Virus record (IMG/VR): IMGVR_UViG_3300033512_000238
Coordinates: 1 to 45,369 of that record
From: a virus
Reading direction: 5' to 3' (one strand)
Length of the DNA: 45,369 nt
In this document: piece after piece, positions 1-45,369 of the stretch
How the letters are laid out: the number at the start of each line of letters is the position of its first letter
Position numbering within the stretch: the stretch's first letter is position 1
The notes under the pieces: generated by a model
What the model was told of the DNA's origin: nothing
Databases searched by the model: none
Seen by the model: only the letters and a program-made list of their open reading frames with translations
Position numbers and translations under genes: made by a program

Positions 1-141
1 AACTCGTAACAATAAAGGGGGTAGGGTGTACGGATCAACCAAAACCGGAGTGATGAAGAGAGACCACGGGTACGGCGTGAACATTGATTACGGGGAAGAA
101 ACAACGGAGACGGAAAGCGTCGGGCCGTTCTATACTTTCGA
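1..141. repeat. terminal direct repeat, left copy (identical to 45229..45369)
   Basis: Bases 1-141 (aactcgtaacaataaaggggg ... gttctatactttcga) recur base-for-base at 45229-45369. The repeat runs through coding sequence, so it reads as the overlap of a circular or circularly permuted assembly. Unique length is 45,228 bp. Confidence 0.9.
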
Positions 142-256
142 TCTTGTGAACATTCAACGGAAGAAAGCGAAAGAGACGAGGCGGAAGCGCTTCGACGTTT
201 TCCTCCGGACCATACGGGACGCAGTGGCGATAGCGTGGAAAGCGGGGGCCCGTTGA
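53..256 (+). CDS. hypothetical protein (67 aa; alternative GTG start at 26)
   Basis: ORF track 26..256. In the circular map ATG 53 overlaps the TGA of the VRR-NUC gene (TGATG), with GGAG just upstream. No recognisable motif. Confidence 0.5.
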   Translation: MKRDHGYGVNIDYGEETTETESVGPFYTFDLVNIQRKKAKETRRKRFDVFLRTIRDAVAIAWKAGAR

Positions 257-744
257 TTATTGAAACCATAAAACAGGTAGCGGAGGCAACGGGGAGCGCG
301 TTCGGGCCTCTCGTAACGATTACAGGGGCGGCCGCTATTTTCGCGGGCCGCTATTTTTGGAAAAGTTTCGGACCTATCCCGAACTATCGGCGGCTATACG
401 TCGTGGGATACGGCTTTTTTCTCCCGAAGCGGTGGCAAGTACACCACATAAACGGGGACCGGAGAGACAACAGGGCCGCGAATCTCGTCGCGGTCCCTTA
501 CGGATTACACAGGGCGTACCATTCGAACGAGTTCGCGCTCGGTAAGGTCGAGTTTCTCGTCCGGAACGGGAACGGGGGAGCATTTCAGAAAGCACGAACG
601 GCGGCGGATGAAATGCTCAAGGCGGCGGAGTTTATCGGCCTTTGTTACGAGAACCGGAAAAACGCGGCAAAACTAAAGAGAATCGACGAACTATTCGACG
701 GCCGGAACGATTCGACGCCGGACCGGGACCCGTGGCAAATATGA
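235..744 (+). CDS. HNH endonuclease with N-terminal hydrophobic segment
   Basis: Translation contains WQVHHINGDRRDNRAANLVAVPYGLHRAYH (H-N-H core). It lies upstream of the terminase genes. Start is uncertain: GTG 235, or TTG 253 overlapping the stop at 254-256. Confidence 0.8.
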   Translation: MESGGPLIIETIKQVAEATGSAFGPLVTITGAAAIFAGRYFWKSFGPIPNYRRLYVVGYGFFLPKRWQVHHINGDRRDNRAANLVAVPYGLHRAYHSNEFALGKVEFLVRNGNGGAFQKARTAADEMLKAAEFIGLCYENRKNAAKLKRIDELFDGRNDSTPDRDPWQI

Positions 745-878
745 AAGCGCGGGAATATTTACGACTCCTCGGGGAAATCCCGCGGGGCGTTTTCTTTTTG
801 GCGGTATACGTCCCGGCGTTTCTATTTTACAGGGTACGGCGGGAACTAAAAAGGACAACAGAAAAAGGGGAACAATGA
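741..878 (+). CDS. small membrane protein (45 aa)
   Basis: ATG 741 overlaps TGA 742-744 (ATGA), and its own TGA 876-878 overlaps the next ATG 875 (ATGA). It has one hydrophobic helix (GVFFLAVYVPAFLFY) followed by a basic tail. Confidence 0.5.
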   Translation: MKAREYLRLLGEIPRGVFFLAVYVPAFLFYRVRRELKRTTEKGEQ

Positions 879-2467
879 AGCTCGAGCAAATGCAAATAAC
901 AGAGACGAAAATCTCGGACCTAATCGGGGCCGATTACAACCCGCGAATACTACTCGCGAAAGAGTTCGACGACCTCCGGGCGTCTCTCGACCGTTTCGGG
1001 ATAGTAGAACCGGCGGTCGTGAATAGACACCCCGGGCGGGAAAACGTAATAGTCGGGGGACACCAAAGAATAAACGTCGCGCGGGCTCTCGGGCGTGATA
1101 CATTCCCGGTGGTATTCGTTGACCTCGACGAGGAACACGAAAAGGAGCTAAACGTCCGACTCAATAAAAACGGCGGCCGGTGGGATTTTGATAAGCTCGC
1201 GAACCTTTTCGAGCTCGACGACCTCGTCGCGTGGGGATTCGAGGAGGGGGAACTCCTCGGGAGATGCGACGAACTACTCGACGAACTAAACGAGGAGGCA
1301 ATCGAAGCGGGACCCGGGGCGGAAGCGTCCGACGAACTCCCGGAGGTATCGGAAAACGACGCCGAAGTCGTATCGGTCCGGGGCGATGTTTGGGAGTGCG
1401 GCCGTCACCGGGTAATGTGCGGAGACTCGACGGCGTTCGGGGACCTCGAGAAGCTCCTCCCGGAGGGGGAACAAATCGCGACGATATACGCGGACCCTCC
1501 TTACGGCATGAAAAAAGAGGCGGACGGGGTAGCAAACGACAACCTCAACGACGACGACCTCCTCTCGTTCAACGTCGAGTGGTGGCGGACATTCCGGGCC
1601 CGGGCAAAACAAAACGCAAACGCGGTAATATTTGGGAACGCTCGCGTATTATGGAAATGGTGGTACTATCCGGAGATCGGCCTCGAGGCGTCGGAGCCGT
1701 TGACATTCAAAAACGAGATCGTATGGGCGAAAGGCTCCGCGCAGGGGAGAGGGTCGGACCTCGAAATCTCATTCCCGAACCAAACGGAGAGGGCTCTATT
1801 TTTCAACCTCGGGAAATTCGTTTCCGCTATCTCTCGAGACAGTTCGGAATATTTCGAGGAGTGGGAGCCGCTCCGGTTATACTTCGCGGGAGAGGCGGAC
1901 CGCTCCGGGCTTTCGGGGAAAAAATTCGACGAGCTCTCGAAAACAAACGGGATGCTCGGACACTATACGGGCCGTTCTCAGTGGTCATTCCCGACGCGGG
2001 AAAAATACGCGGTTCTCGATGAGTTCGGCGGCGGGGAATATTTCACGCGATCTTTCGACGACCTCCTCCGGGAATACAATCGAGCCCGGGCCGCGGTCGA
2101 CGCTAAACTCGAGGAGCTCCGGGGCTACTTTTGTTTGAACAACGACGCCGAACTCGACGACGTTCTCCGGGTCCCGGGAGTACAGGGAGACGAGAGACAC
2201 GGACACGCGACGCCGAAACCGGTCGAGCTAAACAAAAAAATACTCAAGACGATTACAAAGCCGGGGACGATAGTCGCGGAACCTTTCGGGGGCTCCGGGG
2301 CAACTCTCGCGGCGTGCGAAGAGCTCGGATTCGCCTCCCGTACTATGGAAATAGAACCGCGGTGGGTAGACGTTATCGTCCGGCGGTGGCAAAAGCAAAC
2401 AGGGCGGGCGGCATTTCACGCGGAGACGGGGAAACCTTTCGACGAATACGAACCGGGGCGGGAGTAA
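875..2467 (+). CDS. ParB-like nuclease domain fused to DNA methyltransferase (DPPY type, N6-adenine or N4-cytosine)
   Basis: The N-terminus has DYNPR ... VGGHQR (ParB/sulfiredoxin-like). The middle has IYADPPYG (motif IV). The C-terminus has VAEPFGGSGATL (motif I, FxGxG). The motif IV-before-I order indicates beta-class. Target sequence is unknown. Confidence 0.85.
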   Translation: MKLEQMQITETKISDLIGADYNPRILLAKEFDDLRASLDRFGIVEPAVVNRHPGRENVIVGGHQRINVARALGRDTFPVVFVDLDEEHEKELNVRLNKNGGRWDFDKLANLFELDDLVAWGFEEGELLGRCDELLDELNEEAIEAGPGAEASDELPEVSENDAEVVSVRGDVWECGRHRVMCGDSTAFGDLEKLLPEGEQIATIYADPPYGMKKEADGVANDNLNDDDLLSFNVEWWRTFRARAKQNANAVIFGNARVLWKWWYYPEIGLEASEPLTFKNEIVWAKGSAQGRGSDLEISFPNQTERALFFNLGKFVSAISRDSSEYFEEWEPLRLYFAGEADRSGLSGKKFDELSKTNGMLGHYTGRSQWSFPTREKYAVLDEFGGGEYFTRSFDDLLREYNRARAAVDAKLEELRGYFCLNNDAELDDVLRVPGVQGDERHGHATPKPVELNKKILKTITKPGTIVAEPFGGSGATLAACEELGFASRTMEIEPRWVDVIVRRWQKQTGRAAFHAETGKPFDEYEPGRE

Positions 2468-2637
2468 TGCAGGTGCAAAGATTAGGGGCGGCGGCTATTC
2501 TTTTTTTTGTTCTAGGGTTTACAGCAGGGACGGCGGAAAGCCTCAAAGGGTACGCCGCTTTTGTTGTTCTCGGGGTTTATTCGTGGAAATGGCTCGACAA
2601 CGCAATAGAACAGATTAGGAAAGAGCGGGGCAAATGA
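2467..2637 (+). CDS. small two-TM membrane protein (56 aa), holin-like topology
   Basis: ATG 2467 overlaps the TAA of the methyltransferase (TAATG). Two hydrophobic stretches (LGAAAILFFVLGF, AAFVVLGVYSW) are followed by a charged C-terminus (DNAIEQIRKERGK). Confidence 0.5.
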   Translation: MQVQRLGAAAILFFVLGFTAGTAESLKGYAAFVVLGVYSWKWLDNAIEQIRKERGK

Positions 2638-2790
2638 ACGGCCCGCGGGACATTCTCGAGGCTCTCGGGTTTTATGGCGTCGAACCGTCGAGAACTATCC
2701 CGCCGCCGAACCCGGGCACAAGTTCGCGGAGCTCAAGTAATCGGAGCGAAGCTCCTCGCGGGTTTTCGTTTTTCAACAGATCGGGTAAAA

Positions 2791-3420
2791 ATGGCGGAAA
2801 GTAAGAAGAAAAAAGGAAAGCCGAAAGCGGTCGGGGCGGGAGCTCAAAGGCAATACACGCCGGAGACTCTCGTCGAGATCGAGAACGCGGTATCTAACGG
2901 AGCCCAAACGGGCCCCGCTATCGCCGCCGCAATTGGAGTAACGCCACAGGCTTTCAACAATCATAGGTACCGAAAAACGAGCCCGGAGACGACAGAGAGA
3001 GCCGATGCAATCGAGAGGGCTATAAAAAGGGGACAAAGCCGCCGCCGCGAGTCGATCAAGTCGACCGCGGAGGACGCTCTCCTCAAACTTATAAAAGGCT
3101 TTGAACTCACGGACGAAATAGAGGAGGTCCGGAAGAAAACAGCGGCCCGGCCGAAAGGGTGGAAACCCGGAGACCCGGAGCCGTCGGAAGAGGTAAACGT
3201 CTACAAACGGCGGACCATCAAGAGATACGGCCCGAACGTCACGGCCGTTCTTTTTGCTCTCGTCAACAGTGACCCGGAGAGATGGCAGAGTATTTACTCC
3301 CGGAGCAATGCGGACGACGTGAACGAAAACGAAAACCGCGGAACTATTGCAAATTGGATGCGGCAACAAGTCGAAGCGGGCGCGAGAATGAACTCGAAAC
3401 GAAACGGCGGCGGGGAATGA
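2791..3420 (+). CDS. terS: terminase small subunit (putative, HTH-containing)
   Basis: Lies immediately upstream of, and overlapping (ATGA), the large terminase. It has a Lys-rich N-terminus then an HTH-like segment (GPAIAAAIGVTPQAFNNH). The ORF track extends to ATG 2674; I prefer ATG 2791 (MAESKKKKGK). Confidence 0.55.
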   Translation: MAESKKKKGKPKAVGAGAQRQYTPETLVEIENAVSNGAQTGPAIAAAIGVTPQAFNNHRYRKTSPETTERADAIERAIKRGQSRRRESIKSTAEDALLKLIKGFELTDEIEEVRKKTAARPKGWKPGDPEPSEEVNVYKRRTIKRYGPNVTAVLFALVNSDPERWQSIYSRSNADDVNENENRGTIANWMRQQVEAGARMNSKRNGGGE

Positions 3421-4655
3421 TACCAACGGACCTACAACTCGAAAGCCTCGAGAGTGCAAACGCGCGTCTAAATATTTGGCACGGGCCCGTTAGATCGGGG
3501 AAAACTATCGGGGCAAATATCCGGTGGGTGAAATTCCTTTTAGGGCTCGACAAACACGACTACCCCGGAAGCGGGGCGCTTTTTATCGCGGGCGTATCGG
3601 TCGGGTCGGCTCTCCGGAACGTCGTCGAACCATTGCGCGAAATGCTCGGGGAAGAGTGCAAATATATTCCCTCTCGGTCTATCGTCCGAATATTGGGGCA
3701 CGACGTTTACCTATTCGGGGCGGCGTCGGAGGGGTCGGAGAAACTTATCCGGGGGCTAACGTGCGCGGGCGCTCTACTCGACGAGGTAACACTCCTCAAC
3801 AAATCATTTTTTATGCAAACGCTCGCGCGTCTCTCAGTGAAGGGCGCGAAGCTATTCGGGGCAACGAACCCCGACAGTCCGAAACATTGGCTGAAGGCCG
3901 ATTTTCTCGACAAAAAAGCGGATCACAATCTCAAAGAGTATCTTTTCCCGCTCACAGCAAACACCTATCTCGACCCGGAGTACGTCGCGGCGCTATCTCG
4001 GGAGTATACCGGAATGTGGAGGGCTCGAAATATCGAGGGGAAATGGGTCGCGGCCGACGGTCTCGTTTATGAGGGATTCGAGGAGCGGGCGCCGTTCGTT
4101 ATTCCACAGGCCCCGGCGGCGGCAACCTCTTACTATATCACGGTCGATTATGGTATTCAAAACCCGACCGTTTTTCTTTTGATTGGTCGAAACCGTTTGA
4201 CCTCTCCGCGTATATGGTGCGAGCGGGAGTATTACCACAGCGGCCGCGAGACAAAAATCCTAAAAACGGACAAAGAACTCGCGGACGACCTTTACGAGTG
4301 GGCCGGGAGTTCGGTCCGTTCGAAGCTCCTCGGGATAGTCGTCGACCCGTCGGCGTCCTCTTTCATTGAGGAACTAAAGCGGCGGGGCCTCCCGGTAATG
4401 AAAGCGGAAAATGAGGTACTCCCGGGAATACAACGACAGGCGCGGGCGCTTTTTGCCGGAGATTACGCGATTTGTCGAGAGTGCCGGAAAACTATCGAGG
4501 AGTATTTTCTCTACCGGTTCGACTCGAAAGGGGTCCTGCTTGGTAAGGATATAGTGGTCAAAGACGCGGACCATACAAAAGACGCGGAGAGATATTATTT
4601 TAACACAGTAGAACACGGGCGGGGGATCGATTACGACCTATTCGCCGGAGACTAA
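3417..4655 (+). CDS. terL: terminase large subunit
   Basis: Walker A GPVRSGKT near the N-terminus and Walker B-like GALLDEV. Length and position before the portal fit. ATG 3417 overlaps the upstream TGA (ATGA). Confidence 0.9.
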   Translation: MIPTDLQLESLESANARLNIWHGPVRSGKTIGANIRWVKFLLGLDKHDYPGSGALFIAGVSVGSALRNVVEPLREMLGEECKYIPSRSIVRILGHDVYLFGAASEGSEKLIRGLTCAGALLDEVTLLNKSFFMQTLARLSVKGAKLFGATNPDSPKHWLKADFLDKKADHNLKEYLFPLTANTYLDPEYVAALSREYTGMWRARNIEGKWVAADGLVYEGFEERAPFVIPQAPAAATSYYITVDYGIQNPTVFLLIGRNRLTSPRIWCEREYYHSGRETKILKTDKELADDLYEWAGSSVRSKLLGIVVDPSASSFIEELKRRGLPVMKAENEVLPGIQRQARALFAGDYAICRECRKTIEEYFLYRFDSKGVLLGKDIVVKDADHTKDAERYYFNTVEHGRGIDYDLFAGD

Positions 4656-4671
4656 ACAGAAAGGGCCGGGA

Positions 4672-5991
4672 ATGAGAAAACGGATAACGAACCAACAACA
4701 GAACTTCGACGGGTGGGTCAATCTTTTTACCTTACTTGGTACGGAAAAAGACAGCAAAACGATGACGAAATTCGAGCCGGGCCGCTCTCTTACGGAGCAA
4801 GAGTGCGCGGACGTTTACGCGGAGAACGGAGTCTGCCGCCGAATTATTGAGGCATTCCCGAAACATGGAACCCGCCGTTGGATTGACCTCGAGAACGACG
4901 ACGACGACCGGTTCGGGAAAGAACTCCGGAGAATCGGGGCAAAAGCCGCATTTAGAGAGGCGGGAATCGAGGCCCGGACGTTTGGCGGGGCATATATCGC
5001 GATTTATACGGACGGATCCGCGGAACTAAACGAGCCGCTCGACCTATCAAAAGCGGTAACCGTTGACGAGCTCGAAGTTTTCGGGAGATTCGACGCGAAA
5101 CCGGTCTCGAGATACGGCCCGGACACCGGGAAAAAATCCGGGCGGCCGGAGCTCCTCGAGTGCTATCGGTGGGACGGTTCACACGCGACAATACACGAAA
5201 GCCGCCTCCTCTATTTCGACGGGGCTCGAGCAACGGCCCGCCGCCGCAAATTGAACGACGGGTACGGCGATTCTGTTCTCTCCTCTATTTACGAGTCGGC
5301 CCGCTCTTACGGCGCGTCTCTCGGGTATATTGAGACCCTTATACAATCTTACGACGTCCCGGTCCTAAACGTGGAGGGCCTCGCGGCTCAAATAGCCGGG
5401 GGCAACGAGGACCGAATAAAAAAGCGGTTTTCGTTTCTCAATCTCGGGCGCTCACTTTTAAATATGGTGATACTCGACAAAGATGAGAAATACACGCGGG
5501 GCGCCGCCTCTCTTACCTCAATTCCGGAAGTGATCGACCGTTTCGCCTCGAAACTATCGGCCGACTCGGGCGTCCCGGTTAAAATTCTCATGGGCTCGAG
5601 CCCCGCCGGTCTACAATCGACAGGGGACGCCGATATCCGTTCGTTTTATGATGAAATAGCCGACTTTCAAGTCGAGCAATTTGAGCCGAATCTCGACAAA
5701 TTACTCGCGGTTATCGAGACGGCTATCCCGCTTTTGTCGGCGGACCGTCCTCCCGTGGTAAAATGGCGGCCTCTTTGGGAACCGTCGGAAAAAGAAGCGG
5801 CGGAGACCCGGAAAATACAGGGAGATACGGACGGCCTTTATATCGACAAAGGCGTCGTGACTCCGGAGGAAATCCGGGAAAATCGGTTCGTCAATGGCGG
5901 CGGCTTAAATACGGCCGTTGAAAGTGTGGAACTCGACGACATGGACGACGCGGACGCGCTCGAAGAACAAAAGAAAAACGGGGGCGAATAG
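4672..5991 (+). CDS. portal protein (DUF1073-like)
   Basis: A 439-aa ORF between terminase and the MuF head protein, with an acidic C-terminus. The resemblance to DUF1073-type portals is from memory only. Confidence 0.75.
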   Translation: MRKRITNQQQNFDGWVNLFTLLGTEKDSKTMTKFEPGRSLTEQECADVYAENGVCRRIIEAFPKHGTRRWIDLENDDDDRFGKELRRIGAKAAFREAGIEARTFGGAYIAIYTDGSAELNEPLDLSKAVTVDELEVFGRFDAKPVSRYGPDTGKKSGRPELLECYRWDGSHATIHESRLLYFDGARATARRRKLNDGYGDSVLSSIYESARSYGASLGYIETLIQSYDVPVLNVEGLAAQIAGGNEDRIKKRFSFLNLGRSLLNMVILDKDEKYTRGAASLTSIPEVIDRFASKLSADSGVPVKILMGSSPAGLQSTGDADIRSFYDEIADFQVEQFEPNLDKLLAVIETAIPLLSADRPPVVKWRPLWEPSEKEAAETRKIQGDTDGLYIDKGVVTPEEIRENRFVNGGGLNTAVESVELDDMDDADALEEQKKNGGE

Positions 5992-8900
5992 TGAAAGCTC
6001 CGGCGATGCTCTACCCGACATTGATCGAGAAACAATTCGCGAACGACTCAGAACAATTCGGGGACGCTCTCCGGGCGTATGTTCTCGAGGAGTTCGTCCC
6101 GGAGCTCCGGGGAATAGCGGCCCGCGTGGAACGGGAGCGAACGGACGACGCGAACCTCCCGGGCGACGGGCATTGGTCGAGCGATATACAAAGAGCTCTC
6201 CGGAGACTAAAGAACAAAGCCGACGAGATAGCGGCAACCTCGGAACCTCTCGCGGACGCGGCGTCGTTCAAGGTCGAACAATGGACAAACAAGGAAATTT
6301 TGAAGCTCGAGAAGCTCCTCCCGGCCGATTACCTCGCGGCGAATAAAACCGGGTACAACCCGGAGAACATACGGAACAGCCTCCGGAAAGCGTGGTCCAA
6401 AAATTACGCGGGACTAATAACCGCGGTAACGGACGAAACGGTCGCGAAGGTCGGCCGCATTGTATACGAGGGATTCGCGGTGGGGGAGAGTTACAAGTCG
6501 ATAGAGAAAAAAATTATTTCCGGGGGGCCTATTGAGGCGCTAAAAAATCCGCCATTCAATACGGCCCGGAAGCGGTCGCGATTGATAGCCCGGGACCAAA
6601 TCGGGAAACTTAACGGGAAACTAATCGAGAAGCGACAAACACAGCTCGGGATAGATTCGTATATTTGGCGGACCTCTCTCGACGAGCGCGTCCGGGGGAA
6701 CCCGTCCGGGCGCTATCCGAACGCGGTCCCGTCTCATTATGGCCGGGAGGGGAAGGTCTACAAATGGGACACCCCGCCGGAGGGAGGACACCCCGGGGAG
6801 GCTATTTTGTGCAGATGTACGGCGGAGCCATATATCGAGGGAGTAACGGGGGAACAGGGGGCCGCGGGAGTGACCGGGAAAACTATCGGACCGGCTCAAA
6901 GCCTCGGGGCTAAAATCGAGAATCTCAGAACAGCGGCGGCGGCGGCTCTCAATCTCGCGAGCAATACGGCCGGTGAAGCTATCCGGGCTCTCTCGACAGC
7001 GGAAACGGCCGCGAAGGAACTCGAGGACCTCGTCGACGGAATAGTCGGGATAGAGGACGAACTCGACGAGCTCGCAAAGAAAGCCGCGACAGTGAAGCTG
7101 AACGAGAAACTAAAGCAAGCGGAAGCGGCGAAAGCGGCGGCGGCGGGGCTCTCCGGGAAAGCTCAAAAGGCGAAAGCGGCGGCGGAAAAGGTGAACAGCG
7201 CGAAAGCGGCCGGGCCCGCGGCAAAAGCACAAGCGGCGGCGGCATTGTCTCACGTCGAAAACATCGAGAAAACCCTCGAGGCTCTCGACAATGTTCTCGC
7301 AAAAGCGGTGGCGGCAAAAGCGGCGGCGGAGGATAAACTCGCGAAAGCTCTCGCAATCAAAAAAGCAAAAGCGGCGGCGCTCGAGGAGGCGGAGGACCTC
7401 GTCGATGGGCTCGAGGGAGTCGACGCGGCTATCGTAAAAAGTAAATTCACAAAGGGAGAGTTCGACGCCGACGGGGAGGCGTTCGCCAAAAACATAAAAG
7501 CCGAAGCGGCCGCCGTTCTCTCGAAACTGAAAAAGGGGGGCGCCGCTTTTCAAAAGGCCGAAAGCATGATCAAGGACGCCGACTATTATCTCGCGGCGAA
7601 GCTCAAGAGCGAAGCGGCAAAACTCGCGGCGCTATCAACAGCGAACACAACAGCGGACGCGGCTCTCGCGAGTAAATACGGGGTAAACGCCGCCGGGATA
7701 AAAGCGGTCGACGCGAGCGAATGGACGTACAAAAGCCCAAAACAGGGGTCGAACCCCGGGGGAATTTACGAGGACAAAGCCGGGGCCCGTTATATTGTAA
7801 AAGTTATGGACGAGGAACACGCTATAAACGAGCTCCTCGCGTCGAAACTCTACAAAGCGGCGGGCGTTCACACTTCCGACATGATGCTCGTCGAGGGCGT
7901 GAACTACAACGGGAAACCGACGAGGGCTCTCGCGGGCCGGTGGATCGACGGTTTAGAGTCGGGCGTCTCAGAACTCAAAAGCGCGAAAACGGGGCCGGGC
8001 GGCTTTATTGACGGCGCGGGTGTCGATATGTGGCTCGCGAATTGGGATTCCGTCGGGCTCACTATGGACAACATACTCAAGGACACAGCCGGGAACCTCG
8101 TCCGAATTGACGTAGGGGCCGCGATGAAATTCCGGGCGCAAGGTCAAAAGAAACCATTCGAGGCCGGAAAGGTCCCGGAGCTCGAAACGTACCTAAACGG
8201 GGTAAACGACCAAATAACACCGATTTTGTCGAAATATAGCGCGGACGATATAACCCGGAGTCTCGAGAAAGTCGCGAATTTTACGGACGAAACTATCGAC
8301 GACATTCTCGACACAGTGTGGAAAGGTTCGACGCTCCCGGATAAAACGCGGGAGGAGTACCGGGAAGCGCTCAAAGGGCGCCGGGACGTAATTCGGGCCG
8401 AATGGGAGAAAAGAGACGGACCGAAGCTCTCCGGGGCGGCTCTCCCGGGGGCGATAAAAGGGAAAGCCCCGAAACCGTTCGACCCGTTCGACGATTACAA
8501 ACCCGGTGACGCGGTCCCGTTCCTATCTCCGGAAAAGTCGGACCATTTCCTCGCGAAGTACAAGAGCAACGGGAAAACGACGATGAAAAACGCGCTCGAA
8601 GCGAACGGGCTCGAGTCGGACAAAAATCTCGTAACCTATCCGGACGACGTTATCGAGGACGTCAAAGAATGGATGACAAAAGCGGACAAAGCTATCGAGG
8701 GCGGCGGGCCATTCCCGAAACCGCTCGACCTAAACGCCATAAGTAAAAAGATAAAAGCGGCGGAGGACGCGAAAATCGCCGCGGCAAAACTCGCGAACAA
8801 AGCAACGGCGGAGGGATTAAACAAAATGGCCGCCGATTCTTACGTCAAGGCCGACGAACTCCTCGAGAAAGCTATCGACGAGCTATACACGGTGGAAAAA

Positions 8901-9977
8901 TCCGACTTTTTGACAGTGAAGAACAACGCGGAGAAAGCTCTCGCAATTGCAACGGACGCGAAAGAAACGGCGGAGAAAGCCGCGAAGCTAGGGTACGAAG
9001 AAAAGGCGGTAATTCAAGAGCTACAGCAGGTGATAGACAACGCGGAGGCGGTCCTCTCCTCTCCGGAGTATATCGCAATCAAAAAGAAAGCGGGCGGAGA
9101 CACCTCGGCAAAAGCCCGTACTATAGGGGCCATAACGGCAAAGGAAAAAGAGGAGCGCCGGAAAGAACTCGGGAGGGACAACACAAACCCGGCCGCCGCT
9201 TTCGTTTTACAGGAGGGGAAACCGCTCGCGCAAACTGCAGAGGGCTTTCGGATAGTATTCGCGGACGACAAAAAGTACGCGAAAGACCTCGTCGACGCCG
9301 GGGTACAAGGGGCCGACGGTTATCAGTTGAACCGCGGAGACGGGAAAAAAAGGTGGGTCTCTATGGTGAAAAAGAAAATAGAAGGGCCGTGGACAAAGGG
9401 GTCGAACCGCGACTATTTGGAACGCGATGGCGTCCCGTGGGATAAATACGGAACAGAGAAGGACGCGCACGAGGTTTTGAGAGATTACACCGGCGGGTCG
9501 TATGGCAGTAGAAACAACTATTTACGCGGAATATCAAACCCGAACCCGCTCACGGCCGCAAAGCTCGACAGGGAGCATAAAGCCGCGGCGGAGCTAATAA
9601 GGCAACACACGGTAAAGGAGCCGCTCGTCGTTTGGCGCGGAGGAGATACGGCTTTCCTTAATAGTTTACTAAAACAAAGCGGGAAAAAGCTCGAGGACCT
9701 CGTCGGGACGGTTTACACCGAACACGCCTTTATGAGTACAACGACGACACACCGGGTAGCGTTCGAAGGGGGGACACTTTTCCGCCTCAATGTGCCTAAA
9801 GGGGCGAAAGCTATCCCGGCCCGACATATTTCGCAAATAACGGGAGAGGACGAAATAATATTCCCGCCGACGACGCGGTTTTATATTTCGGATATTCAAA
9901 ACATCGACTCGAGCCATGTATTGCACAACGGGCGGCACAATCGAGTAATAACGGTCGAAATTTTACCGGAGGAGTAA
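5991..9977 (+). CDS. polyvalent head protein: MuF/SPP1-gp7 minor-capsid domain + kinase-like module + C-terminal mono-ADP-ribosyltransferase (R-S-ExE) module
   Basis: MuF signature RSRLIARDQIGKLNG ... GEAILCRCTAEPYI. Ala/Lys/Glu coiled-coil linkers. GSNPGGIYEDKAGARYIVK ... DMWLANWDSVGLTMDNIL ... RIDVG (atypical kinase-like). C-terminal VVWRGG / FMSTTT / GEDEIIFPP triad. GTG 5991 overlaps the portal TAG; the alternative start is ATG 6006. Confidence 0.8.
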   Translation: MKAPAMLYPTLIEKQFANDSEQFGDALRAYVLEEFVPELRGIAARVERERTDDANLPGDGHWSSDIQRALRRLKNKADEIAATSEPLADAASFKVEQWTNKEILKLEKLLPADYLAANKTGYNPENIRNSLRKAWSKNYAGLITAVTDETVAKVGRIVYEGFAVGESYKSIEKKIISGGPIEALKNPPFNTARKRSRLIARDQIGKLNGKLIEKRQTQLGIDSYIWRTSLDERVRGNPSGRYPNAVPSHYGREGKVYKWDTPPEGGHPGEAILCRCTAEPYIEGVTGEQGAAGVTGKTIGPAQSLGAKIENLRTAAAAALNLASNTAGEAIRALSTAETAAKELEDLVDGIVGIEDELDELAKKAATVKLNEKLKQAEAAKAAAAGLSGKAQKAKAAAEKVNSAKAAGPAAKAQAAAALSHVENIEKTLEALDNVLAKAVAAKAAAEDKLAKALAIKKAKAAALEEAEDLVDGLEGVDAAIVKSKFTKGEFDADGEAFAKNIKAEAAAVLSKLKKGGAAFQKAESMIKDADYYLAAKLKSEAAKLAALSTANTTADAALASKYGVNAAGIKAVDASEWTYKSPKQGSNPGGIYEDKAGARYIVKVMDEEHAINELLASKLYKAAGVHTSDMMLVEGVNYNGKPTRALAGRWIDGLESGVSELKSAKTGPGGFIDGAGVDMWLANWDSVGLTMDNILKDTAGNLVRIDVGAAMKFRAQGQKKPFEAGKVPELETYLNGVNDQITPILSKYSADDITRSLEKVANFTDETIDDILDTVWKGSTLPDKTREEYREALKGRRDVIRAEWEKRDGPKLSGAALPGAIKGKAPKPFDPFDDYKPGDAVPFLSPEKSDHFLAKYKSNGKTTMKNALEANGLESDKNLVTYPDDVIEDVKEWMTKADKAIEGGGPFPKPLDLNAISKKIKAAEDAKIAAAKLANKATAEGLNKMAADSYVKADELLEKAIDELYTVEKSDFLTVKNNAEKALAIATDAKETAEKAAKLGYEEKAVIQELQQVIDNAEAVLSSPEYIAIKKKAGGDTSAKARTIGAITAKEKEERRKELGRDNTNPAAAFVLQEGKPLAQTAEGFRIVFADDKKYAKDLVDAGVQGADGYQLNRGDGKKRWVSMVKKKIEGPWTKGSNRDYLERDGVPWDKYGTEKDAHEVLRDYTGGSYGSRNNYLRGISNPNPLTAAKLDREHKAAAELIRQHTVKEPLVVWRGGDTAFLNSLLKQSGKKLEDLVGTVYTEHAFMSTTTTHRVAFEGGTLFRLNVPKGAKAIPARHISQITGEDEIIFPPTTRFYISDIQNIDSSHVLHNGRHNRVITVEILPEE

Positions 9978-9982
9978 GGGAT

Positions 9983-10261
9983 ATGGAAAGGGAAAACACG
10001 GGGGAGATACTCGACGAGTCGGGCCTCTCGCAATGTTTATTTTGTACACGATGGACCGGGCGGGGAACGTGCGAAGCCTATCCGGGGGAACCGTTCAAAG
10101 TGCCGGTGGTTATTCTCGCGAATAAACACGATCACCGGGACGCCTATCCGGGGGACGGCGGTCTCCTATTTTCTCCGGCGAATAGAGAAAGCGCGATAAA
10201 ACAGGACAAAGCCGTCGAACGGGCTCGAGTCGGGTCGATTACTTTTAGAGGGGGGAAATAG
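9983..10261 (+). CDS. hypothetical small Cys/His-containing protein (92 aa)
   Basis: ORF track, with GAGGAG about 10 nt upstream. Contains CLFC ... C ... HDH, a possible metal site. No family recognised. Confidence 0.5.
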   Translation: MERENTGEILDESGLSQCLFCTRWTGRGTCEAYPGEPFKVPVVILANKHDHRDAYPGDGGLLFSPANRESAIKQDKAVERARVGSITFRGGK

Positions 10262-10443
10262 TGGCGAACGAGGAAAAACAAGAGGACGGGTTCACGGTAA
10301 GGACTCTCGGGGAGGCGGTCGGCCGGGCGGTCGGACAATACGCGGCGGAACGATTGACGGGGCGAATAGTGGTGACAATAGACCTGCGGGACGGCGGAAT
10401 CGGCCGGGCCGGGATTGAGGTATCGAGCAAGCTCCGGCCATAA
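10261..10443 (+). CDS. hypothetical protein (60 aa)
   Basis: GTG 10261 overlaps the upstream TAG (TAGTG). Last ORF before the P1 intergenic region. Confidence 0.4.
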   Translation: MANEEKQEDGFTVRTLGEAVGRAVGQYAAERLTGRIVVTIDLRDGGIGRAGIEVSSKLRP

Positions 10444-10500
10444 AAACGGGAGGTTTTAGGCGAAACAATACATAAAAATTAGGAGCGGGAAAAATATTTC

Positions 10501-10544
10501 TCGCTTTTTTATTGTTTTAGTGTTATATTTTAGAATGTAACAAC
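10501..10544 (+). promoter_or_regulatory. promoter P1 with near-palindromic box (extended -10 TGTTATATT; weak -35)
   Basis: TATATT at 10524-10529 preceded by TGT. Box TGTTATATTT-TA-GAATGTAACA at 10521-10542. Same box as at four other loci. Confidence 0.6.
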
Positions 10545-10552
10545 GAAGGACA

Positions 10553-10581
10553 GCCCGAAGGGCAAAACAAAGGTGGACCAA
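10553..10581 (+). promoter_or_regulatory. leader hairpin + Shine-Dalgarno unit, copy 1
   Basis: GCCC-GAA-GGGC followed by AAAACAAAGGTGGACCAA then ATG 10582. Confidence 0.55.
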
Positions 10582-11472
10582 ATGGAACAAATCAAAGCAG
10601 TAGCGACAGTCAAAACAACAAAAGCAGGGGAAACGGTTTATCATTACGCGGTAGCACTCCCGGCAATGACAGCGGACGACGGCGAAGAAATGGCCGCTGT
10701 CGAATCAACTCGCAAAACTGACAACAAGTACAGCCACGTTGTATTGTGGAATAGTAAAAGAGGCGTCCCGGTCGTTTGTGGATATACGAACGACGCGGCC
10801 GGATATATTGCCCGGACTCTCTCAGAGGACAACCGCCTCCGGAAAATGTACAAAAAGGAGCCATTAACAGCGGCGGACCATTGTCTCCGGGCGGTCGCGA
10901 TTGAGTTCGTAGAAGCTCCGGTAAAAGCTCCGAAAACAGCAAAAGCAAAAGCGGAAGCGGCTCCGGTTATCGAAGCGGCTCCGGCTATCGAAGAAACCCC
11001 GGCCCCGGTAGCTCTCGAAGCGGCTCCGGTCGCTCCGGTTGTCCCGACAGCGGCGGAGGCGAATCTCGACGGTTTTGTCGTCGAGATCGACAGAACCACC
11101 GGCGTTTGTTTTATCTCCGGGGGGAAGTACAACGCGGAGAAAGCGCTCACTATTATTCACCGAAACGATTGGTGGCTCCGAAACATCGGGGAGGACGTCC
11201 TCGACCTTATCGCGACGGTGAACAATAGCGATATACACGGCCGCGAGTTCAAAGAGGCGGCCTATCAACTCCTTAAAATTTGCCAACCGGAAGAACAGGC
11301 GGCCGCCGCAATCGCGACAACGGACGAGGAGGAAAGCGTCCTGCGTCAACTCTCATACGTTCACGGATTCACGTCGACACCGGAGGAGACTCCGGAGCCA
11401 AACGTCGAGAAACTTATCCGGGCCGCATTTTTGAACGGGAGACAGCGCGGGAGAACCGCCGGGAAAGAATAA
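10582..11472 (+). CDS. hypothetical two-domain early protein with Ala/Pro-rich linker (296 aa)
   Basis: First ORF after P1. The ATG sits at the spacing seen in the other leader units. The middle is APVKAPKTAKAKAEAAPVIEAAPAIEETPAPVALEAAPVAPVVP. No family recognised. Confidence 0.65.
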   Translation: MEQIKAVATVKTTKAGETVYHYAVALPAMTADDGEEMAAVESTRKTDNKYSHVVLWNSKRGVPVVCGYTNDAAGYIARTLSEDNRLRKMYKKEPLTAADHCLRAVAIEFVEAPVKAPKTAKAKAEAAPVIEAAPAIEETPAPVALEAAPVAPVVPTAAEANLDGFVVEIDRTTGVCFISGGKYNAEKALTIIHRNDWWLRNIGEDVLDLIATVNNSDIHGREFKEAAYQLLKICQPEEQAAAAIATTDEEESVLRQLSYVHGFTSTPEETPEPNVEKLIRAAFLNGRQRGRTAGKE

Positions 11473-11481
11473 CAGCAACGG

Positions 11482-11504
11482 CCCCGGGGGGAACTCTCCC
11501 GGGG
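11482..11504 (+). other. GC-rich intercistronic stem-loop (no U-tract)
   Basis: CCCCGGG (11482-11488) pairs with CCCGGGG (11498-11504), directly after stop 11470-11472. Confidence 0.4.
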
Positions 11505-11514
11505 AGACTTGAAA

Positions 11515-11544
11515 GCCCGAAGGGCAAAACGAAAGGGGCCAAAA
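11515..11544 (+). promoter_or_regulatory. leader hairpin + Shine-Dalgarno unit, copy 2
   Basis: GCCC-GAA-GGGC followed by AAAACGAAAGGGGCCAAAA then ATG 11545. Confidence 0.55.
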
Positions 11545-11805
11545 ATGGCAAAGATATTTTTCACAAACGGGGCGGAGATCGAGGTCGACCTCGCGCCGAA
11601 ATTTAAGGCCGGGGAGATTCTCCCGATATTACAGGGGCTTTTGGGCGGCTATATCCAAATAGCAACGGCGGTCGATACGGACGCCGGGACCGTCCTCGTA
11701 ATTGTGAACGAGGACGGGCTCGCGCTCGGGCTCGATCAAAACGCGCGGTTCCCTCAGTACGTCGGAACAGTGGTAACGGTTATCGACGGCGTCGAGATAG
11801 ACTAA
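11545..11805 (+). CDS. DUF3846-like protein (86 aa)
   Basis: ILQGLLGGYIQIA ... LVIVNEDGLALGLDQNARF matches my recollection of the DUF3846 pattern (l..lq..vGGyie.v ... NEeG.l.gLp.N). Confidence 0.55.
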   Translation: MAKIFFTNGAEIEVDLAPKFKAGEILPILQGLLGGYIQIATAVDTDAGTVLVIVNEDGLALGLDQNARFPQYVGTVVTVIDGVEID

Positions 11806-11812
11806 CAAGACA

Positions 11813-11833
11813 GGCCCGGGGAGGTCCCGGGCC
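11813..11833 (+). other. GGCCCGGG/CCCGGGCC intercistronic stem-loop (no U-tract)
   Basis: GGCCCGGG 11813-11820, loop GAGGT, CCCGGGCC 11826-11833, followed by AAAACG rather than a T-run. Confidence 0.45.
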
Positions 11834-11859
11834 AAAACGTAGAACGAGGAGAAAAAAAA

Positions 11860-12252
11860 ATGGACAAAATGCCGAAAGAACTCGAAAGAATTATTCACGC
11901 GAAAATCGAGCGCGAACTCCGCAAAAATGACACAAGAGCGGGACAACTAACGGACGCGGAAAAGGCCGCATGGCTCGAGGTTCAAGAGCTCGCGGACGCC
12001 TCCCGACAAATCCGGGAGAAGCTCAAGACGAAACAACGCCTATTTTGGGCCATTCTCGAGAGTCGTCTCGAGATATACGACAAAAATCTCCATTTGGACG
12101 AGAAAACGGGGGAGGTTTTCGTCTCCGGGAAACGAACCCGCGAAGAGGTCGAGACAGCGGTCCGGGAGGCTCTCAAAGGGACGCCGCTCGAGGGAGCCGC
12201 AGAGAATTTCAGTTTTGACGTTTTCGGGGACGACGAGGAGGCCCGCGAGTGA
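11860..12252 (+). CDS. hypothetical protein (130 aa)
   Basis: ORF track. GAGGAG plus an A-run upstream of the ATG. Helical and charged. No family recognised. Confidence 0.6.
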   Translation: MDKMPKELERIIHAKIERELRKNDTRAGQLTDAEKAAWLEVQELADASRQIREKLKTKQRLFWAILESRLEIYDKNLHLDEKTGEVFVSGKRTREEVETAVREALKGTPLEGAAENFSFDVFGDDEEARE

Positions 12253-12527
12253 TTAAATATGAAGTTTTTCAAGACGGGTCGGAGTGGATAGCCCGGTCCC
12301 AAAATGGCAAAGAGGCCAAAGGGAACACAGCGGCGGAGGCTCTCGAGAATCTCGTCCGGGAGGAGATAATCGAGTACAACCTCGCGACGGGGAGAACGTG
12401 CGATAAATGCGAAAACTCGACACAGGACGCCGGGGGGAATTTCTCTTGCACTCTCGACGAACTATTCGACGACGAGGGGGAGCAAGTAGCCCCGGGCCAT
12501 ACTTGCGAGGGGTATCTCGGGTGGTAA
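12249..12527 (+). CDS. hypothetical Cys-containing protein (92 aa)
   Basis: GTG 12249 overlaps the upstream TGA (GTGA). Contains CDKC ... C ... C, a possible zinc ribbon. Confidence 0.5.
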   Translation: MIKYEVFQDGSEWIARSQNGKEAKGNTAAEALENLVREEIIEYNLATGRTCDKCENSTQDAGGNFSCTLDELFDDEGEQVAPGHTCEGYLGW

Positions 12528-13131
12528 AAGAGACAGCAATACAAAAACCGGAGGGCTTTCGGGAAATATGGCGGCGCTCTCCGCTTTTGCGGCAGGATTA
12601 TTGGGTCTCAAATTTGGGTCGCCTCCGGAGGACGACAGGGGCGGGGGCGGCCCCAAAGGGTGGCGGGCCGATTCTCACGGGGAAAAAGGGGCGGGAAAGT
12701 CGATTTTGTACAAAGTAATGAACCCCGAAGGGAAGAAAAAACAATTTACGGCCGGGCGCCTCGTCGCGTCGGCCTTTTTGGGGTACACGGGGCCGGGAAA
12801 CCGGGTCGTATATCTTGACGGGGACGCGGAGAACCTCCGGCCGGAAAATCTCAAGATAGCCGCCTCCGCGAGCGAAGCTATCCGGGAGCAACGGGCACGA
12901 CTACCCCGGGCCATTGCCTCGAGTTTCACCGGGGAGCCGTATATCCGGACAGAGAACACTCCGGCGGGGGAACGGTTCTCGGTTTATTTGGGCATGAGGT
13001 ACGAACGGTTCAAGAAGTACGGGGGACAATGGGAGACCCTCGAAAAGGCGGTTATCGAGCGGGACCGGCTCGTCGATAGATACGAAGCGGCGATAATGAT
13101 CGCGGAGAAAAATATCATAACGATAAAATAA
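12521..13131 (+). CDS. NUMOD4 / HNH_3-like / AP2-like homing-endonuclease homologue. It needs a -1 shift near 12682-12688, and the catalytic His positions are substituted (possible pseudogene).
   Basis: Frame 2 from GTG 12521 (GAGGGG upstream) gives EIWRRSP ... YWVSNLGRLRR (NUMOD4) and stops at 12716-12718. Frame 1 (ORF track 12568..13131) continues with GKSILYKVMNPEGKKKQFTAGRLVASAFLG ... VVYLDGDAENLRPENL (HNH_3-like, His replaced) and GERFSVYLGMRYERFKKYGGQWETLEKAV (AP2-like). The junction run is GGGGAAAAAGGGG. Confidence 0.6.
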
Positions 13132-13133
13132 AT

Positions 13134-13176
13134 TTGACATTTCGCGCTCTCAGTGTTATATTTCAAAATGTAACAA
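13134..13176 (+). promoter_or_regulatory. promoter P2 (TTGACA-17-TATATT) with near-palindromic box
   Basis: TTGACA 13134-13139, 17-nt spacer ending TGT, TATATT 13157-13162. Box TGTTATATTT-CA-AAATGTAACA at 13154-13175. Confidence 0.75.
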
Positions 13177-13186
13177 GTAACGGACA

Positions 13187-13215
13187 CCCCGCCGGGGAAA
13201 ACAAAGGACTAAAAA
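13187..13215 (+). promoter_or_regulatory. leader hairpin + Shine-Dalgarno unit, copy 3
   Basis: CCCC-GCC-GGGG followed by AAAACAAAGGACTAAAAA then ATG 13216. Confidence 0.5.
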
Positions 13216-13470
13216 ATGATTCAAGAACTCAAAGCGGCGAACCTCACAACAGCTCAAAAGATCAACCTCGGAAAATCTCGCGCTCGTCAAGTATGGGGGG
13301 AGGCGATTCTCGCGGAACCGCGCTTCGCTTTCGAGCTCTCTCTCGCGGTTAAATTCGATAACGTACTCGACTTTTTGAAAAATAGCCGCGTCGGGCAACC
13401 GGCGGACGAGCGTTTCGCCTCACGTCGTCAGCGCATCTATTTTTGGACTCTCGCGAATACTATCAACTAA
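13216..13470 (+). CDS. hypothetical protein (84 aa)
   Basis: Single ORF between P2 and the terminator at 13481. No family recognised. Confidence 0.55.
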   Translation: MIQELKAANLTTAQKINLGKSRARQVWGEAILAEPRFAFELSLAVKFDNVLDFLKNSRVGQPADERFASRRQRIYFWTLANTIN

Positions 13471-13480
13471 AAAACAAACA

Positions 13481-13513
13481 GGCCCGGAGGCGAAAGTCTC
13501 CCGGGCCTTTTCT
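13481..13513 (+). terminator. intrinsic terminator (bulged GGCCCGG stem + T-rich tail)
   Basis: GGCCCGGAGG 13481-13490 pairs with CTCCCGGGCC 13498-13507 (one bulge), followed by TTTTCT. Confidence 0.55.
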
Positions 13514-13520
13514 ATTGACA

Positions 13521-13550
13521 CCCCGAAGGGGGAAACGAAAGGCGGCCAAA
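13521..13550 (+). promoter_or_regulatory. leader hairpin + Shine-Dalgarno unit, copy 4
   Basis: CCCC-GAA-GGGG followed by GAAACGAAAGGCGGCCAAA then ATG 13551. Confidence 0.5.
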
Positions 13551-14210
13551 ATGGCACGAGAAAAAGAGTTCGACCTCGACGCGGCTATCGCGGAGACGGT
13601 TCGGAAATTTACGGCGGGGGATTGTTTTCTCCTCGCGTCAAAAGTGAAAGCCTCGAAAGGTCTCGTTTGTAAGCGATTCTTTACGGGAGAGGACGCGGCG
13701 GAGGGCCTCCGGGCGTCTCGCGTTGGTCTATCGGTCGGCCGCGTGGAGTGGTCCGGCGTTTGGATTGTACCGGCGGACAAACGCGACGGCGTCGCAGATC
13801 AATTCGAACACAAAAACGAGATACCGGTCGAGGGCCTCGTCGCTTTTGCCTCTCGAGCAATCGGGGCCGATAGCGTGGACCATTACCGGGCATTTAATCG
13901 CCTTTTCCCTTTCGACGCTCGAGACCTCGCGACCGGGCCTCTTATCGCGACGAAAAAGGGAAAGGAGTCTTGGGAGTTTCTCCGGGTCGGCCATAACAAA
14001 ACAACGGAAGCGCTCGAGACCATGAAAGCTATACACCGGGGGGAGAGTTTCGGGGAGATTATCGTCGCGGCGGGTCCGGACGGCGAACGGGTCCGGGGAA
14101 TGATCGCGGACGGGCAAATCGAGCGGGCTCGAGATGTTTCGATTTATTGGGGGACAACTCCGGACCCTCGAGGGAAAGCTCTCGCAATGTATCAAGGCGG
14201 CGAACAATGA
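13551..14210 (+). CDS. hypothetical protein (219 aa)
   Basis: ORF track 13443..14210. I prefer ATG 13551, which has the conserved leader unit. No family recognised. Confidence 0.6.
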   Translation: MAREKEFDLDAAIAETVRKFTAGDCFLLASKVKASKGLVCKRFFTGEDAAEGLRASRVGLSVGRVEWSGVWIVPADKRDGVADQFEHKNEIPVEGLVAFASRAIGADSVDHYRAFNRLFPFDARDLATGPLIATKKGKESWEFLRVGHNKTTEALETMKAIHRGESFGEIIVAAGPDGERVRGMIADGQIERARDVSIYWGTTPDPRGKALAMYQGGEQ

Positions 14211-14464
14211 TCCGCGGGGAGCTCCTTATATTGGGAGAAAAGTCGAACGAGTTTTCGGACCGGACCGCCGGGGCGTTGTGGATTACAGAAAAGGCCGCGC
14301 TCGAAAATGGGTGGGACGTGATTAGGGCCGATTATGGCGAAGATTGGGCCGGGCTTTACGGCCCCGGGATTGAATACTCCCCGGTTTTAATGGTTTTAAA
14401 AATAGAAGGGACTCCGGTCGGAATCTCGATAGCGTGTAGGGGCTCGAATAATGGGAAAAAGTAG
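14207..14464 (+). CDS. hypothetical protein (85 aa)
   Basis: ATG 14207 overlaps the upstream TGA (ATGA). Confidence 0.5.
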   Translation: MIRGELLILGEKSNEFSDRTAGALWITEKAALENGWDVIRADYGEDWAGLYGPGIEYSPVLMVLKIEGTPVGISIACRGSNNGKK

Positions 14465-14702
14465 TATTTTGTATTTTGTGAACGACGGGCCGGACGAGTC
14501 TCATGTTTTTTGGGAGTCGTCGCAATTCGGGACCCTAAAAGAGGCCCGGGAGTATATCCAAACGCTCGCGGCGGGGCGTTGGTATCGCCTCGAGAGGCAC
14601 GATTACAGCAATGTAAAACCGTTCGCCGTTTCAACCCCGGAGAACGTCCGGACAATTGAAGGGCCAAAAGAGAAAAAAAACGACGAGGAGGTCGGGAAAT
14701 GA
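14451..14702 (+). CDS. hypothetical protein (83 aa) ending in the KKNDEEVGK junction cassette
   Basis: ORF track. Its last 9 codons are part of the repeated AAAAAACGACGAGGAGGTCGG(G)AAATGA cassette. Confidence 0.5.
   Translation: MGKSSILYFVNDGPDESHVFWESSQFGTLKEAREYIQTLAAGRWYRLERHDYSNVKPFAVSTPENVRTIEGPKEKKNDEEVGK
14673..14702 (+). promoter_or_regulatory. junction/RBS cassette, copy 1
   Basis: aaaaaaaacgacgaggaggtcgggaaatga. A strong GAGGAGG SD, with ATG 14699 overlapping TGA 14700-14702. Confidence 0.6.
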
Positions 14703-14896
14703 ATCGAGAAAACAAAACAATCGTAACAATTGCCGGGAAAGAATACAACGCGACCGGCTTTCAAATCAACGCGCCTCACTTTATGGCCGGGCCGCAATGG
14801 CTCAAGACTCCGGGACGGATCGCGGTCGCGGTCGTTCACTCAAAGAGAACAGAAAACGCGCTTTATTTTGGAACGGGGGCCGCAAATGGTCGGTAA
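14699..14896 (+). CDS. hypothetical protein (65 aa)
   Basis: ATGA overlap with the upstream ORF and a strong SD. No family recognised. Confidence 0.5.
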   Translation: MNRENKTIVTIAGKEYNATGFQINAPHFMAGPQWLKTPGRIAVAVVHSKRTENALYFGTGAANGR

Positions 14897-15587
14897 ATTA
14901 TGGCATTGTGATTTGGAAACCGGCGGACTCAACCCGCGGACCTCCGCAATAGTGCAGGTCGCTTGTATCATGGAAATAGACGGCGAAAAAGTCGGCCGGT
15001 TCTCCTCTTTGGTTCGGCCATTCCCGGGGCTCGAATGTACGGACGAGGCTCTCGCTATTTCGGGAATACAACGCGCGGACCTCGAAGGGGCTCCGGACGA
15101 GAAACGAGTATTTTCGGAAATGTTCGCTTGGCTTTCGGCTTATGTTTCGAAGTTCGACAAAGCCGACAAAGCAATTTTTACAGGGTACAACTCGCAGTTC
15201 GACGACGGATTCGTCCGGGCCGCTTGCGACCGTCACGGGGAGAAATACCTCGGGTCTTGGAAATGGCCCGACGTTTACGACGTCCGGGGAGCCGCGGCGC
15301 TCTATTGTCTCCCGTATCGCCATTGGCTCCCGGACTTTCAACTCGGGACCGTTTCGGAGTTCCTCCTCCGGGATTACGACAGCCCGGAAATGATCGCAAC
15401 GACGGTAGCGCGGGCGCTTGGTATTCCCGGAACAGGTCTGCACGACGCGCGGGTCGATATTGAGCTCTCGAGGCTTTTATTTCATAAGGTCCGACAGCCG
15501 TTTCAATTCCGAATATCTCGGGAGGAGCTCGAGAGACGCCTCGAGCACGTTCGCGAGTTCAAAGAGGCGAAAGGGGGCCAAAAATGA
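14886..15587 (+). CDS. DEDDh 3'-5' exonuclease (DnaQ/epsilon-like)
   Basis: WHCDLETGGL (Exo I D-x-E), YNSQFDDGF (Exo II) and GLHDARVDIELS (Exo III H-x4-D). ATG 14886 is chosen within ORF 14730..15587. Confidence 0.75.
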   Translation: MVGKLWHCDLETGGLNPRTSAIVQVACIMEIDGEKVGRFSSLVRPFPGLECTDEALAISGIQRADLEGAPDEKRVFSEMFAWLSAYVSKFDKADKAIFTGYNSQFDDGFVRAACDRHGEKYLGSWKWPDVYDVRGAAALYCLPYRHWLPDFQLGTVSEFLLRDYDSPEMIATTVARALGIPGTGLHDARVDIELSRLLFHKVRQPFQFRISREELERRLEHVREFKEAKGGQK

Positions 15588-15940
15588 GCGGCCTCCCGTG
15601 GACAAAGGAGCTAAAACAGATCGCCGCGGAGATCGAGACCAAACGAGACCCCGAAACGGCGGCGGACATTGTTCGAGACCTCGCGAGACAGGTCCGGGAG
15701 TTATCGGCGGGGACCGGCCGGGAGTTATCGGCCGCGCGGGAAATGCTCGACGAGCTCCGGGCGCTCTTTGGTCAGTACAAGTTCGAAACGGCGGGGAAAA
15801 TCGAAGAGCTCGAGGGGAATCTCGAAGAACAGCGGACGTATATCTCCGCGCTCGATGACTCTCTCCTCCGGCCGGACGGGGAGGCCGCGAGGTTTTGGGC
15901 TCAAAGCATACGAGAAGAAAGGGCGGCGGAGAATGGGTAA
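15584..15940 (+). CDS. hypothetical coiled-coil protein (118 aa)
   Basis: ATG 15584 overlaps the upstream TGA (ATGA). Charged and helical. Confidence 0.5.
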   Translation: MSGLPWTKELKQIAAEIETKRDPETAADIVRDLARQVRELSAGTGRELSAAREMLDELRALFGQYKFETAGKIEELEGNLEEQRTYISALDDSLLRPDGEAARFWAQSIREERAAENG

Positions 15941-16289
15941 TTTTTTAGACGTTGACGCGATCAAAAGCCGACAGAGACCGGCGGCATATTTCCCACTAAA
16001 GCGGAAGTGGTTCGAAGAGATCAAAGCCGGGACAAAAACAGAGGAGTACAGGGAAAAAACACAGCGAAGAGCGGCTCAGCTCGCGAAGCTCGTCCCGGGG
16101 GACGTGATCGAGTTTTCTCTCGGCTATCCCAAAAAGGACGACAAAGAGCGGAGAATACAAAAGCGTTTTCTATCGGTCGAGAGTCGAACCATTGAGCACG
16201 AGGAGTTCGGCGGGGAGAGTCTCGAGGTTTTCGCGATACTATTCGAGAACATACCGGAAACGGCGGGCCGCGCGGAGTTTTCTATATAG
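15933..16289 (+). CDS. ASCH-like domain protein (118 aa)
   Basis: FPLKRKWFEEIKAGTKTEEYRE ... GDVIEFSLGY resembles the ASCH beta-barrel pattern (from memory). ATG 15933 lies within ORF 15669..16289. Confidence 0.45.
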   Translation: MGNFLDVDAIKSRQRPAAYFPLKRKWFEEIKAGTKTEEYREKTQRRAAQLAKLVPGDVIEFSLGYPKKDDKERRIQKRFLSVESRTIEHEEFGGESLEVFAILFENIPETAGRAEFSI

Positions 16290-16348
16290 CGGGGGGCAAA
16301 AGGAAAGGAACCTAACAACGAGACAGCCCCGACAGCAACTAAAACGAG

Positions 16349-16384
16349 GCCCGGAGATAGTTCGACACTGCTCCGGGCTTTTTG
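16349..16384 (+). terminator. intrinsic terminator ending the early block
   Basis: GCCCGGAG 16349-16356 pairs with CTCCGGGC 16371-16378, then TTTTT. Confidence 0.7.
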
Positions 16385-16483
16385 CGTCTCAAAACAACTC
16401 GTTTGAGCGGTCGGCCCTCCGGCCTCGCGTATAGTATTAAACAAATTAAAAAACAAATACAATACAATAGCAGTAACACTACA

Positions 16484-16580
16484 CGTTCATGCTTTGCAAA
16501 GGTTCGCGATTGCTTTCGCTTTGCTCTCTTTTCGTTTTGCAATTGATAAGCAAATGCAAAGCAATTGCAAAGCAAAAGAA
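16484..16580. repeat. dyad array of TTTGC / GCAAA(G) pentamers
   Basis: The left half has TTTGC-type units (gctttgcaaag, ttgctttcgctttgctc, ttttgcaattg). The right half has GCAAA units (aagcaaatgcaaagcaattgcaaagcaaaag). The array lies 30-125 nt upstream of the late promoter -35. Confidence 0.6.
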
Positions 16581-16609
16581 GTTCAAAGATACCGCTCCGC
16601 TTTTTTTAT

Positions 16610-16639
16610 TTGACAAAAAAACGAAAATAGTCGTATATT
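16610..16639 (+). promoter_or_regulatory. late-operon promoter (TTGACA-18-TATATT), without the 24-nt box
   Basis: TTGACA 16610-16615 and TATATT 16634-16639, with a T-run immediately upstream (UP-like). Confidence 0.65.
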
Positions 16640-16680
16640 TTAACTCGAAAGCTATCCCGGTTCAAATAGTAGGAAACGGA

Positions 16681-16748
16681 AGAGGCGGACAAATGCGGAA
16701 AAATTCGACCTCCTCGTCGGGTCCCCGCTTTTGGCCGCCTCTTTTTTT
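16681..16748 (+). terminator. long hairpin + T7 run between the late promoter and the first structural gene (attenuator / antitermination target)
   Basis: AGAGGCGG 16681-16688 pairs with CCGCCTCT 16735-16742. Nested GCGG/CCGC and GACC/GGTC helices lie inside, followed by TTTTTTT (16742-16748). The RBS AGGAG and GTG 16763 follow. Confidence 0.6.
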
Positions 16749-16762
16749 ATGTAGGAGAAAAC

Positions 16763-17872
16763 GTGAAACGATACGACAGCGCGGAAATTATCGGAAAAGT
16801 AGAACTAACGCCGGAGGGGTATATCCGGGCGAAAGCCGTCGTCACTCGCGCCGGTACATTCCGATATAAAAACAAAGACGGGTCCGTCCGCGTGGAGCTC
16901 CGGAGAACCGACGAGGTATTCCGCGACGAGACCCTCGAATCTCTAAAAATGATACCAATCACAATTGGACACCCCGAAGAGTTCGTAAACGCTAAAAACG
17001 CGAAAGCGCTCGCAAAGGGATTTACCGGGGAAACCGTCGAACAACGCGGGGACGAGTGCCTCGTCTCAATATTGGTAACTCACGACGACGCTATCCGGGC
17101 TATTCAAAACGGCCGCCGGGAGCTCTCTCTCGGTTACGACGTCGCAATCGACCCGACTCCGGGGACATATAAGGGCGAACGATACGACAGCGAACAAACG
17201 GAAATTGTATATAATCACCTCGCAATAGTTGACCGGGCCCGGGCGGGCTCTCGGGCTTGTCTACGTTTCGACGCGGACGACGCCTATCGGGTCGACGAAA
17301 GCGAACAACTCGAAAGAGGAAAAACGATGAAAATCGAAATTAACGGCGTTTTTGTCGAAGTTGACGACGCGGTCGGGTCGGCGTATCTCGCGCAAGCGAA
17401 ACGCGCGGACGATGCGGAAACGAAAGCCGACGCGGCGAACACCGAAAAGGAAAAAGCCGAAGCGGCGGCGGACGATGCAAAAGCAAAAGCGGAAGCGGCG
17501 GAAAAACGCGCCGACTCTATGGACGCGGTAGACGCTATCGTCGAAAAACGTGTGCGCCTCCGGACCATTGCGGCTAAAGTAATGGACGCGGACGACCTCG
17601 CAAAACTTAACGTGAAGGACGAACGCGCTCAAATGATCGCGATTATCGCAAAACGTAACGACGGATTTACCGGCGAAGGCAAAAGCGACGAATATCTCGC
17701 GGCTCGTATCGATCTTATCGACGAGGAGAAACCGGCAAAACAGGAACCGGCAAAACAGGCCGGACAATTCCGCAAAGACGGCGACGACGAACAACGACAC
17801 GACGCGGCCGACATGGCGGCGGCGTACAATCGACAGTTTACACAGTACAACCACAAAACAGAACAGAAGTAA
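16763..17872 (+). CDS. capsid scaffolding / prohead-protease-like protein (DUF2213-like)
   Basis: AGGAG lies 7 nt before GTG 16763. The N-terminal region resembles DUF2213 (from memory). The C-terminal half is an Ala/Lys/Glu/Asp coiled coil typical of scaffolds. Precedes the major capsid gene. Confidence 0.6.
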   Translation: MKRYDSAEIIGKVELTPEGYIRAKAVVTRAGTFRYKNKDGSVRVELRRTDEVFRDETLESLKMIPITIGHPEEFVNAKNAKALAKGFTGETVEQRGDECLVSILVTHDDAIRAIQNGRRELSLGYDVAIDPTPGTYKGERYDSEQTEIVYNHLAIVDRARAGSRACLRFDADDAYRVDESEQLERGKTMKIEINGVFVEVDDAVGSAYLAQAKRADDAETKADAANTEKEKAEAAADDAKAKAEAAEKRADSMDAVDAIVEKRVRLRTIAAKVMDADDLAKLNVKDERAQMIAIIAKRNDGFTGEGKSDEYLAARIDLIDEEKPAKQEPAKQAGQFRKDGDDEQRHDAADMAAAYNRQFTQYNHKTEQK

Positions 17873-17883
17873 GGCGGGGAAAA

Positions 17884-18333
17884 ATGAATCTATTCACGAA
17901 TACTTACGCGGCGGAAATGGCCCCCTATTCTCCGGGCCAAAAATTCGACATTGGATTCGATCATGTAGAGACCGGAATCGCGGCGGAAGCGCTCAACTTT
18001 GGTGAAGCGGCCGTAAAAAACAGCGGCGACAACCGAATCAAAAAACCGGCGGCAAGCGGCGATAAATTCCGCGGAATCGTTCTCAAGTCTCACACGGTCG
18101 AAACCGGGAAAGGGTACGCAATAAACGACCCCGTACCCGTATTGAGACAGGGCCGCGCGTCGGTTACTACATCGGGCGCAGTGGCAGTCGACGCGGTAGC
18201 ATACGCGGACGTATCGGCGCCGGGGAACTTCACAGCGACAGCGACCGGAAATATCGCAACGGGCGGTGTTTTCCGTTCGGACGTTACCGCAGTTGGCGGC
18301 GGCGTTGCAATTCTTGAAATTAACCTTCCGTAA
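17884..18333 (+). CDS. small head protein (DUF2190-like, decoration/cement candidate)
   Basis: A 149-aa Gly/Ala/Val-rich beta-type sequence between the scaffold and the major capsid gene. Confidence 0.45.
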   Translation: MNLFTNTYAAEMAPYSPGQKFDIGFDHVETGIAAEALNFGEAAVKNSGDNRIKKPAASGDKFRGIVLKSHTVETGKGYAINDPVPVLRQGRASVTTSGAVAVDAVAYADVSAPGNFTATATGNIATGGVFRSDVTAVGGGVAILEINLP

Positions 18334-18351
18334 CAAAGAAAGCGGGCCAAA

Positions 18352-19317
18352 ATGAAACCGGATAAAATCCAAACACAGCACCTCGACGCGAACGAAACCG
18401 CGCATTTTGAGGAACAGCTCAAGTACGTAAAAACCGAAACATACGACCGACTCTATCCGGAGTACGGCCTTTTTGCGGGCGGTTATTTCCCTATTTCTTA
18501 CGACGTACCGGACACCGCGACGAGTATCGAGGTTCGCTCTTTTGACCGGACCGGAATCGCATCGATTATTTCGGACTTTTCCGACGACTTACCACGCGCC
18601 GACATCATGGGAAAATCAGACACAGTTCCGGTTCGTCCTCTCGGGTCGTCTTATGGTTACAGCGTCGACGAGGCTCGAATCTCCGCGAAGATTGGCTCGA
18701 AGCTCGACGCGAGAAAAGCCGAAGCGGCGAAACAGTCAATTTTTGCGCGTATGAATGACATTATGTTCAAGGCTCGACCGGACACCCACGCGAAAATGAC
18801 GGGTATTTTGTACACCTCGGGAATACCGGTAACAGTTCTGCCGAACAACGCGGCCGGAACCTCGAAAAAGTGGGCCGACAAAACAGCCGACGAAATGCTC
18901 GCGGACCTTAAAACCATGAGTCAAGCGTCTTGGAAACTTACGAACGGTATCGAGAGACCGGACACGGTTCTCCTCCCTCTCGAGGCTTACGGAGAATGTT
19001 CGACCCGTCCTCGTTCAACTCAGAGCGACACGACCGTCCTCGAGTTTTTCCTTAAAACCTCGCCGTATATTACGCGCGTTGGTACTATCCCGGAACTCGA
19101 CAGCGTGACCCCTCGTCCGTCGGGCGTCGCGGGCTCGAGTTCGGTCGCTCTTGTTTACAAGAACGACAAAAATAAATTTGCTTTTGAAATTACAAAGCAG
19201 TTTGAACAGTTCCCGGCTCAAGAGCGGGGCCTCGAGTACGTTATCCCATGTTTGGCGAAAACCGCGGGCCCGGTGGTATACTACCCGCTTTCGATCACAA
19301 TTTGGGAAGGTCTCTAA
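18352..19317 (+). CDS. major capsid protein (DUF2184 / encapsulin-like type)
   Basis: A 321-aa ORF with the expected position and length. The N-terminal HFEEQLKYVKTETYDRLYPE ... DDLPRADI pattern recalls DUF2184 capsid proteins. Confidence 0.75.
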   Translation: MKPDKIQTQHLDANETAHFEEQLKYVKTETYDRLYPEYGLFAGGYFPISYDVPDTATSIEVRSFDRTGIASIISDFSDDLPRADIMGKSDTVPVRPLGSSYGYSVDEARISAKIGSKLDARKAEAAKQSIFARMNDIMFKARPDTHAKMTGILYTSGIPVTVLPNNAAGTSKKWADKTADEMLADLKTMSQASWKLTNGIERPDTVLLPLEAYGECSTRPRSTQSDTTVLEFFLKTSPYITRVGTIPELDSVTPRPSGVAGSSSVALVYKNDKNKFAFEITKQFEQFPAQERGLEYVIPCLAKTAGPVVYYPLSITIWEGL

Positions 19318-19345
19318 GAACCTCCGGGGCTAAAACCCCAAAAAG

Positions 19346-19369
19346 CGGGCCTCCAAAAGGGGCCCGTTT
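19346..19369 (+). terminator. stem-loop after the capsid gene (weak terminator or mRNA stabiliser)
   Basis: CGGGCCTC 19346-19353 pairs with GGGGCCCG 19359-19366 (one G-U pair), followed by only TTT. Confidence 0.35.
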
Positions 19370-19404
19370 CCCCTAAATTCTTACTATAGACAAGAGGTTG
19401 TAAA

Positions 19405-19851
19405 ATGGTTATTATCAACAACAAAACCGCGTCCGCTACTTTCGTTTGCGGTTTTTCAATTATTCCCGGCGTTCACTCTTATGAAATGACAGCGGAACAG
19501 CTCGAAGAGGCTCGAGCGAATGAGCTATTCGAAGAGCGCGAGAAGCGCGGGAAATTCGTCGTCGACTTAATGGAGGACGGCGTCCCGGCTCCGGACCAAA
19601 TCAAAGAACTAAAAGACGACGCGAGCGCGAAAGAGCTCGGGGACCTTATCGCAAAAGTAGAAAAGGCCCGCGACGCGGCGTCAAAAGCGGCCGAAAAAGC
19701 CGGAGCGGAACAGGACCCGGAGAAAAAAACGAAAGCCGAAGAGACAGCGGCAAAAGCGGCGGCGGCGTTGGATAAACTCGAGGAAGCTCTCGAAGTTAGA
19801 AAAGCCGAAGTAGCGAAAAAACGCGCTGAACTCGAAGCGGGCAACAATTGA
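19405..19851 (+). CDS. hypothetical head-associated coiled-coil protein (148 aa)
   Basis: ORF track. The C-terminal two thirds are Ala/Lys/Glu-rich and helical. Confidence 0.55.
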   Translation: MVIINNKTASATFVCGFSIIPGVHSYEMTAEQLEEARANELFEEREKRGKFVVDLMEDGVPAPDQIKELKDDASAKELGDLIAKVEKARDAASKAAEKAGAEQDPEKKTKAEETAAKAAAALDKLEEALEVRKAEVAKKRAELEAGNN

Positions 19852-20240
19852 CCCCGGAGCAGTTTATCGGAATACGGGAGCCGGGCGTCGTTATCGACGC
19901 GCGGGTCCTTTCTATGGTAGAGCTCACGACGTTTTATTTAGGGGAGGACGCTCTCGGGCGTGCGTACCCTATTTGCCGGGGCCTCCTCGTTCTTCATTGG
20001 TTAGCAGTGGAAACGGCGGCGGGTAATGGCACGACGGGGAGCTCTCTCGGGGCGGCGGCCGGGCCTCTCTCGAGCGAACAAGAGGGGGACCTCTCGAAAG
20101 CATACGCGACAGGGGACACAAAAGTCTCCGGGCTCTCGGGGCTCGAGAACCTAAACTCGACAGCATACGGGAAAGAACTCGCGGCAATGATACGCGCGAA
20201 CGTCTCGACGGCGTTTCTCGCGACGGACCCGGACGAATGA
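19848..20240 (+). CDS. head-tail connector / adaptor (DUF4054-like)
   Basis: TTG 19848 overlaps TGA 19849-19851 (TTGA). Position and size fit. LLVLHWLAV recalls the adaptor AH-motif region. Confidence 0.45.
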   Translation: MTPEQFIGIREPGVVIDARVLSMVELTTFYLGEDALGRAYPICRGLLVLHWLAVETAAGNGTTGSSLGAAAGPLSSEQEGDLSKAYATGDTKVSGLSGLENLNSTAYGKELAAMIRANVSTAFLATDPDE

Positions 20241-20710
20241 ACCACGCGGAGTTTTTGCACCCTCGCAAATATGCGGAAGCTATGGCAAAACTCCGGGCCT
20301 CTCTCGACGTTCTCGACGCCGCGGAGATCGCGGTCGGATTTCCGAAAGGAAAGGACCCGAAACCGCCGACGGAACCGGACGGGCCAAAAACAATGGCCAA
20401 TATTGCAACTATCGCCGCCATAAACGACGCGGAGCGGCCTTTCCTATCGGCGGGGCTCAAAGCGGCGGAGAATACTATCCGGGCGGCACAATACAAAGCG
20501 GTCGAAATGGTTTTCGATGGTTCGAACCCTATCGACGCGGCGGGAATGGTCGGGGAGGTAGCGGCGGCAAAAGTACGGTCCTATATTACAAGCGGACAAC
20601 ACAAACCGAACCTCCCGGCAACGATCAAGCGAAAAAAGTCGTCTAAGCCGTTGATAGACACCGGACAAATGAAAGCCTCGGTTACATTCTCGATACGTCG
20701 GAAAGGCTAA
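20237..20710 (+). CDS. head-tail joining protein (HK97 gp10-like)
   Basis: ATGA overlap with the upstream ORF. IAAINDAERPFLSAGLKA and PLIDTGQM resemble the gp10-family pattern. Confidence 0.45.
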   Translation: MNHAEFLHPRKYAEAMAKLRASLDVLDAAEIAVGFPKGKDPKPPTEPDGPKTMANIATIAAINDAERPFLSAGLKAAENTIRAAQYKAVEMVFDGSNPIDAAGMVGEVAAAKVRSYITSGQHKPNLPATIKRKKSSKPLIDTGQMKASVTFSIRRKG

Positions 20711-20713
20711 AAA

Positions 20714-21058
20714 ATGGGATTTCGAAAAGCGGCGGAGCTAATAAGAAAAAGCGGCGGCAGTTACATTGGGGGCCGGTGGGTCGACGGGGCGGAAACGCGA
20801 ACGCCGATAACGGTCTCAGTACAACACCGCGAGGCGGGCGGCTCTCAAGACAGGCGCGACCCTCTCCCGGAGGACGAACGGGCGGAAAGCTCGGTCACTC
20901 TCTACACGTCGACGGAACTCCGGCCCGGAGGACGTCCCGGAGTCGAGGCGGACCTCGTCGCGGTCTCCGGTAAGGTTTACGAAATCAAAACGGTTGAACC
21001 TTGGCAAAACGGCCTAATAAGTCACTACAAAGCAACGGCGGCGGAGGTTATAGCGTGA
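20714..21058 (+). CDS. head-closure / neck protein (114 aa)
   Basis: Position in the neck module. VTLYTS ... DLVAVSGKVYEIKTVEPW ... HYKATA resembles the SPP1 gp16 / HK97 gp9-type pattern. Confidence 0.45.
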   Translation: MGFRKAAELIRKSGGSYIGGRWVDGAETRTPITVSVQHREAGGSQDRRDPLPEDERAESSVTLYTSTELRPGGRPGVEADLVAVSGKVYEIKTVEPWQNGLISHYKATAAEVIA

Positions 21059-21588
21059 CCGATATTATCACAGCAGTACAGGACCCGTGCCGGGCTTTCG
21101 TTATCTCCGCTCTCGAGGGGTATATCCCGGAGGCGGTTATCGTTTGGGGGAATCAAGACAGCCCGACACCGGCGGAGCCGTGCGTCGTTCTCTTTTTTAC
21201 CCCGACAGGAACACCGGCCCGCGACGCCGTCGAACAGATCGACGCGGACCGGGCGCAATTGACAGGGATTCGCGAGGCGTCAATCGACCTGCGAATTTTT
21301 GCCGGTCCGGGCTCAATGGCTCTCGGGTATAGGCTCGAGGCGTCGACAAACATCGAACAAAAAACAGAGGTAGCGGCGGCCGCGGGCGTCGTTATTTATC
21401 GAAATGATATTCCGAAGGACGTCTCTTATGTTCGGGACGGGAAACAACGGAGCGCGGCGTCGTTCGCGTTTGGTATTCGTTGGAATGAGTCGGAAGTATT
21501 CGCGCGGGATAGTATCGAACAAGTAACGGTCACGGGAACAATAAAAAGCGACAGCGGCCGGGAGTATTCGGTCGAGGTCAAAAACTAA
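21055..21588 (+). CDS. neck / tail-completion protein (177 aa)
   Basis: GTG 21055 overlaps TGA 21056-21058 (GTGA). Precedes the sheath gene. Confidence 0.45.
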   Translation: MTDIITAVQDPCRAFVISALEGYIPEAVIVWGNQDSPTPAEPCVVLFFTPTGTPARDAVEQIDADRAQLTGIREASIDLRIFAGPGSMALGYRLEASTNIEQKTEVAAAAGVVIYRNDIPKDVSYVRDGKQRSAASFAFGIRWNESEVFARDSIEQVTVTGTIKSDSGREYSVEVKN

Positions 21589-21607
21589 TTAAACGGAGGG
21601 GGAGCGA

Positions 21608-22711
21608 ATGGGCTCTATCAATGGAATAGTAAACGTGCAAATCACGGCGGGAACAGCGGGAGTGACCGCGAAGTCGTTCGGGGTCGGCCTTATTATCGGC
21701 GGCTCGAAAAATTTCGCGAGTACAACGGAGAACCGTTTCCGCGTTCGCGAATATACGAACATTGCGGCGGTAAAAACAGATTATGCGGACACGACAGCGG
21801 AATACAAAGAGGCGGCGGCCTATTTCGGGCAAAATCCGCGTCCGTCTCGCGTTTTGATCGGCCAAAAGTACACGGACGACACCGGAATCGGCGAAGCTCT
21901 CGACGAGATCACCGGACAAAATACGGCTTGGTATCTTTTGCTCTTATGTTCTCGAGTGGTATCGGAACAGGTCGAGGCGTCTCAGTGGGTACAAGCGGAC
22001 GACTCTCGAATTTTTATAGCGTCGAGCGCGGACCCGGAGCTCCTCGAGATTAAAGCAGACGACACCGCGAGTATTTGGGCGCTCGCAAAAGCGAACGACC
22101 GCACGTTCTGTATTTATCACAGCGCCGCGGCGTCAGTATACGCGGACGGCGGAGTCGCGGGGGTTATCTCGACTTATCAGCCGGGGTCGTGGACCTTACA
22201 TCTTAAAAAAATGAGAGGGATTGACGTCGACAGCTTGACCGATAATCAGCGCGGTATTTTACACGATAAGGGCGTCAACACATATACCGAAATTGGCGGG
22301 GCGTCTTGTATTGAGGGCTCGAAAACTCTCATTGCAACCGGGAGCCGCGAAACCGGCGGGGAATGGCTCGACATTATCGTTTTTGCCGATTGGCTCCGCG
22401 CTCGAATCGCCGAGGGCGTTTTTGGCGTTATGCTCAACGCGAAGAAAATCCCGTACACAATGCAGGGCGCCGCAATGATCGAAAGCCCGACACGTTCGGT
22501 TCTCGAGATCGGGCAAAGCGTCGGTGGAATCTCTCCGGCCTCAGTTGACGAGGACGACGTCCAAAACGGAGGCTTTTCGGTTACCGTCGTTGACCCGGCA
22601 ACTATGCCGACGGCCGACAAACAGGCCCGAAAATACGACGGCGTTTCTTTTGTCGCGTTCCTCGCGGGCGCGATGCACTACACCCAAATAAACGGAACAA
22701 TAACATATTAA
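21608..22711 (+). CDS. tail sheath protein (DUF3383-like)
   Basis: A 367-aa ORF directly before the tube gene. The overall pattern recalls DUF3383 sheath proteins. GGAGGGGGAG RBS. Confidence 0.7.
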   Translation: MGSINGIVNVQITAGTAGVTAKSFGVGLIIGGSKNFASTTENRFRVREYTNIAAVKTDYADTTAEYKEAAAYFGQNPRPSRVLIGQKYTDDTGIGEALDEITGQNTAWYLLLLCSRVVSEQVEASQWVQADDSRIFIASSADPELLEIKADDTASIWALAKANDRTFCIYHSAAASVYADGGVAGVISTYQPGSWTLHLKKMRGIDVDSLTDNQRGILHDKGVNTYTEIGGASCIEGSKTLIATGSRETGGEWLDIIVFADWLRARIAEGVFGVMLNAKKIPYTMQGAAMIESPTRSVLEIGQSVGGISPASVDEDDVQNGGFSVTVVDPATMPTADKQARKYDGVSFVAFLAGAMHYTQINGTITY

Positions 22712-22723
22712 AAAGGGGGACTT

Positions 22724-23161
22724 ATGAGTCTCGGAAATTATAGTCCTAATCTCGTTACCTTAATTGTCGCGGGCGTATTGGTTCAAGGGTACGCGGACGA
22801 CAATTTTATCGAAGTATCTCAAGAGGAGGACGACTTCACGCTATACAAAAGCGTCGACGGATTCGTCTCTCGAGCAATGAACGCGGACGAAACGGTCATT
22901 TTAAAAGTATCTCTCGCTCAGACGAGTTTATCGAATGACCATTTCGCGGGCCTCCGGAAGATCGACAAAGCAACCGGGGTCGGAGCGTTCCCGGTAATGC
23001 TTAAGGAATTAAACGGGACGACAATTTACTCGAGCGCGACGGCTATGTTTAAGAAAAACGCCGGGAAAAAGTTCGGGAAAAACGTCGGGGCCGTTGATTG
23101 GGAGATTATTCTCCCGAACGCTCTCGGATTTACGGGCGGAAATTTACCGCTCGGGCTTTAA
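22724..23161 (+). CDS. tail tube protein (DUF3277-like)
   Basis: YSPNLVTLIVAGVLVQGYADDNFIEV ... LAQTSLSNDHFAGL recalls DUF3277. Lies between the sheath and the chaperone genes. Confidence 0.7.
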   Translation: MSLGNYSPNLVTLIVAGVLVQGYADDNFIEVSQEEDDFTLYKSVDGFVSRAMNADETVILKVSLAQTSLSNDHFAGLRKIDKATGVGAFPVMLKELNGTTIYSSATAMFKKNAGKKFGKNVGAVDWEIILPNALGFTGGNLPLGL

Positions 23162-23198
23162 TTGATACAACAACGGTAAACGGGAAAGAGGTCAAACC

Positions 23199-23705
23199 GT
23201 GAAACATTTTGAAAAACAAATCGGCAAACATCTGTACAAGGCGGGAGCATTCCCCGCGCGGAAAGCTCTCGCGCTTAAATTGAAATTAGCCGGGCTTTTA
23301 GGGCCCGCGCTTTCGTCTCTTAAAATTGCGGACGTCGGCGGGGCGGAATCTCTCAAAGGGATTACGAGCTCGACGGGCGTCTCTCTCTCCGGGGACGAAA
23401 TGAAGGTTCTAGCGGTTATCGCCTCCGCTATCGGCGGAGCTCTCGGGAGTCTCGACGATAAAAAGTTTATGCAGATAGTCGACGAAATGATCGAACTCGT
23501 AGAAGTGGTAACGGACGAGGGGCTCGGATTTTGTAAGCTCTCCTCGGTTTTCGACTCGATTTATATGTGCGATTTGGGGGAATTGTTCCTCGTTCTCGCG
23601 GAGGTTTTCGTCTTGAATTACCCTTTTTTAGTAAAGGGCTTTTCGGGGCTCCGGGATATTACGACCCGACTTTCGGGGACGACGACGAGCTCTCTCTCAA
23701 AATAG
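23199..23705 (+). CDS. tail assembly chaperone (G-like, zero-frame product)
   Basis: Position before the tape measure gene. Contains the slippery site T_TTT_TTA, and the overlapping -1 ORF 23567..23911 extends it. Confidence 0.75.
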   Translation: MKHFEKQIGKHLYKAGAFPARKALALKLKLAGLLGPALSSLKIADVGGAESLKGITSSTGVSLSGDEMKVLAVIASAIGGALGSLDDKKFMQIVDEMIELVEVVTDEGLGFCKLSSVFDSIYMCDLGELFLVLAEVFVLNYPFLVKGFSGLRDITTRLSGTTTSSLSK

Positions 23706-23911
23706 CCCAAAAGCTACAAAAGAGACTCTCGGAGGAGATTCTCGACGAGTCTATAATTTGGGCGGCGGTCTCCTCGGGGGCCGCTACCCTTTTTGAGCTC
23801 GAAACCTCGATGAGCCTCGACGACCTCGAGCGCCTCCTCGCGTACAAATCATACGAGGCGGACGTCCGGGAGGAGTTCAAAAAGGCAAAGGAAAAAACAC
23901 AAAATGAGTAA
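23199..23911 (+). CDS. tail assembly chaperone, -1 frameshift fusion (GT-like)
   Basis: The zero frame reads CCT TTT TTA at 23622-23630. A -1 slip joins ...VLNYPFF to SKGLFGAPGYYDPTFGDDDE... (ORF 23567..23911), which ends 8 nt inside the tape measure gene. Confidence 0.7.
23624..23630 (+). promoter_or_regulatory. programmed -1 ribosomal frameshift heptamer T_TTT_TTA
   Basis: An X_XXY_YYZ heptamer in the zero frame of 23199..23705, with the canonical G/GT gene arrangement. Confidence 0.7.
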
Positions 23912-25703
23912 TATTATCGACGAATTTGTCGCGCTTGTAAAATGGAAAGTCGACGCCTCCGGGCTCGACGGAATGACAAAAACGGCAACGAACCTAAAAA
24001 ACCAACTCGTCGGAATCGGGAAAGCTCTCTCTCCTATTCCCGGGGAGCTCGCGAAAATTGCGAGCGCCGCGGCGGTTATGGCAGGGCTTAAAACGTCGAT
24101 AGACCTCGCGGCCGACGCGGAGGAAAGCCTCGCGGCATACGCGGCGGTTTTCGACACTCTCGAGGACAAAGGCGGCGGAGCTCTCCGGACCATTGCGGAC
24201 GACCTAAAACTCGCGGACTCGACGGCCTCCCGACTATTATCGGGAACCGGGGGACTTTTGCAGGGTATCGGGGCCGGGGCCGGGGAGGCTCTCGAGTTTT
24301 CAAAACAGGTGGCCCGGATAGGGGCGGACCTCGCGGCCTTTAATAACTATCAAGGGGGAACAGAGGGAGCGGCGGACGCCGTGACGAAAGCGCTCCTCGG
24401 GGAGCGTGAAAGCCTCAAAACCTTAAAGATTGCAATAAGCGAAGAGGACATAACCGCGCAAATTGCACTAAACACAAAACGCGGCATGAGATACGAAAAC
24501 GAGAAGCTCGCAAAAGCATACGCGACACTCGAGCTAATACAGGCGCGAGGAGTTAAACAAATGGGAACATACGCGAGGGAGTCGGGAGGCTATACGGCCC
24601 GGGTCCGCGCGTTTCGCGAACAGCTAAAAGCGGTCGGGGAGGTTTTCGGGGAGATTCTCCTCCCGGTACTCGTCGACATTATGAAAGCCGCGACCCCGTT
24701 TCTTATGTTTTTAAAAGAGTCTCCGGCATGGGTCCGGACCCTAATTGTCGGCGGGGCGGCTCTCGCGATAGTTCTCGGGCCTTTGATCATGGTTTTCGCT
24801 CAGTTGGCTTTCGGACTTTGGAGTCTATCGACAGCGGCGGCGGCGGCCGGGACAACTATCGGCGGCTATCTCGTCGCACAATTGCGGATAGGTATAGCGG
24901 TTCTAAGACGTTTTGCCGTCGCGGCTTGGGGGGCTTTAGTTCCTCTTTTGCCTTATATAGCGGCGGTGGCGGCTATTGTCGCGGTTATAGCTCTTTGGGG
25001 CTCCGCGCTCGCGGTCCTTATCGATGATTTCAAAGTATGGAAAGACGGCGGGTCCTCCGCTCTTGGGTCTCTTTGGGAGGGATTCGAACGGCTCAAGGCG
25101 AAAGCGCTCGAGTTTTGGGAGAATATTCGGCCGGGTCTCGTTTTCCTCGGGGGGCTTTTGCTCGCGGCCGGGAGAATTATCGGGATAGTTCTCGTCGCGG
25201 CTTGGGAATTACTTAAACAGAAAGCCGGGGAGTTTTGGGCGTTTGTTCAACCGATTCTCGAGGGGTGGGTCGGGATTTTGGCCGCGGTCGGCCGGGTCCT
25301 TTTGCCTTTGGGCCAATGGCTTTTTGACGTATTGGGCCCGGCGTTTCAATGGGTCGGGAACCTAATCGGGGAGGCTTTCGGGAGCGCACTCGATTTGCTT
25401 ACGAAAATTTGGGACTCCGCTCCGGTTCGGTTTATCCGGGACAACCTCAAAAAAATATCAGATTTCGGGTATACCGGAGAATGGAACAGCGAATCGGGAG
25501 CGGGAGCAGGGGCGGCCGCGACGTCGACCTCGACCCGTTATATGATGGCGGGGGCGGGAAACAACTCGACGTACAACGCGGGCGGCTTTCAGCTATCTTT
25601 CGGGGGGACAAATGCGAGCCCGGACGATATTCGGGCCGCGACGTCGTCGGCAATGGTCGACGGCTTTCGAATGGTGGAACGAAACAACGGGGGGAGACCT
25701 TAA
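23904..25703 (+). CDS. tape measure protein
   Basis: A 599-aa ORF after the chaperone pair, with a helical N-terminal half, several long hydrophobic stretches and Gly/Ala-rich segments. Confidence 0.85.
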   Translation: MSNIIDEFVALVKWKVDASGLDGMTKTATNLKNQLVGIGKALSPIPGELAKIASAAAVMAGLKTSIDLAADAEESLAAYAAVFDTLEDKGGGALRTIADDLKLADSTASRLLSGTGGLLQGIGAGAGEALEFSKQVARIGADLAAFNNYQGGTEGAADAVTKALLGERESLKTLKIAISEEDITAQIALNTKRGMRYENEKLAKAYATLELIQARGVKQMGTYARESGGYTARVRAFREQLKAVGEVFGEILLPVLVDIMKAATPFLMFLKESPAWVRTLIVGGAALAIVLGPLIMVFAQLAFGLWSLSTAAAAAGTTIGGYLVAQLRIGIAVLRRFAVAAWGALVPLLPYIAAVAAIVAVIALWGSALAVLIDDFKVWKDGGSSALGSLWEGFERLKAKALEFWENIRPGLVFLGGLLLAAGRIIGIVLVAAWELLKQKAGEFWAFVQPILEGWVGILAAVGRVLLPLGQWLFDVLGPAFQWVGNLIGEAFGSALDLLTKIWDSAPVRFIRDNLKKISDFGYTGEWNSESGAGAGAAATSTSTRYMMAGAGNNSTYNAGGFQLSFGGTNASPDDIRAATSSAMVDGFRMVERNNGGRP

Positions 25704-25706
25704 AAA

Positions 25707-26444
25707 ATGGATAATCCGGCAAAAATACAACCCGGCCTTATTTTTTACGACGACGACGCCGCGTTCGCGAACCCCGTATTCGCGGCGGACCTCGTTCTCT
25801 CAGAATCTCACGCGGTCGAAGTATCGGCAACGCGGAACCCGGTCGAGAAAGGCGTCGACGTTACGGACCATTTACGAGCGGATCCGCAACAATTCGCGGC
25901 CGAAATGTTCCTAACCGGGACACCTCTCGAAGGGAGCGCCGACAGGAACGCAAACGCGGCGATATATCTCGGGGGAGAACTCGGGGTCGGTATTGCGGCG
26001 GCTCAAGCGTCGAACACGCGGAGAGAATGGGAGGAACGCCTCGCGGCGGTATATTCGGACCTCGAGAGACTCGCAAGGGGAGAGGGGCCTCGCGGGGCGT
26101 CTCTTTTCAAGGTGGCAACCTCGATAAAAATCTATAAAAATATGGCACTCGTCCGGGTAGAACTCGGGAGACAGTCGTCGAGCGAACTATCGGCGAAAAT
26201 CCGGCTTTCGTTTTCAGAGGTTCGGGTCGTTGGTACAATGAGCGTCCCGGCGATGATTAACCCGGCCCCGGCAACGCCTAAACAAAAGAAAAAGAGCGAA
26301 GCGGCGCGACAGTCTCAAGAATCGCAAAACGGAGGACCGGCGGCAACTAAAAAGCCCGTCGAGTCGTGGTTAAAAGCGGGGACCGAAGGACGGGCGAACC
26401 CGGGCGAAGTGGTTCTCGGGTCATTGAAAGGGCTTTTAAATTGA
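25707..26444 (+). CDS. tail/baseplate protein following the tape measure (245 aa)
   Basis: Position. RNPVEKGVDVTDHLRADPQQF resembles the N-terminal pattern of distal-tail/baseplate proteins (from memory). Confidence 0.4.
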   Translation: MDNPAKIQPGLIFYDDDAAFANPVFAADLVLSESHAVEVSATRNPVEKGVDVTDHLRADPQQFAAEMFLTGTPLEGSADRNANAAIYLGGELGVGIAAAQASNTRREWEERLAAVYSDLERLARGEGPRGASLFKVATSIKIYKNMALVRVELGRQSSSELSAKIRLSFSEVRVVGTMSVPAMINPAPATPKQKKKSEAARQSQESQNGGPAATKKPVESWLKAGTEGRANPGEVVLGSLKGLLN

Positions 26445-26791
26445 AGAAAATAGAACAAATCCCGGTCATGAGTTCCCCGGCGTTTTCTTACGACATGAGA
26501 CTCGGGGAGGCATACGTCCGCATCCGCCTCGAGTACCTCGAAACGGTTCGCCGTTGGTTTTTGGCCATAGAGAACCCGGAGACGGGCCTCGCTTATGTGG
26601 CGGGGGTAAAAGTCGTGCCGGGCGTTTTCCTTTTGTCGGACTATTCCGCGTTATTACCGGAGGGAATGGAGGGCGATATATTCGCCGGTTCGACGGACCT
26701 CTCCGCGCTCTCGAGCGCTATCGCCGACGGCGTGACATACGAGGCGCTCACGGGCGGTAAAATCGGCCTTTTCTATGTTTGGGGCTCGTAA
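26441..26791 (+). CDS. baseplate-module protein (116 aa)
   Basis: TTG 26441 overlaps TGA 26442-26444 (TTGA). The alternative start is ATG 26468. Confidence 0.4.
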   Translation: MKKIEQIPVMSSPAFSYDMRLGEAYVRIRLEYLETVRRWFLAIENPETGLAYVAGVKVVPGVFLLSDYSALLPEGMEGDIFAGSTDLSALSSAIADGVTYEALTGGKIGLFYVWGS

Positions 26792-27660
26792 TGGGTCCGG
26801 GGCTATATTTCGACCGTTCGGCGGACGTCCAAATCTCAAAAAAAGGGGCTCCGGTCGCGTTATCTCTCGCGGGGCTCCGCCTCGAGTTCGTTGTATCTAA
26901 AAGCAAGGACGAGAACGTCGGAACCGTCAAGGTTTACAACGTATCGGAAACGACAGGGGCGAAACTATCGGCGGGCCTTTTGTTGACCGTTTCGGCGGGG
27001 TACAAAGGGCGGGAGACCGTTATTTTCTCCGGGGACATTCTCGACGTAAAAAGAGGGACACAAGGCCCGGACACAGTGACCGAAATTTCGGCCCGGACCG
27101 GGGCCTCGAGTCTCCGGTCGGGCGTTTATTCTTTTTCTTACGGTCGAGCGGTATCGGCTTTCGGAGTCCTCCGCGACCTCGGGGCCCGAATAGGGATTCC
27201 GCTCGACCTCAAAACAGCGGACCTAACCGACCGGCCTTATTCTAACGGGTGGGCCTTTACGGGGAAAGCTATCGACGCGATACGGGAGGTAGCGGAGCGC
27301 GTCGGCGGTCGCGTTGTTCAATACTCGGGGGCGTTGGTTATCGCCTCGAGAGACGAATCAGTACCGGCCTCTCTCGAGGTCGCTCTCTCCTCGAGCTCTT
27401 CGGGCCTTTTGGGCTCTCCGGTTCGCTTTATGGAGGAGGAGGAGAAAAAGGACGGCGCGACAGGCGAAAAAACGAAAAAACACGGGTGGCAGTTTTCGAA
27501 CCTTATCGACGGCCGAATCGTACACGGGGGACTTGTTCAAATAAATAGCGCGTCAATCCCGGGAGATTCGGCATTGGTTACGGTCGGGGAACTCCGGATC
27601 ACCGGGGACACTCACGGGCAAGCGTGGCAAATGGACGTGAAAGGGTACGACAAAAGATGA
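26791..27660 (+). CDS. baseplate hub protein (XkdQ / gpD-like)
   Basis: ATG 26791 overlaps the TAA (TAATG). LAGLRLEFVVSKSKDENVGTVKVYNVSETT ... VSAGYKGRETVIFSGDI is the typical hub N-terminal pattern. Confidence 0.55.
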   Translation: MGPGLYFDRSADVQISKKGAPVALSLAGLRLEFVVSKSKDENVGTVKVYNVSETTGAKLSAGLLLTVSAGYKGRETVIFSGDILDVKRGTQGPDTVTEISARTGASSLRSGVYSFSYGRAVSAFGVLRDLGARIGIPLDLKTADLTDRPYSNGWAFTGKAIDAIREVAERVGGRVVQYSGALVIASRDESVPASLEVALSSSSSGLLGSPVRFMEEEEKKDGATGEKTKKHGWQFSNLIDGRIVHGGLVQINSASIPGDSALVTVGELRITGDTHGQAWQMDVKGYDKR

Positions 27661-28166
27661 ACAGCGCGGCAGAACTATTTGAAGCTATCGAGGGAGCCGT
27701 CGAGGCGGTTATATCCCGGAAAGCGTCGGGAATACATACGGCGCTACCCGGTATCGTCGAGCGATTCGAGGCGGGCGTCGTTGACGTGAAACCGTCGGTC
27801 GCCATTATCGACGAAAACGGGGACGCGATAGAACTCCCGGTTATTGTAGGGGTACCGGTAATGTATCAAAAAAGCGGAGAGTTTTCGGTCACTTTTCCTC
27901 TCGTCCCGGGCGATACGGTTCTCCTCGTTTTTTGCGAGGCGTCAATCGAGGGATTTATCGAGACCGGGGGAGATTCGACACAAGAGGACCGGCGGCGCCA
28001 TTCCTTAACCGATGCGGTAGCTATTCCGGGCCTATACGGCGGGGAAAAGGGGAAACCCGTCTCAGATTGGAACGTCGCGGCGATTCAATACGGGAAAGCG
28101 GCGATTACTATCGACAAAGCGGGGGCCGTCGATATTAACGGCGGGGCGCTCCGGGTCACATTATGA
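27657..28166 (+). CDS. baseplate central spike (gpV / Gp138-N-like)
   Basis: ATGA overlap with the upstream ORF. LPGIVERFEAGVVDVKPS ... PGDTVLLVFCEASIEGF ... RRHSLTDAVAIPGL fits the spike OB-fold pattern. Confidence 0.55.
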   Translation: MNSAAELFEAIEGAVEAVISRKASGIHTALPGIVERFEAGVVDVKPSVAIIDENGDAIELPVIVGVPVMYQKSGEFSVTFPLVPGDTVLLVFCEASIEGFIETGGDSTQEDRRRHSLTDAVAIPGLYGGEKGKPVSDWNVAAIQYGKAAITIDKAGAVDINGGALRVTL

Positions 28167-28540
28167 ACGGGCTTTTTGCCGTTTCTCCCGGTTACGTTGT
28201 GACAATAACGCCGAACACCGCCGCCATACCGGGAGCGTTTTCGGCGTTTTCAGTTATAGAACAAAAAGCGCCGCGGCTTTCGGCCTCCGGGGCGGACGTT
28301 TTAATCGGGGCTATATCATGGACCGCGGCGGCTTGTATTTTGCCGGGAGGGGTATTGGTCCCCGGGGCCGGGAGCATAACAGCAACGGCGGCAAAAGTCA
28401 CGACGGACGGCGCGAAACCTCTCCGCGTGAACGATTCGGGAATGTGTACCGGAAGTTTCACAACACAGGCGGGGCCGGTCCCTTGTTCGTGTAGTTTGAA
28501 AATATCGGCGGCGGGACAAAACAAAGCGGGGGGAATGTGA
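28163..28540 (+). CDS. small baseplate protein, possible PAAR-like spike tip (125 aa)
   Basis: ATGA overlap with the upstream ORF. TTDGAKPLRVNDSGMCTG loosely resembles a PAAR repeat. Lies between the spike and the W-like gene. Confidence 0.3.
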   Translation: MNGLFAVSPGYVVTITPNTAAIPGAFSAFSVIEQKAPRLSASGADVLIGAISWTAAACILPGGVLVPGAGSITATAAKVTTDGAKPLRVNDSGMCTGSFTTQAGPVPCSCSLKISAAGQNKAGGM

Positions 28541-28902
28541 AGGACATAAAACTCAAGAGAACGGACGACGGCTCTTTCGACATAGACACGGACACAGGGG
28601 ACGAGATTCTCCTCGAGGGGGAGGATGCTCTCCGGCAACGTCTCGAGATTATGCTCGCGCATATTGGGGGAGAGTGGTATCTCGACACCGGAGCGGGCGG
28701 GATTTCTTTCGAGTTCCTCGGGGGTAAACTCCGGGACCTCTCAATCGCAAAACGTATTTTACGCGAAGCGATAGAGGCGGATAAAGAGGTCCTCCGGGTC
28801 TCGAGAATCGACGCGTCTCTCGACAATAAAACGCGCGTCCTATCTATTTATTTTGAATGTTCAACAATTTACGGCGATTATTCGCAAGGGGTCAAAATAT
28901 GA
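28537..28902 (+). CDS. baseplate wedge protein (gpW / gp25 / XkdS-like)
   Basis: GTGA overlap with the upstream ORF. 121 aa. GEDALRQRLEIMLAHIGGEWYLDTGAG is the typical W/gp25 pattern. Confidence 0.6.
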   Translation: MKDIKLKRTDDGSFDIDTDTGDEILLEGEDALRQRLEIMLAHIGGEWYLDTGAGGISFEFLGGKLRDLSIAKRILREAIEADKEVLRVSRIDASLDNKTRVLSIYFECSTIYGDYSQGVKI

Positions 28903-30362
28903 GTAGTTACGGAGTCTGCCCGGCCGGATTTGTCCCGAAGAGACTCCCGGTTATACGCGAAGAACTCGCGACACTATTCCGGGAAATTTGGGGAGAAGAT
29001 ACGGACACGGGCCCGAATAGCGTTATCGGTCAAGAAGTCGGGGTCCTCTCGAAACCAATCGCCGATATTTGGGAACTCGCGGCGGACGTTTACGCGGCCC
29101 GCTCACGAACGGGAGCGGAGGGCGCGAGCCTCGACGATTACGTCTCATATCGAAATATAAAAAGAGCGGGCCCGGCGAACAGTTCGGCCCGCGTCGCTCT
29201 TTTCGCGGACGGGTCCGGAGGGGTAAACGTACCAAACGGGACGACTATCCGGTCGAGAGTTACCGGGGAGGAGTTCGAACTATTGACGGCCGTTTCTATC
29301 TCCTCGCTTTTTGTAATTTCCGCGGTTTATAAAGTACCGGGGACCATTACTGCAGGGGCGGTTTACTCGTTCGAACTATCGGAAACGGACGGAACGAACG
29401 TACACACGGCAACATATACGGCGGCAACCGGAGACACTCCGGAGAAAGTCGCGGAGGTCCTCGCGGCGTCGGCTAATATTGACGACCGTTTCAAAGCAAG
29501 CGCCGAAGGCGTACTCGTTACCGTTGACATTTTCGACGAGGTTCGGGAATTTCGGTCCGGCGCCGTTGTAAATGTGACACGCGACAAAGTCGGTACGGCG
29601 GGAGATTTCGCCGCCAAAAATCCGGGGCCTATCGGCGGAGCTCCGGGGACACTTTCGGAAATAGTGACCCCCGTTTCCGGCCTCAGAAATTGTCGGAACC
29701 TTTGGGACCTTTCAATCGGTCGAGGAGCGGAAACGGACGCGGAGCTCCGGGCGCGTCTCGACGCCTCGAGAACAACGGCAACCGCGGGAACTATCGACGC
29801 CATATACGAGGCGGTTCGGGCCGTCCCGGGTATCTCTTTTGTGAACGTCCGGGAAAACGCGACAGGAATCGCGAAAGGCGGCATACCGGCGAACTCGTTC
29901 GCGGTCGTTTTTGACGGTCAAGCGGGCCTCGAGGAGGCTATCGCCGCGAAGATTTGGAGCACAAAGCCCGGCGGGATAGAATCGGCCGGAAAAATCTCGC
30001 GGACCGTATACGACAAAAGCGGGAACCCTCAAACCGTAAAAATGAGCCGTCCGGATTATCTCCCGGGGCATATTGAAATCGTGGTTACATCGTTCAACCC
30101 GGACGCCATTCCCCCCGCCGATTGGAAAGAACGAGTCGCGCGGAAAGCGGTCGAAATTGCGAGCGATTTCCCCGCCGGTTACGACGTCCCCGCGCAAGCT
30201 CTCATGGGCGCGGTTTATAGCGTCCCGGGAATCGGGACCGCGACAACTCGAGTAGGAAAAGAGACAGCGCCGGGCGTTATCGTTTGGGCCTCCGGGCTCC
30301 TCGAGGTTTTGGCTTTTGAGCGCGTCAGCTTTACTATTGAACGAACAACGGTAACGGGGTAA
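28899..30362 (+). CDS. baseplate J-like protein
   Basis: ATGA overlap with the upstream ORF. 487 aa, following the W-like gene. The N-terminal FVPKRLPVIREEL ... pattern fits baseplate J. Confidence 0.6.
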   Translation: MSSYGVCPAGFVPKRLPVIREELATLFREIWGEDTDTGPNSVIGQEVGVLSKPIADIWELAADVYAARSRTGAEGASLDDYVSYRNIKRAGPANSSARVALFADGSGGVNVPNGTTIRSRVTGEEFELLTAVSISSLFVISAVYKVPGTITAGAVYSFELSETDGTNVHTATYTAATGDTPEKVAEVLAASANIDDRFKASAEGVLVTVDIFDEVREFRSGAVVNVTRDKVGTAGDFAAKNPGPIGGAPGTLSEIVTPVSGLRNCRNLWDLSIGRGAETDAELRARLDASRTTATAGTIDAIYEAVRAVPGISFVNVRENATGIAKGGIPANSFAVVFDGQAGLEEAIAAKIWSTKPGGIESAGKISRTVYDKSGNPQTVKMSRPDYLPGHIEIVVTSFNPDAIPPADWKERVARKAVEIASDFPAGYDVPAQALMGAVYSVPGIGTATTRVGKETAPGVIVWASGLLEVLAFERVSFTIERTTVTG

Positions 30363-30365
30363 TAT

Positions 30366-30995
30366 ATGGCACAAATAACGGTGACGGGCTCGCGTTGGTG
30401 GCTCGATTACGCCTCGTGGGTCGTCGCGTCTCACGGGATAGGAACGGGGAGGGCGGGACAATGGAATCGGGCGCTATCGGTCGGGGACATGGACGAAACT
30501 TTCGCAATTTTTGATTTTGAAGCGGCCGGAGTAACTCCGGGGACTTCATACTCCCCGGGGGCCTCGTTTCTCCGGGTAAGCATGACGGGTAGCGGGGTAA
30601 ACATGACTGCGCCGCTTAAAGTAATGAGGCAAAATAGGACAATGCGGTCTTTATGGAATCAACCCGTTTGGGGAGCAAGGGACCCGCGTCTCGACGATTT
30701 CCCGCCCGTTACCGAATTTTGGTCCGAACAGCTCGCAATATCTGAGTTAGTAAATGCAAACACGGCGGGGGCGAATATCGACTTTTTCCTCGGGGGTAAC
30801 CCACAGTTAAAATCGGCGGTTGACAAATGGATTTCGAAGGAGTGGAACCCGCTAGACGGTATAGTCCTCGCGGCTAACTTCGCACACTCTTCCACATACC
30901 TCGAAATAACGGAAGTAAAATTTTTCTTCAATACAACAGGAGGAGGCCCGGACGGGGCTATTCTCTCAGACTATCAACAACGGAGACACAGATAA
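30366..30995 (+). CDS. baseplate / fibre-attachment protein (209 aa)
   Basis: Assigned by position between the J-like gene and the large fibre gene. No family recognised. Confidence 0.4.
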   Translation: MAQITVTGSRWWLDYASWVVASHGIGTGRAGQWNRALSVGDMDETFAIFDFEAAGVTPGTSYSPGASFLRVSMTGSGVNMTAPLKVMRQNRTMRSLWNQPVWGARDPRLDDFPPVTEFWSEQLAISELVNANTAGANIDFFLGGNPQLKSAVDKWISKEWNPLDGIVLAANFAHSSTYLEITEVKFFFNTTGGGPDGAILSDYQQRRHR

Positions 30996-33520
30996 TGGGA
31001 CCACTAAAAGTAAGCACGACAAAAACGGTACTCGTCGGGCCTTTTGTATCGGACACGGACGGGAAAACACCGGAAACAAGTCTGACAATAAACACGGCGG
31101 ACGTTTTGCTCTCAAAGAACGGGGCGGGATTAGCCGCGAAGAACTCGACGACCGCGACAACTCACTCCGGAAACGGCTTTTATCTCGTTAGTCTTAACAC
31201 TGTAGACACAGGGACGCACGGGCGTTTGGTCTTATCGGTGAAGGTAGCGGGGGCGCTTTCCGTTTGGCATGAGTTCGACGTAATTCCCGCGACTATTTAC
31301 GACGTTCTCGTCGACGGGATAGAAACGGCCGGAAAGGGTATACCGTGCGACGTCCGGGCGATTAACGGAACACGGTCTGACAACGGGACCGCGGTTCTTT
31401 CTGTTAAGCAAATTGCGGCAGTCGGGGACAGCACAACCCGCGGCTTAATTGTCGGCGGCGTTGCCATTGCGGCGAACAACTCGACAACACCGGCGGTCGC
31501 AATTACCGGAAGCGGAAGCGGAACAGAACCGACAGTTTCGATAGCAAGCTCGAGCGAATCGGCGGCGCTCAAATTGTCGTCAATAGGAACCGGGAGCCCG
31601 CTCGAAATAATCGCGGAAGGTCAAGGGGTCGCGGCGGTCGAGGTATTCGGCGGACCGGCGGCCGCGGCTATTTACGCGAAGGGAGGAAACTCGACAGCAA
31701 GCGCGAACGGAGGGGCGGGTCTATCTCTCAAGGGCGGAACAGGTAGCACCACGACAGGACGACGCGGGGGCGATGGTTTATTCGCCGAAGGGTCGAGCGA
31801 AAACGGCGGGGACGGTATTCGCGCGAGAAGCGAATCGGGCCCGGGCGTCGGGGTAAAAATTATAGGAGACGACGGCGTCGGGCTCGACATTGACGGCGCG
31901 ACAGACGGCGTGAAAGTTCACGGCGGAGATAATGGCGCGACAATTGTCGGTGACGATTACGGGCTCACAATTGAGGGAACTGTCGGGAAAGGCGTCCGCG
32001 TAAAAGCGCCGAACACCGCGGGCGGAGCTGTCGGGATCGAGGTTATCTCGGGCGGGATTGGTATCGACGTTATGGCGGACGGATTGACAGGGGCGGCGGT
32101 ATCTCTCCGCGGGTCTCAGTCGGGCCCGGCTCTCGACATTTCAACATACAAAGAAACCGAAACGGCGGTCAATGTTTACAGCGACACCGGAACGGCGATA
32201 AAGGTCGAAACAAATCATTCAACAATAGCGGGCCCCGGAGATATTCACGCCGTCGAGATTTTAGCCCCGGAGCATGGCGGGGTATTGGTAAAAAGCGACG
32301 CGGAAGCATTGACGCTCGAGTCATTAAGAAACGCGGCCGCGTTCTTTTTGAGCAATGGCGACAGCGCTCTAATTCTCGAAAATACGGCGCCGTCGATAGC
32401 CGCGGCGGTAAAAATTATGGGGCGGAGTGGCGTCTCAATCGAGGGAACACAACACGGAAACCACGCGAATTTTGCGGGGGCTTACGGCGTCGATATTTTA
32501 GGGGGGGTGAAAGTTTACGGGGGAACGTCCCTTGTAGGGGCTCCCGGAGACGCGGGTCTCGAAATCCAAAAAGGAGCCGGGGCCGCTTGGGACTTTACAG
32601 CCGACAGTATTTCACCGATTCTCTCGGCGCTAAACGGGAAACTCCCGGCGGGCCTTATAGCTTCACAATCGGACGTTCAAAGTATCATAAATAATACGAC
32701 GTTCGTCTCGACTATTCCCGAAACGGCGGTAAAACCCGAGACAGGTTCTACGGGGTACAAAATCCGGGCGCTCGTGTATGACACGGCCGGAAACATGGAG
32801 GCAACGGACAACGGGGTATCCCTCCGCTTAACGTCGATGACAAACGCGAGCCTCAACGGGCGGCTATTCAATGACGCCGCGCTATCAATCCCGGCGGACG
32901 CGAGCGGGACCTATACGGGATTCGCTCAAATGACGGAGGTATCGGGGGAGACGGGCGTTTTTGAAATTTGGTACAAGTCGAGCGCGACGGATTTCGACGG
33001 GCCCGTTTTGGCCGATTTCAAATACAGAGAGAACGGCGTCGACATTCTACACAACAGAATGACGACAGTTGCCTCCTCAGTTCCCGGGGAGTCGGTTCTC
33101 TCGAATAGTGCGGCAAATAAAGAAATTATAGCCGCGGCGGTCCGGAGCTATATCCCGACAGCAACCATCGCGGCCGGGTCGATAGAACACTCGATCAAAG
33201 CCGCAATAGAGGAGGTAGGGCTCGACGTCGACGCGACTCTCGCGAAGGTAAACGAGGTAGACGGGGACCTCTCTCTCGTCGCGATTGAGGTCGCGAAGAT
33301 TGTTGGGAAACTCCCGGCGGGCGGGGCTCTCATTTCGGGGCTATCAATGGCAACGGCAACCGCGGAAGGGACAACGCTCGAGGAAAGCGTCGACCTCGTT
33401 CGGGCGGCTCTCCGGGGAAAAATGACTCTCGACGGGAACACCCTAACTTTCTACAAAAAAGACGGGGCGACCCCTCTTTTCCGGGTAATTGTAACAACGA
33501 CGGACCGGACGCCAATTTAA
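30995..33520 (+). CDS. large tail fibre / receptor-binding protein (841 aa)
   Basis: TAATG overlap with the upstream ORF. Long Gly/Ala/Thr/Ser-rich repetitive middle (beta-helix-like). Lies in the fibre module. Confidence 0.65.
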   Translation: MGPLKVSTTKTVLVGPFVSDTDGKTPETSLTINTADVLLSKNGAGLAAKNSTTATTHSGNGFYLVSLNTVDTGTHGRLVLSVKVAGALSVWHEFDVIPATIYDVLVDGIETAGKGIPCDVRAINGTRSDNGTAVLSVKQIAAVGDSTTRGLIVGGVAIAANNSTTPAVAITGSGSGTEPTVSIASSSESAALKLSSIGTGSPLEIIAEGQGVAAVEVFGGPAAAAIYAKGGNSTASANGGAGLSLKGGTGSTTTGRRGGDGLFAEGSSENGGDGIRARSESGPGVGVKIIGDDGVGLDIDGATDGVKVHGGDNGATIVGDDYGLTIEGTVGKGVRVKAPNTAGGAVGIEVISGGIGIDVMADGLTGAAVSLRGSQSGPALDISTYKETETAVNVYSDTGTAIKVETNHSTIAGPGDIHAVEILAPEHGGVLVKSDAEALTLESLRNAAAFFLSNGDSALILENTAPSIAAAVKIMGRSGVSIEGTQHGNHANFAGAYGVDILGGVKVYGGTSLVGAPGDAGLEIQKGAGAAWDFTADSISPILSALNGKLPAGLIASQSDVQSIINNTTFVSTIPETAVKPETGSTGYKIRALVYDTAGNMEATDNGVSLRLTSMTNASLNGRLFNDAALSIPADASGTYTGFAQMTEVSGETGVFEIWYKSSATDFDGPVLADFKYRENGVDILHNRMTTVASSVPGESVLSNSAANKEIIAAAVRSYIPTATIAAGSIEHSIKAAIEEVGLDVDATLAKVNEVDGDLSLVAIEVAKIVGKLPAGGALISGLSMATATAEGTTLEESVDLVRAALRGKMTLDGNTLTFYKKDGATPLFRVIVTTTDRTPI

Positions 33521-33529
33521 GGGGAAACA

Positions 33530-33706
33530 ATGAGAGAAAAATTTATTCTCGACGTTTCGGAAATAGGGGGAGGGGCTCCGGCCTCGACCCTTTCGGCGGC
33601 GTCGCTTGGATATTTCAGAACAGAGGACGAGAACGACCCCGCCGCGGCGGCCGTCGACCTCTTACTCGAGCAATTCAAAAGGCCGATACGAGACGGGGGA
33701 GCGTAG
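33530..33706 (+). CDS. 58-aa ORF, probable N-terminal piece of the following DUF2612-like gene (ends at an in-frame TAG)
   Basis: Not in the ORF track (<60 aa). AAGGGG RBS before ATG 33530. Ends with TAG 33704-33706, which is in the same frame as ATG 33710. LLLEQFKRP resembles the N-terminal DUF2612 motif. Confidence 0.4.
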   Translation: MREKFILDVSEIGGGAPASTLSAASLGYFRTEDENDPAAAAVDLLLEQFKRPIRDGGA

Positions 33707-33709
33707 AGC

Positions 33710-34228
33710 ATGGCGGACATACTAAAGAAAAAAATAGAGGCCGTAGGGTCGCTCCTCAAAGATTCGGCCGACGCGGTCGGGTCTATTCGTTACCTTTGGA
33801 ATATCGACACCTCGTCCGGGGGAGCTATCGACGACGTAGGGGCACACGTCGGGGAGCCCCGGAAAGGTCGAACGGACGAACCATACCGGGCGGCGATAAA
33901 ATCCCGAATACGGATAAACGCGGCAAACGGGCAACCGGACGCCGTTATCGAGGCGGCGGAATTGTCAACAAATGGCGGGGCTATTGAGTACCGGGAGGGC
34001 TATCCGGCAACGATTGAACTATACGCCGACGCGGCTATTTTATCCCGGGAGGTATTCCGGCAAACGGTCCCGTATAAAGCGGCGGGCGTCGAACTCGTTA
34101 TGATTGAGGCGGGGGGATTTAACTATTTTACGTTCGAAAAAGAAAACGGGATAGGGCGCGACGGTTTAGGATTCGCGGAGGGCGCGGACGTCGGCGGGTA
34201 TTTTTCCGAAATTTACACGAAAGGCTAG
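33710..34228 (+). CDS. DUF2612-like baseplate/fibre-associated protein
   Basis: YLWNIDTSSGGAIDDVGAHVGEPRKGRTDEPYRAAIKSRI recalls the DUF2612 pattern (dtA.G.qLD.iG..vG..R). Confidence 0.5.
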   Translation: MADILKKKIEAVGSLLKDSADAVGSIRYLWNIDTSSGGAIDDVGAHVGEPRKGRTDEPYRAAIKSRIRINAANGQPDAVIEAAELSTNGGAIEYREGYPATIELYADAAILSREVFRQTVPYKAAGVELVMIEAGGFNYFTFEKENGIGRDGLGFAEGADVGGYFSEIYTKG

Positions 34229-34231
34229 AAA

Positions 34232-35101
34232 ATGGCAGTCACAAAACCGGTAAGCGTCCCTAGTTGGGCGATACAAGACAAAACGGACCCGGTAAGCGGA
34301 GAGAACAACGTCGACACCCCGACAGCGGAGCAGGTAAACTTTGGGTATTCGAGCCCGAAACAATATCCCTCCCGCCAAATGTGGAATTGGCTCGGGAGAG
34401 TCGTCTCTAATTGGTTCGCGTGGTTAGATCAACAGGAAACAACGCACACCGTGGAAATTGCGGCGCTCGATTCGGAACTCGCGGCAACGACCGCAAAAGC
34501 GGAGCAAGCGGCGGCGAAAGCGGAGACAAACCGGCTAAAGAACGTAGAGCAGGACGCGGAGCTCGAGACGATAGACGGACGAGTCTCAGCGGTCGAGGCG
34601 TTCGTCGGGACCCCGGTCGCGACGATTGTCCCTTATTACGGGAACTCGACAACGCTCGCGGCGGCGTCCGATTCTTGGTTGATTTGTGACGGTTCTGTTT
34701 TTGATTCGGTGAAATATCCGGCGCTTTTAGTTCACTTTTCAGCGGCGGGGAAAGCGGACCCGACAAAACTCCCGAAGATGGCAGGACTCGTCCCGATTGG
34801 GGTCGGGGGCTATACTGACGCGAGCGGGTCCTATAATTACGCGCTTAACGAGGCCCCGGTCGGGATTACAAAGTCAATCTTAGACGTTGAAAATCTCCCG
34901 GAGCACGTACACGGAACATACGACGTGAATCTCAATCAAACAGTAAGATCAGACACGGGAGGAACTCAAAGCCCCGTGCAGAATTTAGTAAACGACAACG
35001 TCACAGAAGGGGTAAAAGTACCGGCGGGGAAAACACTCGGGACACCTCACGAAAACCGGCAACCGTCGATAGCTCTCAATTACATAATCAAAGCGAAATA
35101 A
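34232..35101 (+). CDS. tail fibre protein with C-terminal phage tail-collar domain
   Basis: SWLICDGSVFDSVKYPALLVHF ... LPKMAGLVPIG ... ENLPEHVH ... ENRQPSIALNYIIK is the tail-collar signature. The middle is a coiled coil. Confidence 0.75.
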   Translation: MAVTKPVSVPSWAIQDKTDPVSGENNVDTPTAEQVNFGYSSPKQYPSRQMWNWLGRVVSNWFAWLDQQETTHTVEIAALDSELAATTAKAEQAAAKAETNRLKNVEQDAELETIDGRVSAVEAFVGTPVATIVPYYGNSTTLAAASDSWLICDGSVFDSVKYPALLVHFSAAGKADPTKLPKMAGLVPIGVGGYTDASGSYNYALNEAPVGITKSILDVENLPEHVHGTYDVNLNQTVRSDTGGTQSPVQNLVNDNVTEGVKVPAGKTLGTPHENRQPSIALNYIIKAK

Positions 35102-35110
35102 GGGGGCAAA

Positions 35111-35941
35111 ATGGCGGCGGAATTTATGAGCGCGGAGTATATCGGGACGGCTATCGCCGGGGCCGTTTATATCATATACAACGAGGTTTACAGCAAACGA
35201 CGGACAAAGAAAACGAACGCGGAACAGTCGGAAAGCCTCCGCGTCGAGGTCCGGGCACTAAAGGAAAACCTCGACAGTGAACGGAAACGACACGCGCGGG
35301 AACTCGAGACGCTCCTCGAGTCGATGAGACACAAAAACGACCTTGTTTTGATGCAAAAAGAGCTATACGAGGAGGAGAGAAAAGTCTCCGCGGAAGAGTC
35401 AACAAACGAGATGCGGGCGGCGGTTCGCGGAGCGTTTCGCGTTTTGCGGTCCGACATTATGGCACGATTTACGGACGATCTTTCGCGGAGTCTCAAGTCG
35501 TGGAAATGCGAGGCCGGGGTCGAACATTGTCCGGCACTCCCGAAACTACACGACGCGAACCTCCTCGCGTACAAAGGGGCACTCGAGCGGGCCGGAGACA
35601 AAGCGGAAAGCATGGCGGAGGCTTTTATTTTATTGAACGGATATTTTGGTCTCGGGGTCTCGGACCTCGAGTCGTATCTCGTCAATAAAAATAGAGAGAT
35701 TCACCGCGTATGGTGGGACGGAATGAGAGAGGAGGCCCGGACGTTGACTCTTATCGAGGGAATACGGCCGGAGAGGGTCCCGGAGGACTACACGCTCTCG
35801 CATTGGCGGAACCTTGTATCGACTTGTATTCGTATCAAATCACAGGAAAAAGGGCGCGTAGCGGACGCGAAGCGGAGATTCGAGTCGGCCGTCGCGAGAA
35901 TATACGGAGACCGAAGAGAAAACGAACGCGAGGAGGCCTAA
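35111..35941 (+). CDS. N-terminally membrane-anchored coiled-coil protein (276 aa), lysis-module candidate
   Basis: A single hydrophobic helix (IGTAIAGAVYIIY) is followed by a long charged helical region. Lies immediately upstream of the endolysin. Confidence 0.4.
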   Translation: MAAEFMSAEYIGTAIAGAVYIIYNEVYSKRRTKKTNAEQSESLRVEVRALKENLDSERKRHARELETLLESMRHKNDLVLMQKELYEEERKVSAEESTNEMRAAVRGAFRVLRSDIMARFTDDLSRSLKSWKCEAGVEHCPALPKLHDANLLAYKGALERAGDKAESMAEAFILLNGYFGLGVSDLESYLVNKNREIHRVWWDGMREEARTLTLIEGIRPERVPEDYTLSHWRNLVSTCIRIKSQEKGRVADAKRRFESAVARIYGDRRENEREEA

Positions 35942-35943
35942 AA

Positions 35944-36534
35944 ATGGCAAGTTTTAGCAAGGCGGAAGAGTTCACAAAAGGCGTGGAGGGCGGGTACATA
36001 AACGACCCGCGCGACCGCGGCGGGGAAACAATTTTCGGGGTAGCTCGAAAGGCGAACCCGGAGTGGCCCGGGTGGCAAATGCTCGACGAGTTCAAAAAGG
36101 CGCCGAAAGCATTCCCCGGAAACGCGGAGAAAAGCGCGGAGCTATACGAAAAAGCCCGGGAGCTATATCGGGCGAAGTATTGGAACCCTCTCGGGCTCCA
36201 CGCCGTAAACGGGGACCGTATAGCGGGGGCCGTTTACGATTTCGCCGTCAATGCAGGAACGCGGCGGGCGGCGGAGATTTTACAACGGGCGCTTAACTTT
36301 TTGAACCGCTCGGGGAAAACATTCCCGGAGCTCCTCGTCGACGGGAACGTCGGGGCGAAAACTATCGACGCCGTAAACAAGCTCCACAGCGTCGGGGAGG
36401 AGGAACTCGTTTTCCTCGTTTTCTCGTCTCTCCGGGTCTCGTTCTATGTTCAAATAGCGGAGGGAGGCGGGCAGGACATTTTCGCGAGATCATGGCTTGG
36501 CCGTTGTGGATTTACTACAAAGGGGAAAAAGTGA
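35944..36534 (+). CDS. endolysin, GH108-type N-acetylmuramidase with PG_binding_3-like C-terminus
   Basis: EGGYINDPRDRGGETIFGVA is the GH108 catalytic signature. The C-terminal LVDGNVGAKTIDAVN is peptidoglycan-binding-like. Confidence 0.8.
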   Translation: MASFSKAEEFTKGVEGGYINDPRDRGGETIFGVARKANPEWPGWQMLDEFKKAPKAFPGNAEKSAELYEKARELYRAKYWNPLGLHAVNGDRIAGAVYDFAVNAGTRRAAEILQRALNFLNRSGKTFPELLVDGNVGAKTIDAVNKLHSVGEEELVFLVFSSLRVSFYVQIAEGGGQDIFARSWLGRCGFTTKGKK

Positions 36535-37082
36535 AAAAATATGAAGCGCCGGAAATTGGATACGAAAAGCTCAAAGCCGGGGACGTTGTGTTTACCGGGG
36601 GCCGCGGCCTTTTCTCTCGAGTCATTCGACGTATCACGGGGAAAGGTAAAAAAGCCGAAGAGACAGCAACACACGTCGGGATAATTGTCGATTTTAACGG
36701 GCAAAAGCTCGTCGCGGAAATGCTCGGCGGAGGGCTCACTATTTCGAGCCTCGAGGAGTACCGGAAAAGCCCGCGGCGGTTTATAATAGGGGTCGGGACT
36801 CTCCCGGGAATGACAGATGAGAGCCGGAAAAAACTCGGGGAGCTCGTCGCGATACATCGGCGGAAGACTATCGAGTACGATTGGCCCGGAATTTTCACCT
36901 ATATTGGGATAGGGAGACACGACCCGGACCGCTTTTATTGTTCGGAATACGTCGCGAAGCTCCTCGCAGATTTCGGAATAGTGAAGGTTCAACCGGGGCC
37001 GTTCGGCGGAGTCTCTCCGGAGGACCTCCTCGCGTTTTTCAAGATGAACCACAGGGCGAGAATGATCGAATACACCGCATAA
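36531..37082 (+). CDS. permuted papain-fold peptidase (YiiX/C92-like), second lysis enzyme candidate
   Basis: GTGA overlap with the upstream ORF. LKAGDVVFT ... ATHVGIIV ... RFYCSEYV gives His and Cys in the permuted NlpC/P60-like order. Confidence 0.6.
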   Translation: MKKYEAPEIGYEKLKAGDVVFTGGRGLFSRVIRRITGKGKKAEETATHVGIIVDFNGQKLVAEMLGGGLTISSLEEYRKSPRRFIIGVGTLPGMTDESRKKLGELVAIHRRKTIEYDWPGIFTYIGIGRHDPDRFYCSEYVAKLLADFGIVKVQPGPFGGVSPEDLLAFFKMNHRARMIEYTA

Positions 37083-37111
37083 AAAGCGGCCGCACATGGA
37101 TTTAGGGGGAA

Positions 37112-37142
37112 AGCCTCCGGGGGAAACTCCGGGGGCTTTTTT
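37112..37142 (+). terminator. intrinsic terminator ending the late operon
   Basis: GCCTCCGGGG 37113-37122 pairs with CTCCGGGGGC 37127-37136 (two G-U pairs), then TTTTTT. Confidence 0.75.
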
Positions 37143-37152
37143 GTTCAAAATG

Positions 37153-37210
37153 AAAGCAAAATAAAAGCAAAAGAAAGCAAATGCAAAGCAAAAAACGACG
37201 ATTGCAAAAC
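37153..37210 (+). repeat. direct array of six GCAAA pentamers
   Basis: GCAAA at 37156, 37167, 37177, 37183, 37188 and 37204. The first three are about 10-11 nt apart. AT-rich context between the terminator and promoter P3. Confidence 0.6.
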
Positions 37211-37245
37211 AGCGCGTGTAACTGTAATGCTATGTTCTTTTTATT

Positions 37246-37266
37246 GTGTTATACTTTGAAATATAA
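37246..37266 (+). promoter_or_regulatory. degenerate extra copy of the promoter box (TATACT -10)
   Basis: gtgttatactttgaaatataa is related to the 24-nt box. Preceded by further TGTAAC/TGTAAT half-sites at 37217-37229. Confidence 0.4.
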
Positions 37267-37273
37267 AAAAAGA

Positions 37274-37317
37274 TTGATAACTCCGCGCGGTTGTGTTATA
37301 TTTGCAAATGTAACAAC
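37274..37317 (+). promoter_or_regulatory. promoter P3 (TTGATA-17-TATATT) with near-palindromic box
   Basis: TTGATA 37274-37279 and TATATT 37297-37302. Box TGTTATATTT-GC-AAATGTAACA at 37294-37315. The leader hairpin CCCGG-CGAA-CCGGG at 37324-37337 is identical to the P5 leader. Confidence 0.7.
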
Positions 37318-37359
37318 AAACGACCCGGCGAACCGGGGACCAAACGCGGAGGCGGAAAC

Positions 37360-38196
37360 ATGGAACAAAACGACAACGGTCTCGAGATTATGACGACGGG
37401 AGTATCGACGATGCTATCGCCGGAGGTTATTCTCGAGCAAAAGAAAAAAATCACCGCGCTTATGGCGAAAAACTTCGTGCCGGGCGTCCATTTCGGGACC
37501 ATTCCCGGAGCCGGTAAAAAACCGGTTCTATTCAAAGCCGGGGCGGAGTACCTCGCGTTTGCTTTTAACCTCAGACCACATACCGAAATGACTCCCGTAT
37601 ACACGCCGGACGGTCACCTCACTTGTTCTGTTCGCGTTATGGTTCACGCCTCGGACGGGACCTATCTCGGGGACGGTTACGGAGTATGCTCGACCCGTGA
37701 AACAAAATACGCGCTAAAGCGGGCGGACCTCGTTTGTCCGGATTGCGGGAAAGCCGCGCTCCGGAGATCAAAACCGGAGTACGGCGGCGGGTGGTATTGC
37801 GCGACGAACTCCGGGGGATGCAACGCGAAGTTCAAAAAGGACGACGCGCGAATGACTCAACAGGACGCGACAACGGCAACAAACCCCGCCGATTTTTACA
37901 ACACAGTAACAAAGATGGGGCACAAGCGGGCACTCGTCGCGGCAATGCTCGTAACGACCGCGGCGTCGGCTTTCTTTACGCAGGATTTAGAGGACGGCGC
38001 GTACTCCGGGCCGGATTTCCTCGAGGCGGAACAATGCGAAGCGATAGCCCGGGAGCTCGAGACGGTCGGCGGCGATATCGGGAAAATGCTCGCGGCTCTC
38101 GCGGTCTCTAATATTTACGAGCTCCGGGAGGTACACCTCCCGACAATTACGCAAGTTATCGACGGGCACAAACGAAGAAAAGGGATGGGGCGATAA
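37360..38196 (+). CDS. putative single-strand annealing protein with inserted Cys4 zinc ribbon
   Basis: First gene after P3. CPDCGKAALRR ... WYCATNSGGCNAKF is the ribbon. TKMGHKRALVAAMLVTTAASAFFTQDLED resembles the conserved C-terminal helix of ERF/Rad52-like annealases (from memory). A YqaJ-like exonuclease is encoded nearby. Confidence 0.35.
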   Translation: MEQNDNGLEIMTTGVSTMLSPEVILEQKKKITALMAKNFVPGVHFGTIPGAGKKPVLFKAGAEYLAFAFNLRPHTEMTPVYTPDGHLTCSVRVMVHASDGTYLGDGYGVCSTRETKYALKRADLVCPDCGKAALRRSKPEYGGGWYCATNSGGCNAKFKKDDARMTQQDATTATNPADFYNTVTKMGHKRALVAAMLVTTAASAFFTQDLEDGAYSGPDFLEAEQCEAIARELETVGGDIGKMLAALAVSNIYELREVHLPTITQVIDGHKRRKGMGR

Positions 38197-38197
38197 T

Positions 38198-38422
38198 ATG
38201 GGAGACTTGAAACACCCCGACGAGGCGGCGGACCTCGTCGAACGCGAAGCGCTCAAAAAGGCGATAGACAAACACGGCCGCCGGGAGTTTTGCCAAACGC
38301 TAAAACTAAACTATATGCAGGTATCTAACCAACTCAACGGCGCGACGACCCTCCGCCGTTGTGTCGCGGAATACTATCGCGACGCGCTCGCAACATTGCA
38401 AAGCGGACGGCGGAAAAAATGA
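38198..38422 (+). CDS. small HTH DNA-binding protein (Cro/YdaS-like), 74 aa
   Basis: ALKKAIDKHGRREFCQTLKLNYMQVSNQLNG has an HTH-like spacing. Basic C-terminus. Confidence 0.45.
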   Translation: MGDLKHPDEAADLVEREALKKAIDKHGRREFCQTLKLNYMQVSNQLNGATTLRRCVAEYYRDALATLQSGRRKK

Positions 38423-39231
38423 AAGAAACGCACTACTATTTTCCGCATGATATACGGGCCCGATCGGACCTTAAAATCCGGGCGGTCGTCTCAGAGTTCG
38501 GCCTCGCGGGGTACGGCGCGTGGTGGGTCGTTGTGGAGCTCCTCCGGGAAAGTGAAGGTTACCAACTCCCGGACGCGGCATGGTCCCGGAAAGCTCTCGC
38601 GGCGGAACTCCCGGGGATTGACGTCGAGGCGTTTCTCTCGCTTTTGATTGAAAGCGGGCTCCTCGTCTCGGAGGACGGGGCGCTCTCGTCACCGTCGCTT
38701 TTGCGGAGAATGGAAAAACTCGACGGAATACGGGAGAAAAGAGCGGCGGCGGGAGCTCAAGGCGGGAGACGCAAAAAAGCGGAGCCGGTCCCGGAATCGG
38801 TCCCGGAGACAACCCCGGAACCGGAGGAGAAAACGGCACCGGGAGTTATGGGACAAATGAGCCCGAACGCGAATGAGGACGAGCGGCTCCGGCAACTCGT
38901 CGAGCATATCGCGGAGGACATGGGAACGCGCTATCCGAAACCGTCGAACCGGTACGCGATAGAACAAGCGGCGGCGAAAGCTATCCGTTTTCAAAAATTG
39001 ACTCTCGAAACCTATCGGGCGGGAATGGAATCATTTTTGAGGGAGTACGCGCCGTTTTGTTCGGTCGAGTATCTCCCGGCCCCGGAGAAATGGCTCGAGA
39101 AAAGTCGGTGGCTCGACAATTGGAAAGATTTAGGATTCACAAAGAGAACGCAATCGAAAGGGGCTCAAAATGGAGCAAGTAACGCGGGAGGAGTTTCGAC
39201 TCTCATTAACCAACTTAACGGCGGCCGATAG
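38419..39231 (+). CDS. replication initiator / replisome organiser (DUF4373, Lin1244-like N-terminus)
   Basis: ATGA overlap with the upstream ORF. YYFPHDIRARSDLKIRAVVSEFGLAGYGAWWVVVELL is the DUF4373 signature. Followed by the helicase-loader gene. Confidence 0.65.
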   Translation: MKETHYYFPHDIRARSDLKIRAVVSEFGLAGYGAWWVVVELLRESEGYQLPDAAWSRKALAAELPGIDVEAFLSLLIESGLLVSEDGALSSPSLLRRMEKLDGIREKRAAAGAQGGRRKKAEPVPESVPETTPEPEEKTAPGVMGQMSPNANEDERLRQLVEHIAEDMGTRYPKPSNRYAIEQAAAKAIRFQKLTLETYRAGMESFLREYAPFCSVEYLPAPEKWLEKSRWLDNWKDLGFTKRTQSKGAQNGASNAGGVSTLINQLNGGR

Positions 39232-39805
39232 ATTCGACGACAGGCAACAAGCGGACCCGGGAAAAGAGCGGGCGGAGCGTCTCGCGCGGCTCGGGGTCCC
39301 GGAGAGATATATCGAACTCGAGATCGACCCCGCCGCCATTCCGGAGGCGGCTCGACAGTGGAGGACGAGACAAGGAAACCTTTTGATTTATGGCCGGGAG
39401 ACGGGGACAGGGAAAACGACGACGGCGGCGTTTTTGTGTAAGCTAATAGCGGAGACCGTCACCTCGTTTCGTTTCGTCGGCGTCCCGGACCTAATAATCC
39501 GGGCCCGCGCGACATGGAACGCGAAGCGAGGAGGGGAAACGGAGGACGAGATAGTCGACAAACTCGTCCGGCCGGGGGTCCTTATTCTCGACGACCTCGG
39601 GGCGGAGCAATCGAGCGAAACCTCTCTGCAGTTACTTTATGCGGTTATAGACGGACGGTGGTCCCAAAACCGGAGAACAGTCGTAACGACGAACCTCGAA
39701 CCGGCGGACCTCGTCGCGAGATACGGGGACAAAATAACGAGCCGGATATTTTCCGGGGTACAAGTACAATACAGCGGCAACGACCGCCGGATTTTTACAG
39801 CCTAA
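39170..39805 (+). CDS. DnaC/IstB-like AAA+ helicase loader
   Basis: Walker A GRETGTGKTT and Walker B VLILDDLG, then TTNL (sensor-like). Overlaps the upstream gene by 62 nt. Confidence 0.75.
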   Translation: MEQVTREEFRLSLTNLTAADRFDDRQQADPGKERAERLARLGVPERYIELEIDPAAIPEAARQWRTRQGNLLIYGRETGTGKTTTAAFLCKLIAETVTSFRFVGVPDLIIRARATWNAKRGGETEDEIVDKLVRPGVLILDDLGAEQSSETSLQLLYAVIDGRWSQNRRTVVTTNLEPADLVARYGDKITSRIFSGVQVQYSGNDRRIFTA

Positions 39806-39819
39806 CGAAAGGGCCGAAA

Positions 39820-40248
39820 ATGTGGATTTTTACGAATAAAAGTTTTTTATCAGCAGTCAAACACCGGGACAAACCGGAGACAATTATCCTGCGGGCCCGC
39901 CTCCGGAATCACCTCGAGGAGTTTATCGGGGACAATTGTCGGGGAATATGGGTAATAAAAGGGGATAAAAAAGCCCGCGGCGTTTTTGCTCTCGAGGTAT
40001 ACGAGACCCCTTACGCAGATTACCGTTTCCGGGTCGAGCTCCCGGCGGAGGTATTCGAGGACGCGGTCCGGGTCGCGGCGTCTCGTATTACTTACGACAA
40101 TTTCAAGAACTCAATAGAGGACGCGGCATACCACGACGCCGCGGTCGGCGTTTGGCGTGAAATGTTCGAAGCTCAAAGAGTTGAAGCCCGTCGAGATTGG
40201 GGCGGGGGCGTCAATGTAACACAAGAGGACGACGGGGAAATCGCATGA
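39820..40248 (+). CDS. hypothetical protein (142 aa)
   Basis: ATG 39820 with AAAGGG upstream, within ORF 39514..40248. No family recognised. Confidence 0.55.
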   Translation: MWIFTNKSFLSAVKHRDKPETIILRARLRNHLEEFIGDNCRGIWVIKGDKKARGVFALEVYETPYADYRFRVELPAEVFEDAVRVAASRITYDNFKNSIEDAAYHDAAVGVWREMFEAQRVEARRDWGGGVNVTQEDDGEIA

Positions 40249-40646
40249 GTACAACAGCGGAACGAATGACAGCGGCGGAGCGAATCGCCGAAAAGCTCAA
40301 GGAAAAAGGGATCGGGCGGAAAAAGCTCGCGGAGATGGTCGAGGCCCCGGCGGACCGGGTCTATAAAGTTTTGGGACAATTCACGACAGGGAACGCGGAG
40401 GAGCTCGCGAAATGGGAGGCGGCCGTCGATAGCTACGCGGAGGGCGTTATCTTTGAACCTCGAAAGCCGGGGAGCGATATTTACCGGGTCACGTTCAAAG
40501 CCTCGGGCGTTATACTCGGGACCGTATTCCCGGGGAAAGGCGCGTACCGTTGGCAGTTACGAAAGGACGGAAAAATCGCCGACTCCGGACCGTGTAAAAG
40601 TTATCAAGAGGGCCGGGCGAATATTATTAACCGGGCGTTTTGCTAA
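40245..40646 (+). CDS. putative HTH DNA-binding protein (133 aa)
   Basis: ATGA overlap with the upstream ORF. The N-terminal AERIAEKLKEKGIGRKKLAEMVEAPADRVYKVL is XRE-like HTH. The C-terminal beta-rich domain is unknown. Confidence 0.45.
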   Translation: MSTTAERMTAAERIAEKLKEKGIGRKKLAEMVEAPADRVYKVLGQFTTGNAEELAKWEAAVDSYAEGVIFEPRKPGSDIYRVTFKASGVILGTVFPGKGAYRWQLRKDGKIADSGPCKSYQEGRANIINRAFC

Positions 40647-40654
40647 AAATAAAC

Positions 40655-40699
40655 TTGTAAAATATTTGTTTTTGTGTTATATTTTCAAATGTAACAAAG
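40655..40699 (+). promoter_or_regulatory. promoter P4 (TTGTAA-17-TATATT) with near-palindromic box
   Basis: TTGTAA 40655-40660 and TATATT 40678-40683. Box TGTTATATTT-TC-AAATGTAACA at 40675-40696. Confidence 0.7.
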
Positions 40700-40814
40700 A
40701 GCGGCCCGGCGCTATCCGGGGAGAAAGCGGCGCGGGAGTTTATCCCGCGAGCCTCCCGGGGGGAAAGTCCTCCCGGGATTTATAACGGTTGTGACCTATA
40801 GAAAGGATGGGATT

Positions 40815-40970
40815 ATGAAATACGAAGTCCAAGTGACAAGAGTTCAAAAATATATTCTTGAAATTGAGGCTGAAAGTGAAGATGAGGCTGAAAATATTGT
40901 AACGGCTACCATCGAAAATGACCCCAAGGGGACGGTTGACGGAGAACACATAGGGATAGAAGTTTTATAA
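40815..40970 (+). CDS. DpnD/PcfM-like small protein (51 aa) in an AT-rich insert
   Basis: Not in the ORF track (<60 aa). AAAGGA RBS. MKYEVQVTRVQKYILEIEAESEDEAENIV fits the DpnD/PcfM pattern (from memory). Codon usage is visibly different from its neighbours (GAA, AAA, ATT, GTT). Confidence 0.5.
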   Translation: MKYEVQVTRVQKYILEIEAESEDEAENIVTATIENDPKGTVDGEHIGIEVL

Positions 40971-41025
40971 AAACCGCGTGAATTGCGCGAGTTTAACGAG
41001 CGTCAAATCGACGCGATAGATGTAT

Positions 41026-41055
41026 AAAAAAAACGACGAGGAGGTCGGAAAATGA
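41026..41055 (+). promoter_or_regulatory. junction/RBS cassette, copy 2 (with 11-codon relic ORF MYKKNDEEVGK)
   Basis: aaaaaaaacgacgaggaggtcggaaaatga. ATG 41052 of the exonuclease gene overlaps the TGA of the relic mini-ORF. Confidence 0.6.
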
Positions 41056-42065
41056 ATTATTCAAAAATGCAACCGGTACAAATGGCGAACCCTATCGAGG
41101 GGGACCGCCGCGGGCGTCTTATCACGATTGGGGGCTCTCAAATTGCGAGTATTCTCGGGCTCTCTCCTTTCGAAGGTTCGACGCCTCACTCGACGTGGTT
41201 ATATTTGACCGGACGCGACTCCGGGAAAGTACAAACCGAAGCGATGGAAATTGGGATAGAGATCGAGGCATTTATAGCGGACCTTTACGCGAAGAAAACG
41301 GGGAGAACTCTCCGGGAATCGCCGAAACTTTACGGAGTGCAGAACGACGACGAGTACGGCGGCTATTTCCTCGGAGATTATCCGTGGGCGGCGGCCTCTC
41401 CGGACCGGATAGTCCTCGCGGACGCTCTCGAAACGGACGAGGGCCTCGAGATCAAAAACGCCTCCGAATACGTCGCGGACCATTGGGAGGACGGCGTCCC
41501 GAAATATTATGAAGTACAGGCCCGGTGGTACATGGCTTTAACCGGTCTGCCCGTTTGGCATTTTGCCGCGCTTATTGGCGGGAACAAATTCCGGACATTC
41601 ACGGTAACAAGAGACCGGGACGAGGAAAACTATCTCCTCGAAACCGTCGGGGAGTGGTACGACAAACATATCGTAAACGATACGGAACCGGAAAAAACGG
41701 ACGACGAGTTCAAGGACGCGGCCCGGGTCGAGATTGTCGGCGGGAAATGGGTCGGAGACGCGGCGGGGTCGGATTTTGTCGACGACCTATTCGAGGAGCT
41801 CGCGGAAGCTACACAACACCGGAAAGAATGGGAACAAATCGAGGAGGAGAAAAAAGCCCAAATATTGAGACATTCCGAAGGATTCGCCGGAATAAAATCG
41901 GTCTCCGGCCGGTCTTATATGAAATGGACGGTCGCGAAGGATAAACGGGTCGTCGATTGGGAGGCGGTCGCGATAGCTCTCGGTGTTTTCGGTTCTCCGG
42001 AGATTATAGAATCGAATACAGGGACGAAACCGGGCAACTCTTACCCGCGTTTTACGTTGAAATAA
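41052..42065 (+). CDS. YqaJ / lambda-Exo-like PD-(D/E)XK recombination exonuclease
   Basis: IGGSQIASILGLSPFEGSTPHSTW ... MEIGIEIE ... GLEIKNAS is the YqaJ pattern (D ... E-x-K). Confidence 0.75.
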   Translation: MNYSKMQPVQMANPIEGDRRGRLITIGGSQIASILGLSPFEGSTPHSTWLYLTGRDSGKVQTEAMEIGIEIEAFIADLYAKKTGRTLRESPKLYGVQNDDEYGGYFLGDYPWAAASPDRIVLADALETDEGLEIKNASEYVADHWEDGVPKYYEVQARWYMALTGLPVWHFAALIGGNKFRTFTVTRDRDEENYLLETVGEWYDKHIVNDTEPEKTDDEFKDAARVEIVGGKWVGDAAGSDFVDDLFEELAEATQHRKEWEQIEEEKKAQILRHSEGFAGIKSVSGRSYMKWTVAKDKRVVDWEAVAIALGVFGSPEIIESNTGTKPGNSYPRFTLK

Positions 42066-42074
42066 AAGCACATA

Positions 42075-42100
42075 GGCCCGGGGCTCTCCCGGGCCGTTTT
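42075..42100 (+). terminator. intrinsic terminator
   Basis: GGCCCGGG 42075-42082 pairs with CCCGGGCC 42088-42095, then GTTTT. Confidence 0.7.
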
Positions 42101-42119
42101 CATTTTGTCAAAAAAAGAG

Positions 42120-42163
42120 TGGATAATCTCCGCGGATAGTGTTATATTTTCAAATGTAACAAC
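42120..42163 (+). promoter_or_regulatory. promoter P5 (TGGATA-17-TATATT) with near-palindromic box
   Basis: TATATT 42143-42148. Box TGTTATATTT-TC-AAATGTAACA at 42140-42161. Leader hairpin CCCGG-CGAA-CCGGG at 42170-42183. Confidence 0.7.
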
Positions 42164-42193
42164 AAACGACCCGGCGAACCGGGACACAGGACA

Positions 42194-42223
42194 CCCCGAC
42201 GGGGAAAACAAAAGGCGGACCAA
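42194..42223 (+). promoter_or_regulatory. leader hairpin + Shine-Dalgarno unit, copy 5
   Basis: CCCC-GAC-GGGG followed by AAAACAAAAGGCGGACCAA then ATG 42224. Confidence 0.55.
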
Positions 42224-42598
42224 ATGACACAAGCGGAAAAAACAACAGCAAAAGAACAACTCGAGAAAATGCTCGCGAGCCTCGACCGGGACGACGCGAA
42301 CCTCAAAGCAAGAACGACAGAACTCGACTTTTTTGTCGTAAAGCTCGGGGCCTCTTATTTAGTCGAAGAAAACGTAGACAAGAAGCTCGAGGACGGTATC
42401 TTGTTTCCTCACCTCGGGAACGCGACGACATACGCGGCTAAACACCACGCGGCGTCTATCGCAAACCGGGTGAAGAACGGAAACGGAGCCGGGAGCGTTG
42501 TTCTTAAATTGTCGGAAGCTATCGCGGCGGAGCTCAAAGAGAACGAGGAGTCTCGCGCGTTTATTATCGGCGGCCTCGAGAGATTAGATACAATTTAA
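42224..42598 (+). CDS. hypothetical protein (124 aa)
   Basis: First ORF after P5. No family recognised. Confidence 0.6.
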   Translation: MTQAEKTTAKEQLEKMLASLDRDDANLKARTTELDFFVVKLGASYLVEENVDKKLEDGILFPHLGNATTYAAKHHAASIANRVKNGNGAGSVVLKLSEAIAAELKENEESRAFIIGGLERLDTI

Positions 42599-42605
42599 GA
42601 GACAG

Positions 42606-42628
42606 GGCCCGGGGAAATCTCCCGGGCC
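42606..42628 (+). other. GGCCCGGG/CCCGGGCC intercistronic stem-loop (no U-tract)
   Basis: GGCCCGGG 42606-42613 pairs with CCCGGGCC 42621-42628, followed by ATTCAAG. Confidence 0.45.
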
Positions 42629-42638
42629 ATTCAAGAAA

Positions 42639-42667
42639 GCCCGACGGGCAAAACAAAGGCGGACAAA
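42639..42667 (+). promoter_or_regulatory. leader hairpin + Shine-Dalgarno unit, copy 6
   Basis: GCCC-GAC-GGGC followed by AAAACAAAGGCGGACAAA then ATG 42668. Confidence 0.55.
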
Positions 42668-42922
42668 ATGACAGAACGGGACAAACTAATCGAGGACGCG
42701 TGCGCGGCTATTTCGGCCGTAGAGATGTTCGCTTTTAATATTTTGGAAAATGCGAAAGCAAGACACCGGGCCGGGGCGGCTTTCGAAATCACGGCGAACG
42801 ACCTCTCTTTTGCAATTCTCGAAGAGGTCGGGAGAAACCCGGGAGCAATCAAAACGGTATTTATAGCGGCGGCGGACACCGTCGAGGCATTAAGAAAAAA
42901 CGACGAGGAGGTCGGAAAATGA
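42668..42922 (+). CDS. hypothetical protein (84 aa) ending in the KNDEEVGK junction cassette
   Basis: ORF track. The C-terminal 8 residues and their nucleotides are identical to the end of 14451..14702. Confidence 0.55.
   Translation: MTERDKLIEDACAAISAVEMFAFNILENAKARHRAGAAFEITANDLSFAILEEVGRNPGAIKTVFIAAADTVEALRKNDEEVGK
42894..42922 (+). promoter_or_regulatory. junction/RBS cassette, copy 3
   Basis: agaaaaaacgacgaggaggtcggaaaatga. ATG 42919 overlaps TGA 42920-42922. Confidence 0.6.
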
Positions 42923-43776
42923 CAACAGCAAGCGTAGAACAAACGGCGATGGTTTTCGGGGCGGTAGAGTTCGAAAACGTAACGGAGAAAAGAGACCCGG
43001 TGGCGGTCGTAGTGGAGCAGTTCGAAACATTCCGGGCAACGGTCCCGGCGGTTCTCAAAATCAACACAGAGGACGAGCTCCTCGCGAGTGACGGGCTTTT
43101 GAAATCGGCGAAACGTCTCTACGTTTTCGCGGAGGACACGCGGAAAGAACTCGTCGGACCGCTAAACGGCGAAGTGAAGAGAATAAACGAGACCTTCCGA
43201 CAAATAACCGGGCCTCTCGAGAGTCTCGAATCGACGATAAAGGCGGCTATTTTGGAGCACCGGAGAGAACAACAATGGATCGCCGACGAGGCTCGAAGAG
43301 TAGCGGAAGCGGCTCGACTCGCAAAAGAGGCGGAACTCCGGGCGGAAGCGGAAAAGCAAGCGCGACAGGCGGAGGAGAATCGGCTCGAGGCGGAGCGGAA
43401 ACGCCGGGAGGCGGAGGAACTCGAGGGGAGAGAACGGGCGGCGCTTTTGAGAAGCGCGGCGGCGGACGAGGCCCGGGCCCAAAAACAAGACACGGCCGCG
43501 ACGGAATCGGCATTCCTCGCAACGGCGGTGGCGTCGGTCCCGGTCGAGGCGAAAACACTCCCGAAAATAGCCGGGACCTCGGTCGCGACAACGTACAAAA
43601 CCGGGGTAACTGACAAGGCGGCTTTTGTTCGTTGGGCTCTCGAAAATGGCGGCCTCCATTTCCTCGACATAAATATCGGTATGCTCGACAAAATGGCGGC
43701 AACAACGAAAGGCGCTCAACAATGGCCCGGCGTCGAGGTTCAAACGGTCGAGCAGGTTCGCTCGTCGAGAAAATAG
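42919..43776 (+). CDS. coiled-coil recombination-accessory candidate (Gam / Gp157 / DUF1351-like?), 285 aa
   Basis: The central region is an extremely charged helix (AEAARLAKEAELRAEAEKQARQAEENRLEAERKRREAEELE). The N-terminal pattern loosely recalls Mu Gam-like proteins. Lies in the exonuclease/annealase neighbourhood. Confidence 0.3.
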   Translation: MTTASVEQTAMVFGAVEFENVTEKRDPVAVVVEQFETFRATVPAVLKINTEDELLASDGLLKSAKRLYVFAEDTRKELVGPLNGEVKRINETFRQITGPLESLESTIKAAILEHRREQQWIADEARRVAEAARLAKEAELRAEAEKQARQAEENRLEAERKRREAEELEGRERAALLRSAAADEARAQKQDTAATESAFLATAVASVPVEAKTLPKIAGTSVATTYKTGVTDKAAFVRWALENGGLHFLDINIGMLDKMAATTKGAQQWPGVEVQTVEQVRSSRK

Positions 43777-43783
43777 TCTAACC

Positions 43784-43809
43784 GGCCCCGGGGGACCTCG
43801 GGGCCTTTT
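43784..43809 (+). terminator. intrinsic terminator
   Basis: GGCCCCG 43784-43790 pairs with CGGGGCC 43799-43805, then TTTT. Confidence 0.65.
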
Positions 43810-43818
43810 GGGGGTAAA

Positions 43819-44058
43819 ATGGGAAAGGACGACGCGGGAGACCGCGAGGAGCAACTCGAGAGACTTTTCCGGCTCGTCCGGGGGATGCGAGTTTTTCAGA
43901 AAAAAACAGTATTTGCGCCGAACGATTACTCGAGACTCGACGAGGCGGAGCGGAGAGTCGACGCGGTACTATTTGAAAATAAGCGGCTCGAGTTCGACCT
44001 ATCAATCGAGCCCGAAATAATACAGGCGAATATATTCGGACCTAACGGGGAGTTCTAA
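43819..44058 (+). CDS. hypothetical protein (79 aa)
   Basis: ORF track. No family recognised. Confidence 0.5.
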   Translation: MGKDDAGDREEQLERLFRLVRGMRVFQKKTVFAPNDYSRLDEAERRVDAVLFENKRLEFDLSIEPEIIQANIFGPNGEF

Positions 44059-44060
44059 GC

Positions 44061-44336
44061 GTGAAACAGTACATAAAAAACTATTTTGATTCAATAGGGG
44101 AACCGCCAAACGAGAACGTCAAGTGCGAAGTATGCGGAGCCCGGGCGGTCGATATTCACCACATCGACGCGCGAGGCATGGGAGGTTCAAAGCTCAAGGA
44201 CGGGGCGGAGAACCTCGTCGCGTTGTGTCGCTCGTGCCATGAGAAGTTCGAAGGGCGAAAACAGCACAAAGAACAGCTAAAAACAATCGCGGCGGAGAGA
44301 ATGAGAAAGGCGGAAAAATGGCTTTCGAAAAAGTAA
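44061..44336 (+). CDS. small HNH endonuclease (91 aa)
   Basis: CEVCGARAVDIHHIDARGMGG ... ENLVALCRSCHEKF gives CxxC ... HH ... N ... CxxCH. Confidence 0.8.
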   Translation: MKQYIKNYFDSIGEPPNENVKCEVCGARAVDIHHIDARGMGGSKLKDGAENLVALCRSCHEKFEGRKQHKEQLKTIAAERMRKAEKWLSKK

Positions 44337-44536
44337 AAGGGAGCGGCGGGCCGTCAATCTCGGTCGAGTGCGTAGGTTTTGACGAGTGCAAACATTTTGT
44401 GGCCTTTGGTTCAAATTGTCGCTTTTACGATTGGAACGGGGACCGCAATATCTGTAAGTCATTAGAGGGAGCGGAAGAGGCCGTCCGCGAGGCATGGCTC
44501 CGGAATGAATTGTACACGGCGGAGGAGGTCGAGTAA
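44318..44536 (+). CDS. hypothetical Cys-containing protein (72 aa)
   Basis: ORF track. Four Cys (C..C ... C ... C). Overlaps the upstream gene by 19 nt. Confidence 0.45.
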   Translation: MAFEKVKGSGGPSISVECVGFDECKHFVAFGSNCRFYDWNGDRNICKSLEGAEEAVREAWLRNELYTAEEVE

Positions 44537-44721
44537 TGGAAAAGCAAACCTACACAATGACAGCCGGGCGGGTACGGGCGGGGAAACGCGAGAAAGTCGC
44601 GGCCGCGGTCGAAAAGCTCGAGGGCCCGGTCCTCGTCTCAGTTCGCCGGGAGGACGGGAAAATCGAAGTGCGATCAATGGCCCCGGCCGACGCGGCTCGA
44701 CATATTAGGGGGCAGGAGTGA
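44536..44721 (+). CDS. hypothetical protein (61 aa)
   Basis: ATG 44536 overlaps the upstream TAA (TAATG). Confidence 0.45.
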   Translation: MEKQTYTMTAGRVRAGKREKVAAAVEKLEGPVLVSVRREDGKIEVRSMAPADAARHIRGQE

Positions 44722-45281
44722 ATAGCGGGGCGGCGGTAGCTCGCAAAAGGCCGCGAGACGTCGAGGGACCTCGACAGCGGGCGTTTTTCGAGGCGGTCGG
44801 GCATTTCCTCCGGCTCGACCCTCGATGGGACGGAATACACGCCATTCCGAACGGACACAAGCGGAGCAAATCGGACGCGGCGAAAATCAAAGCGGAGGGA
44901 GGCCGGGCGGGCGTTTGGGATATTTTCCTCCCGTTCCCGACAAAAGGGGCGGCGGGGCTCTACTTGGAGTATAAAGGCGCCGACGATTCGACGCTCTCGG
45001 AAGAGCAGAGAACATTCGCGAAGCTCCTCGCGCCTCGCGGGTATCGGTTCGCAATAGTTAGGGACGCGAAAGAGGGTGTGGAGGCGGTTCGCCGTTATCT
45101 CGAGACGGGGCTCGGGACGTATCACGGAGGAACAGGGCGAAAGCTCAAGACGAGAGACGCGGAGATCGAGCTCGACGAGAGGAACGTCGACGGGAGCAAA
45201 ACAGCGATTTTGTATAAATACGACCCGCAACTCGTAACAATAAAGGGGGTAGGGTGTACGGATCAACCAAAACCGGAGTGA
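44718..45281 (+). CDS. VRR-NUC domain nuclease (PD-(D/E)XK)
   Basis: GTGA overlap with the upstream ORF. GVWDIFLPFP ... GLYLEYKGADDSTLSEEQRTFAKLLAPRGYRFAIV matches the VRR-NUC D ... E-x-K ... Q pattern. The 3' end lies in the terminal repeat. Confidence 0.75.
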   Translation: MNSGAAVARKRPRDVEGPRQRAFFEAVGHFLRLDPRWDGIHAIPNGHKRSKSDAAKIKAEGGRAGVWDIFLPFPTKGAAGLYLEYKGADDSTLSEEQRTFAKLLAPRGYRFAIVRDAKEGVEAVRRYLETGLGTYHGGTGRKLKTRDAEIELDERNVDGSKTAILYKYDPQLVTIKGVGCTDQPKPE

Positions 45282-45369
45282 TGAAGAGAGACCACGGGTA
45301 CGGCGTGAACATTGATTACGGGGAAGAAACAACGGAGACGGAAAGCGTCGGGCCGTTCTATACTTTCGA
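45229..45369. repeat. terminal direct repeat, right copy (identical to 1..141)
   Basis: Same 141 nt as the window start. It contains the 3' end of the VRR-NUC gene and the start of the ORF annotated at 53..256. Confidence 0.9.

Follow-up and report, generated by a model that had tools for sequence, protein, structure and literature searches.

A MuF fusion gene behind the portal

The window, by which we mean the whole 45,369-nt stretch of viral DNA analyzed here, holds a complete phage genome of 45.2 kb with a 141-bp terminal overlap and with nearly all genes on the same strand. Its packaging module follows the order TerS, TerL, portal and then a gene for a 1,328-aa protein, in which an N-terminal MuF head domain is joined to a predicted kinase-fold module and a C-terminal ADP-ribosyltransferase (ART) domain (Table 1). 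Two or more effector domains on one polypeptide in a virion or delivery context define a polyvalent protein, and this is the arrangement found here, with the kinase-fold module and the ART fused to MuF beside the portal gene. No integrase or repressor was detected among the scanned ORFs, which comprised those of at least about 250 aa and several smaller ones.

The original prediction, made from the sequence by eye, had placed an uninterrupted 1,328-codon ORF directly after the portal gene. ORF analysis of the plus strand indeed finds one open frame over the entire interval, an independent gene caller made the identical call on the public Logan contig SRR931294_36116, and the upstream neighbor matches the portal family phrog_146. 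The two genes share one base in the sequence TAGTG, in which the stop codon of the portal gene runs into the GTG start of the effector; 8 nt upstream of this start is a Shine-Dalgarno-like run, GGGGG. The nucleotide ranges originally given for all modules fall within about 20 codons of the boundaries derived with tools.

Table 1. Features of the effector locus in window coordinates
Feature	Position	Residues	Strand	Basis or remark
Portal gene	4672..5991		+	phrog_146, E 1.6e-86; PF06381 Phage_portal_3
Polyvalent protein gene	5991..9977		+	1,328 codons, GTG start, stop codon included
MuF / SPP1-gp7 minor head domain	6450..6824	154-278	+	PF04233, TIGR01641, phrog_324
Linker 1	6888..7655	~300-555	+	Ala/Lys/Glu/Leu-rich low complexity, presumed helical
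Predicted kinase-fold module	7713..8411	~575-807	+	AF2 model, Foldseek PDB, BFVD, invariant columns
Pro/Gly-rich segment, then short non-low-complexity stretch	8412..8750	808-920	+	
Linker 2	8751..9110	~921-1040	+	Ala/Lys/Glu-rich
Pre-ART segment	9111..9458	1041-1156	+	
R-S-ExE mono-ADP-ribosyltransferase domain (by sequence)	9459..9962	1157-1324	+	PF03496, PDB sequence matches
92-aa ORF	9983..10261		+	Starts 6 nt past the effector stop codon

Head domain, transferase domain and linkers

The MuF/SPP1-gp7 signature expected at residues ~150-285 is recovered above the curated cut-offs of both Pfam and TIGRFAM, since PF04233 scores 38.3 bits (cut-off 29.6) and TIGR01641 42.7 bits over residues 188-280 (cut-off 39.65). 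A wider match to phrog_324, 'head morphogenesis', extends over residues 2-288 (E 6.7e-43).

At the other end of the protein, membership of the R-S-E clade of ARTs (C3/VIP2/Alt type) is confirmed at the level of sequence. The domain matches PF03496 (ADPrib_exo_Tox) with an E of 1.4e-18 and 67.4 bits against a curated cut-off of 23.4, over profile positions 18-193 of 196, and its matches among PDB sequences are Lmo0066 (E 5e-14), C3larvin (E 4.6e-7), Vip2, C3 and SpvB. The ordered triad that had been read in this region is present and aligns with solved ARTs: R1216 (VVWRGG), S1249 with the two following threonines (FMSTTT) and E1286-D-E1288 correspond to the R, STT/STS and ExE/QxE motifs of Lmo0066 and C3larvin. 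As the original prediction implied, the putative catalytic residues are conserved among homologues, in the ART motifs as well as in the kinase-fold module. Across 117 relatives the ART arginine is found in 95 (with lysine in 19), the serine in 65 (with cysteine in 50), and the two glutamates in 114 and 115, respectively. A single-sequence AlphaFold2 (AF2) model of the ART region, for which no homologues were retrieved to build an alignment, reached a pLDDT of 36, too low to be of use for judging the fold.

The modules had been described as separated by two Ala/Lys/Glu low-complexity linkers, and the composition windows agree, with the bias running over residues ~321-560 and ~921-1000. In linker 1, Ala, Lys, Glu and Leu make up 0.5-0.8 of the residues in 40-aa windows, with Ala alone reaching 0.38; in linker 2 the same four contribute 0.60-0.68. 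Linker 1 has no family match in Pfam or PHROG and no homologue in 159 relatives. Residues 808-920 gave no match in a Pfam search, nor any to the inter-domain region that is conserved among relatives. The pre-ART segment likewise has no Pfam match and no homologues in a word search; it could form an additional small domain or belong to the ART as its helical N-terminal portion.

A predicted kinase fold in the middle module

The middle module matches nothing in Pfam (E<=10), PHROG, NCBIfam or PADLOC. Sequence-profile membership in PF00069, PF00454 or PF07804 was not found even at E values up to 10, and a profile of the module's own family retrieved no kinase from the PDB sequences. The original prediction had nevertheless taken the module for an atypical kinase of PI3/4-kinase or HipA type and had proposed structure prediction followed by Foldseek as a check, and this check recovers a kinase fold. 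The AF2 model is confident (pLDDT 84, pTM 0.84), and its top match in the PDB is CtkA (3akl) with E 2e-6, probability 1.0 and 14% identity, followed by PI3K-delta, an ATM-inhibitor entry, BRAF and YopO. The kinase call leans on predicted structure, and the TM to CtkA is only 0.58. Altogether 191 PDB entries match at E<=0.001, and the best 50 of these 191 are kinases bar two exceptions. In BFVD, the matches are giant phage proteins annotated as 'ADP-ribosyltransferase' or portal fusions, and then viral proteins annotated as PI3K/PI4K. Five of 68 relatives have sub-threshold matches to HipA_C, the best at E 4.6e-5 with 23.6 bits against a cut-off of 30.5; in P0017, the one relative checked, the match lies inside the module, over the N-lobe lysine and the alphaC region. 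The model supports assignment to the protein-kinase-like fold, on its CtkA/HipA/PI3-4-kinase branch.

The Gly-rich loop with its lysine, the downstream motif and the RIDVG sequence on which the kinase-like reading was built are present on columns that are invariant or nearly so among relatives. The predicted catalytic residues are the Gly-loop GSNPGG (586-591), Lys604 of beta3, Glu614 of alphaC, Asp686 in LANWD (NWD, 684-686), Asn694 (DN, 693-694) and the DFG-like Asp707 (RIDVG, 705-709). They are invariant or nearly so in alignments of 15, 34 and 34 sequences, and the set is kept in hundreds of relatives that have diverged to about 30% identity; R715, K721 and E730 are also conserved. In the model beta1 and beta2 flank the Gly-loop, the lysine lies at the end of beta3 and the glutamate in the next helix, while the D...N and D-x-G motifs come after the helix corresponding to alphaE, a placement made by secondary-structure element and alignment column rather than by residue-level superposition. 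By our own reading of the sequence, the catalytic-loop Asp and Asn are spaced 8 residues apart, compared with 5 in canonical kinases. We take the layout N-x-D...D-N...I-D-x-G to resemble the catalytic and activation loops of PI4K type II and PI3K. Structures of PI3K-delta rank high among the fold matches, but in contrast to PI3/PI4-kinases and HipA the module has no PF00454 or PF07804 match and carries three extra catalytic-loop residues.

Recurrence of the kinase-ART pair

The kinase-fold module represents a large family without a name, which spans at least 5,771 clusters at 50% identity and is mostly found inside proteins of 1,000-7,000 aa. Its co-occurrence with ARTs was counted in the best-scoring 150 cluster representatives of the 5,771, which are not a random sample, and ARTs were detected with an iterated local ART profile. 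An ExE ART is present in 116 of the 142 proteins of at least 600 aa within this set (82%), and in 109 of those 116 it is located C-terminal to the kinase, at the end of the protein. The partners identified in 68 sampled relatives are ADPrib_exo_Tox (21), MuF (15), WGR (12), ART (5), NUDIX (3), ART-PolyVal (2), DRAT (2) and Scabin-like (1), so that besides ART and MuF the recurrent ones are WGR and NUDIX. Neither a NUDIX nor a WGR domain was found in the window phage by profile search of its gene calls. Where the parts are encoded by separate genes, kinase, ART and NUDIX still adjoin; one such locus (L004) reads portal, MuF-like (uncertain), kinase, ART and NUDIX.

Gordonia phage GodonK gp67 carries the kinase module, and its gene lies directly after the portal gene. 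Yersinia phage fHe-Yen8-01 gp129, a distant homologue of 2,146 aa with kinase and ART but no detected MuF domain, is annotated as 'phage particle associated protein' in a GenBank note, for which we found no underlying paper.

The original prediction could not match the combination of MuF, kinase-like module and ART to a characterized protein. This still holds, as no characterized or named member was found; the combination is not a one-off, however, but recurs as an architecture of uncultured phages. Fusions of MuF to ARTs are already known, as are polyvalent proteins, whereas the kinase-ART pair appears to be undescribed, and we found no description of it in the polyvalent-protein paper (PMC5512222) or in the 2022 NAD+-ADPr survey.

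Proposed function and related systems

The 1,328-aa protein is probably a virion-delivered polyvalent effector whose two enzymes act on the host early in infection. Delivery gains support from the position of the gene after the portal and from the particle annotation of fHe-Yen8-01 gp129. In the proposed mechanism, translation of the effector gene would be coupled to that of the portal gene, and inside the capsid the protein would dock at the portal through its MuF/gp7 N-terminus. The Ala/Lys/Glu-rich linkers would tether the two enzymes, which would exit the head together with the DNA at infection. With its full set of phosphotransfer residues, the middle enzyme would most likely phosphorylate host proteins on Ser/Thr, and the C-terminal ART would most likely modify arginines of host proteins with NAD+ as donor. 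Acting ahead of any phage gene expression, the pair could redirect or disarm the host machinery, for which T4 Alt and the T7 kinase are precedents.

To our knowledge, T4 Alt lacks both a MuF domain and a kinase module and uses a different packaging route. As a head-packaged and injected R-S-ExE ART with host RNA polymerase among the proteins that it modifies (PMC9503650, PMC5512222), it is the model on which our reading of the C-terminal domain is based, a likeness drawn by description. Head-packaged ARTs and MuF-ART fusions offer precedent for the proposed delivery (PMC9503650, PMC5576092). For the middle module, a functional analogue is the T7 protein kinase (gp0.7), a Ser/Thr kinase with many host targets at the start of infection; its broad phosphorylation is described as disarming defenses (PMC13645617). 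The T7 enzyme differs in being expressed early instead of packaged and in not being fused to an ART, and our searches detected no relatedness between the two.

The best structural match, CtkA of H. pylori (JHP0940; PDB 3akl/3akk/3akj), is a compact atypical Ser/Thr kinase that is encoded on a mobile element (the tfs3 ICE) and translocated into another cell (PMC5536186). In contrast to the phage module, with which it has no sequence-profile relationship, CtkA stands alone and is aimed at eukaryotic cells. Iyer, Burroughs, Anand, de Souza and Aravind described polyvalent proteins in 2017 as several effectors on one giant virion-associated polypeptide, with ARTs as the commonest enzymes and kinases among the cargo (PMC5512222). 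Their kinase clade, which occurs mainly in prophages of Verrucomicrobia-Chlamydia and Bacteroidetes, consists of truncated Ser/Thr/Tyr kinases without a C-lobe (PMC5512222), whereas the present module has a C-terminal part that is helical and motifs like those of PI3/4K and HipA.

Alternative readings

MuF-fused ARTs, among them the Enterococcus faecalis V583 prophage EFV toxin and MuF fusions of Alt/VIP2-family ARTs, likewise combine an N-terminal MuF domain with an R-S-ExE ART at the C-terminus, and their genes also lie in the portal/terminase block (PMC5576092, PMC9503650). The protein could be a MuF polymorphic toxin as defined by Jamet et al. in 2017, that is, an antibacterial protein used in bacterial competition or lysis-lysogeny decisions, with the 92-aa ORF as its immunity protein. 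The defining architecture of MuF followed by a C-terminal toxin domain is present, 14% of these toxins are ARTs (PMC5576092), and the small ORF sits where an immunity gene usually does. We nonetheless regard this as quite unlikely, because such toxins are reported to occur only in temperate phages and prophages (PMC5576092), while the window phage, a complete genome with a largely one-stranded gene arrangement, lacks temperate signs among the scanned ORFs. Moreover, the 92-aa ORF is not recognizable as an immunity gene, having no Pfam, PHROG or PADLOC match and no homologue beside the relatives' genes, and a second enzyme plus about 400 linker residues between MuF and ART exceed a simple toxin layout. 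A different doubt concerns the chemistry of the middle module, which might be a pseudokinase that acts as scaffold or recognizes targets for the ART, or an enzyme of another kind. Kinase folds with non-kinase chemistry are established: such enzymes are known to carry out AMPylation (SelO) or glutamylation (SidJ), and others can act on small-molecule substrates. The unusual catalytic-loop spacing and the lack of sequence-level membership in any kinase family would fit this idea. The ATP-binding and phosphotransfer residues are, however, all invariant across the divergent relatives, which favors a catalyst over a pseudokinase but does not tell nucleotide-dependent chemistries apart, and we judge the idea as a whole very unlikely.

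The remaining alternative keeps both enzymes but sees them as an obligate biochemical pair in NAD+/ADP-ribose chemistry instead of as independent effectors. The kinase-fold module might then phosphorylate the ADP-ribosyl mark, the ART target site, NAD+ or ADP-ribose, with the possible effect of rendering the modification irreversible, priming it or countering NAD+-based defenses; NUDIX and WGR would be optional third parts. If phosphorylation were coupled to ADP-ribosylation in this way throughout the module family, with the ART as obligate partner and often NUDIX and WGR besides, a new two-step host-modification or anti-defense chemistry would be injected with the phage DNA; we give this extension, like the pairing itself, a low probability. 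No kinase that acts on ADP-ribosyl marks is known to us, the closest fold with a solved structure belongs to a protein Ser/Thr kinase, and the window phage has neither NUDIX nor WGR nor the relatives' conserved inter-domain region. The ART is also the commonest enzyme in polyvalent proteins anyway (PMC9503650), and co-occurrence could mean shared delivery. What speaks for a pair is the narrow, ADP-ribose-centered set of partners, which includes ARTs of at least four Pfam families, the PARP-associated WGR and NUDIX, whereas it contains none of the methylases, helicases and nucleases that polyvalent proteins typically carry. The fixed order of kinase and terminal ExE ART in large relatives and the neighboring kinase, ART and NUDIX genes in split versions point the same way, and the conserved basic motif after DxG (R715, K721) could bind a phosphate-rich ligand. 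Finally, two loci (L007 and L008) encode a kinase-ART giant, an ORF of ~150 aa and then, two genes past the giant, a second kinase module fused to NUDIX.

Genome and gene context

The gene studied here begins within a TAGTG, its start sharing one base with the stop codon that ends the preceding gene, and a GGGGG run lies 8 nt before it. That upstream gene encodes the portal protein (phrog_146, E 1.6e-86; Phage_portal_3) and is itself preceded by the small and large terminase genes, with a ParB-methyltransferase fusion gene just upstream of these. Genes called independently on a public 40-kb contig (Logan SRR931294) include one with an identical 1,328-aa product. A 92-aa ORF begins 6 nt downstream of the gene; it and a downstream 60-aa ORF were considered as candidate immunity genes, but neither matches a family or has a homologue in the loci of relatives.

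Bases 1-141 of the window recur exactly at 45229-45369. Whether this repeat marks where the assembly of a circular (or circularly permuted) genome runs over its own start or is a true terminal repeat, the window holds a complete phage genome of about 45.2 kb (~45,228 bp; 55% G+C). Among the structural proteins encoded are Pa193_gp24-, Phage_cement-, Major_capside- and E217_gp27-type members, and no integrase or repressor was seen among the ORFs scanned. By megablast the gene has no match among 50,697 phage records, so the phage lacks a close sequenced relative there. The head module shows an unusual interruption: some 6.7 kb of small, mostly unmatched plus-strand genes (9983-16700) separate the MuF-fusion gene from those for scaffold, decoration and major capsid proteins (16763-19317). 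The mechanically called large terminase ORF (3282-4655, 457 aa) shares about 140 nt with that of the small terminase (2674-3420); the public gene call on the Logan contig starts it later (6471-7709 of that contig, 412 aa).

Features of the gene, its product and neighbouring genes (nucleotide positions in the window, residues in the 1,328-aa protein)
Feature	Location	Strand	Evidence or placement
ParB-like N-terminal domain and N6/N4 DNA methyltransferase fusion, 530 aa	875-2467	+	phrog_498 E 6e-86; PF02195 and PF01555
Gene under study, 1,328 codons, single open frame, GTG start	5991-9977	+	
Head morphogenesis	residues 2-288		phrog_324, E 6.7e-43
Phage_Mu_F	residues 154-278		Pfam, 38.3 bits, cut-off 29.6
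SPP1 gp7	residues 188-280		TIGR01641, 42.7 bits, cut-off 39.65
GSNPGG	residues 586-591		AF2 model, loop joining strands one and two
Lys	K604		AF2 model, end of third strand
Glu	E614		AF2 model, helix after third strand
Asp, Asn	D686, N694		AF2 model, downstream of alphaE-equivalent helix
Asp	D707		AF2 model, I-D-x-G motif
ADPrib_exo_Tox	residues 1157-1324		Pfam, E 1.4e-18, 67.4 bits, cut-off 23.4
HNH endonuclease	12568-13131	+	within 9983-16700
RNase_T-type 3'-5' exonuclease	14730-15587	+	within 9983-16700

Domain architecture

The original prediction had read an uninterrupted 1,328-codon frame directly after a portal gene, encoding a MuF/SPP1-gp7 domain, two Ala/Lys/Glu linkers and a C-terminal R-S-ExE triad of the C3/VIP2/Alt type, and all of this is borne out. 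Both MuF models, from Pfam and TIGRFAM, exceed their curated cut-offs, and the linkers are real, with A+K+E+L making up 50-80% of residues ~321-560 and ~921-1000. At the C-terminus, where ADPrib_exo_Tox is likewise above cut-off, sequence matches to solved ADP-ribosyltransferases (ARTs) comprise Lmo0066 (8za7, E 5e-14), C3larvin (E 4.6e-7), Vip2, C3 and SpvB. In the alignments R1216, S1249-T-T and E1286-D-E1288 occupy the R, STS and ExE/QxE catalytic positions of these enzymes. Within this ART clade, ExE accompanies specificity for arginine, and C3 enzymes, with QxE, modify asparagine. A homologue search with residues 1040-1328 gave no match, and an AlphaFold2 (AF2) model of that segment from the single sequence reached a pLDDT of 36, too low to use. 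Residues 808-920 and 1041-1156 carry no assigned domain. In our literature search three genomics papers name Lmo0066 in passing, and no functional study of it turned up.

The kinase-fold module

Residues ~555-830 match nothing in Pfam (E<=10), PHROGs, NCBIfam or PADLOC; when the isolated middle module and the pre-ART segment were searched against Pfam at E<=10, the sole match was a chance one to RsiG. Fourteen homologues, about 33% identical, came from a word-indexed search; in their alignment GSNPGG, a Lys, a Glu, LANWD, DN, R-I-D-x-G-G and R-A-x-G..K are invariant. Using this alignment AF2 gave a confident model (pLDDT 84, pTM 0.84), and in this predicted structure the conserved residues fall at the positions that a kinase requires. 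We take N-W-D-x5-D-N-I-L ... R-I-D-V-G to resemble, with three extra residues, the catalytic and activation loops of type II PI4K and PI3K.

Foldseek against the PDB returned 191 matches at E<=0.001, and those listed are almost all kinases: Helicobacter pylori CtkA (3akl, E 2e-6, TM 0.58) is best and stands at the top with PI3K-delta; an ATM-inhibitor entry, BRAF, YopO and an aminoglycoside phosphotransferase come after these two. Among predicted viral structures, giant phage proteins named 'ADP ribosyltransferase' or 'portal protein' and proteins of Gordonia phages GodonK and Sixama and Mycobacterium phage Onyinye came first, and proteins annotated as PI3K/PI4K catalytic domains next. HipA_C matched 5 of 68 relatives below threshold; in the case checked, P0017, the match lies on the N-lobe of the kinase module. 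The profile of the family, run against PDB sequences, found no kinase and only chance matches to L23 and coiled coils, so the call stands on fold, not sequence. The kinase assignment rests on a predicted structure with a moderate TM score. The module had been proposed to be an atypical PI3/4-kinase- or HipA-like kinase; given the fold, the active-site residues in place and the weak HipA_C matches, this is supported at the level of fold and active site, but not as sequence membership of a named family.

An abundant family linked to ADP-ribosyltransferases

Searching 1.84 billion cluster representatives with the profile of the module retrieved 5,771 proteins at E<=0.001, of which 3,320 reach E<=1e-30, and most of the best 150 are 1,000-7,000 aa long. 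Pfam partners were counted in 68 relatives, drawn as two non-overlapping samples of 34: ADPrib_exo_Tox occurs in 21, Phage_Mu_F in 15, WGR in 12, ART (PF01129) in five, NUDIX in three, ART-PolyVal, DRAT and HTH_17 in two each, and Scabin-like, Peptidase_C80 and HARE-HTH in one each. Co-occurrence was counted in the 150 best-scoring representatives with a local profile iterated from the ART of the window protein; among the 142 relatives with at least 600 aa, 116 have an ART by this profile. It lies C-terminal to the kinase in 109 of these 116 and nearly always ends a few residues from the C-terminus. Drift of the iterated profile into low-complexity sequence is ruled out, since the R, S/C-x-S and E-x-E columns stay conserved: in 117 domains the two glutamates are kept in 114 and 115, and the arginine column holds Arg in 95 and Lys in 19. 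At the first position of S-T-S (the column of S1249) 65 domains have Ser and 50 have Cys, so that about 43% of these related domains have cysteine there, with the Arg and ExE kept.

By single-sequence phmmer, kinase and ART are all that the window protein has in common with its 159 relatives: the kinase matched in 159 and the ART in 19 (117 once iterated), with zero matches for the MuF domain, linkers and inter-domain segments. Between kinase and ART the relatives have a conserved region (PPDFLNW..GKGLSS..HPSQH) of median 178 residues, versus 350 in the window protein, where a profile of that region found no match; its connector is different and longer. WGR and NUDIX are absent from the protein in the Pfam scan, and none was recorded among the genes in the examined 23-kb stretch of the Logan contig.

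Where the gene is split, the kinase, ART and NUDIX parts stay adjacent. One such locus (L004) runs portal, a 272-aa ORF with a MuF-like P-x-E-x-x-CRC-x-A motif, stand-alone kinase, 84-aa ORF, 1,017-aa ART and 627-aa NUDIX; in L007 and L008 a giant kinase-ART protein is followed by a ~150-aa ORF and a NUDIX-kinase fusion, and NUDIX-kinase fusions are frequent among shorter relatives. Unrelated phage contigs repeat the order of giant kinase-ART protein, ~150-aa ORF and NUDIX, the last often fused to a further kinase module (L007 4932-10542; L008 3850-9731; L004 5374-14254; L001 2090-7075). Pseudomonas phage Jeremy has a 'nucleotide phosphatase' at the corresponding position.

Thousands of clusters strong, the family is yet found in only 20 of 50,697 sequenced phage isolates (tblastn), with Gordonia, Pseudomonas putida/syringae, Yersinia, Aeromonas, E. 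coli, Enterobacter, Morganella and an actinomycete as hosts. In Gordonia phage GodonK the gene directly follows the portal gene, as in the window. Yersinia phage fHe-Yen8-01 gp129 (2,146 aa; kinase module ~1572-1805, ART ~1983-2151) is a 'phage particle associated protein' in its GenBank record; our literature search turned up no paper on this phage and none behind that annotation.

Possible role and precedents

Proteins injected with phage DNA work ahead of any phage gene expression, so it is they that decide whether an infection survives the first defences of the host; for years the chief well-studied case has been T4 Alt. For the window protein, the best-supported reading is a MuF-anchored, co-ejected kinase and ART acting on the host. 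Its MuF domain would hold it at the portal within the head, with the two enzymes tethered through the linkers; both would leave together with the DNA, the kinase-fold module then phosphorylating host proteins and the ExE ART ADP-ribosylating host arginines before the phage expresses a gene. T4 Alt and head-packaged MuF-ART fusions (PMC9503650, PMC5576092) and polyvalent proteins (PMC5512222) provide precedents, as do CtkA, a translocated kinase whose gene lies on a mobile element (PMC5536186), and the T7 kinase, whose broad phosphorylation is reported to disarm defences (PMC13645617).

Kinase and ART might instead carry out coupled NAD+/ADP-ribose chemistry, as the narrow, ADP-ribose-centred set of partners and the conserved adjacency of the parts would suggest, but ART is the commonest polyvalent cargo anyway. 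The protein could also be a MuF polymorphic toxin with its immunity gene downstream, a reading weakened in that the genome looks non-temperate and the small downstream ORF is unconserved. The kinase fold could also serve something other than phosphotransfer: its invariant catalytic residues speak against a pseudokinase, though other nucleotide-dependent chemistry would fit them.

Fusions of MuF to an ART, ARTs delivered from the head and polyvalent proteins are all well known, and the window protein is unexceptional within its class, which is abundant but neither named nor characterised. The main interest lies in the kinase family and how tightly it is associated with ARTs: a second enzyme absent from the four databases goes together with terminal ExE ARTs in over 100 sequence clusters of giant phage proteins. 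The polyvalent-protein kinase clade of 2017 (PMC5512222) is truncated and different from this module, a 2022 survey of viral NAD+-ADPr systems mentions neither a kinase partner nor WGR, and our literature search found no paper describing the module or the kinase-ART pair. The family merits naming and modelling for phage annotation, and offers a system for asking how phage-delivered kinases and ARTs act jointly, on which host targets, and whether their phosphorylation and ADP-ribosylation are coupled.

Other family architectures

Several relatives, among them P0015 (3,416 aa), P0016, P0017 and P0027 (7,004 aa), carry two to five tandem kinase-fold modules per polypeptide. Fusions in P0013 and P0175 join the module with a dual-specificity phosphatase-like region (PF22784/PF05706/PF22785) and with an OTU peptidase domain (PF02338). 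A stand-alone member of 311 aa, P0012, is encoded on a bacterial chromosome (L003 8001-8936, a 238-kb metagenome scaffold) with no ART or phage genes nearby; it adjoins murG, ftsW, murD, mraY and a flagellin gene, and this place among bacterial cell-wall genes means that the family is not exclusively phage-borne.

Follow-up and report, generated by a model that had tools for sequence, protein, structure and literature searches.

What function is served by a near-palindromic box that recurs, always in the same orientation, across the -10 region of five promoters in a single phage genome? The window analysed here, a stretch of 45,369 nt, ends in an exact 141-bp terminal repeat (1-141 and 45229-45369), and several metagenomes contain contigs of ~45.1-45.2 kb that are nearly identical to it but circularly permuted; the window therefore corresponds to a complete phage genome of ~45,228 bp. 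This uncultured, metagenomic phage is myovirus-like and probably virulent. All convincing genes lie on the + strand. Neither an integrase nor an immunity repressor was detected with Pfam and PHROG among 49 of the predicted proteins, the window contains no tRNA genes, and Rfam 15 gives no match at the gathering score across its whole length. In its portal protein the phage shares at most 32% identity with any isolate, and no close isolate emerged when 8 kb were compared by megablast with 50,697 phage records.

The leftmost module (875-9977) encodes a ParB-methylase, the terminase, the portal protein and a MuF-ADP-ribosyltransferase fusion. The latter, a 1328-aa protein (5991-9977), combines an N-terminal Mu F-like head domain with a C-terminal ADP-ribosyltransferase domain, the ~850 middle residues having no assignment, and is probably ejected together with the DNA, a parallel with T4 Alt. 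An island (10573-16546) of small early-type genes, one of them for an HNH protein and one for an RNase T-like exonuclease, splits the morphogenesis module, with the portal and MuF genes on one side and the scaffold and capsid genes on the other. The structural and lysis block (16763-37082) encodes a scaffold-like DUF2213 protein, the major capsid protein, a DUF3383 protein, a Dit-like protein, baseplate J, a collar protein and a C92 peptidase.

Scanning the whole window with TGTTATATTTNNAAATGTAACA as the query and up to 3 mismatches allowed recovered five + strand copies of TGTTATATTT-NN-AAATGTAACA plus one degenerate copy, whereas none of 100 dinucleotide shuffles contained a match. Boxes starting at 13154, 37294, 40675 and 42140 are free of mismatches and the one at 10521 has a single mismatch; minus-strand matches appear at the same sites because the box is a dyad. 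The five-copy core described in the first-pass annotation thus holds, and so does the reported symmetry upon recomputation: 9 of the 10 arm positions can pair (in copy 1, 8 of 10), and the odd pair is T opposite G in every copy. With the left arm fixed and a spacing of 0-8 nt allowed, nine or more pairing positions have a p of ~5e-4 to 2.5e-3. The degenerate sixth copy (TGTTATACTTTGAAATATAAAA, + strand) also exists, with 3 mismatches and 8 of 10 arm positions paired, although it occupies 37247-37268, 47 bp upstream of the P3 box, rather than 37246-37266 as originally placed. It is not kept in the relative described below; it could be an accessory site or what is left of a tandem promoter that has decayed. 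Lone half-sites at window position 40213 and at position 290 of contig L274 are not conserved and were taken as chance occurrences.

Each of the five copies holds the extended -10 element TGT-TATATT, and in four of them a -35-like hexamer precedes TATATT by exactly 17 nt. A consensus promoter scan independently listed TTGACA, TTGATA, TTGTAA and TGGATA, each 17 nt from a TG-preceded TATATT, in agreement with the earlier assignment, in which copy 1 was considered weak. In P1 (10501-10542; box TGTTATATTTTAGAATGTAACA, 10521-10542), TCGCTT, at the weak -35 position ahead of a 17-nt spacer, overlaps the T-tail of the preceding terminator. P1 precedes genes 10573-13131, and P2 (13134-13175; TTGACA-17-TGT-TATATT; box 13154-13175) precedes genes 13216-16289, including that for the RNase T-like exonuclease, so that the two promoters serve the early-type island. 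P3 (37274-37315; TTGATA-17-TGT-TATATT; box 37294-37315) heads the replication operon (37360-40646), which encodes a Lin1244-type initiator, a DnaC-like loader and both of the helix-turn-helix (HTH) candidates discussed below. P4 (40655-40696; TTGTAA-17-TGT-TATATT; box 40675-40696) is followed by a long GC-rich leader, a 51-aa gene and the gene for a YqaJ-type exonuclease (41052-42065), and P5 (42120-42161; TGGATA-17-TGT-TATATT; box 42140-42161) by genes from 42224 onwards for recombination and nuclease functions, including HNH and VRR-NUC proteins. All five promoters face the + direction. An internal contrast is provided by the promoter of the structural (late) operon on the same strand (16610-16639; TTGACA-18-TATATT), which is kept in the relative and, as had been noted, lacks the box; the boxes are indeed confined to non-late transcription units.

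The earlier statement that the boxes mostly follow terminators applies to P1, P3 and P5, which have a terminator-like hairpin upstream, but not to P2 and P4, which begin straight after the previous stop codon. The leaders of P3 and P5 share a further 23 bases past the box, close to the ~25 first estimated. Judging from the position of the hexamer, the predicted start site is a purine of the box, either A15 or G17, located 6 or 8 nt past the hexamer. The P4 leader (40697-40814) is 118 nt long and GC-rich, with several hairpins, and has no Rfam match; the leader of P4 in the relative measures only 17 nt, indicating that the P4 leader element is lineage-specific.

Conservation of the box in related phages, which the first-pass annotation had proposed as a check, was borne out in a close relative represented by two IMG/VR contigs from sample 3300033512 (together ~45 kb; portal proteins 79% identical), the only related lineage with usable DNA for a full box comparison. 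Five boxes occupy orthologous promoters in this phage. In the resulting alignment of 10 sites from the two phages, TGTTATATT and AATGTAACA never vary; position 10 is restricted to Y and position 13 to R, and the two bases at the centre are free to vary. All 18 core positions are thus invariant in 10 of 10 sites, and 90 of 90 positions agree in orthologous pairs. Ungapped identity between orthologous pairs is 51% upstream, 91% within the box and 43% downstream. TGT-TATATT is present at all 10 sites, and a -35 hexamer (TTGnnn or TGGATA) lies 17 bp upstream in 8 of them, P1 of both phages having TCGCTT instead. Across the 10 sites the -35 hexamers comprise TCGCTT, TTGACA, TTGATA, TTGTAA, TGGATA, TTGCGG and TTGCAT, and the spacers and leaders have diverged. 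An invariant core set against diverged flanks and variable -35 hexamers suggests that the constraint exceeds, and differs from, what recognition by polymerase requires; T3 of the TGn element and A14-A15 are examples of such additional constrained positions. Positions 10 and 13 form four Watson-Crick pairs, four T.G pairs and two C.A pairs and do not co-vary as pairs; being independently Y and R, they fit a degenerate half-site, TGTTAYATTY, and not base pairing. Contigs 99.7-99.9% identical to the window offer no power for the detection of polymorphism. In the relative (L007 12328-12440), the P2 box is followed only by a 6-codon mini-ORF and then by a terminator-like hairpin, where the window has an 84-aa gene (13216-13470).

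We consider it close to an even bet (roughly 0.48) that the box combines a sigma-70-type promoter with the operator of a dimeric phage repressor that turns the early operons down together. This reading starts from observed features, namely the sequence anatomy of the box, which is both non-random and conserved, and the HTH-like model obtained for one candidate regulator. The host sigma-70-type RNA polymerase would use the A-rich upstream tract, the -35 hexamer 17 bp upstream and TGT-TATATT (box positions 1-9), and the same 22 bp, spanning about -15 to +7, would double as inverted half-sites, TGTTAYATTY-NN-RAATRTAACA. A phage-encoded dimeric HTH protein would bind the box and exclude the polymerase, the most likely binder being gp40245-40646, itself a product of the boxed P3. 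The five early, replication and recombination operons, including that of the regulator, would fire at infection, and the accumulating regulator would then lower all five, either as Cro-like negative feedback or as early shut-off, with the structural operon, under its unboxed 16610 promoter, escaping the regulator. Protein binding, the identity of the binder, repression and its timing are what we infer here. The constant T in the left half-site, as opposed to the C-equivalent in the right one, at half-site position 6 would be explained by the need for the left half-site to serve also as the -10 hexamer. Promoter function alone, however, accounts almost fully for the left arm, which counts against an operator; as to co-variation of the half-sites, the core arm positions do not vary among the 10 sites.

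Two further syntenic lineages, reached through the 278-aa gene downstream of P3, bear on the relationship between the two arms. The third lineage (L248/L249; 55% identity) contributed one promoter, TAGACT-17-TGTTATATT followed by CTCAATTACAGAACAGC, in which the left arm is kept and both the right arm and ATGTAA are absent. The more distant L250 (NCBI DYSA01000002.1; 49% identity in the neighbouring protein; GC content of 42.5% versus 55% in the window) was examined over 20.9 kb. Here, TATATTAACCTATGTAAGCAACAACG is common to the promoters that lie upstream of YqaJ and of the 286-aa orthologue; both lack TGT and show arm pairing at only 4-5 of 10 positions. Nevertheless, in L250 ATGTAA lies exactly 5 nt past TATATT, the same offset as in the window, and is followed by (G)CAACAACG, as in ATGTAACAAC; each of the two is preceded, at a distance of 35 nt, by another TATATT-N5-ATG. 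The presence of ATGTAA without the dyad indicates that the right arm can be conserved independently of the dyad, which weakens the case for an operator, and the right arm may be constrained as a start-site or 5'-RNA element. Two readings of the pattern are possible: a joint origin of the palindrome and gp40245 in the lineage of the window, as an operator would predict, or an ATGTAA element older than the dyad and independent of it, in favour of a function at the start site or in the 5' RNA. L250 also has a two-copy promoter box of its own, TTTTTATATTTTnTTATGC-N19-TATATTAACCTATGTAAGCAACAACG (9926-9990 and 13819-13883), and a tRNA-Lys(CTT) gene (15015-15097) past YqaJ, in the gap that P5 occupies in the window.

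The first-pass annotation had named two HTH-like proteins as candidate regulators, and they fared differently. The best candidate for a box-binding protein is the 133-aa gp40245 (40245-40646, + strand), encoded by the last gene of the P3 operon. Residues 8-53 match the PHROG 'transcriptional regulator' category weakly (E = 1.3e-3), and the AF2 model (pLDDT 78) has N-terminal helices at residues 4-21, 25-31, 36-44 and 51-62 and a beta-rich C-terminal domain. In the model, the N-terminal domain superposes on the HTH domains of SinR, XRE-family proteins, restriction-modification C-proteins and many phage Cro/C1-type proteins; the Foldseek matches have TM values of 0.6-0.8 (0.6-0.7 for SinR, XRE and C-protein domains), rmsd values of 1.4-2.4 A (about 2 A for these three) and probabilities of 0.97-1.0, although their E-values are only 0.02-0.6. 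Thus, gp40245 appears, from the predicted structure, to carry an N-terminal Xre-like HTH domain. Searches against Pfam returned nothing, and the sole homologue among 5.8 billion proteins is the orthologue in the close relative (66% identical), in which the putative recognition helix is nearly unchanged. No homologue turned up in the 20.9 kb of L250 or among the database proteins from the samples of the third lineage; homologues were thus found only in the two palindrome-bearing lineages, an association that rests on one phylogenetic split.

For the second, weaker candidate, the 74-aa gp38198 (38198-38422, + strand), the proposed HTH was not confirmed beyond an HTH-like sequence pattern. The protein is 82% conserved in the relative, but Pfam, PDB and single-sequence AF2 (uninformative) yielded nothing on its fold, and exhaustive HMMER searches recovered two remote homologues and no family. 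Its homologues are always encoded directly upstream of the Lin1244-type initiator, also in lineages without the palindrome. Given that gp38198 travels with the initiator regardless of the palindrome, a replication-linked role appears more likely for this protein.

Several other explanations of the box have to be weighed against a phage operator. Of these, we regard as unlikely, yet worth serious consideration, that the box is nothing more than a core promoter of great strength joined to a conserved element at the start site or in the initially transcribed stretch; no dedicated repressor would exist, and the dyad would be largely a by-product. In that case, AAATGTAACA would run from the discriminator through the start site into the first 6-8 bases of the transcript, conserved for start-site choice, promoter escape or as a 5' RNA tag (GUAACA..., or AUG-UAA from A15). 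A common 5' RNA tag had been offered as an alternative from the outset, and it gains from the two orthologous L250 promoters, where ATGTAA keeps its distance from the hexamer without TGT or a full palindrome, and loses from the promoter of the third lineage, which is devoid of ATGTAA. The early promoters of T4 likewise combine a UP-like A tract, -35, TGn and -10 elements with extra consensus, and T4 packages the ADP-ribosyltransferase Alt (PMC2988021); the boxed promoters resemble them in element make-up and in the extra consensus, and the MuF-ADP-ribosyltransferase fusion (5991-9977), probably ejected, recalls Alt. Unlike in T4, however, the -35 hexamers here are variable, and the extra conservation lies downstream of the -10 element and mirrors it. 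Hexamers such as TCGCTT, TGGATA and TTGCGG are far from uniformly optimal, which argues that maximal affinity for polymerase is not what is selected. Furthermore, the invariant T3, A14 and A15, which have no known contact with polymerase, mirror each other, and pairing at 9 of 10 arm positions is unlikely to arise by chance. A narrower version, to which we attach little credence, takes the right arm for a 5'-terminal start-stop mini-ORF rather than, primarily, an operator half-site: with transcription starting at A15, every early mRNA would begin 5'-AUG-UAA, a leaderless start codon immediately followed by a stop. Such a tag could load 70S ribosomes at the 5' end, protecting the transcript or feeding strong downstream ribosome-binding sites, or, alternatively, could mark early mRNAs for a phage factor. 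We also considered the right arm as an antisense promoter and as a sigma-dependent pause element and rejected both, the bottom-strand TACATT having no -35 partner and not being kept in L250, and the top strand lacking a TAnnnT pattern.

Palindromes with ends of the TGTNA/TNACA type are used by several bacterial regulator families, and the box might instead be the operator of a host-encoded global regulator, placed by the phage so that infection tracks the physiological state of the host. The genomes and contigs searched make this explanation improbable. The box pattern matched 14 times in 185,579 species genomes, each time as a single copy, in unrelated taxa and mostly within coding sequence, a number close to chance expectation, and none of the matches showed homology to the window phage; the absence of any multi-copy or taxon-consistent box argues against a widespread host regulon. 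Metagenome contigs likewise had chance single boxes among the matches listed, and the spacing of the box differs from that in the consensus sites of TnrA/GlnR, CRP, Fur, LexA and Rex. In IMG/VR, multiple copies occur only in the one relative, the other 88 stretches being single chance palindromes, and profile-based scans revealed no new box-bearing relative. The L250-type box pattern gave chance matches only. The only apparent multi-copy box among the metagenome matches listed, in L100, L136 and L181, was discarded, as it lies inside a repetitive 1414-aa fibre-like gene, and P0003, P0040 and P0081, which came up as possible relatives through the portal and the 278-aa gene, proved to be non-syntenic phages. 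Finally, we give very little weight to the inverted repeat acting as a nucleic-acid structure, whether an RNA hairpin involved in processing or stability or an extruded DNA hairpin promoter of the N4 type. The + strand mismatch would be a U.G wobble, so that RNA could form a 9-bp stem, and without a terminator before P2 and P4 read-through RNA would span the whole box. However, the stem is AU-rich and weak (-5 kcal/mol), positions 10 and 13 yield C.A mismatches rather than compensation, transcripts begun at the box carry the right arm only, and Rfam has no match. The AU-rich stem with its 2-4 nt centre also differs from the short GC stem and 3-nt loop of N4-type hairpin promoters, canonical -35 and -10 elements are present, and there is no gene for a giant virion RNA polymerase, the largest ORF being that of the 1328-aa MuF/ADP-ribosyltransferase protein.

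If the box is a composite promoter-operator, its closest parallels are the lambdoid Cro/CI operators (lambda OR/OL, 434 and P22) and the sites of Xre repressors and C-proteins, in which a dyad likewise covers the -10/+1 region of early promoters. As in those systems, a small phage protein with an apparent Xre-like HTH is the candidate for binding and is encoded behind a promoter that it would control, which would amount to autoregulation, and the site has an AT-rich centre with conserved outer bases. Unlike the tripartite OR/OL clusters, however, the five operators would be single and dispersed, and the site, at 22 bp with 9-10 conserved bases per half-site, is longer than usual. In further contrast to lambdoid phages, neither a divergent repressor/cro pair nor, among the scanned proteins, an integrase was found, and all genes lie on one strand; gp40245 also differs from the lambdoid and Xre proteins in having no family membership at the sequence level. 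One short motif near several lytic promoters is also characteristic of dispersed regulons, such as those of phage P1 C1, the stoperators of L5 and cluster A phages (PMC9283540, PMC6550527) and the inverted repeats of phiC31, and the box shares with them a single orientation relative to transcription. The sites of phages P1 and L5, however, are asymmetric, bound by monomers and serve temperate immunity, whereas the box has dyad symmetry and the scanned proteins gave no hint of lysogeny; neither the asymmetric sites nor the lysogeny functions of a temperate immunity regulon of the P1 C1 or L5 gp71 stoperator kind were found. L5 sites also occur within operons, where they stop elongation, whereas every copy of the box is fused in register to a -10 hexamer.

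Should the operator reading be correct, the whole early programme of this phage would hang on one 22-bp site and a small HTH protein without a family, a compact and perhaps portable repressor-operator pair that would show an operator built into an extended -10 element. This kind of control is tidy but familiar, and the finding leaves the understanding of phage regulation unchanged. Only the conservation of ATGTAA where transcription is predicted to start, which does not depend on lineage, is out of the ordinary and could be new.

Additional repeated elements accompany these promoters. Repeats of the type TGCAAAGCAA / AAGCAAA form arrays with an ~11-bp period at 16489-16576, just upstream of the unboxed late promoter, where the array is inverted, and at 37150-37212, upstream of P3. 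They are kept in the relative (L007 about 15540-15600 and L039 about 1900-2010) and may represent iterons or an origin, or else bind a second regulator, for instance, a late activator; the 54-aa 'ORF' (16382-16546) that overlaps the first array is probably not a gene. A leader module in which a short GC hairpin (GGACA-CCCC-NNN-GGGG) precedes AAAACAAAGG(N)GGA and a start codon recurs at 10545-10572, 13180-13205, 42185-42215 and 42630-42660. It also occurs within an operon without a box promoter, as well as in the relative, and probably acts as a cassette for translation initiation or mRNA stability. The sole stretch of the window that does not align with contigs L001-L004, which are otherwise 99.7-99.9% identical, is a short variable segment (250-375) in or beside an HNH-like gene (235-744).

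Follow-up and report, generated by a model that had tools for sequence, protein, structure and literature searches.

A promoter-terminator cassette at the start of the head-tail operon of a 45-kb phage genome: a possible late attenuator and a linked family of small proteins

In phages that use the host RNA polymerase and have no sigma factor of their own, the timing of late gene expression is little understood outside the lambdoid and a few model phages. The precedent is the PR'-tR' arrangement of the lambdoid phages, from which in Stx phages the small RNA StxS is made (PMC7547250). Using ONT-cappable-seq, Putzeys et al. (2024, PMC10914365) mapped terminators within the 5' untranslated regions (5'-UTRs) of six virulent Pseudomonas phages; the 42 sites yield both short and long transcripts, and one of them, in YuA, precedes a major head gene. 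Small phage proteins that bind RNA polymerase and need no specific RNA site, namely p7 of Xp10 and gp39 of P23-45 (PMC3351154), cause the host enzyme to read through intrinsic terminators, so that later genes are expressed.

Here we analyse a stretch of phage DNA of 45,369 nt, designated the window. Its bases 1-141 are duplicated exactly at 45229-45369, and the window therefore represents a complete, circularly assembled genome of 45,228 bp. It is near-identical to one contig of assembly GCA_001188585.2 and to three metagenome contigs, and no nucleotide match to it was found among 50,697 deposited phage genomes. All genes are encoded on the + strand, tRNA genes were not found, and the gene layout is as follows:

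2674-9977, + strand: terminase, portal and a MuF-ADP-ribosyltransferase fusion
next ~6.3 kb after the fusion, + strand: small genes, an HNH endonuclease and an RNase T-like exonuclease
16290-16762: intergenic region of 473 nt

The genes located just 5' of the late promoter encode a coiled-coil protein and an ASCH-like protein of 118 aa each. Beyond the intergenic region follow the DUF2213 protease/scaffold, the cement protein, the major capsid protein and the tail genes, up to 37082.

In its presumed mode of operation, the intergenic region most closely resembles the lambdoid Q/PR'/qut/tR' module (6S RNA): in both, an intrinsic terminator lies no more than ~100-200 nt past a strong sigma-70 promoter and is succeeded by one long late operon, with a short RNA as the predicted default product. 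The structural module, in contrast to that of the lambdoid phages, is PB1/E217-like, and the first late genes are head genes rather than lysis genes. With the Pseudomonas elements (PMC10914365) it shares the order of a promoter and then a terminator inside the 5'-UTR, which there gives a short transcript (<250 nt) besides the long one. Those elements were found experimentally, whereas that of the window is known from sequence and comparison; moreover, the two have no sequence relationship, and the window-type cassette is linked to a specific family of small proteins. While p7 and gp39 act genome-wide, the layout seen here implies one dedicated terminator where the operon begins. As 5'-UTR terminators have already been mapped in Pseudomonas phages, the kind of element is already known. 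The comparisons presented below suggest three new features: in a broad group of uncultured phages the cassette is conserved where the head operon begins, it is tightly linked to an unannotated small protein, and two RNA designs occupy the same position. Our preferred reading, to which we assign a probability of roughly 0.5, is that the promoter at 16610 and the hairpin with its U7 tract at 16680-16748 form a promoter-proximal attenuator which gates the 20-kb late operon and is relieved by a phage factor.

Promoter, leader and terminator in front of the late operon

The elements of the locus, all of which lie on the + strand, are:

16601-16607, + strand: run of seven T just 5' of the -35 region, at a UP-element-like position
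16610-16639, + strand: sigma-70-type promoter TTGACA-18-TATATT (-35 at 16610-16615, -10 at 16634-16639)
16646-16652, + strand: CGAAAGC in the initially transcribed region, kept in the nearest relatives
16647-16748, + strand: predicted ~100-nt leader RNA (start deduced from where the -10 region lies, end from the U-tract)
16680-16743, + strand: 64-nt three-tier terminator hairpin (9-bp bottom stem, 4 bp, 4 bp and 7-bp top stem)
16742-16748, + strand: U7 tract of the terminator, ending 14 nt before GTG 16763
16753-16757, + strand: Shine-Dalgarno sequence AGGAG of the first late gene, 5 nt past the U-tract
16763-17872, + strand: DUF2213 (Pa193_gp24) head maturation protease/scaffold (PHROG 530, 1e-81; Pfam PF09979, 2e-42)
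16763-37082, + strand: head-tail (late) operon of tightly packed open reading frames
37109-37142, + strand: terminator at the 3' end of the late operon (-25.2 kcal/mol, z -5.3), with U6 behind the hairpin

The promoter at 16610 matches the sigma-70 consensus at 11 of 12 positions. Only two sites of this quality exist on both strands of the 45.2-kb genome (13134 and 16610), both of them intergenic and on the coding strand, compared to 0.16 sites per genome expected from block shuffles (P for at least two sites, 0.01). Six other promoters carry a 22-nt palindromic box, TGTTATATTTnnAAATGTAACA, for which no occurrence was expected by chance. The box is a near-perfect palindrome which spans the extended -10 region and the start site (10521-10542, 13154-13175, 37247-37268, 37294-37315, 40675-40696 and 42140-42161), is kept in the relative L157, and looks like the operator for one dimeric repressor acting on all early and middle units. 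The 16610 promoter is the only one of the seven without it, which marks a separately regulated class.

According to RNAfold, the bottom stem of the leader hairpin is formed by 16680-16688 with 16735-16743 (AGAGGCGG/CCGCCTCT plus one A-U pair), followed by the inner helices CAAA/UUUG (16690-93 with 16730-33) and GCGG/CCGC (16695-98 with 16725-28) and by a 7-bp top stem (16703-09 with 16716-22) which closes the loop CUCCUC (16710-16715). The segment 16680-16750 folds with -33.4 kcal/mol (z = -4.55), and none of 200 shuffled sequences was as stable. Among the 15 runs of at least six T on the + strand, a strong hairpin precedes only those at 16742 (-32.7 kcal/mol) and 37137 (-29.2 kcal/mol). The leader hairpin and the terminator at the end of the operon are thus the two strongest + strand terminators of the genome, and they flank the late operon, one of them being placed between the operon and its promoter. 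At the sequence level, this position between the predicted transcription start and the first start codon corresponds to the class of 5'-UTR elements causing premature termination, and the hairpin is probably a functional 5'-UTR terminator with a regulatory role.

An earlier model-made reading of the letters alone (the sequence-only reading) had described most of these elements. Its TTGACA-18-TATATT promoter with a T-run upstream and without the box, its seven T at 16742-16748 and its AGGAG followed by GTG 16763 were all located where it had placed them, and the GTG start is backed by the alignment of homologues from residue 1. The nested hairpin that it had drawn was recovered with regard to the pairing of 16681-16688 with 16735-16742 and to the GCGG/CCGC helix, while its GACC/GGTC helix represents an alternative register of the top stem. 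Its statement that no other convincing promoter is present between 16763 and 37112 also held: the sole + strand site with at least 10 of 12 matches is located at 19387, where the -10 region overlaps the next start codon. Neither a convincing promoter nor a strong terminator was found inside the late operon. As strong internal terminators are absent, processive antitermination is not demanded, and any antitermination may be local or processive. In the 87-nt gap after the major capsid gene (19318-19404), two small GC hairpins and a weak U-tract (GGGCC...GGCCC GUUUCCCC) were noted, which could be a partial terminator raising the ratio of capsid to tail transcripts.

How read-through of the leader terminator might be achieved was considered from the leader itself. 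A competing antiterminator fold was not found in the window leader: when truncated, it folds no better than shuffled sequences (z = -0.07), and the inner helices are nested within the terminator hairpin and do not compete with it. The target of a factor would therefore have to be either RNA polymerase or the hairpin itself. The initially transcribed region shows no obvious -10-like pause element of the kind known from the lambdoid module; reading of +1 to +25 revealed no well-matching TAnnnT hexamer. The leader could also toggle the terminator without any phage protein, either as a put-like RNA acting in cis or as a riboswitch or thermosensor. Although the leader is structured and its tiered hairpin shape recurs in the relatives L151 and L006, we regard such autonomous control as very improbable: no alternative fold is present, no sequence core that could form a ligand pocket is conserved across relatives, a constitutive cis-acting antiterminator would render the terminator pointless, and searches against Rfam 15 gave no family match in the whole window at gathering or relaxed thresholds. 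The only sub-threshold Rfam matches were miRNA-like and fell on the palindrome at 16500-16590.

Coupling to translation was considered as well, in which ribosomes on a leader open reading frame starting at ATG 16693 would melt the terminator. This frame is open through the hairpin up to 16869 and is preceded, at a spacing of 6 nt, by the Shine-Dalgarno-like sequence AAGAGG (16681-16686). The latter lies inside the 5' arm, however, and is sequestered once the hairpin forms, and L046, L051, L067, L151 and L006 possess no comparable reading frame or start codon. Because of this missing conservation, a leader peptide was rejected as the main mechanism, and a contribution of this kind is hardly to be expected.

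Recurrence of the layout and two RNA designs in relatives

With the protease as query, 80 metagenomic loci and one viral contig were collected, to which several loci were added via exact-protein look-ups (individual loci are designated by L numbers); a scan of a genome collection with the protease yielded no relatives. All homologues collected are distant, showing 31-54% protein identity to the window; P0002/P0122 (79-83% identical) and P0003 (54%) were left out of the DNA comparison. In one group of relatives, the MuF gene abuts the protease gene without an intergenic region. In the other, a promoter, a leader and a hairpin with U-run are found in this order 5' of the protease gene or of the gene just before it. 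This cassette consists of a near-consensus TTGACA-17/18-TATAnT promoter, a leader of 65-115 nt, a GC-rich hairpin and a U-run ending 7-35 nt before the start codon. About 20 relatives, with 35-46% identity in the protease, possess it directly in front of the gene that opens the head operon. A strict automatic screen, requiring a promoter with at least 10 of 12 matches, then a hairpin of -20 kcal/mol or lower and T6-8 ending 7-35 nt before the start, was passed by 9 of 67 non-redundant loci. By inspection, the cassette was also recognized in L151, L152, L153, L074, L056, L058, L073, L158-L165, L018, L023, L026, L007 and L008, and thus in all three of the closest relatives with retrievable DNA (L151, L152 and L153). 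It is absent at the DUF2213 homologues of the cultured phages Listeria B054, Erwinia phiEt88 and Hafnia Meifeng.

Long tiered hairpins also occur in L151 (z -6.5) and L006 (z -7.0), and their sequences are unrelated to that of the window. Since stem sequences are unrelated among relatives, it is structure and gene order that are conserved, not sequence. The window, L151 and L006 have in common the tiered hairpin, CGAAAGC after the -10 region, the ribosome-binding context GGAGAAAACG, which is identifiable in the window and L151, and phased palindromic repeats upstream of the -35 region. CGAAAGC was located by eye at an equal distance from the -10 region in the window (AACTCGAAAGC), L151 (TTACCGAAAGC), L006 (AACCTGAAGC) and L075 (AACTCTGAATAGC).

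An unusual layout that recurs with unrelated leaders favours a regulatory attenuator over chance. Consensus scans do yield many weak matches, and promoter-like and terminator-like sequences might thus lie side by side without a joint function. Such a coincidence is very unlikely, given the excess of 11/12 sites and the z-score of the hairpin reported above, and given that order and spacing are repeated in about 20 diverged loci. The comparison with related genomes that the sequence-only reading had suggested therefore supports its description of the layout. In a broad group of uncultured phages with PB1/E217-like structural genes, the cassette marks where the morphogenesis operon begins, and as a compact unit of small gene, consensus promoter, short leader and terminator it is portable over evolutionary time.

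In a sister clade, the leaders contain a small conserved hairpin (R1), whose 3' strand forms the first part of the terminator's 5' arm:

L046 880-917, L051 108-147, L067 2889-2929, L074 2592-2631, L075 2288-2333: R1 leader hairpins
L158 1241-1278, L160 1747-1795, L165 1399-1447: R1 leader hairpins

R1 is composed of the helices P1 (GCGG/CCGC) and P2 (GCCU/AGGU). A covariance model built from five leaders recovered three independent leaders at the expected place (E = 8e-4, 1e-3 and 0.03). P1 shows compensatory changes at two pairs, with a covariation score that was equalled by 9 of 500 shuffles. R1 is a candidate for a new cis-regulatory RNA motif which is not contained in Rfam. Its loop is often CCUCCUUUCA, like the 3' end of 16S rRNA. 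Owing to the overlap with the 5' arm of the terminator, conditional termination is built into the cassette of this clade, in the manner of the antiterminator hairpins that are bound by a protein in the BglG/SacY (RAT) and ANTAR systems. In the window, by contrast, the helices are nested in the terminator and an overlapping alternative hairpin was not found, and a protein with a CAT/PRD or ANTAR domain is not encoded. The R1 model gave 5.3 bits at 16691-16730 of the window leader, compared to a window background of up to 12.9 bits, so that the mechanistic hint from the sister clade is not transferable by homology. By eye, the window hairpin and the L046-group leaders had seemed to share the motif CCUCC...GGGU(GA)CCCCGC. 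A post-hoc regular expression for it matched only the window and L046-group leaders, and when viral contigs were scanned twice for the pattern, nothing emerged beyond two duplicates of known loci and random GC-rich matches. The claim of homology was dropped because the covariance model, built without the window, did not recover the window leader.

It is also possible to view the short RNA itself as the product, as a trans-acting small RNA of ~100 nt like the StxS made from PR'-tR', whose exposed C/U-rich loop (CUCCUC), which is anti-Shine-Dalgarno-like, would pair with ribosome-binding sites of host or early phage mRNAs. A strong promoter followed by a strong terminator would suit such an RNA, and loops containing CCUCC are present in six sister-clade leaders too. 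They are missing, however, in L151, L006, L165 and L162, sub-clades do not share their leader sequences, a target was not identified, and a complementarity of 5 nt is trivial. We judge this function to be improbable; it would be compatible with gating of the operon by the attenuator and does not exclude it.

A candidate regulator linked to the cassette

None of the known factors was detected: Q, N, sigma or other known transcription factors were found neither with PHROGs (40 window proteins) nor with Pfam (20 proteins), in line with the sequence-only reading, which had recognized no Q homologue, and at variance with the lambdoid phages, where Q is of the lambda, 82 or 21 type. The relatives provided a different candidate. 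In these, the gene which ends at or inside the promoter encodes a protein of ~60 aa with the motif FTGKIxITIHxRDGGI. A hidden Markov model of the small genes located directly 5' of the cassette in relatives matched one open reading frame of the window (E = 2.6e-10):

10261-10443, + strand: protein of 60 aa (one helix and a beta-hairpin), encoded at the end of the terminase-portal-MuF transcription unit

The family comprises 28 proteins, all of them unannotated and devoid of Pfam domains, and tblastn with the small protein gave no match in the 50,697 phage records. The AF2 model shows one helix and a beta-hairpin (pLDDT 79), and no significant fold match was obtained in PDB or BFVD. The protein is near neutral in charge, and a nucleic-acid-binding fold is not recognizable; no sequence or fold similarity to p7 or gp39 exists.

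The window copy lies 6 kb from the cassette and is followed by a terminator and a boxed promoter, an arrangement which is the same in the 75%-identical relative L157. It looks as if the common order of MuF, small gene, cassette and protease had been split by an insertion of ~6 kb. Among the loci with at least 450 nt of upstream sequence, 10 have both the cassette and the small protein, none the cassette only, 10 the protein only and 49 neither (Fisher p = 5e-7, without phylogenetic correction). Most of the 10 protein-only loci have a displaced or sub-threshold cassette on inspection, and the loci showing co-occurrence are distributed over at least five separate branches of a rough neighbour-joining tree of the protease.

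By synteny in relatives, the 60-aa protein is a candidate regulator of the cassette. The sequence-only reading had proposed protein- or RNA-mediated antitermination, with several other proteins as candidates. Its layout of promoter, leader, terminator and operon proved to be real, unusual and recurrent, while comparative support was obtained for none of its candidates (9983-10261, 12249-12527, 44318-44536 and the injected ADP-ribosyltransferase); 10261-10443, which is the neighbour of one of them, is, on grounds of gene order, better founded than these. The protein could equally have a function in head assembly, its linkage to the operon boundary being historical.

In the mechanism that we favour, host sigma-70 RNA polymerase would start near 16647 and by default release a ~100-nt leader RNA at the U-tract, until a phage-made factor suppresses the leader terminator and thereby permits productive late transcription. 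For the dependence of read-through on a phage factor we see an even chance. The best candidate for this factor is, judged from synteny, the product of 10261-10443, an assignment that we consider tentative. As the last gene of a long transcription unit, it would be made with a built-in delay, as is Q in lambda, and the relatives, like the lambdoid phages, have a small conserved gene directly 5' of the promoter and distal in a long earlier unit. On the other hand, the candidate differs from Q in its size of 60 aa, its helix plus beta-hairpin fold without known relative and, in the window, the distance of its gene from the promoter. Somewhat more doubtful still is the wider proposal that the family and the cassette constitute an undescribed two-part late switch, with the overlapping hairpin being used in one clade and the long tiered terminator hairpin in that of the window, and hence a new family of antiterminators analogous but unrelated to Q. 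Should the small protein be an antiterminator, it would join a very short list of families comprising N, Q, p7, gp39 and the LoaP type, and could serve as part of a minimal protein/terminator pair for synthetic gene control.

DNA upstream of the promoter and the alternative of a fixed attenuator

Two further features precede the promoter:

16349-16384, + strand: intrinsic terminator of the upstream (exonuclease/ASCH-like) operon (-22.7 kcal/mol, z -3.76, followed by UUUUU)
16489-16590, no strand assigned: AT-rich stretch upstream of the -35 region, forming an imperfect palindrome and containing 11-nt phased repeats (GCAAnTGCAAAG) as well as the block TTGCTTTCGCTTTGCT

Since the upstream operon is closed by a terminator of its own, insulation does not require the leader terminator, which thus acts on transcripts derived from the promoter. 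An exact 12-mer of the repeat array occurs only at 16550, 16561 and 37177, the last copy (within 37146-37196) being located just past the terminator of the late operon. The block TTGCTTTCGCTTTGCT is identical in the window and L006. At the same position relative to the promoter, L006 (150-290) carries three 11-nt repeats of another palindrome, and a related palindrome is present in L151 (1-30); the repeats of L006 and L151 conform to AACAnnTGTT, unlike that of the window. The array is possibly bound by a protein upstream of the -35 region; binding of a regulator, an origin or a packaging site are all possible functions. The presence of such an array suggests that initiation may be regulated as well, a possibility that the sequence-only reading had not raised.

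These repeats bear on what we consider the most serious alternative, although an unlikely one, in which the terminator is a fixed, leaky attenuator that stops a constant fraction of transcripts and sets only the level of expression, while timing is determined at initiation, for example by a repeat-bound protein, or by template copy number. The array, with its lineage-specific palindromes at the same place in L006 and L151, looks like a co-evolving DNA-binding site. No homologue of an antiterminator was found, and the window leader has no alternative fold. In addition, the promoter overlaps the end of the small gene in most relatives, in which the same terminator must therefore also end the upstream operon. 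Against this, a near-consensus promoter would need no activator, and the repeats are located at about -45 to -120 and not over the promoter, as would be expected of a repressor site. If the element did no more than trim expression, it would be odd to find in this role a hairpin of -33 kcal/mol with U7, which no other terminator of the genome surpasses. Furthermore, the window retains its leader terminator although the upstream operon has its own, and an overlapping hairpin such as that of the sister clade is typical of switchable terminators. We therefore prefer the conditional attenuator to the fixed one. If the terminator were merely leaky, the 5'-UTR terminators of phage transcriptomes would still be conserved design elements and not noise.

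A strain comparison had initially seemed to bear on the leader. L002, the strain in GCA_001188585.2, differs from the window by 13 substitutions in 16290-16609 and by one in 16610-16762 (p = 0.04). The low divergence of the leader was dropped as a sign of constraint, since divergence is ~0.1% in the late genes as well, and farther upstream the two sequences are unrelated. Across 13763-20870, the late genes differ by 0-0.2% and 16290-16609 by 4%, and further upstream L002 is unrelated or out of register (78-aa vs 118-aa gene). This pattern indicates a mosaic junction just 5' of the late promoter and not selection on the leader.

Several minor observations were made in the window and its relatives. 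Downstream of boxed promoters, the 5'-UTRs contain conserved mini-hairpins (GCCCGAAGGGC or CCCCGAAGGGG) followed by AAAACAAAGG and a start codon:

10549-10592, 11511-11554, 13517-13560, 42190-42233 and 42634-42677: mini-hairpins

As they have no U-tract, they are not terminators in this orientation, and they may be mRNA-stabilising or processing elements. In L023 (~2520), L162 (1432), L160 (~2146) and L068, the first gene past the cassette encodes a conserved protein (MPYPNEHAAR...) and not the protease, and in L074, L158, L160 and L165 an open reading frame of ~60-70 aa (FELPDEVILDLAAQ...) is located between the cassette and the protease gene. In the MuF fusion of the window (5991-9977; 1328 aa), the MuF head-morphogenesis domain is joined to an ADP-ribosyltransferase exotoxin domain at the C-terminus (Pfam 1.4e-18), in place of which the MuF protein of L160 has a faint RelA_SpoT match. 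Finally, the 45-kb genome encodes three HNH endonucleases (253-744, 12568-13131 and 44061-44336), a VRR-NUC nuclease (44718-45281) and a ParB-N6/N4 methylase fusion (875-2467).

Follow-up and report, generated by a model that had tools for sequence, protein, structure and literature searches.

The window, meaning the whole 45,369-bp stretch of DNA analysed here, is a complete uncultured phage genome with direct terminal repeats, in which the + strand carries all genes and no tRNA genes were found. Six of its genes (A to F, Table 1) each stand directly behind a copy of one short leader unit. The initial annotation had described this unit as ~30 nt long, and all six copies were recovered where it had placed them, although the unit reaches 7 nt further 5' than was stated and comes to ~35 nt in all. 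The unit-led genes are small or of no known family, with a weak match to DUF3846 and a match to phrog_23407 being the only ones obtained.

Table 1. Positions of the leader units, the genes behind them, promoter boxes and large GC hairpins in the window.
Feature	Position	Strand	Description
Promoter box P1	10520..10543	+	extended -10 and near-palindrome; drives unit 1
Unit 1	10546..10584	+	GACA, hairpin 10553-10563 GCCC-GAA-GGGC, AAAAC, AAAGGTGG, ATG 10582; 55.9 bits; ~18 nt past predicted start of P1
Gene A	10582..11472	+	296 aa, no family; relative: 153-aa protein aligning to residues 159-293 only, 42% identity
Large GC hairpin	11481..11507	+	between gene A and unit 2; without U-tract
Unit 2	11508..11547	+	GAAA, hairpin 11515-11525 GCCC-GAA-GGGC, SD AAAGGGGCC, ATG 11545; 52.6 bits; 8-10 nt downstream of large GC hairpin
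Gene B	11545..11805	+	86 aa, weak DUF3846 match; relative: unrelated gene in same place
Large GC hairpin	11813-11833		same GGCCCGGGG...CCCGGGCC family
Promoter box P2	13153..13176	+	TTGACA, 17-nt spacer, TATATT, with TG; drives unit 3
Unit 3	13180..13218	+	GACA, hairpin 13187-13197 CCCC-GCC-GGGG, SD AAAGGAC, ATG 13216; 50.7 bits; after P2
Gene C	13216..13470	+	84 aa, no family; relative: 6-codon ORF
Large GC hairpin	13481..13507	+	between gene C and unit 4; then TTTTCTATT
Unit 4	13514..13553	+	GACA, hairpin 13521-13531 CCCC-GAA-GGGG, SD AAAGGCGG, ATG 13551; 52.8 bits; 13 nt downstream of large GC hairpin
Gene D	13551..14210	+	219 aa, no family; relative: 52% identical
Large GC hairpin	40753-40779		same family
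Large GC hairpin	42075-42095		same family
Promoter box P5	42139..42162	+	drives unit 5
Unit 5	42187..42226	+	GACA, hairpin 42194-42204 CCCC-GAC-GGGG, SD AAAGGCGG, ATG 42224; 52.4 bits; after P5 and first leader hairpin 42170-42183
Gene E	42224..42598	+	124 aa, phrog_23407; relative: missing along with large hairpin and one unit
Large GC hairpin	42606..42628	+	between gene E and unit 6; weak U-tract
Unit 6	42632..42670	+	GAAA, hairpin 42639-42649 GCCC-GAC-GGGC, SD AAAGGCGG, ATG 42668; 53.8 bits; 10 nt downstream of large GC hairpin
Gene F	42668..42922	+	84 aa; relative: 42% identical, directly behind promoter-proximal unit
Large GC hairpin	~43785-43806		same family

A pattern drawn from the unit (SCCCGNNGGGSRAAAC) has six exact matches in the window against 0.64 expected, and seven in total with up to one mismatch, a number reached in 0/100 shuffles. 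Using a covariance model built from ten copies, six from the window and four from a relative described below, and run with filters off, we obtained 51–56 bits for the six window copies and 44–56 bits for all ten, with no weaker copies in the window or the relative; the next-best site, at 16 bits, is an ordinary ribosome site. Both the model and the pattern place all six units in the early and recombination regions and none in the structural operon, as had been reported.

Ahead of the stem the unit reads G-A-(C/A)-A, in which the G, A and A are invariant in all ten copies (G4, A5 and A7), as are the AAAC that follows the hairpin and the loop G, already noted as the first base of the triloops. 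The hairpin lies at -31 to -21 relative to the AUG and 9–10 nt upstream of the Shine-Dalgarno (SD) sequence, with a run of A and not of U behind it. The 3' consensus first proposed, RAAAC, (R)AAAGG, a G-rich SD tail and ATG, describes the copies well except for that at 13187, which deviates (AAAGGACTAAAAA). An SD and ATG end the element in 10/10 copies and, as anticipated, this fixes the six true start codons. The G-rich SD in its AAAC-AAAGG context is also present, without the hairpin, at genes 4672, 17884, 18352, 28537 and 44318, so the distinctive parts of the unit are the hairpin and its immediate flanks. GGAG occurs in 0/6 unit SDs, which carry GGCGG, GGTGG, GGGGC or GGAC, and GAGGAGG is used by several non-unit early genes (11846, 12235, 41038 and 42905).

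Three of the five early operons are laid out in the order promoter, unit, gene 1, large GC hairpin, unit, gene 2, and the succession from promoter through unit and gene 1 to large hairpin had been missed in the initial annotation. One box is common to five promoters, and it stands ahead of the units at 10553, 13187 and 42194 only, with no -10 element at the right distance from the three units that follow a large hairpin (11515, 13521 and 42639). A promoter within these post-hairpin units was considered and rejected, as the TTGACA at 13514 has no -10 partner. The large hairpins, seven of which lie behind genes of the early and recombination regions, have the form GGCCCGGGG-loop-(CT)CCCGGGCC, and about half of them have no U-tract. 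No separate promoter serves the genes behind them, so efficient termination at these hairpins is excluded: transcription must pass through them, or they mark processed ends. In appearance they are closer to attenuators or protectors of 3' ends than to full terminators. Two further genes behind large hairpins (11860 and 43819) have no unit. The final gene of the early region, ahead of the late promoter (15933-16289), encodes a 118-aa protein that matches phrog_625, of unknown function (E 3e-20), and more weakly a PHROG annotated as RNA-binding (E 0.006).

One relative was found. It consists of two contigs of 18.3 and 26.6 kb, both from the same sample in IMG/VR, that together are colinear with the window at a DNA identity of 70–79% (about 75%). 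It contains four units (2494, 10641, 12340 and 12438), whose 20-nt core is 75–95% identical to that of the window copies, whereas the coding DNA beside the units is either unalignable or encodes proteins merely 42–52% identical. The units are thus conserved islands under purifying selection: in pairwise alignments homology spans the promoter or large hairpin together with the unit and stops ~10–30 nt past the ATG, and the genes behind are diverged, replaced, truncated or absent. Gene E, a large hairpin and one unit form an indel with a unit at either end, and the loss of gene E in the relative is the product expected of recombination between the units at 42194 and 42639. Judged from this one relative, the units mark mosaic boundaries at which genes appear to have been gained, lost or replaced, a property which had not been recognised before. 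At the junction orthologous to 11515, the relative lacks the small hairpin and retains the SD string.

Some of these differences lie immediately behind a unit. Gene A has ~158 additional N-terminal residues (10582-11055) right behind its conserved unit that are lacking in the relative's homologue, and this extension is a domain gain or loss at a cassette boundary. Likewise, gene C (13216-13470) has as its ortholog a 6-codon ORF, MNSSKD (L021, 12369-12389), which lies between a fully conserved promoter plus unit and the next large hairpin plus unit, and which is the only ORF between the relative's P2 promoter and that large hairpin. Elsewhere, promoters P3 and P5 of the window have an identical ~30-nt initial transcribed leader (37308-37337 and 42154-42183) that ends in a second type of hairpin, CCCGG-CGAA-CCGGG, and the relative's P3 leader has a different hairpin in the equivalent position (GGCGAAC...GTTCGCC); the hairpin of the P3 leader seems to have been kept while its sequence turned over.

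Searches for more unit-bearing relatives in IMG/VR, a metagenome set and bacterial genomes found none. A homologue search with gene D returned the window and the one relative only, and single-protein locus searches with genes D and E gave no matches. Scanning a metagenome set for the promoter box produced 40 matches, all at chance level, and a scan of IMG/VR for the hairpin plus its flanks gave 55 single chance matches and two in the known relative. With the covariance model, 80 IMG/VR loci encoding distant relatives of the portal protein yielded nothing below E 0.07 (best 19 bits), and 58 such loci from bacterial genomes yielded nothing up to E 1. The search of related genomes that had been recommended therefore revealed conserved copies in one relative but none in 138 loci of distant relatives. 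Megablast and blastn searches of GenBank phages with the early regions gave no DNA match. Relatives of the window's portal are spread over many phyla at ≤35% identity, and the portals P0004 and P0005 are 54% and 32% identical to it. A 530-aa ORF (875-2467) has ~33% identity to ParB/DNA methyltransferase genes of Staphylococcus, Streptococcus and Faecalibacterium phages, and no host was singled out by the matches to either protein.

Across the window no Rfam model, CRISPR-DR included, reached its gathering score, and the leader stretches had nothing relevant at E up to 10; a CRISPR repeat or other Rfam family was rejected on this basis. A CsrA site was likewise rejected, as GGA is missing from three of the ten copies (11515, 13521 and the relative's 12340) and is never in the loop, as was a nut-like site, the motif YGCTCTTWA having 37 matches against 33.6 expected by chance and none in a leader.

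The stem is predicted in 10/10 copies. Across these, 95% of the cells in stem columns are invariant or paired, compared with 84% in shuffles, and pairing falls to 68–73% when the 3' partner is slid by one column. The outer pair, which is C-G in seven copies, G-C in three and unpaired in none, is the sole covarying pair, and the RNAalifold covariation term is small. The compensatory switch between G-C and C-G that had been proposed is therefore real for the outer pair, but it concerns one pair only and probably few events, and the GCCC type, which is confined to three sites in the window genome, looks copied. The 20-nt core of the copy at 10553 matches its paralogs at 11515 and 42639 at 19/20 and 18/20 positions and its ortholog at 15/20. 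As this copy is nearer to its paralogs than to its ortholog, the switch is best read as one change spread by copying, not as three events, and the same comparison points to unit-to-unit copying.

The hairpin occurs with a 4-bp stem and a triloop, with a 4-bp stem in shifted register and a pentaloop, or with a 3-bp stem capped by a GAGA tetraloop. Folded alone, the rearranged forms in the relative, ACCC-CGAGC-GGGU (A-U, C-G, C-G, C-G) and CCC-GAGA-GGG (three C-G), have predicted energies of -4.5 and -4.8 kcal/mol, and three 4-bp triloop forms of the window have -4.5 to -4.6 kcal/mol. At the units 13187 and 13521 the hairpins are identical in both genomes and the adjoining linkers have diverged. 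Within the window leaders the small hairpin is in both the MFE and the centroid structure of every copy, that at 13521 being shifted by one base. The relative's leaders form it less robustly: the MFE structure contains it at 2494, the centroid alone has it, with 3 bp, at 10641, and at 12340 and 12438 it is replaced by a predicted long-range helix between the two units. The SD is unpaired with a mean probability of 0.63 in unit genes, against 0.52 in the other genes, and gene 13551 is an exception at 0.13. A switch that masks the SD was rejected, as the SD is mostly unpaired and offers the 5' arm nothing with which it could consistently pair. The stems contain no G-U pairs, so an RNA hairpin and a DNA palindrome are formally indistinguishable. 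Taken together, the alignments and predicted folds are moderate evidence that a hairpin of set strength is under selection. The suggestion of a shared RNA element thus holds in so far as a selected leader element is shared, its units conserved where the adjoining genes have diverged and the stability of its hairpin kept, but the hairpin is absent at one orthologous junction. Conservation, which the initial annotation expected of a genuine element, is present in the relative's leaders, while covariation is limited to the outer pair.

The reading we prefer, tentatively and at a little under an even chance, treats the unit as a portable cassette of leader and ribosome site whose hairpin protects and insulates the 5' side of messages, probably after cleavage in an A/U-rich linker, and whose repetition provides homology for gene gain and loss. 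The predicted mRNA would comprise an A/U-rich unstructured linker with the invariant GA, an 11-nt GC hairpin (~-4.6 kcal/mol), an A-rich spacer ending in AAAC and an extended SD (AAAGGNGG), with 5–6 nt then leading to the ATG. An endonuclease of the RNase Y or RNase E type would cut in the linker, at or near the GA, and part gene 1 from gene 2. The gene 1 message would then end in the large 3' hairpin, and the gene 2 message would start with the small hairpin 3–4 nt in, as a 5'-proximal protective and insulating structure that would shield it from 5'-end-dependent decay while leaving the SD in an unpaired A-rich context. Early genes would be inserted, deleted and replaced at the homology between units, where the copies would also homogenise; the repetition of a ~35-nt unit supplies homology for such exchange, a role which the comparison with the relative demonstrates in part. 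Cleavage, stabilisation and an effect on translation are what we infer from this arrangement. The nuclease named is a guess, and an RNase E-type enzyme is equally possible.

Several observations count against this cassette model. The hairpin lies ~18 nt from the predicted promoter starts and is not 5'-terminal unless the leader is trimmed, although a cut at the invariant GA would bring it to 3 nt from the end, and at 4 bp and ~-4.6 kcal/mol it is a weak barrier. The accessibility of the SD differs little from that of other genes, the hairpin orthologous to 11515 is missing, and genes 11860 and 43819 have no unit. Furthermore, a generic stabiliser would not need GA.A, the loop G and AAAC to be invariant. 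This last point, conservation of G4, A5, A7, the loop G and AAAC beyond the need of any generic hairpin, is what keeps alive a different reading, in which the hairpin and its flanks are the operator of a trans-acting RNA-binding protein that controls the six leading early cistrons jointly, be it a phage or host translational repressor (as T4 RegA or gp43), an antiterminator or a processing enzyme. The position of the hairpin coincides with the edge of the 30S footprint, the element is confined to the first two cistrons of three operons, and one early protein (15933-16289) has the weak RNA-binding match described above. We nonetheless consider an operator unlikely, as family searches of the early proteins gave no match to N-, RegA- or gp43-like proteins or to an antiterminator family and identified no candidate RNA-binding regulator, there is no boxA-like element near the units, and the orthologous sites of the relative tolerate a shifted stem with a pentaloop or a 3-bp stem with a tetraloop, which would be unusual for a sequence-specific operator. 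The products of genes C and E are dispensable in the relative and so cannot be essential N-like factors, and the sequence invariance could equally stem from copying between units. Its boldest form, a RegA-like regulon built on an 11-nt hairpin in which an unrecognised repressor or site-specific endoribonuclease, of the phage or hijacked from the host, would silence or mature the six cistrons, is quite improbable.

That copying might also account for the hairpin itself: the unit could be a copied ribosome-site junction in which the GCCC/GGGC inverted repeat has no RNA function, being carried along passively or serving as a recombination signal in the DNA, with gene conversion keeping the copies alike. 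Copies within the genome are more alike than some orthologs, the units sit at mosaic boundaries with one indel flanked by a unit at both ends, the phage reuses another 27–30-nt junction cassette three times, and the lack of G-U pairs leaves an RNA hairpin and a DNA palindrome on an equal footing. In addition, GGGG/CCCC stems and GGGC/GCCC repeats have been noted at T4 deletion ends (PMC2839356). What makes this reading doubtful is that the units 13187 and 13521 retain identical hairpins across both genomes despite their diverged linkers, that changed stems have regained their stability by re-registering pairs, and that loop positions are more variable than stem positions. Mimicry of a host small-RNA or protein target, either a CRISPR repeat (as a Cas6 decoy or processing site) or a CsrA site formed by flanking GGA motifs, appears very unlikely indeed. 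The promoter-proximal copies do read GGACA ahead of the hairpin and have a GGAC within the SD, and the hairpin with its GAAAC handle is reminiscent of some CRISPR repeat ends, but the Rfam search, CRISPR-DR models included, was negative, and Cas6 substrates are typically larger than a 4-bp stem with a triloop.

The repeated signal is genuine and shaped by selection, yet it is a familiar sort of portable phage expression cassette. Its recognition settles the start codons of six genes and defines how operons are built in a phage lineage that otherwise lacks annotation. If cleavage plus protection were true, the unit would be a compact (~35 nt) natural insulator part for multi-gene expression, and if the operator model were true it would mark a new post-transcriptional regulon; neither outcome would overturn current understanding.

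GC hairpins upstream of an A/U-rich spacer and SD are found in the late leaders of phage T7, in E. coli ompA and in B. subtilis aprE, and in T7 the leader hairpin is repeated on several transcripts of one phage. Those hairpins are larger and lie at the extreme 5' end of the primary transcript, unlike the hairpin described here, which is ~18 nt from a predicted start or behind another hairpin. The lambda nut boxB is a 15-nt hairpin with the stem GCCCU/AGGGC and a GNRA-like pentaloop, and its partner N protein has an arginine-rich motif. As with boxB and the operators of T4 RegA and gp43, a small hairpin or element close to the ribosome site is common to early transcripts, here with a G-first loop, but unlike lambda nut there is no boxA, the stem has 4 bp, the loop is a triloop and there are two copies per operon.

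The closest parallels to the proposed cleavage come from operons of B. subtilis and S. aureus. The preferred substrate of B. subtilis RNase Y is a G/A dinucleotide lying in AU-rich sequence with little structure; at cggR-gapA and glnRA it cuts behind the operon's first gene, and the hairpin downstream serves chiefly to stabilise the cleaved product against RNase J1 (PMC11780869). For the S. aureus sae operon, it is a structure downstream that guides the cut to a position 6 nt upstream (PMC5449607). The candidate site described here likewise follows a first gene, and has an A/U-rich unstructured stretch with GA, a stem-loop and the ribosome site of the next cistron, as in cggR-gapA, glnRA and saePQRS. 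However, the hairpins there are longer, with a 24-bp structure in sae against 4 bp here; those sites are single and their cleavage has been mapped, whereas ours belong to a reiterated cassette in which cleavage is predicted from sequence.

The cassette as a whole resembles the PeSL units of T4-type phages, in which a repeated promoter, stem-loop and SD recombine and mediate gene shuffling, always with a sigma70-type promoter of their own and with a stem-loop within or before the promoter that acts as a terminator or attenuator (PMC2839356, PMC4122927). Like PeSL, the present unit is a short composite repeated ahead of small early genes of unknown function, with a GC stem-loop and an SD and ATG at the 3' end; its copies can recombine, and indels and replacements between relatives fall exactly at units (genes E, B and A, in one relative). 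Unlike PeSL, three of the six units have no promoter, the small hairpin is in the 5' UTR just before the SD, downstream of the promoter and without a U-tract, and any terminator-like role would fall to the separate family of large hairpins. The phage is also an unrelated 45-kb virus. A growing number of repeated leader cassettes are known as places where phages exchange small early genes; the unit extends this set beyond T4-type phages with a case that has no promoter built in, and is a clean, small instance of the promoter-independent form.
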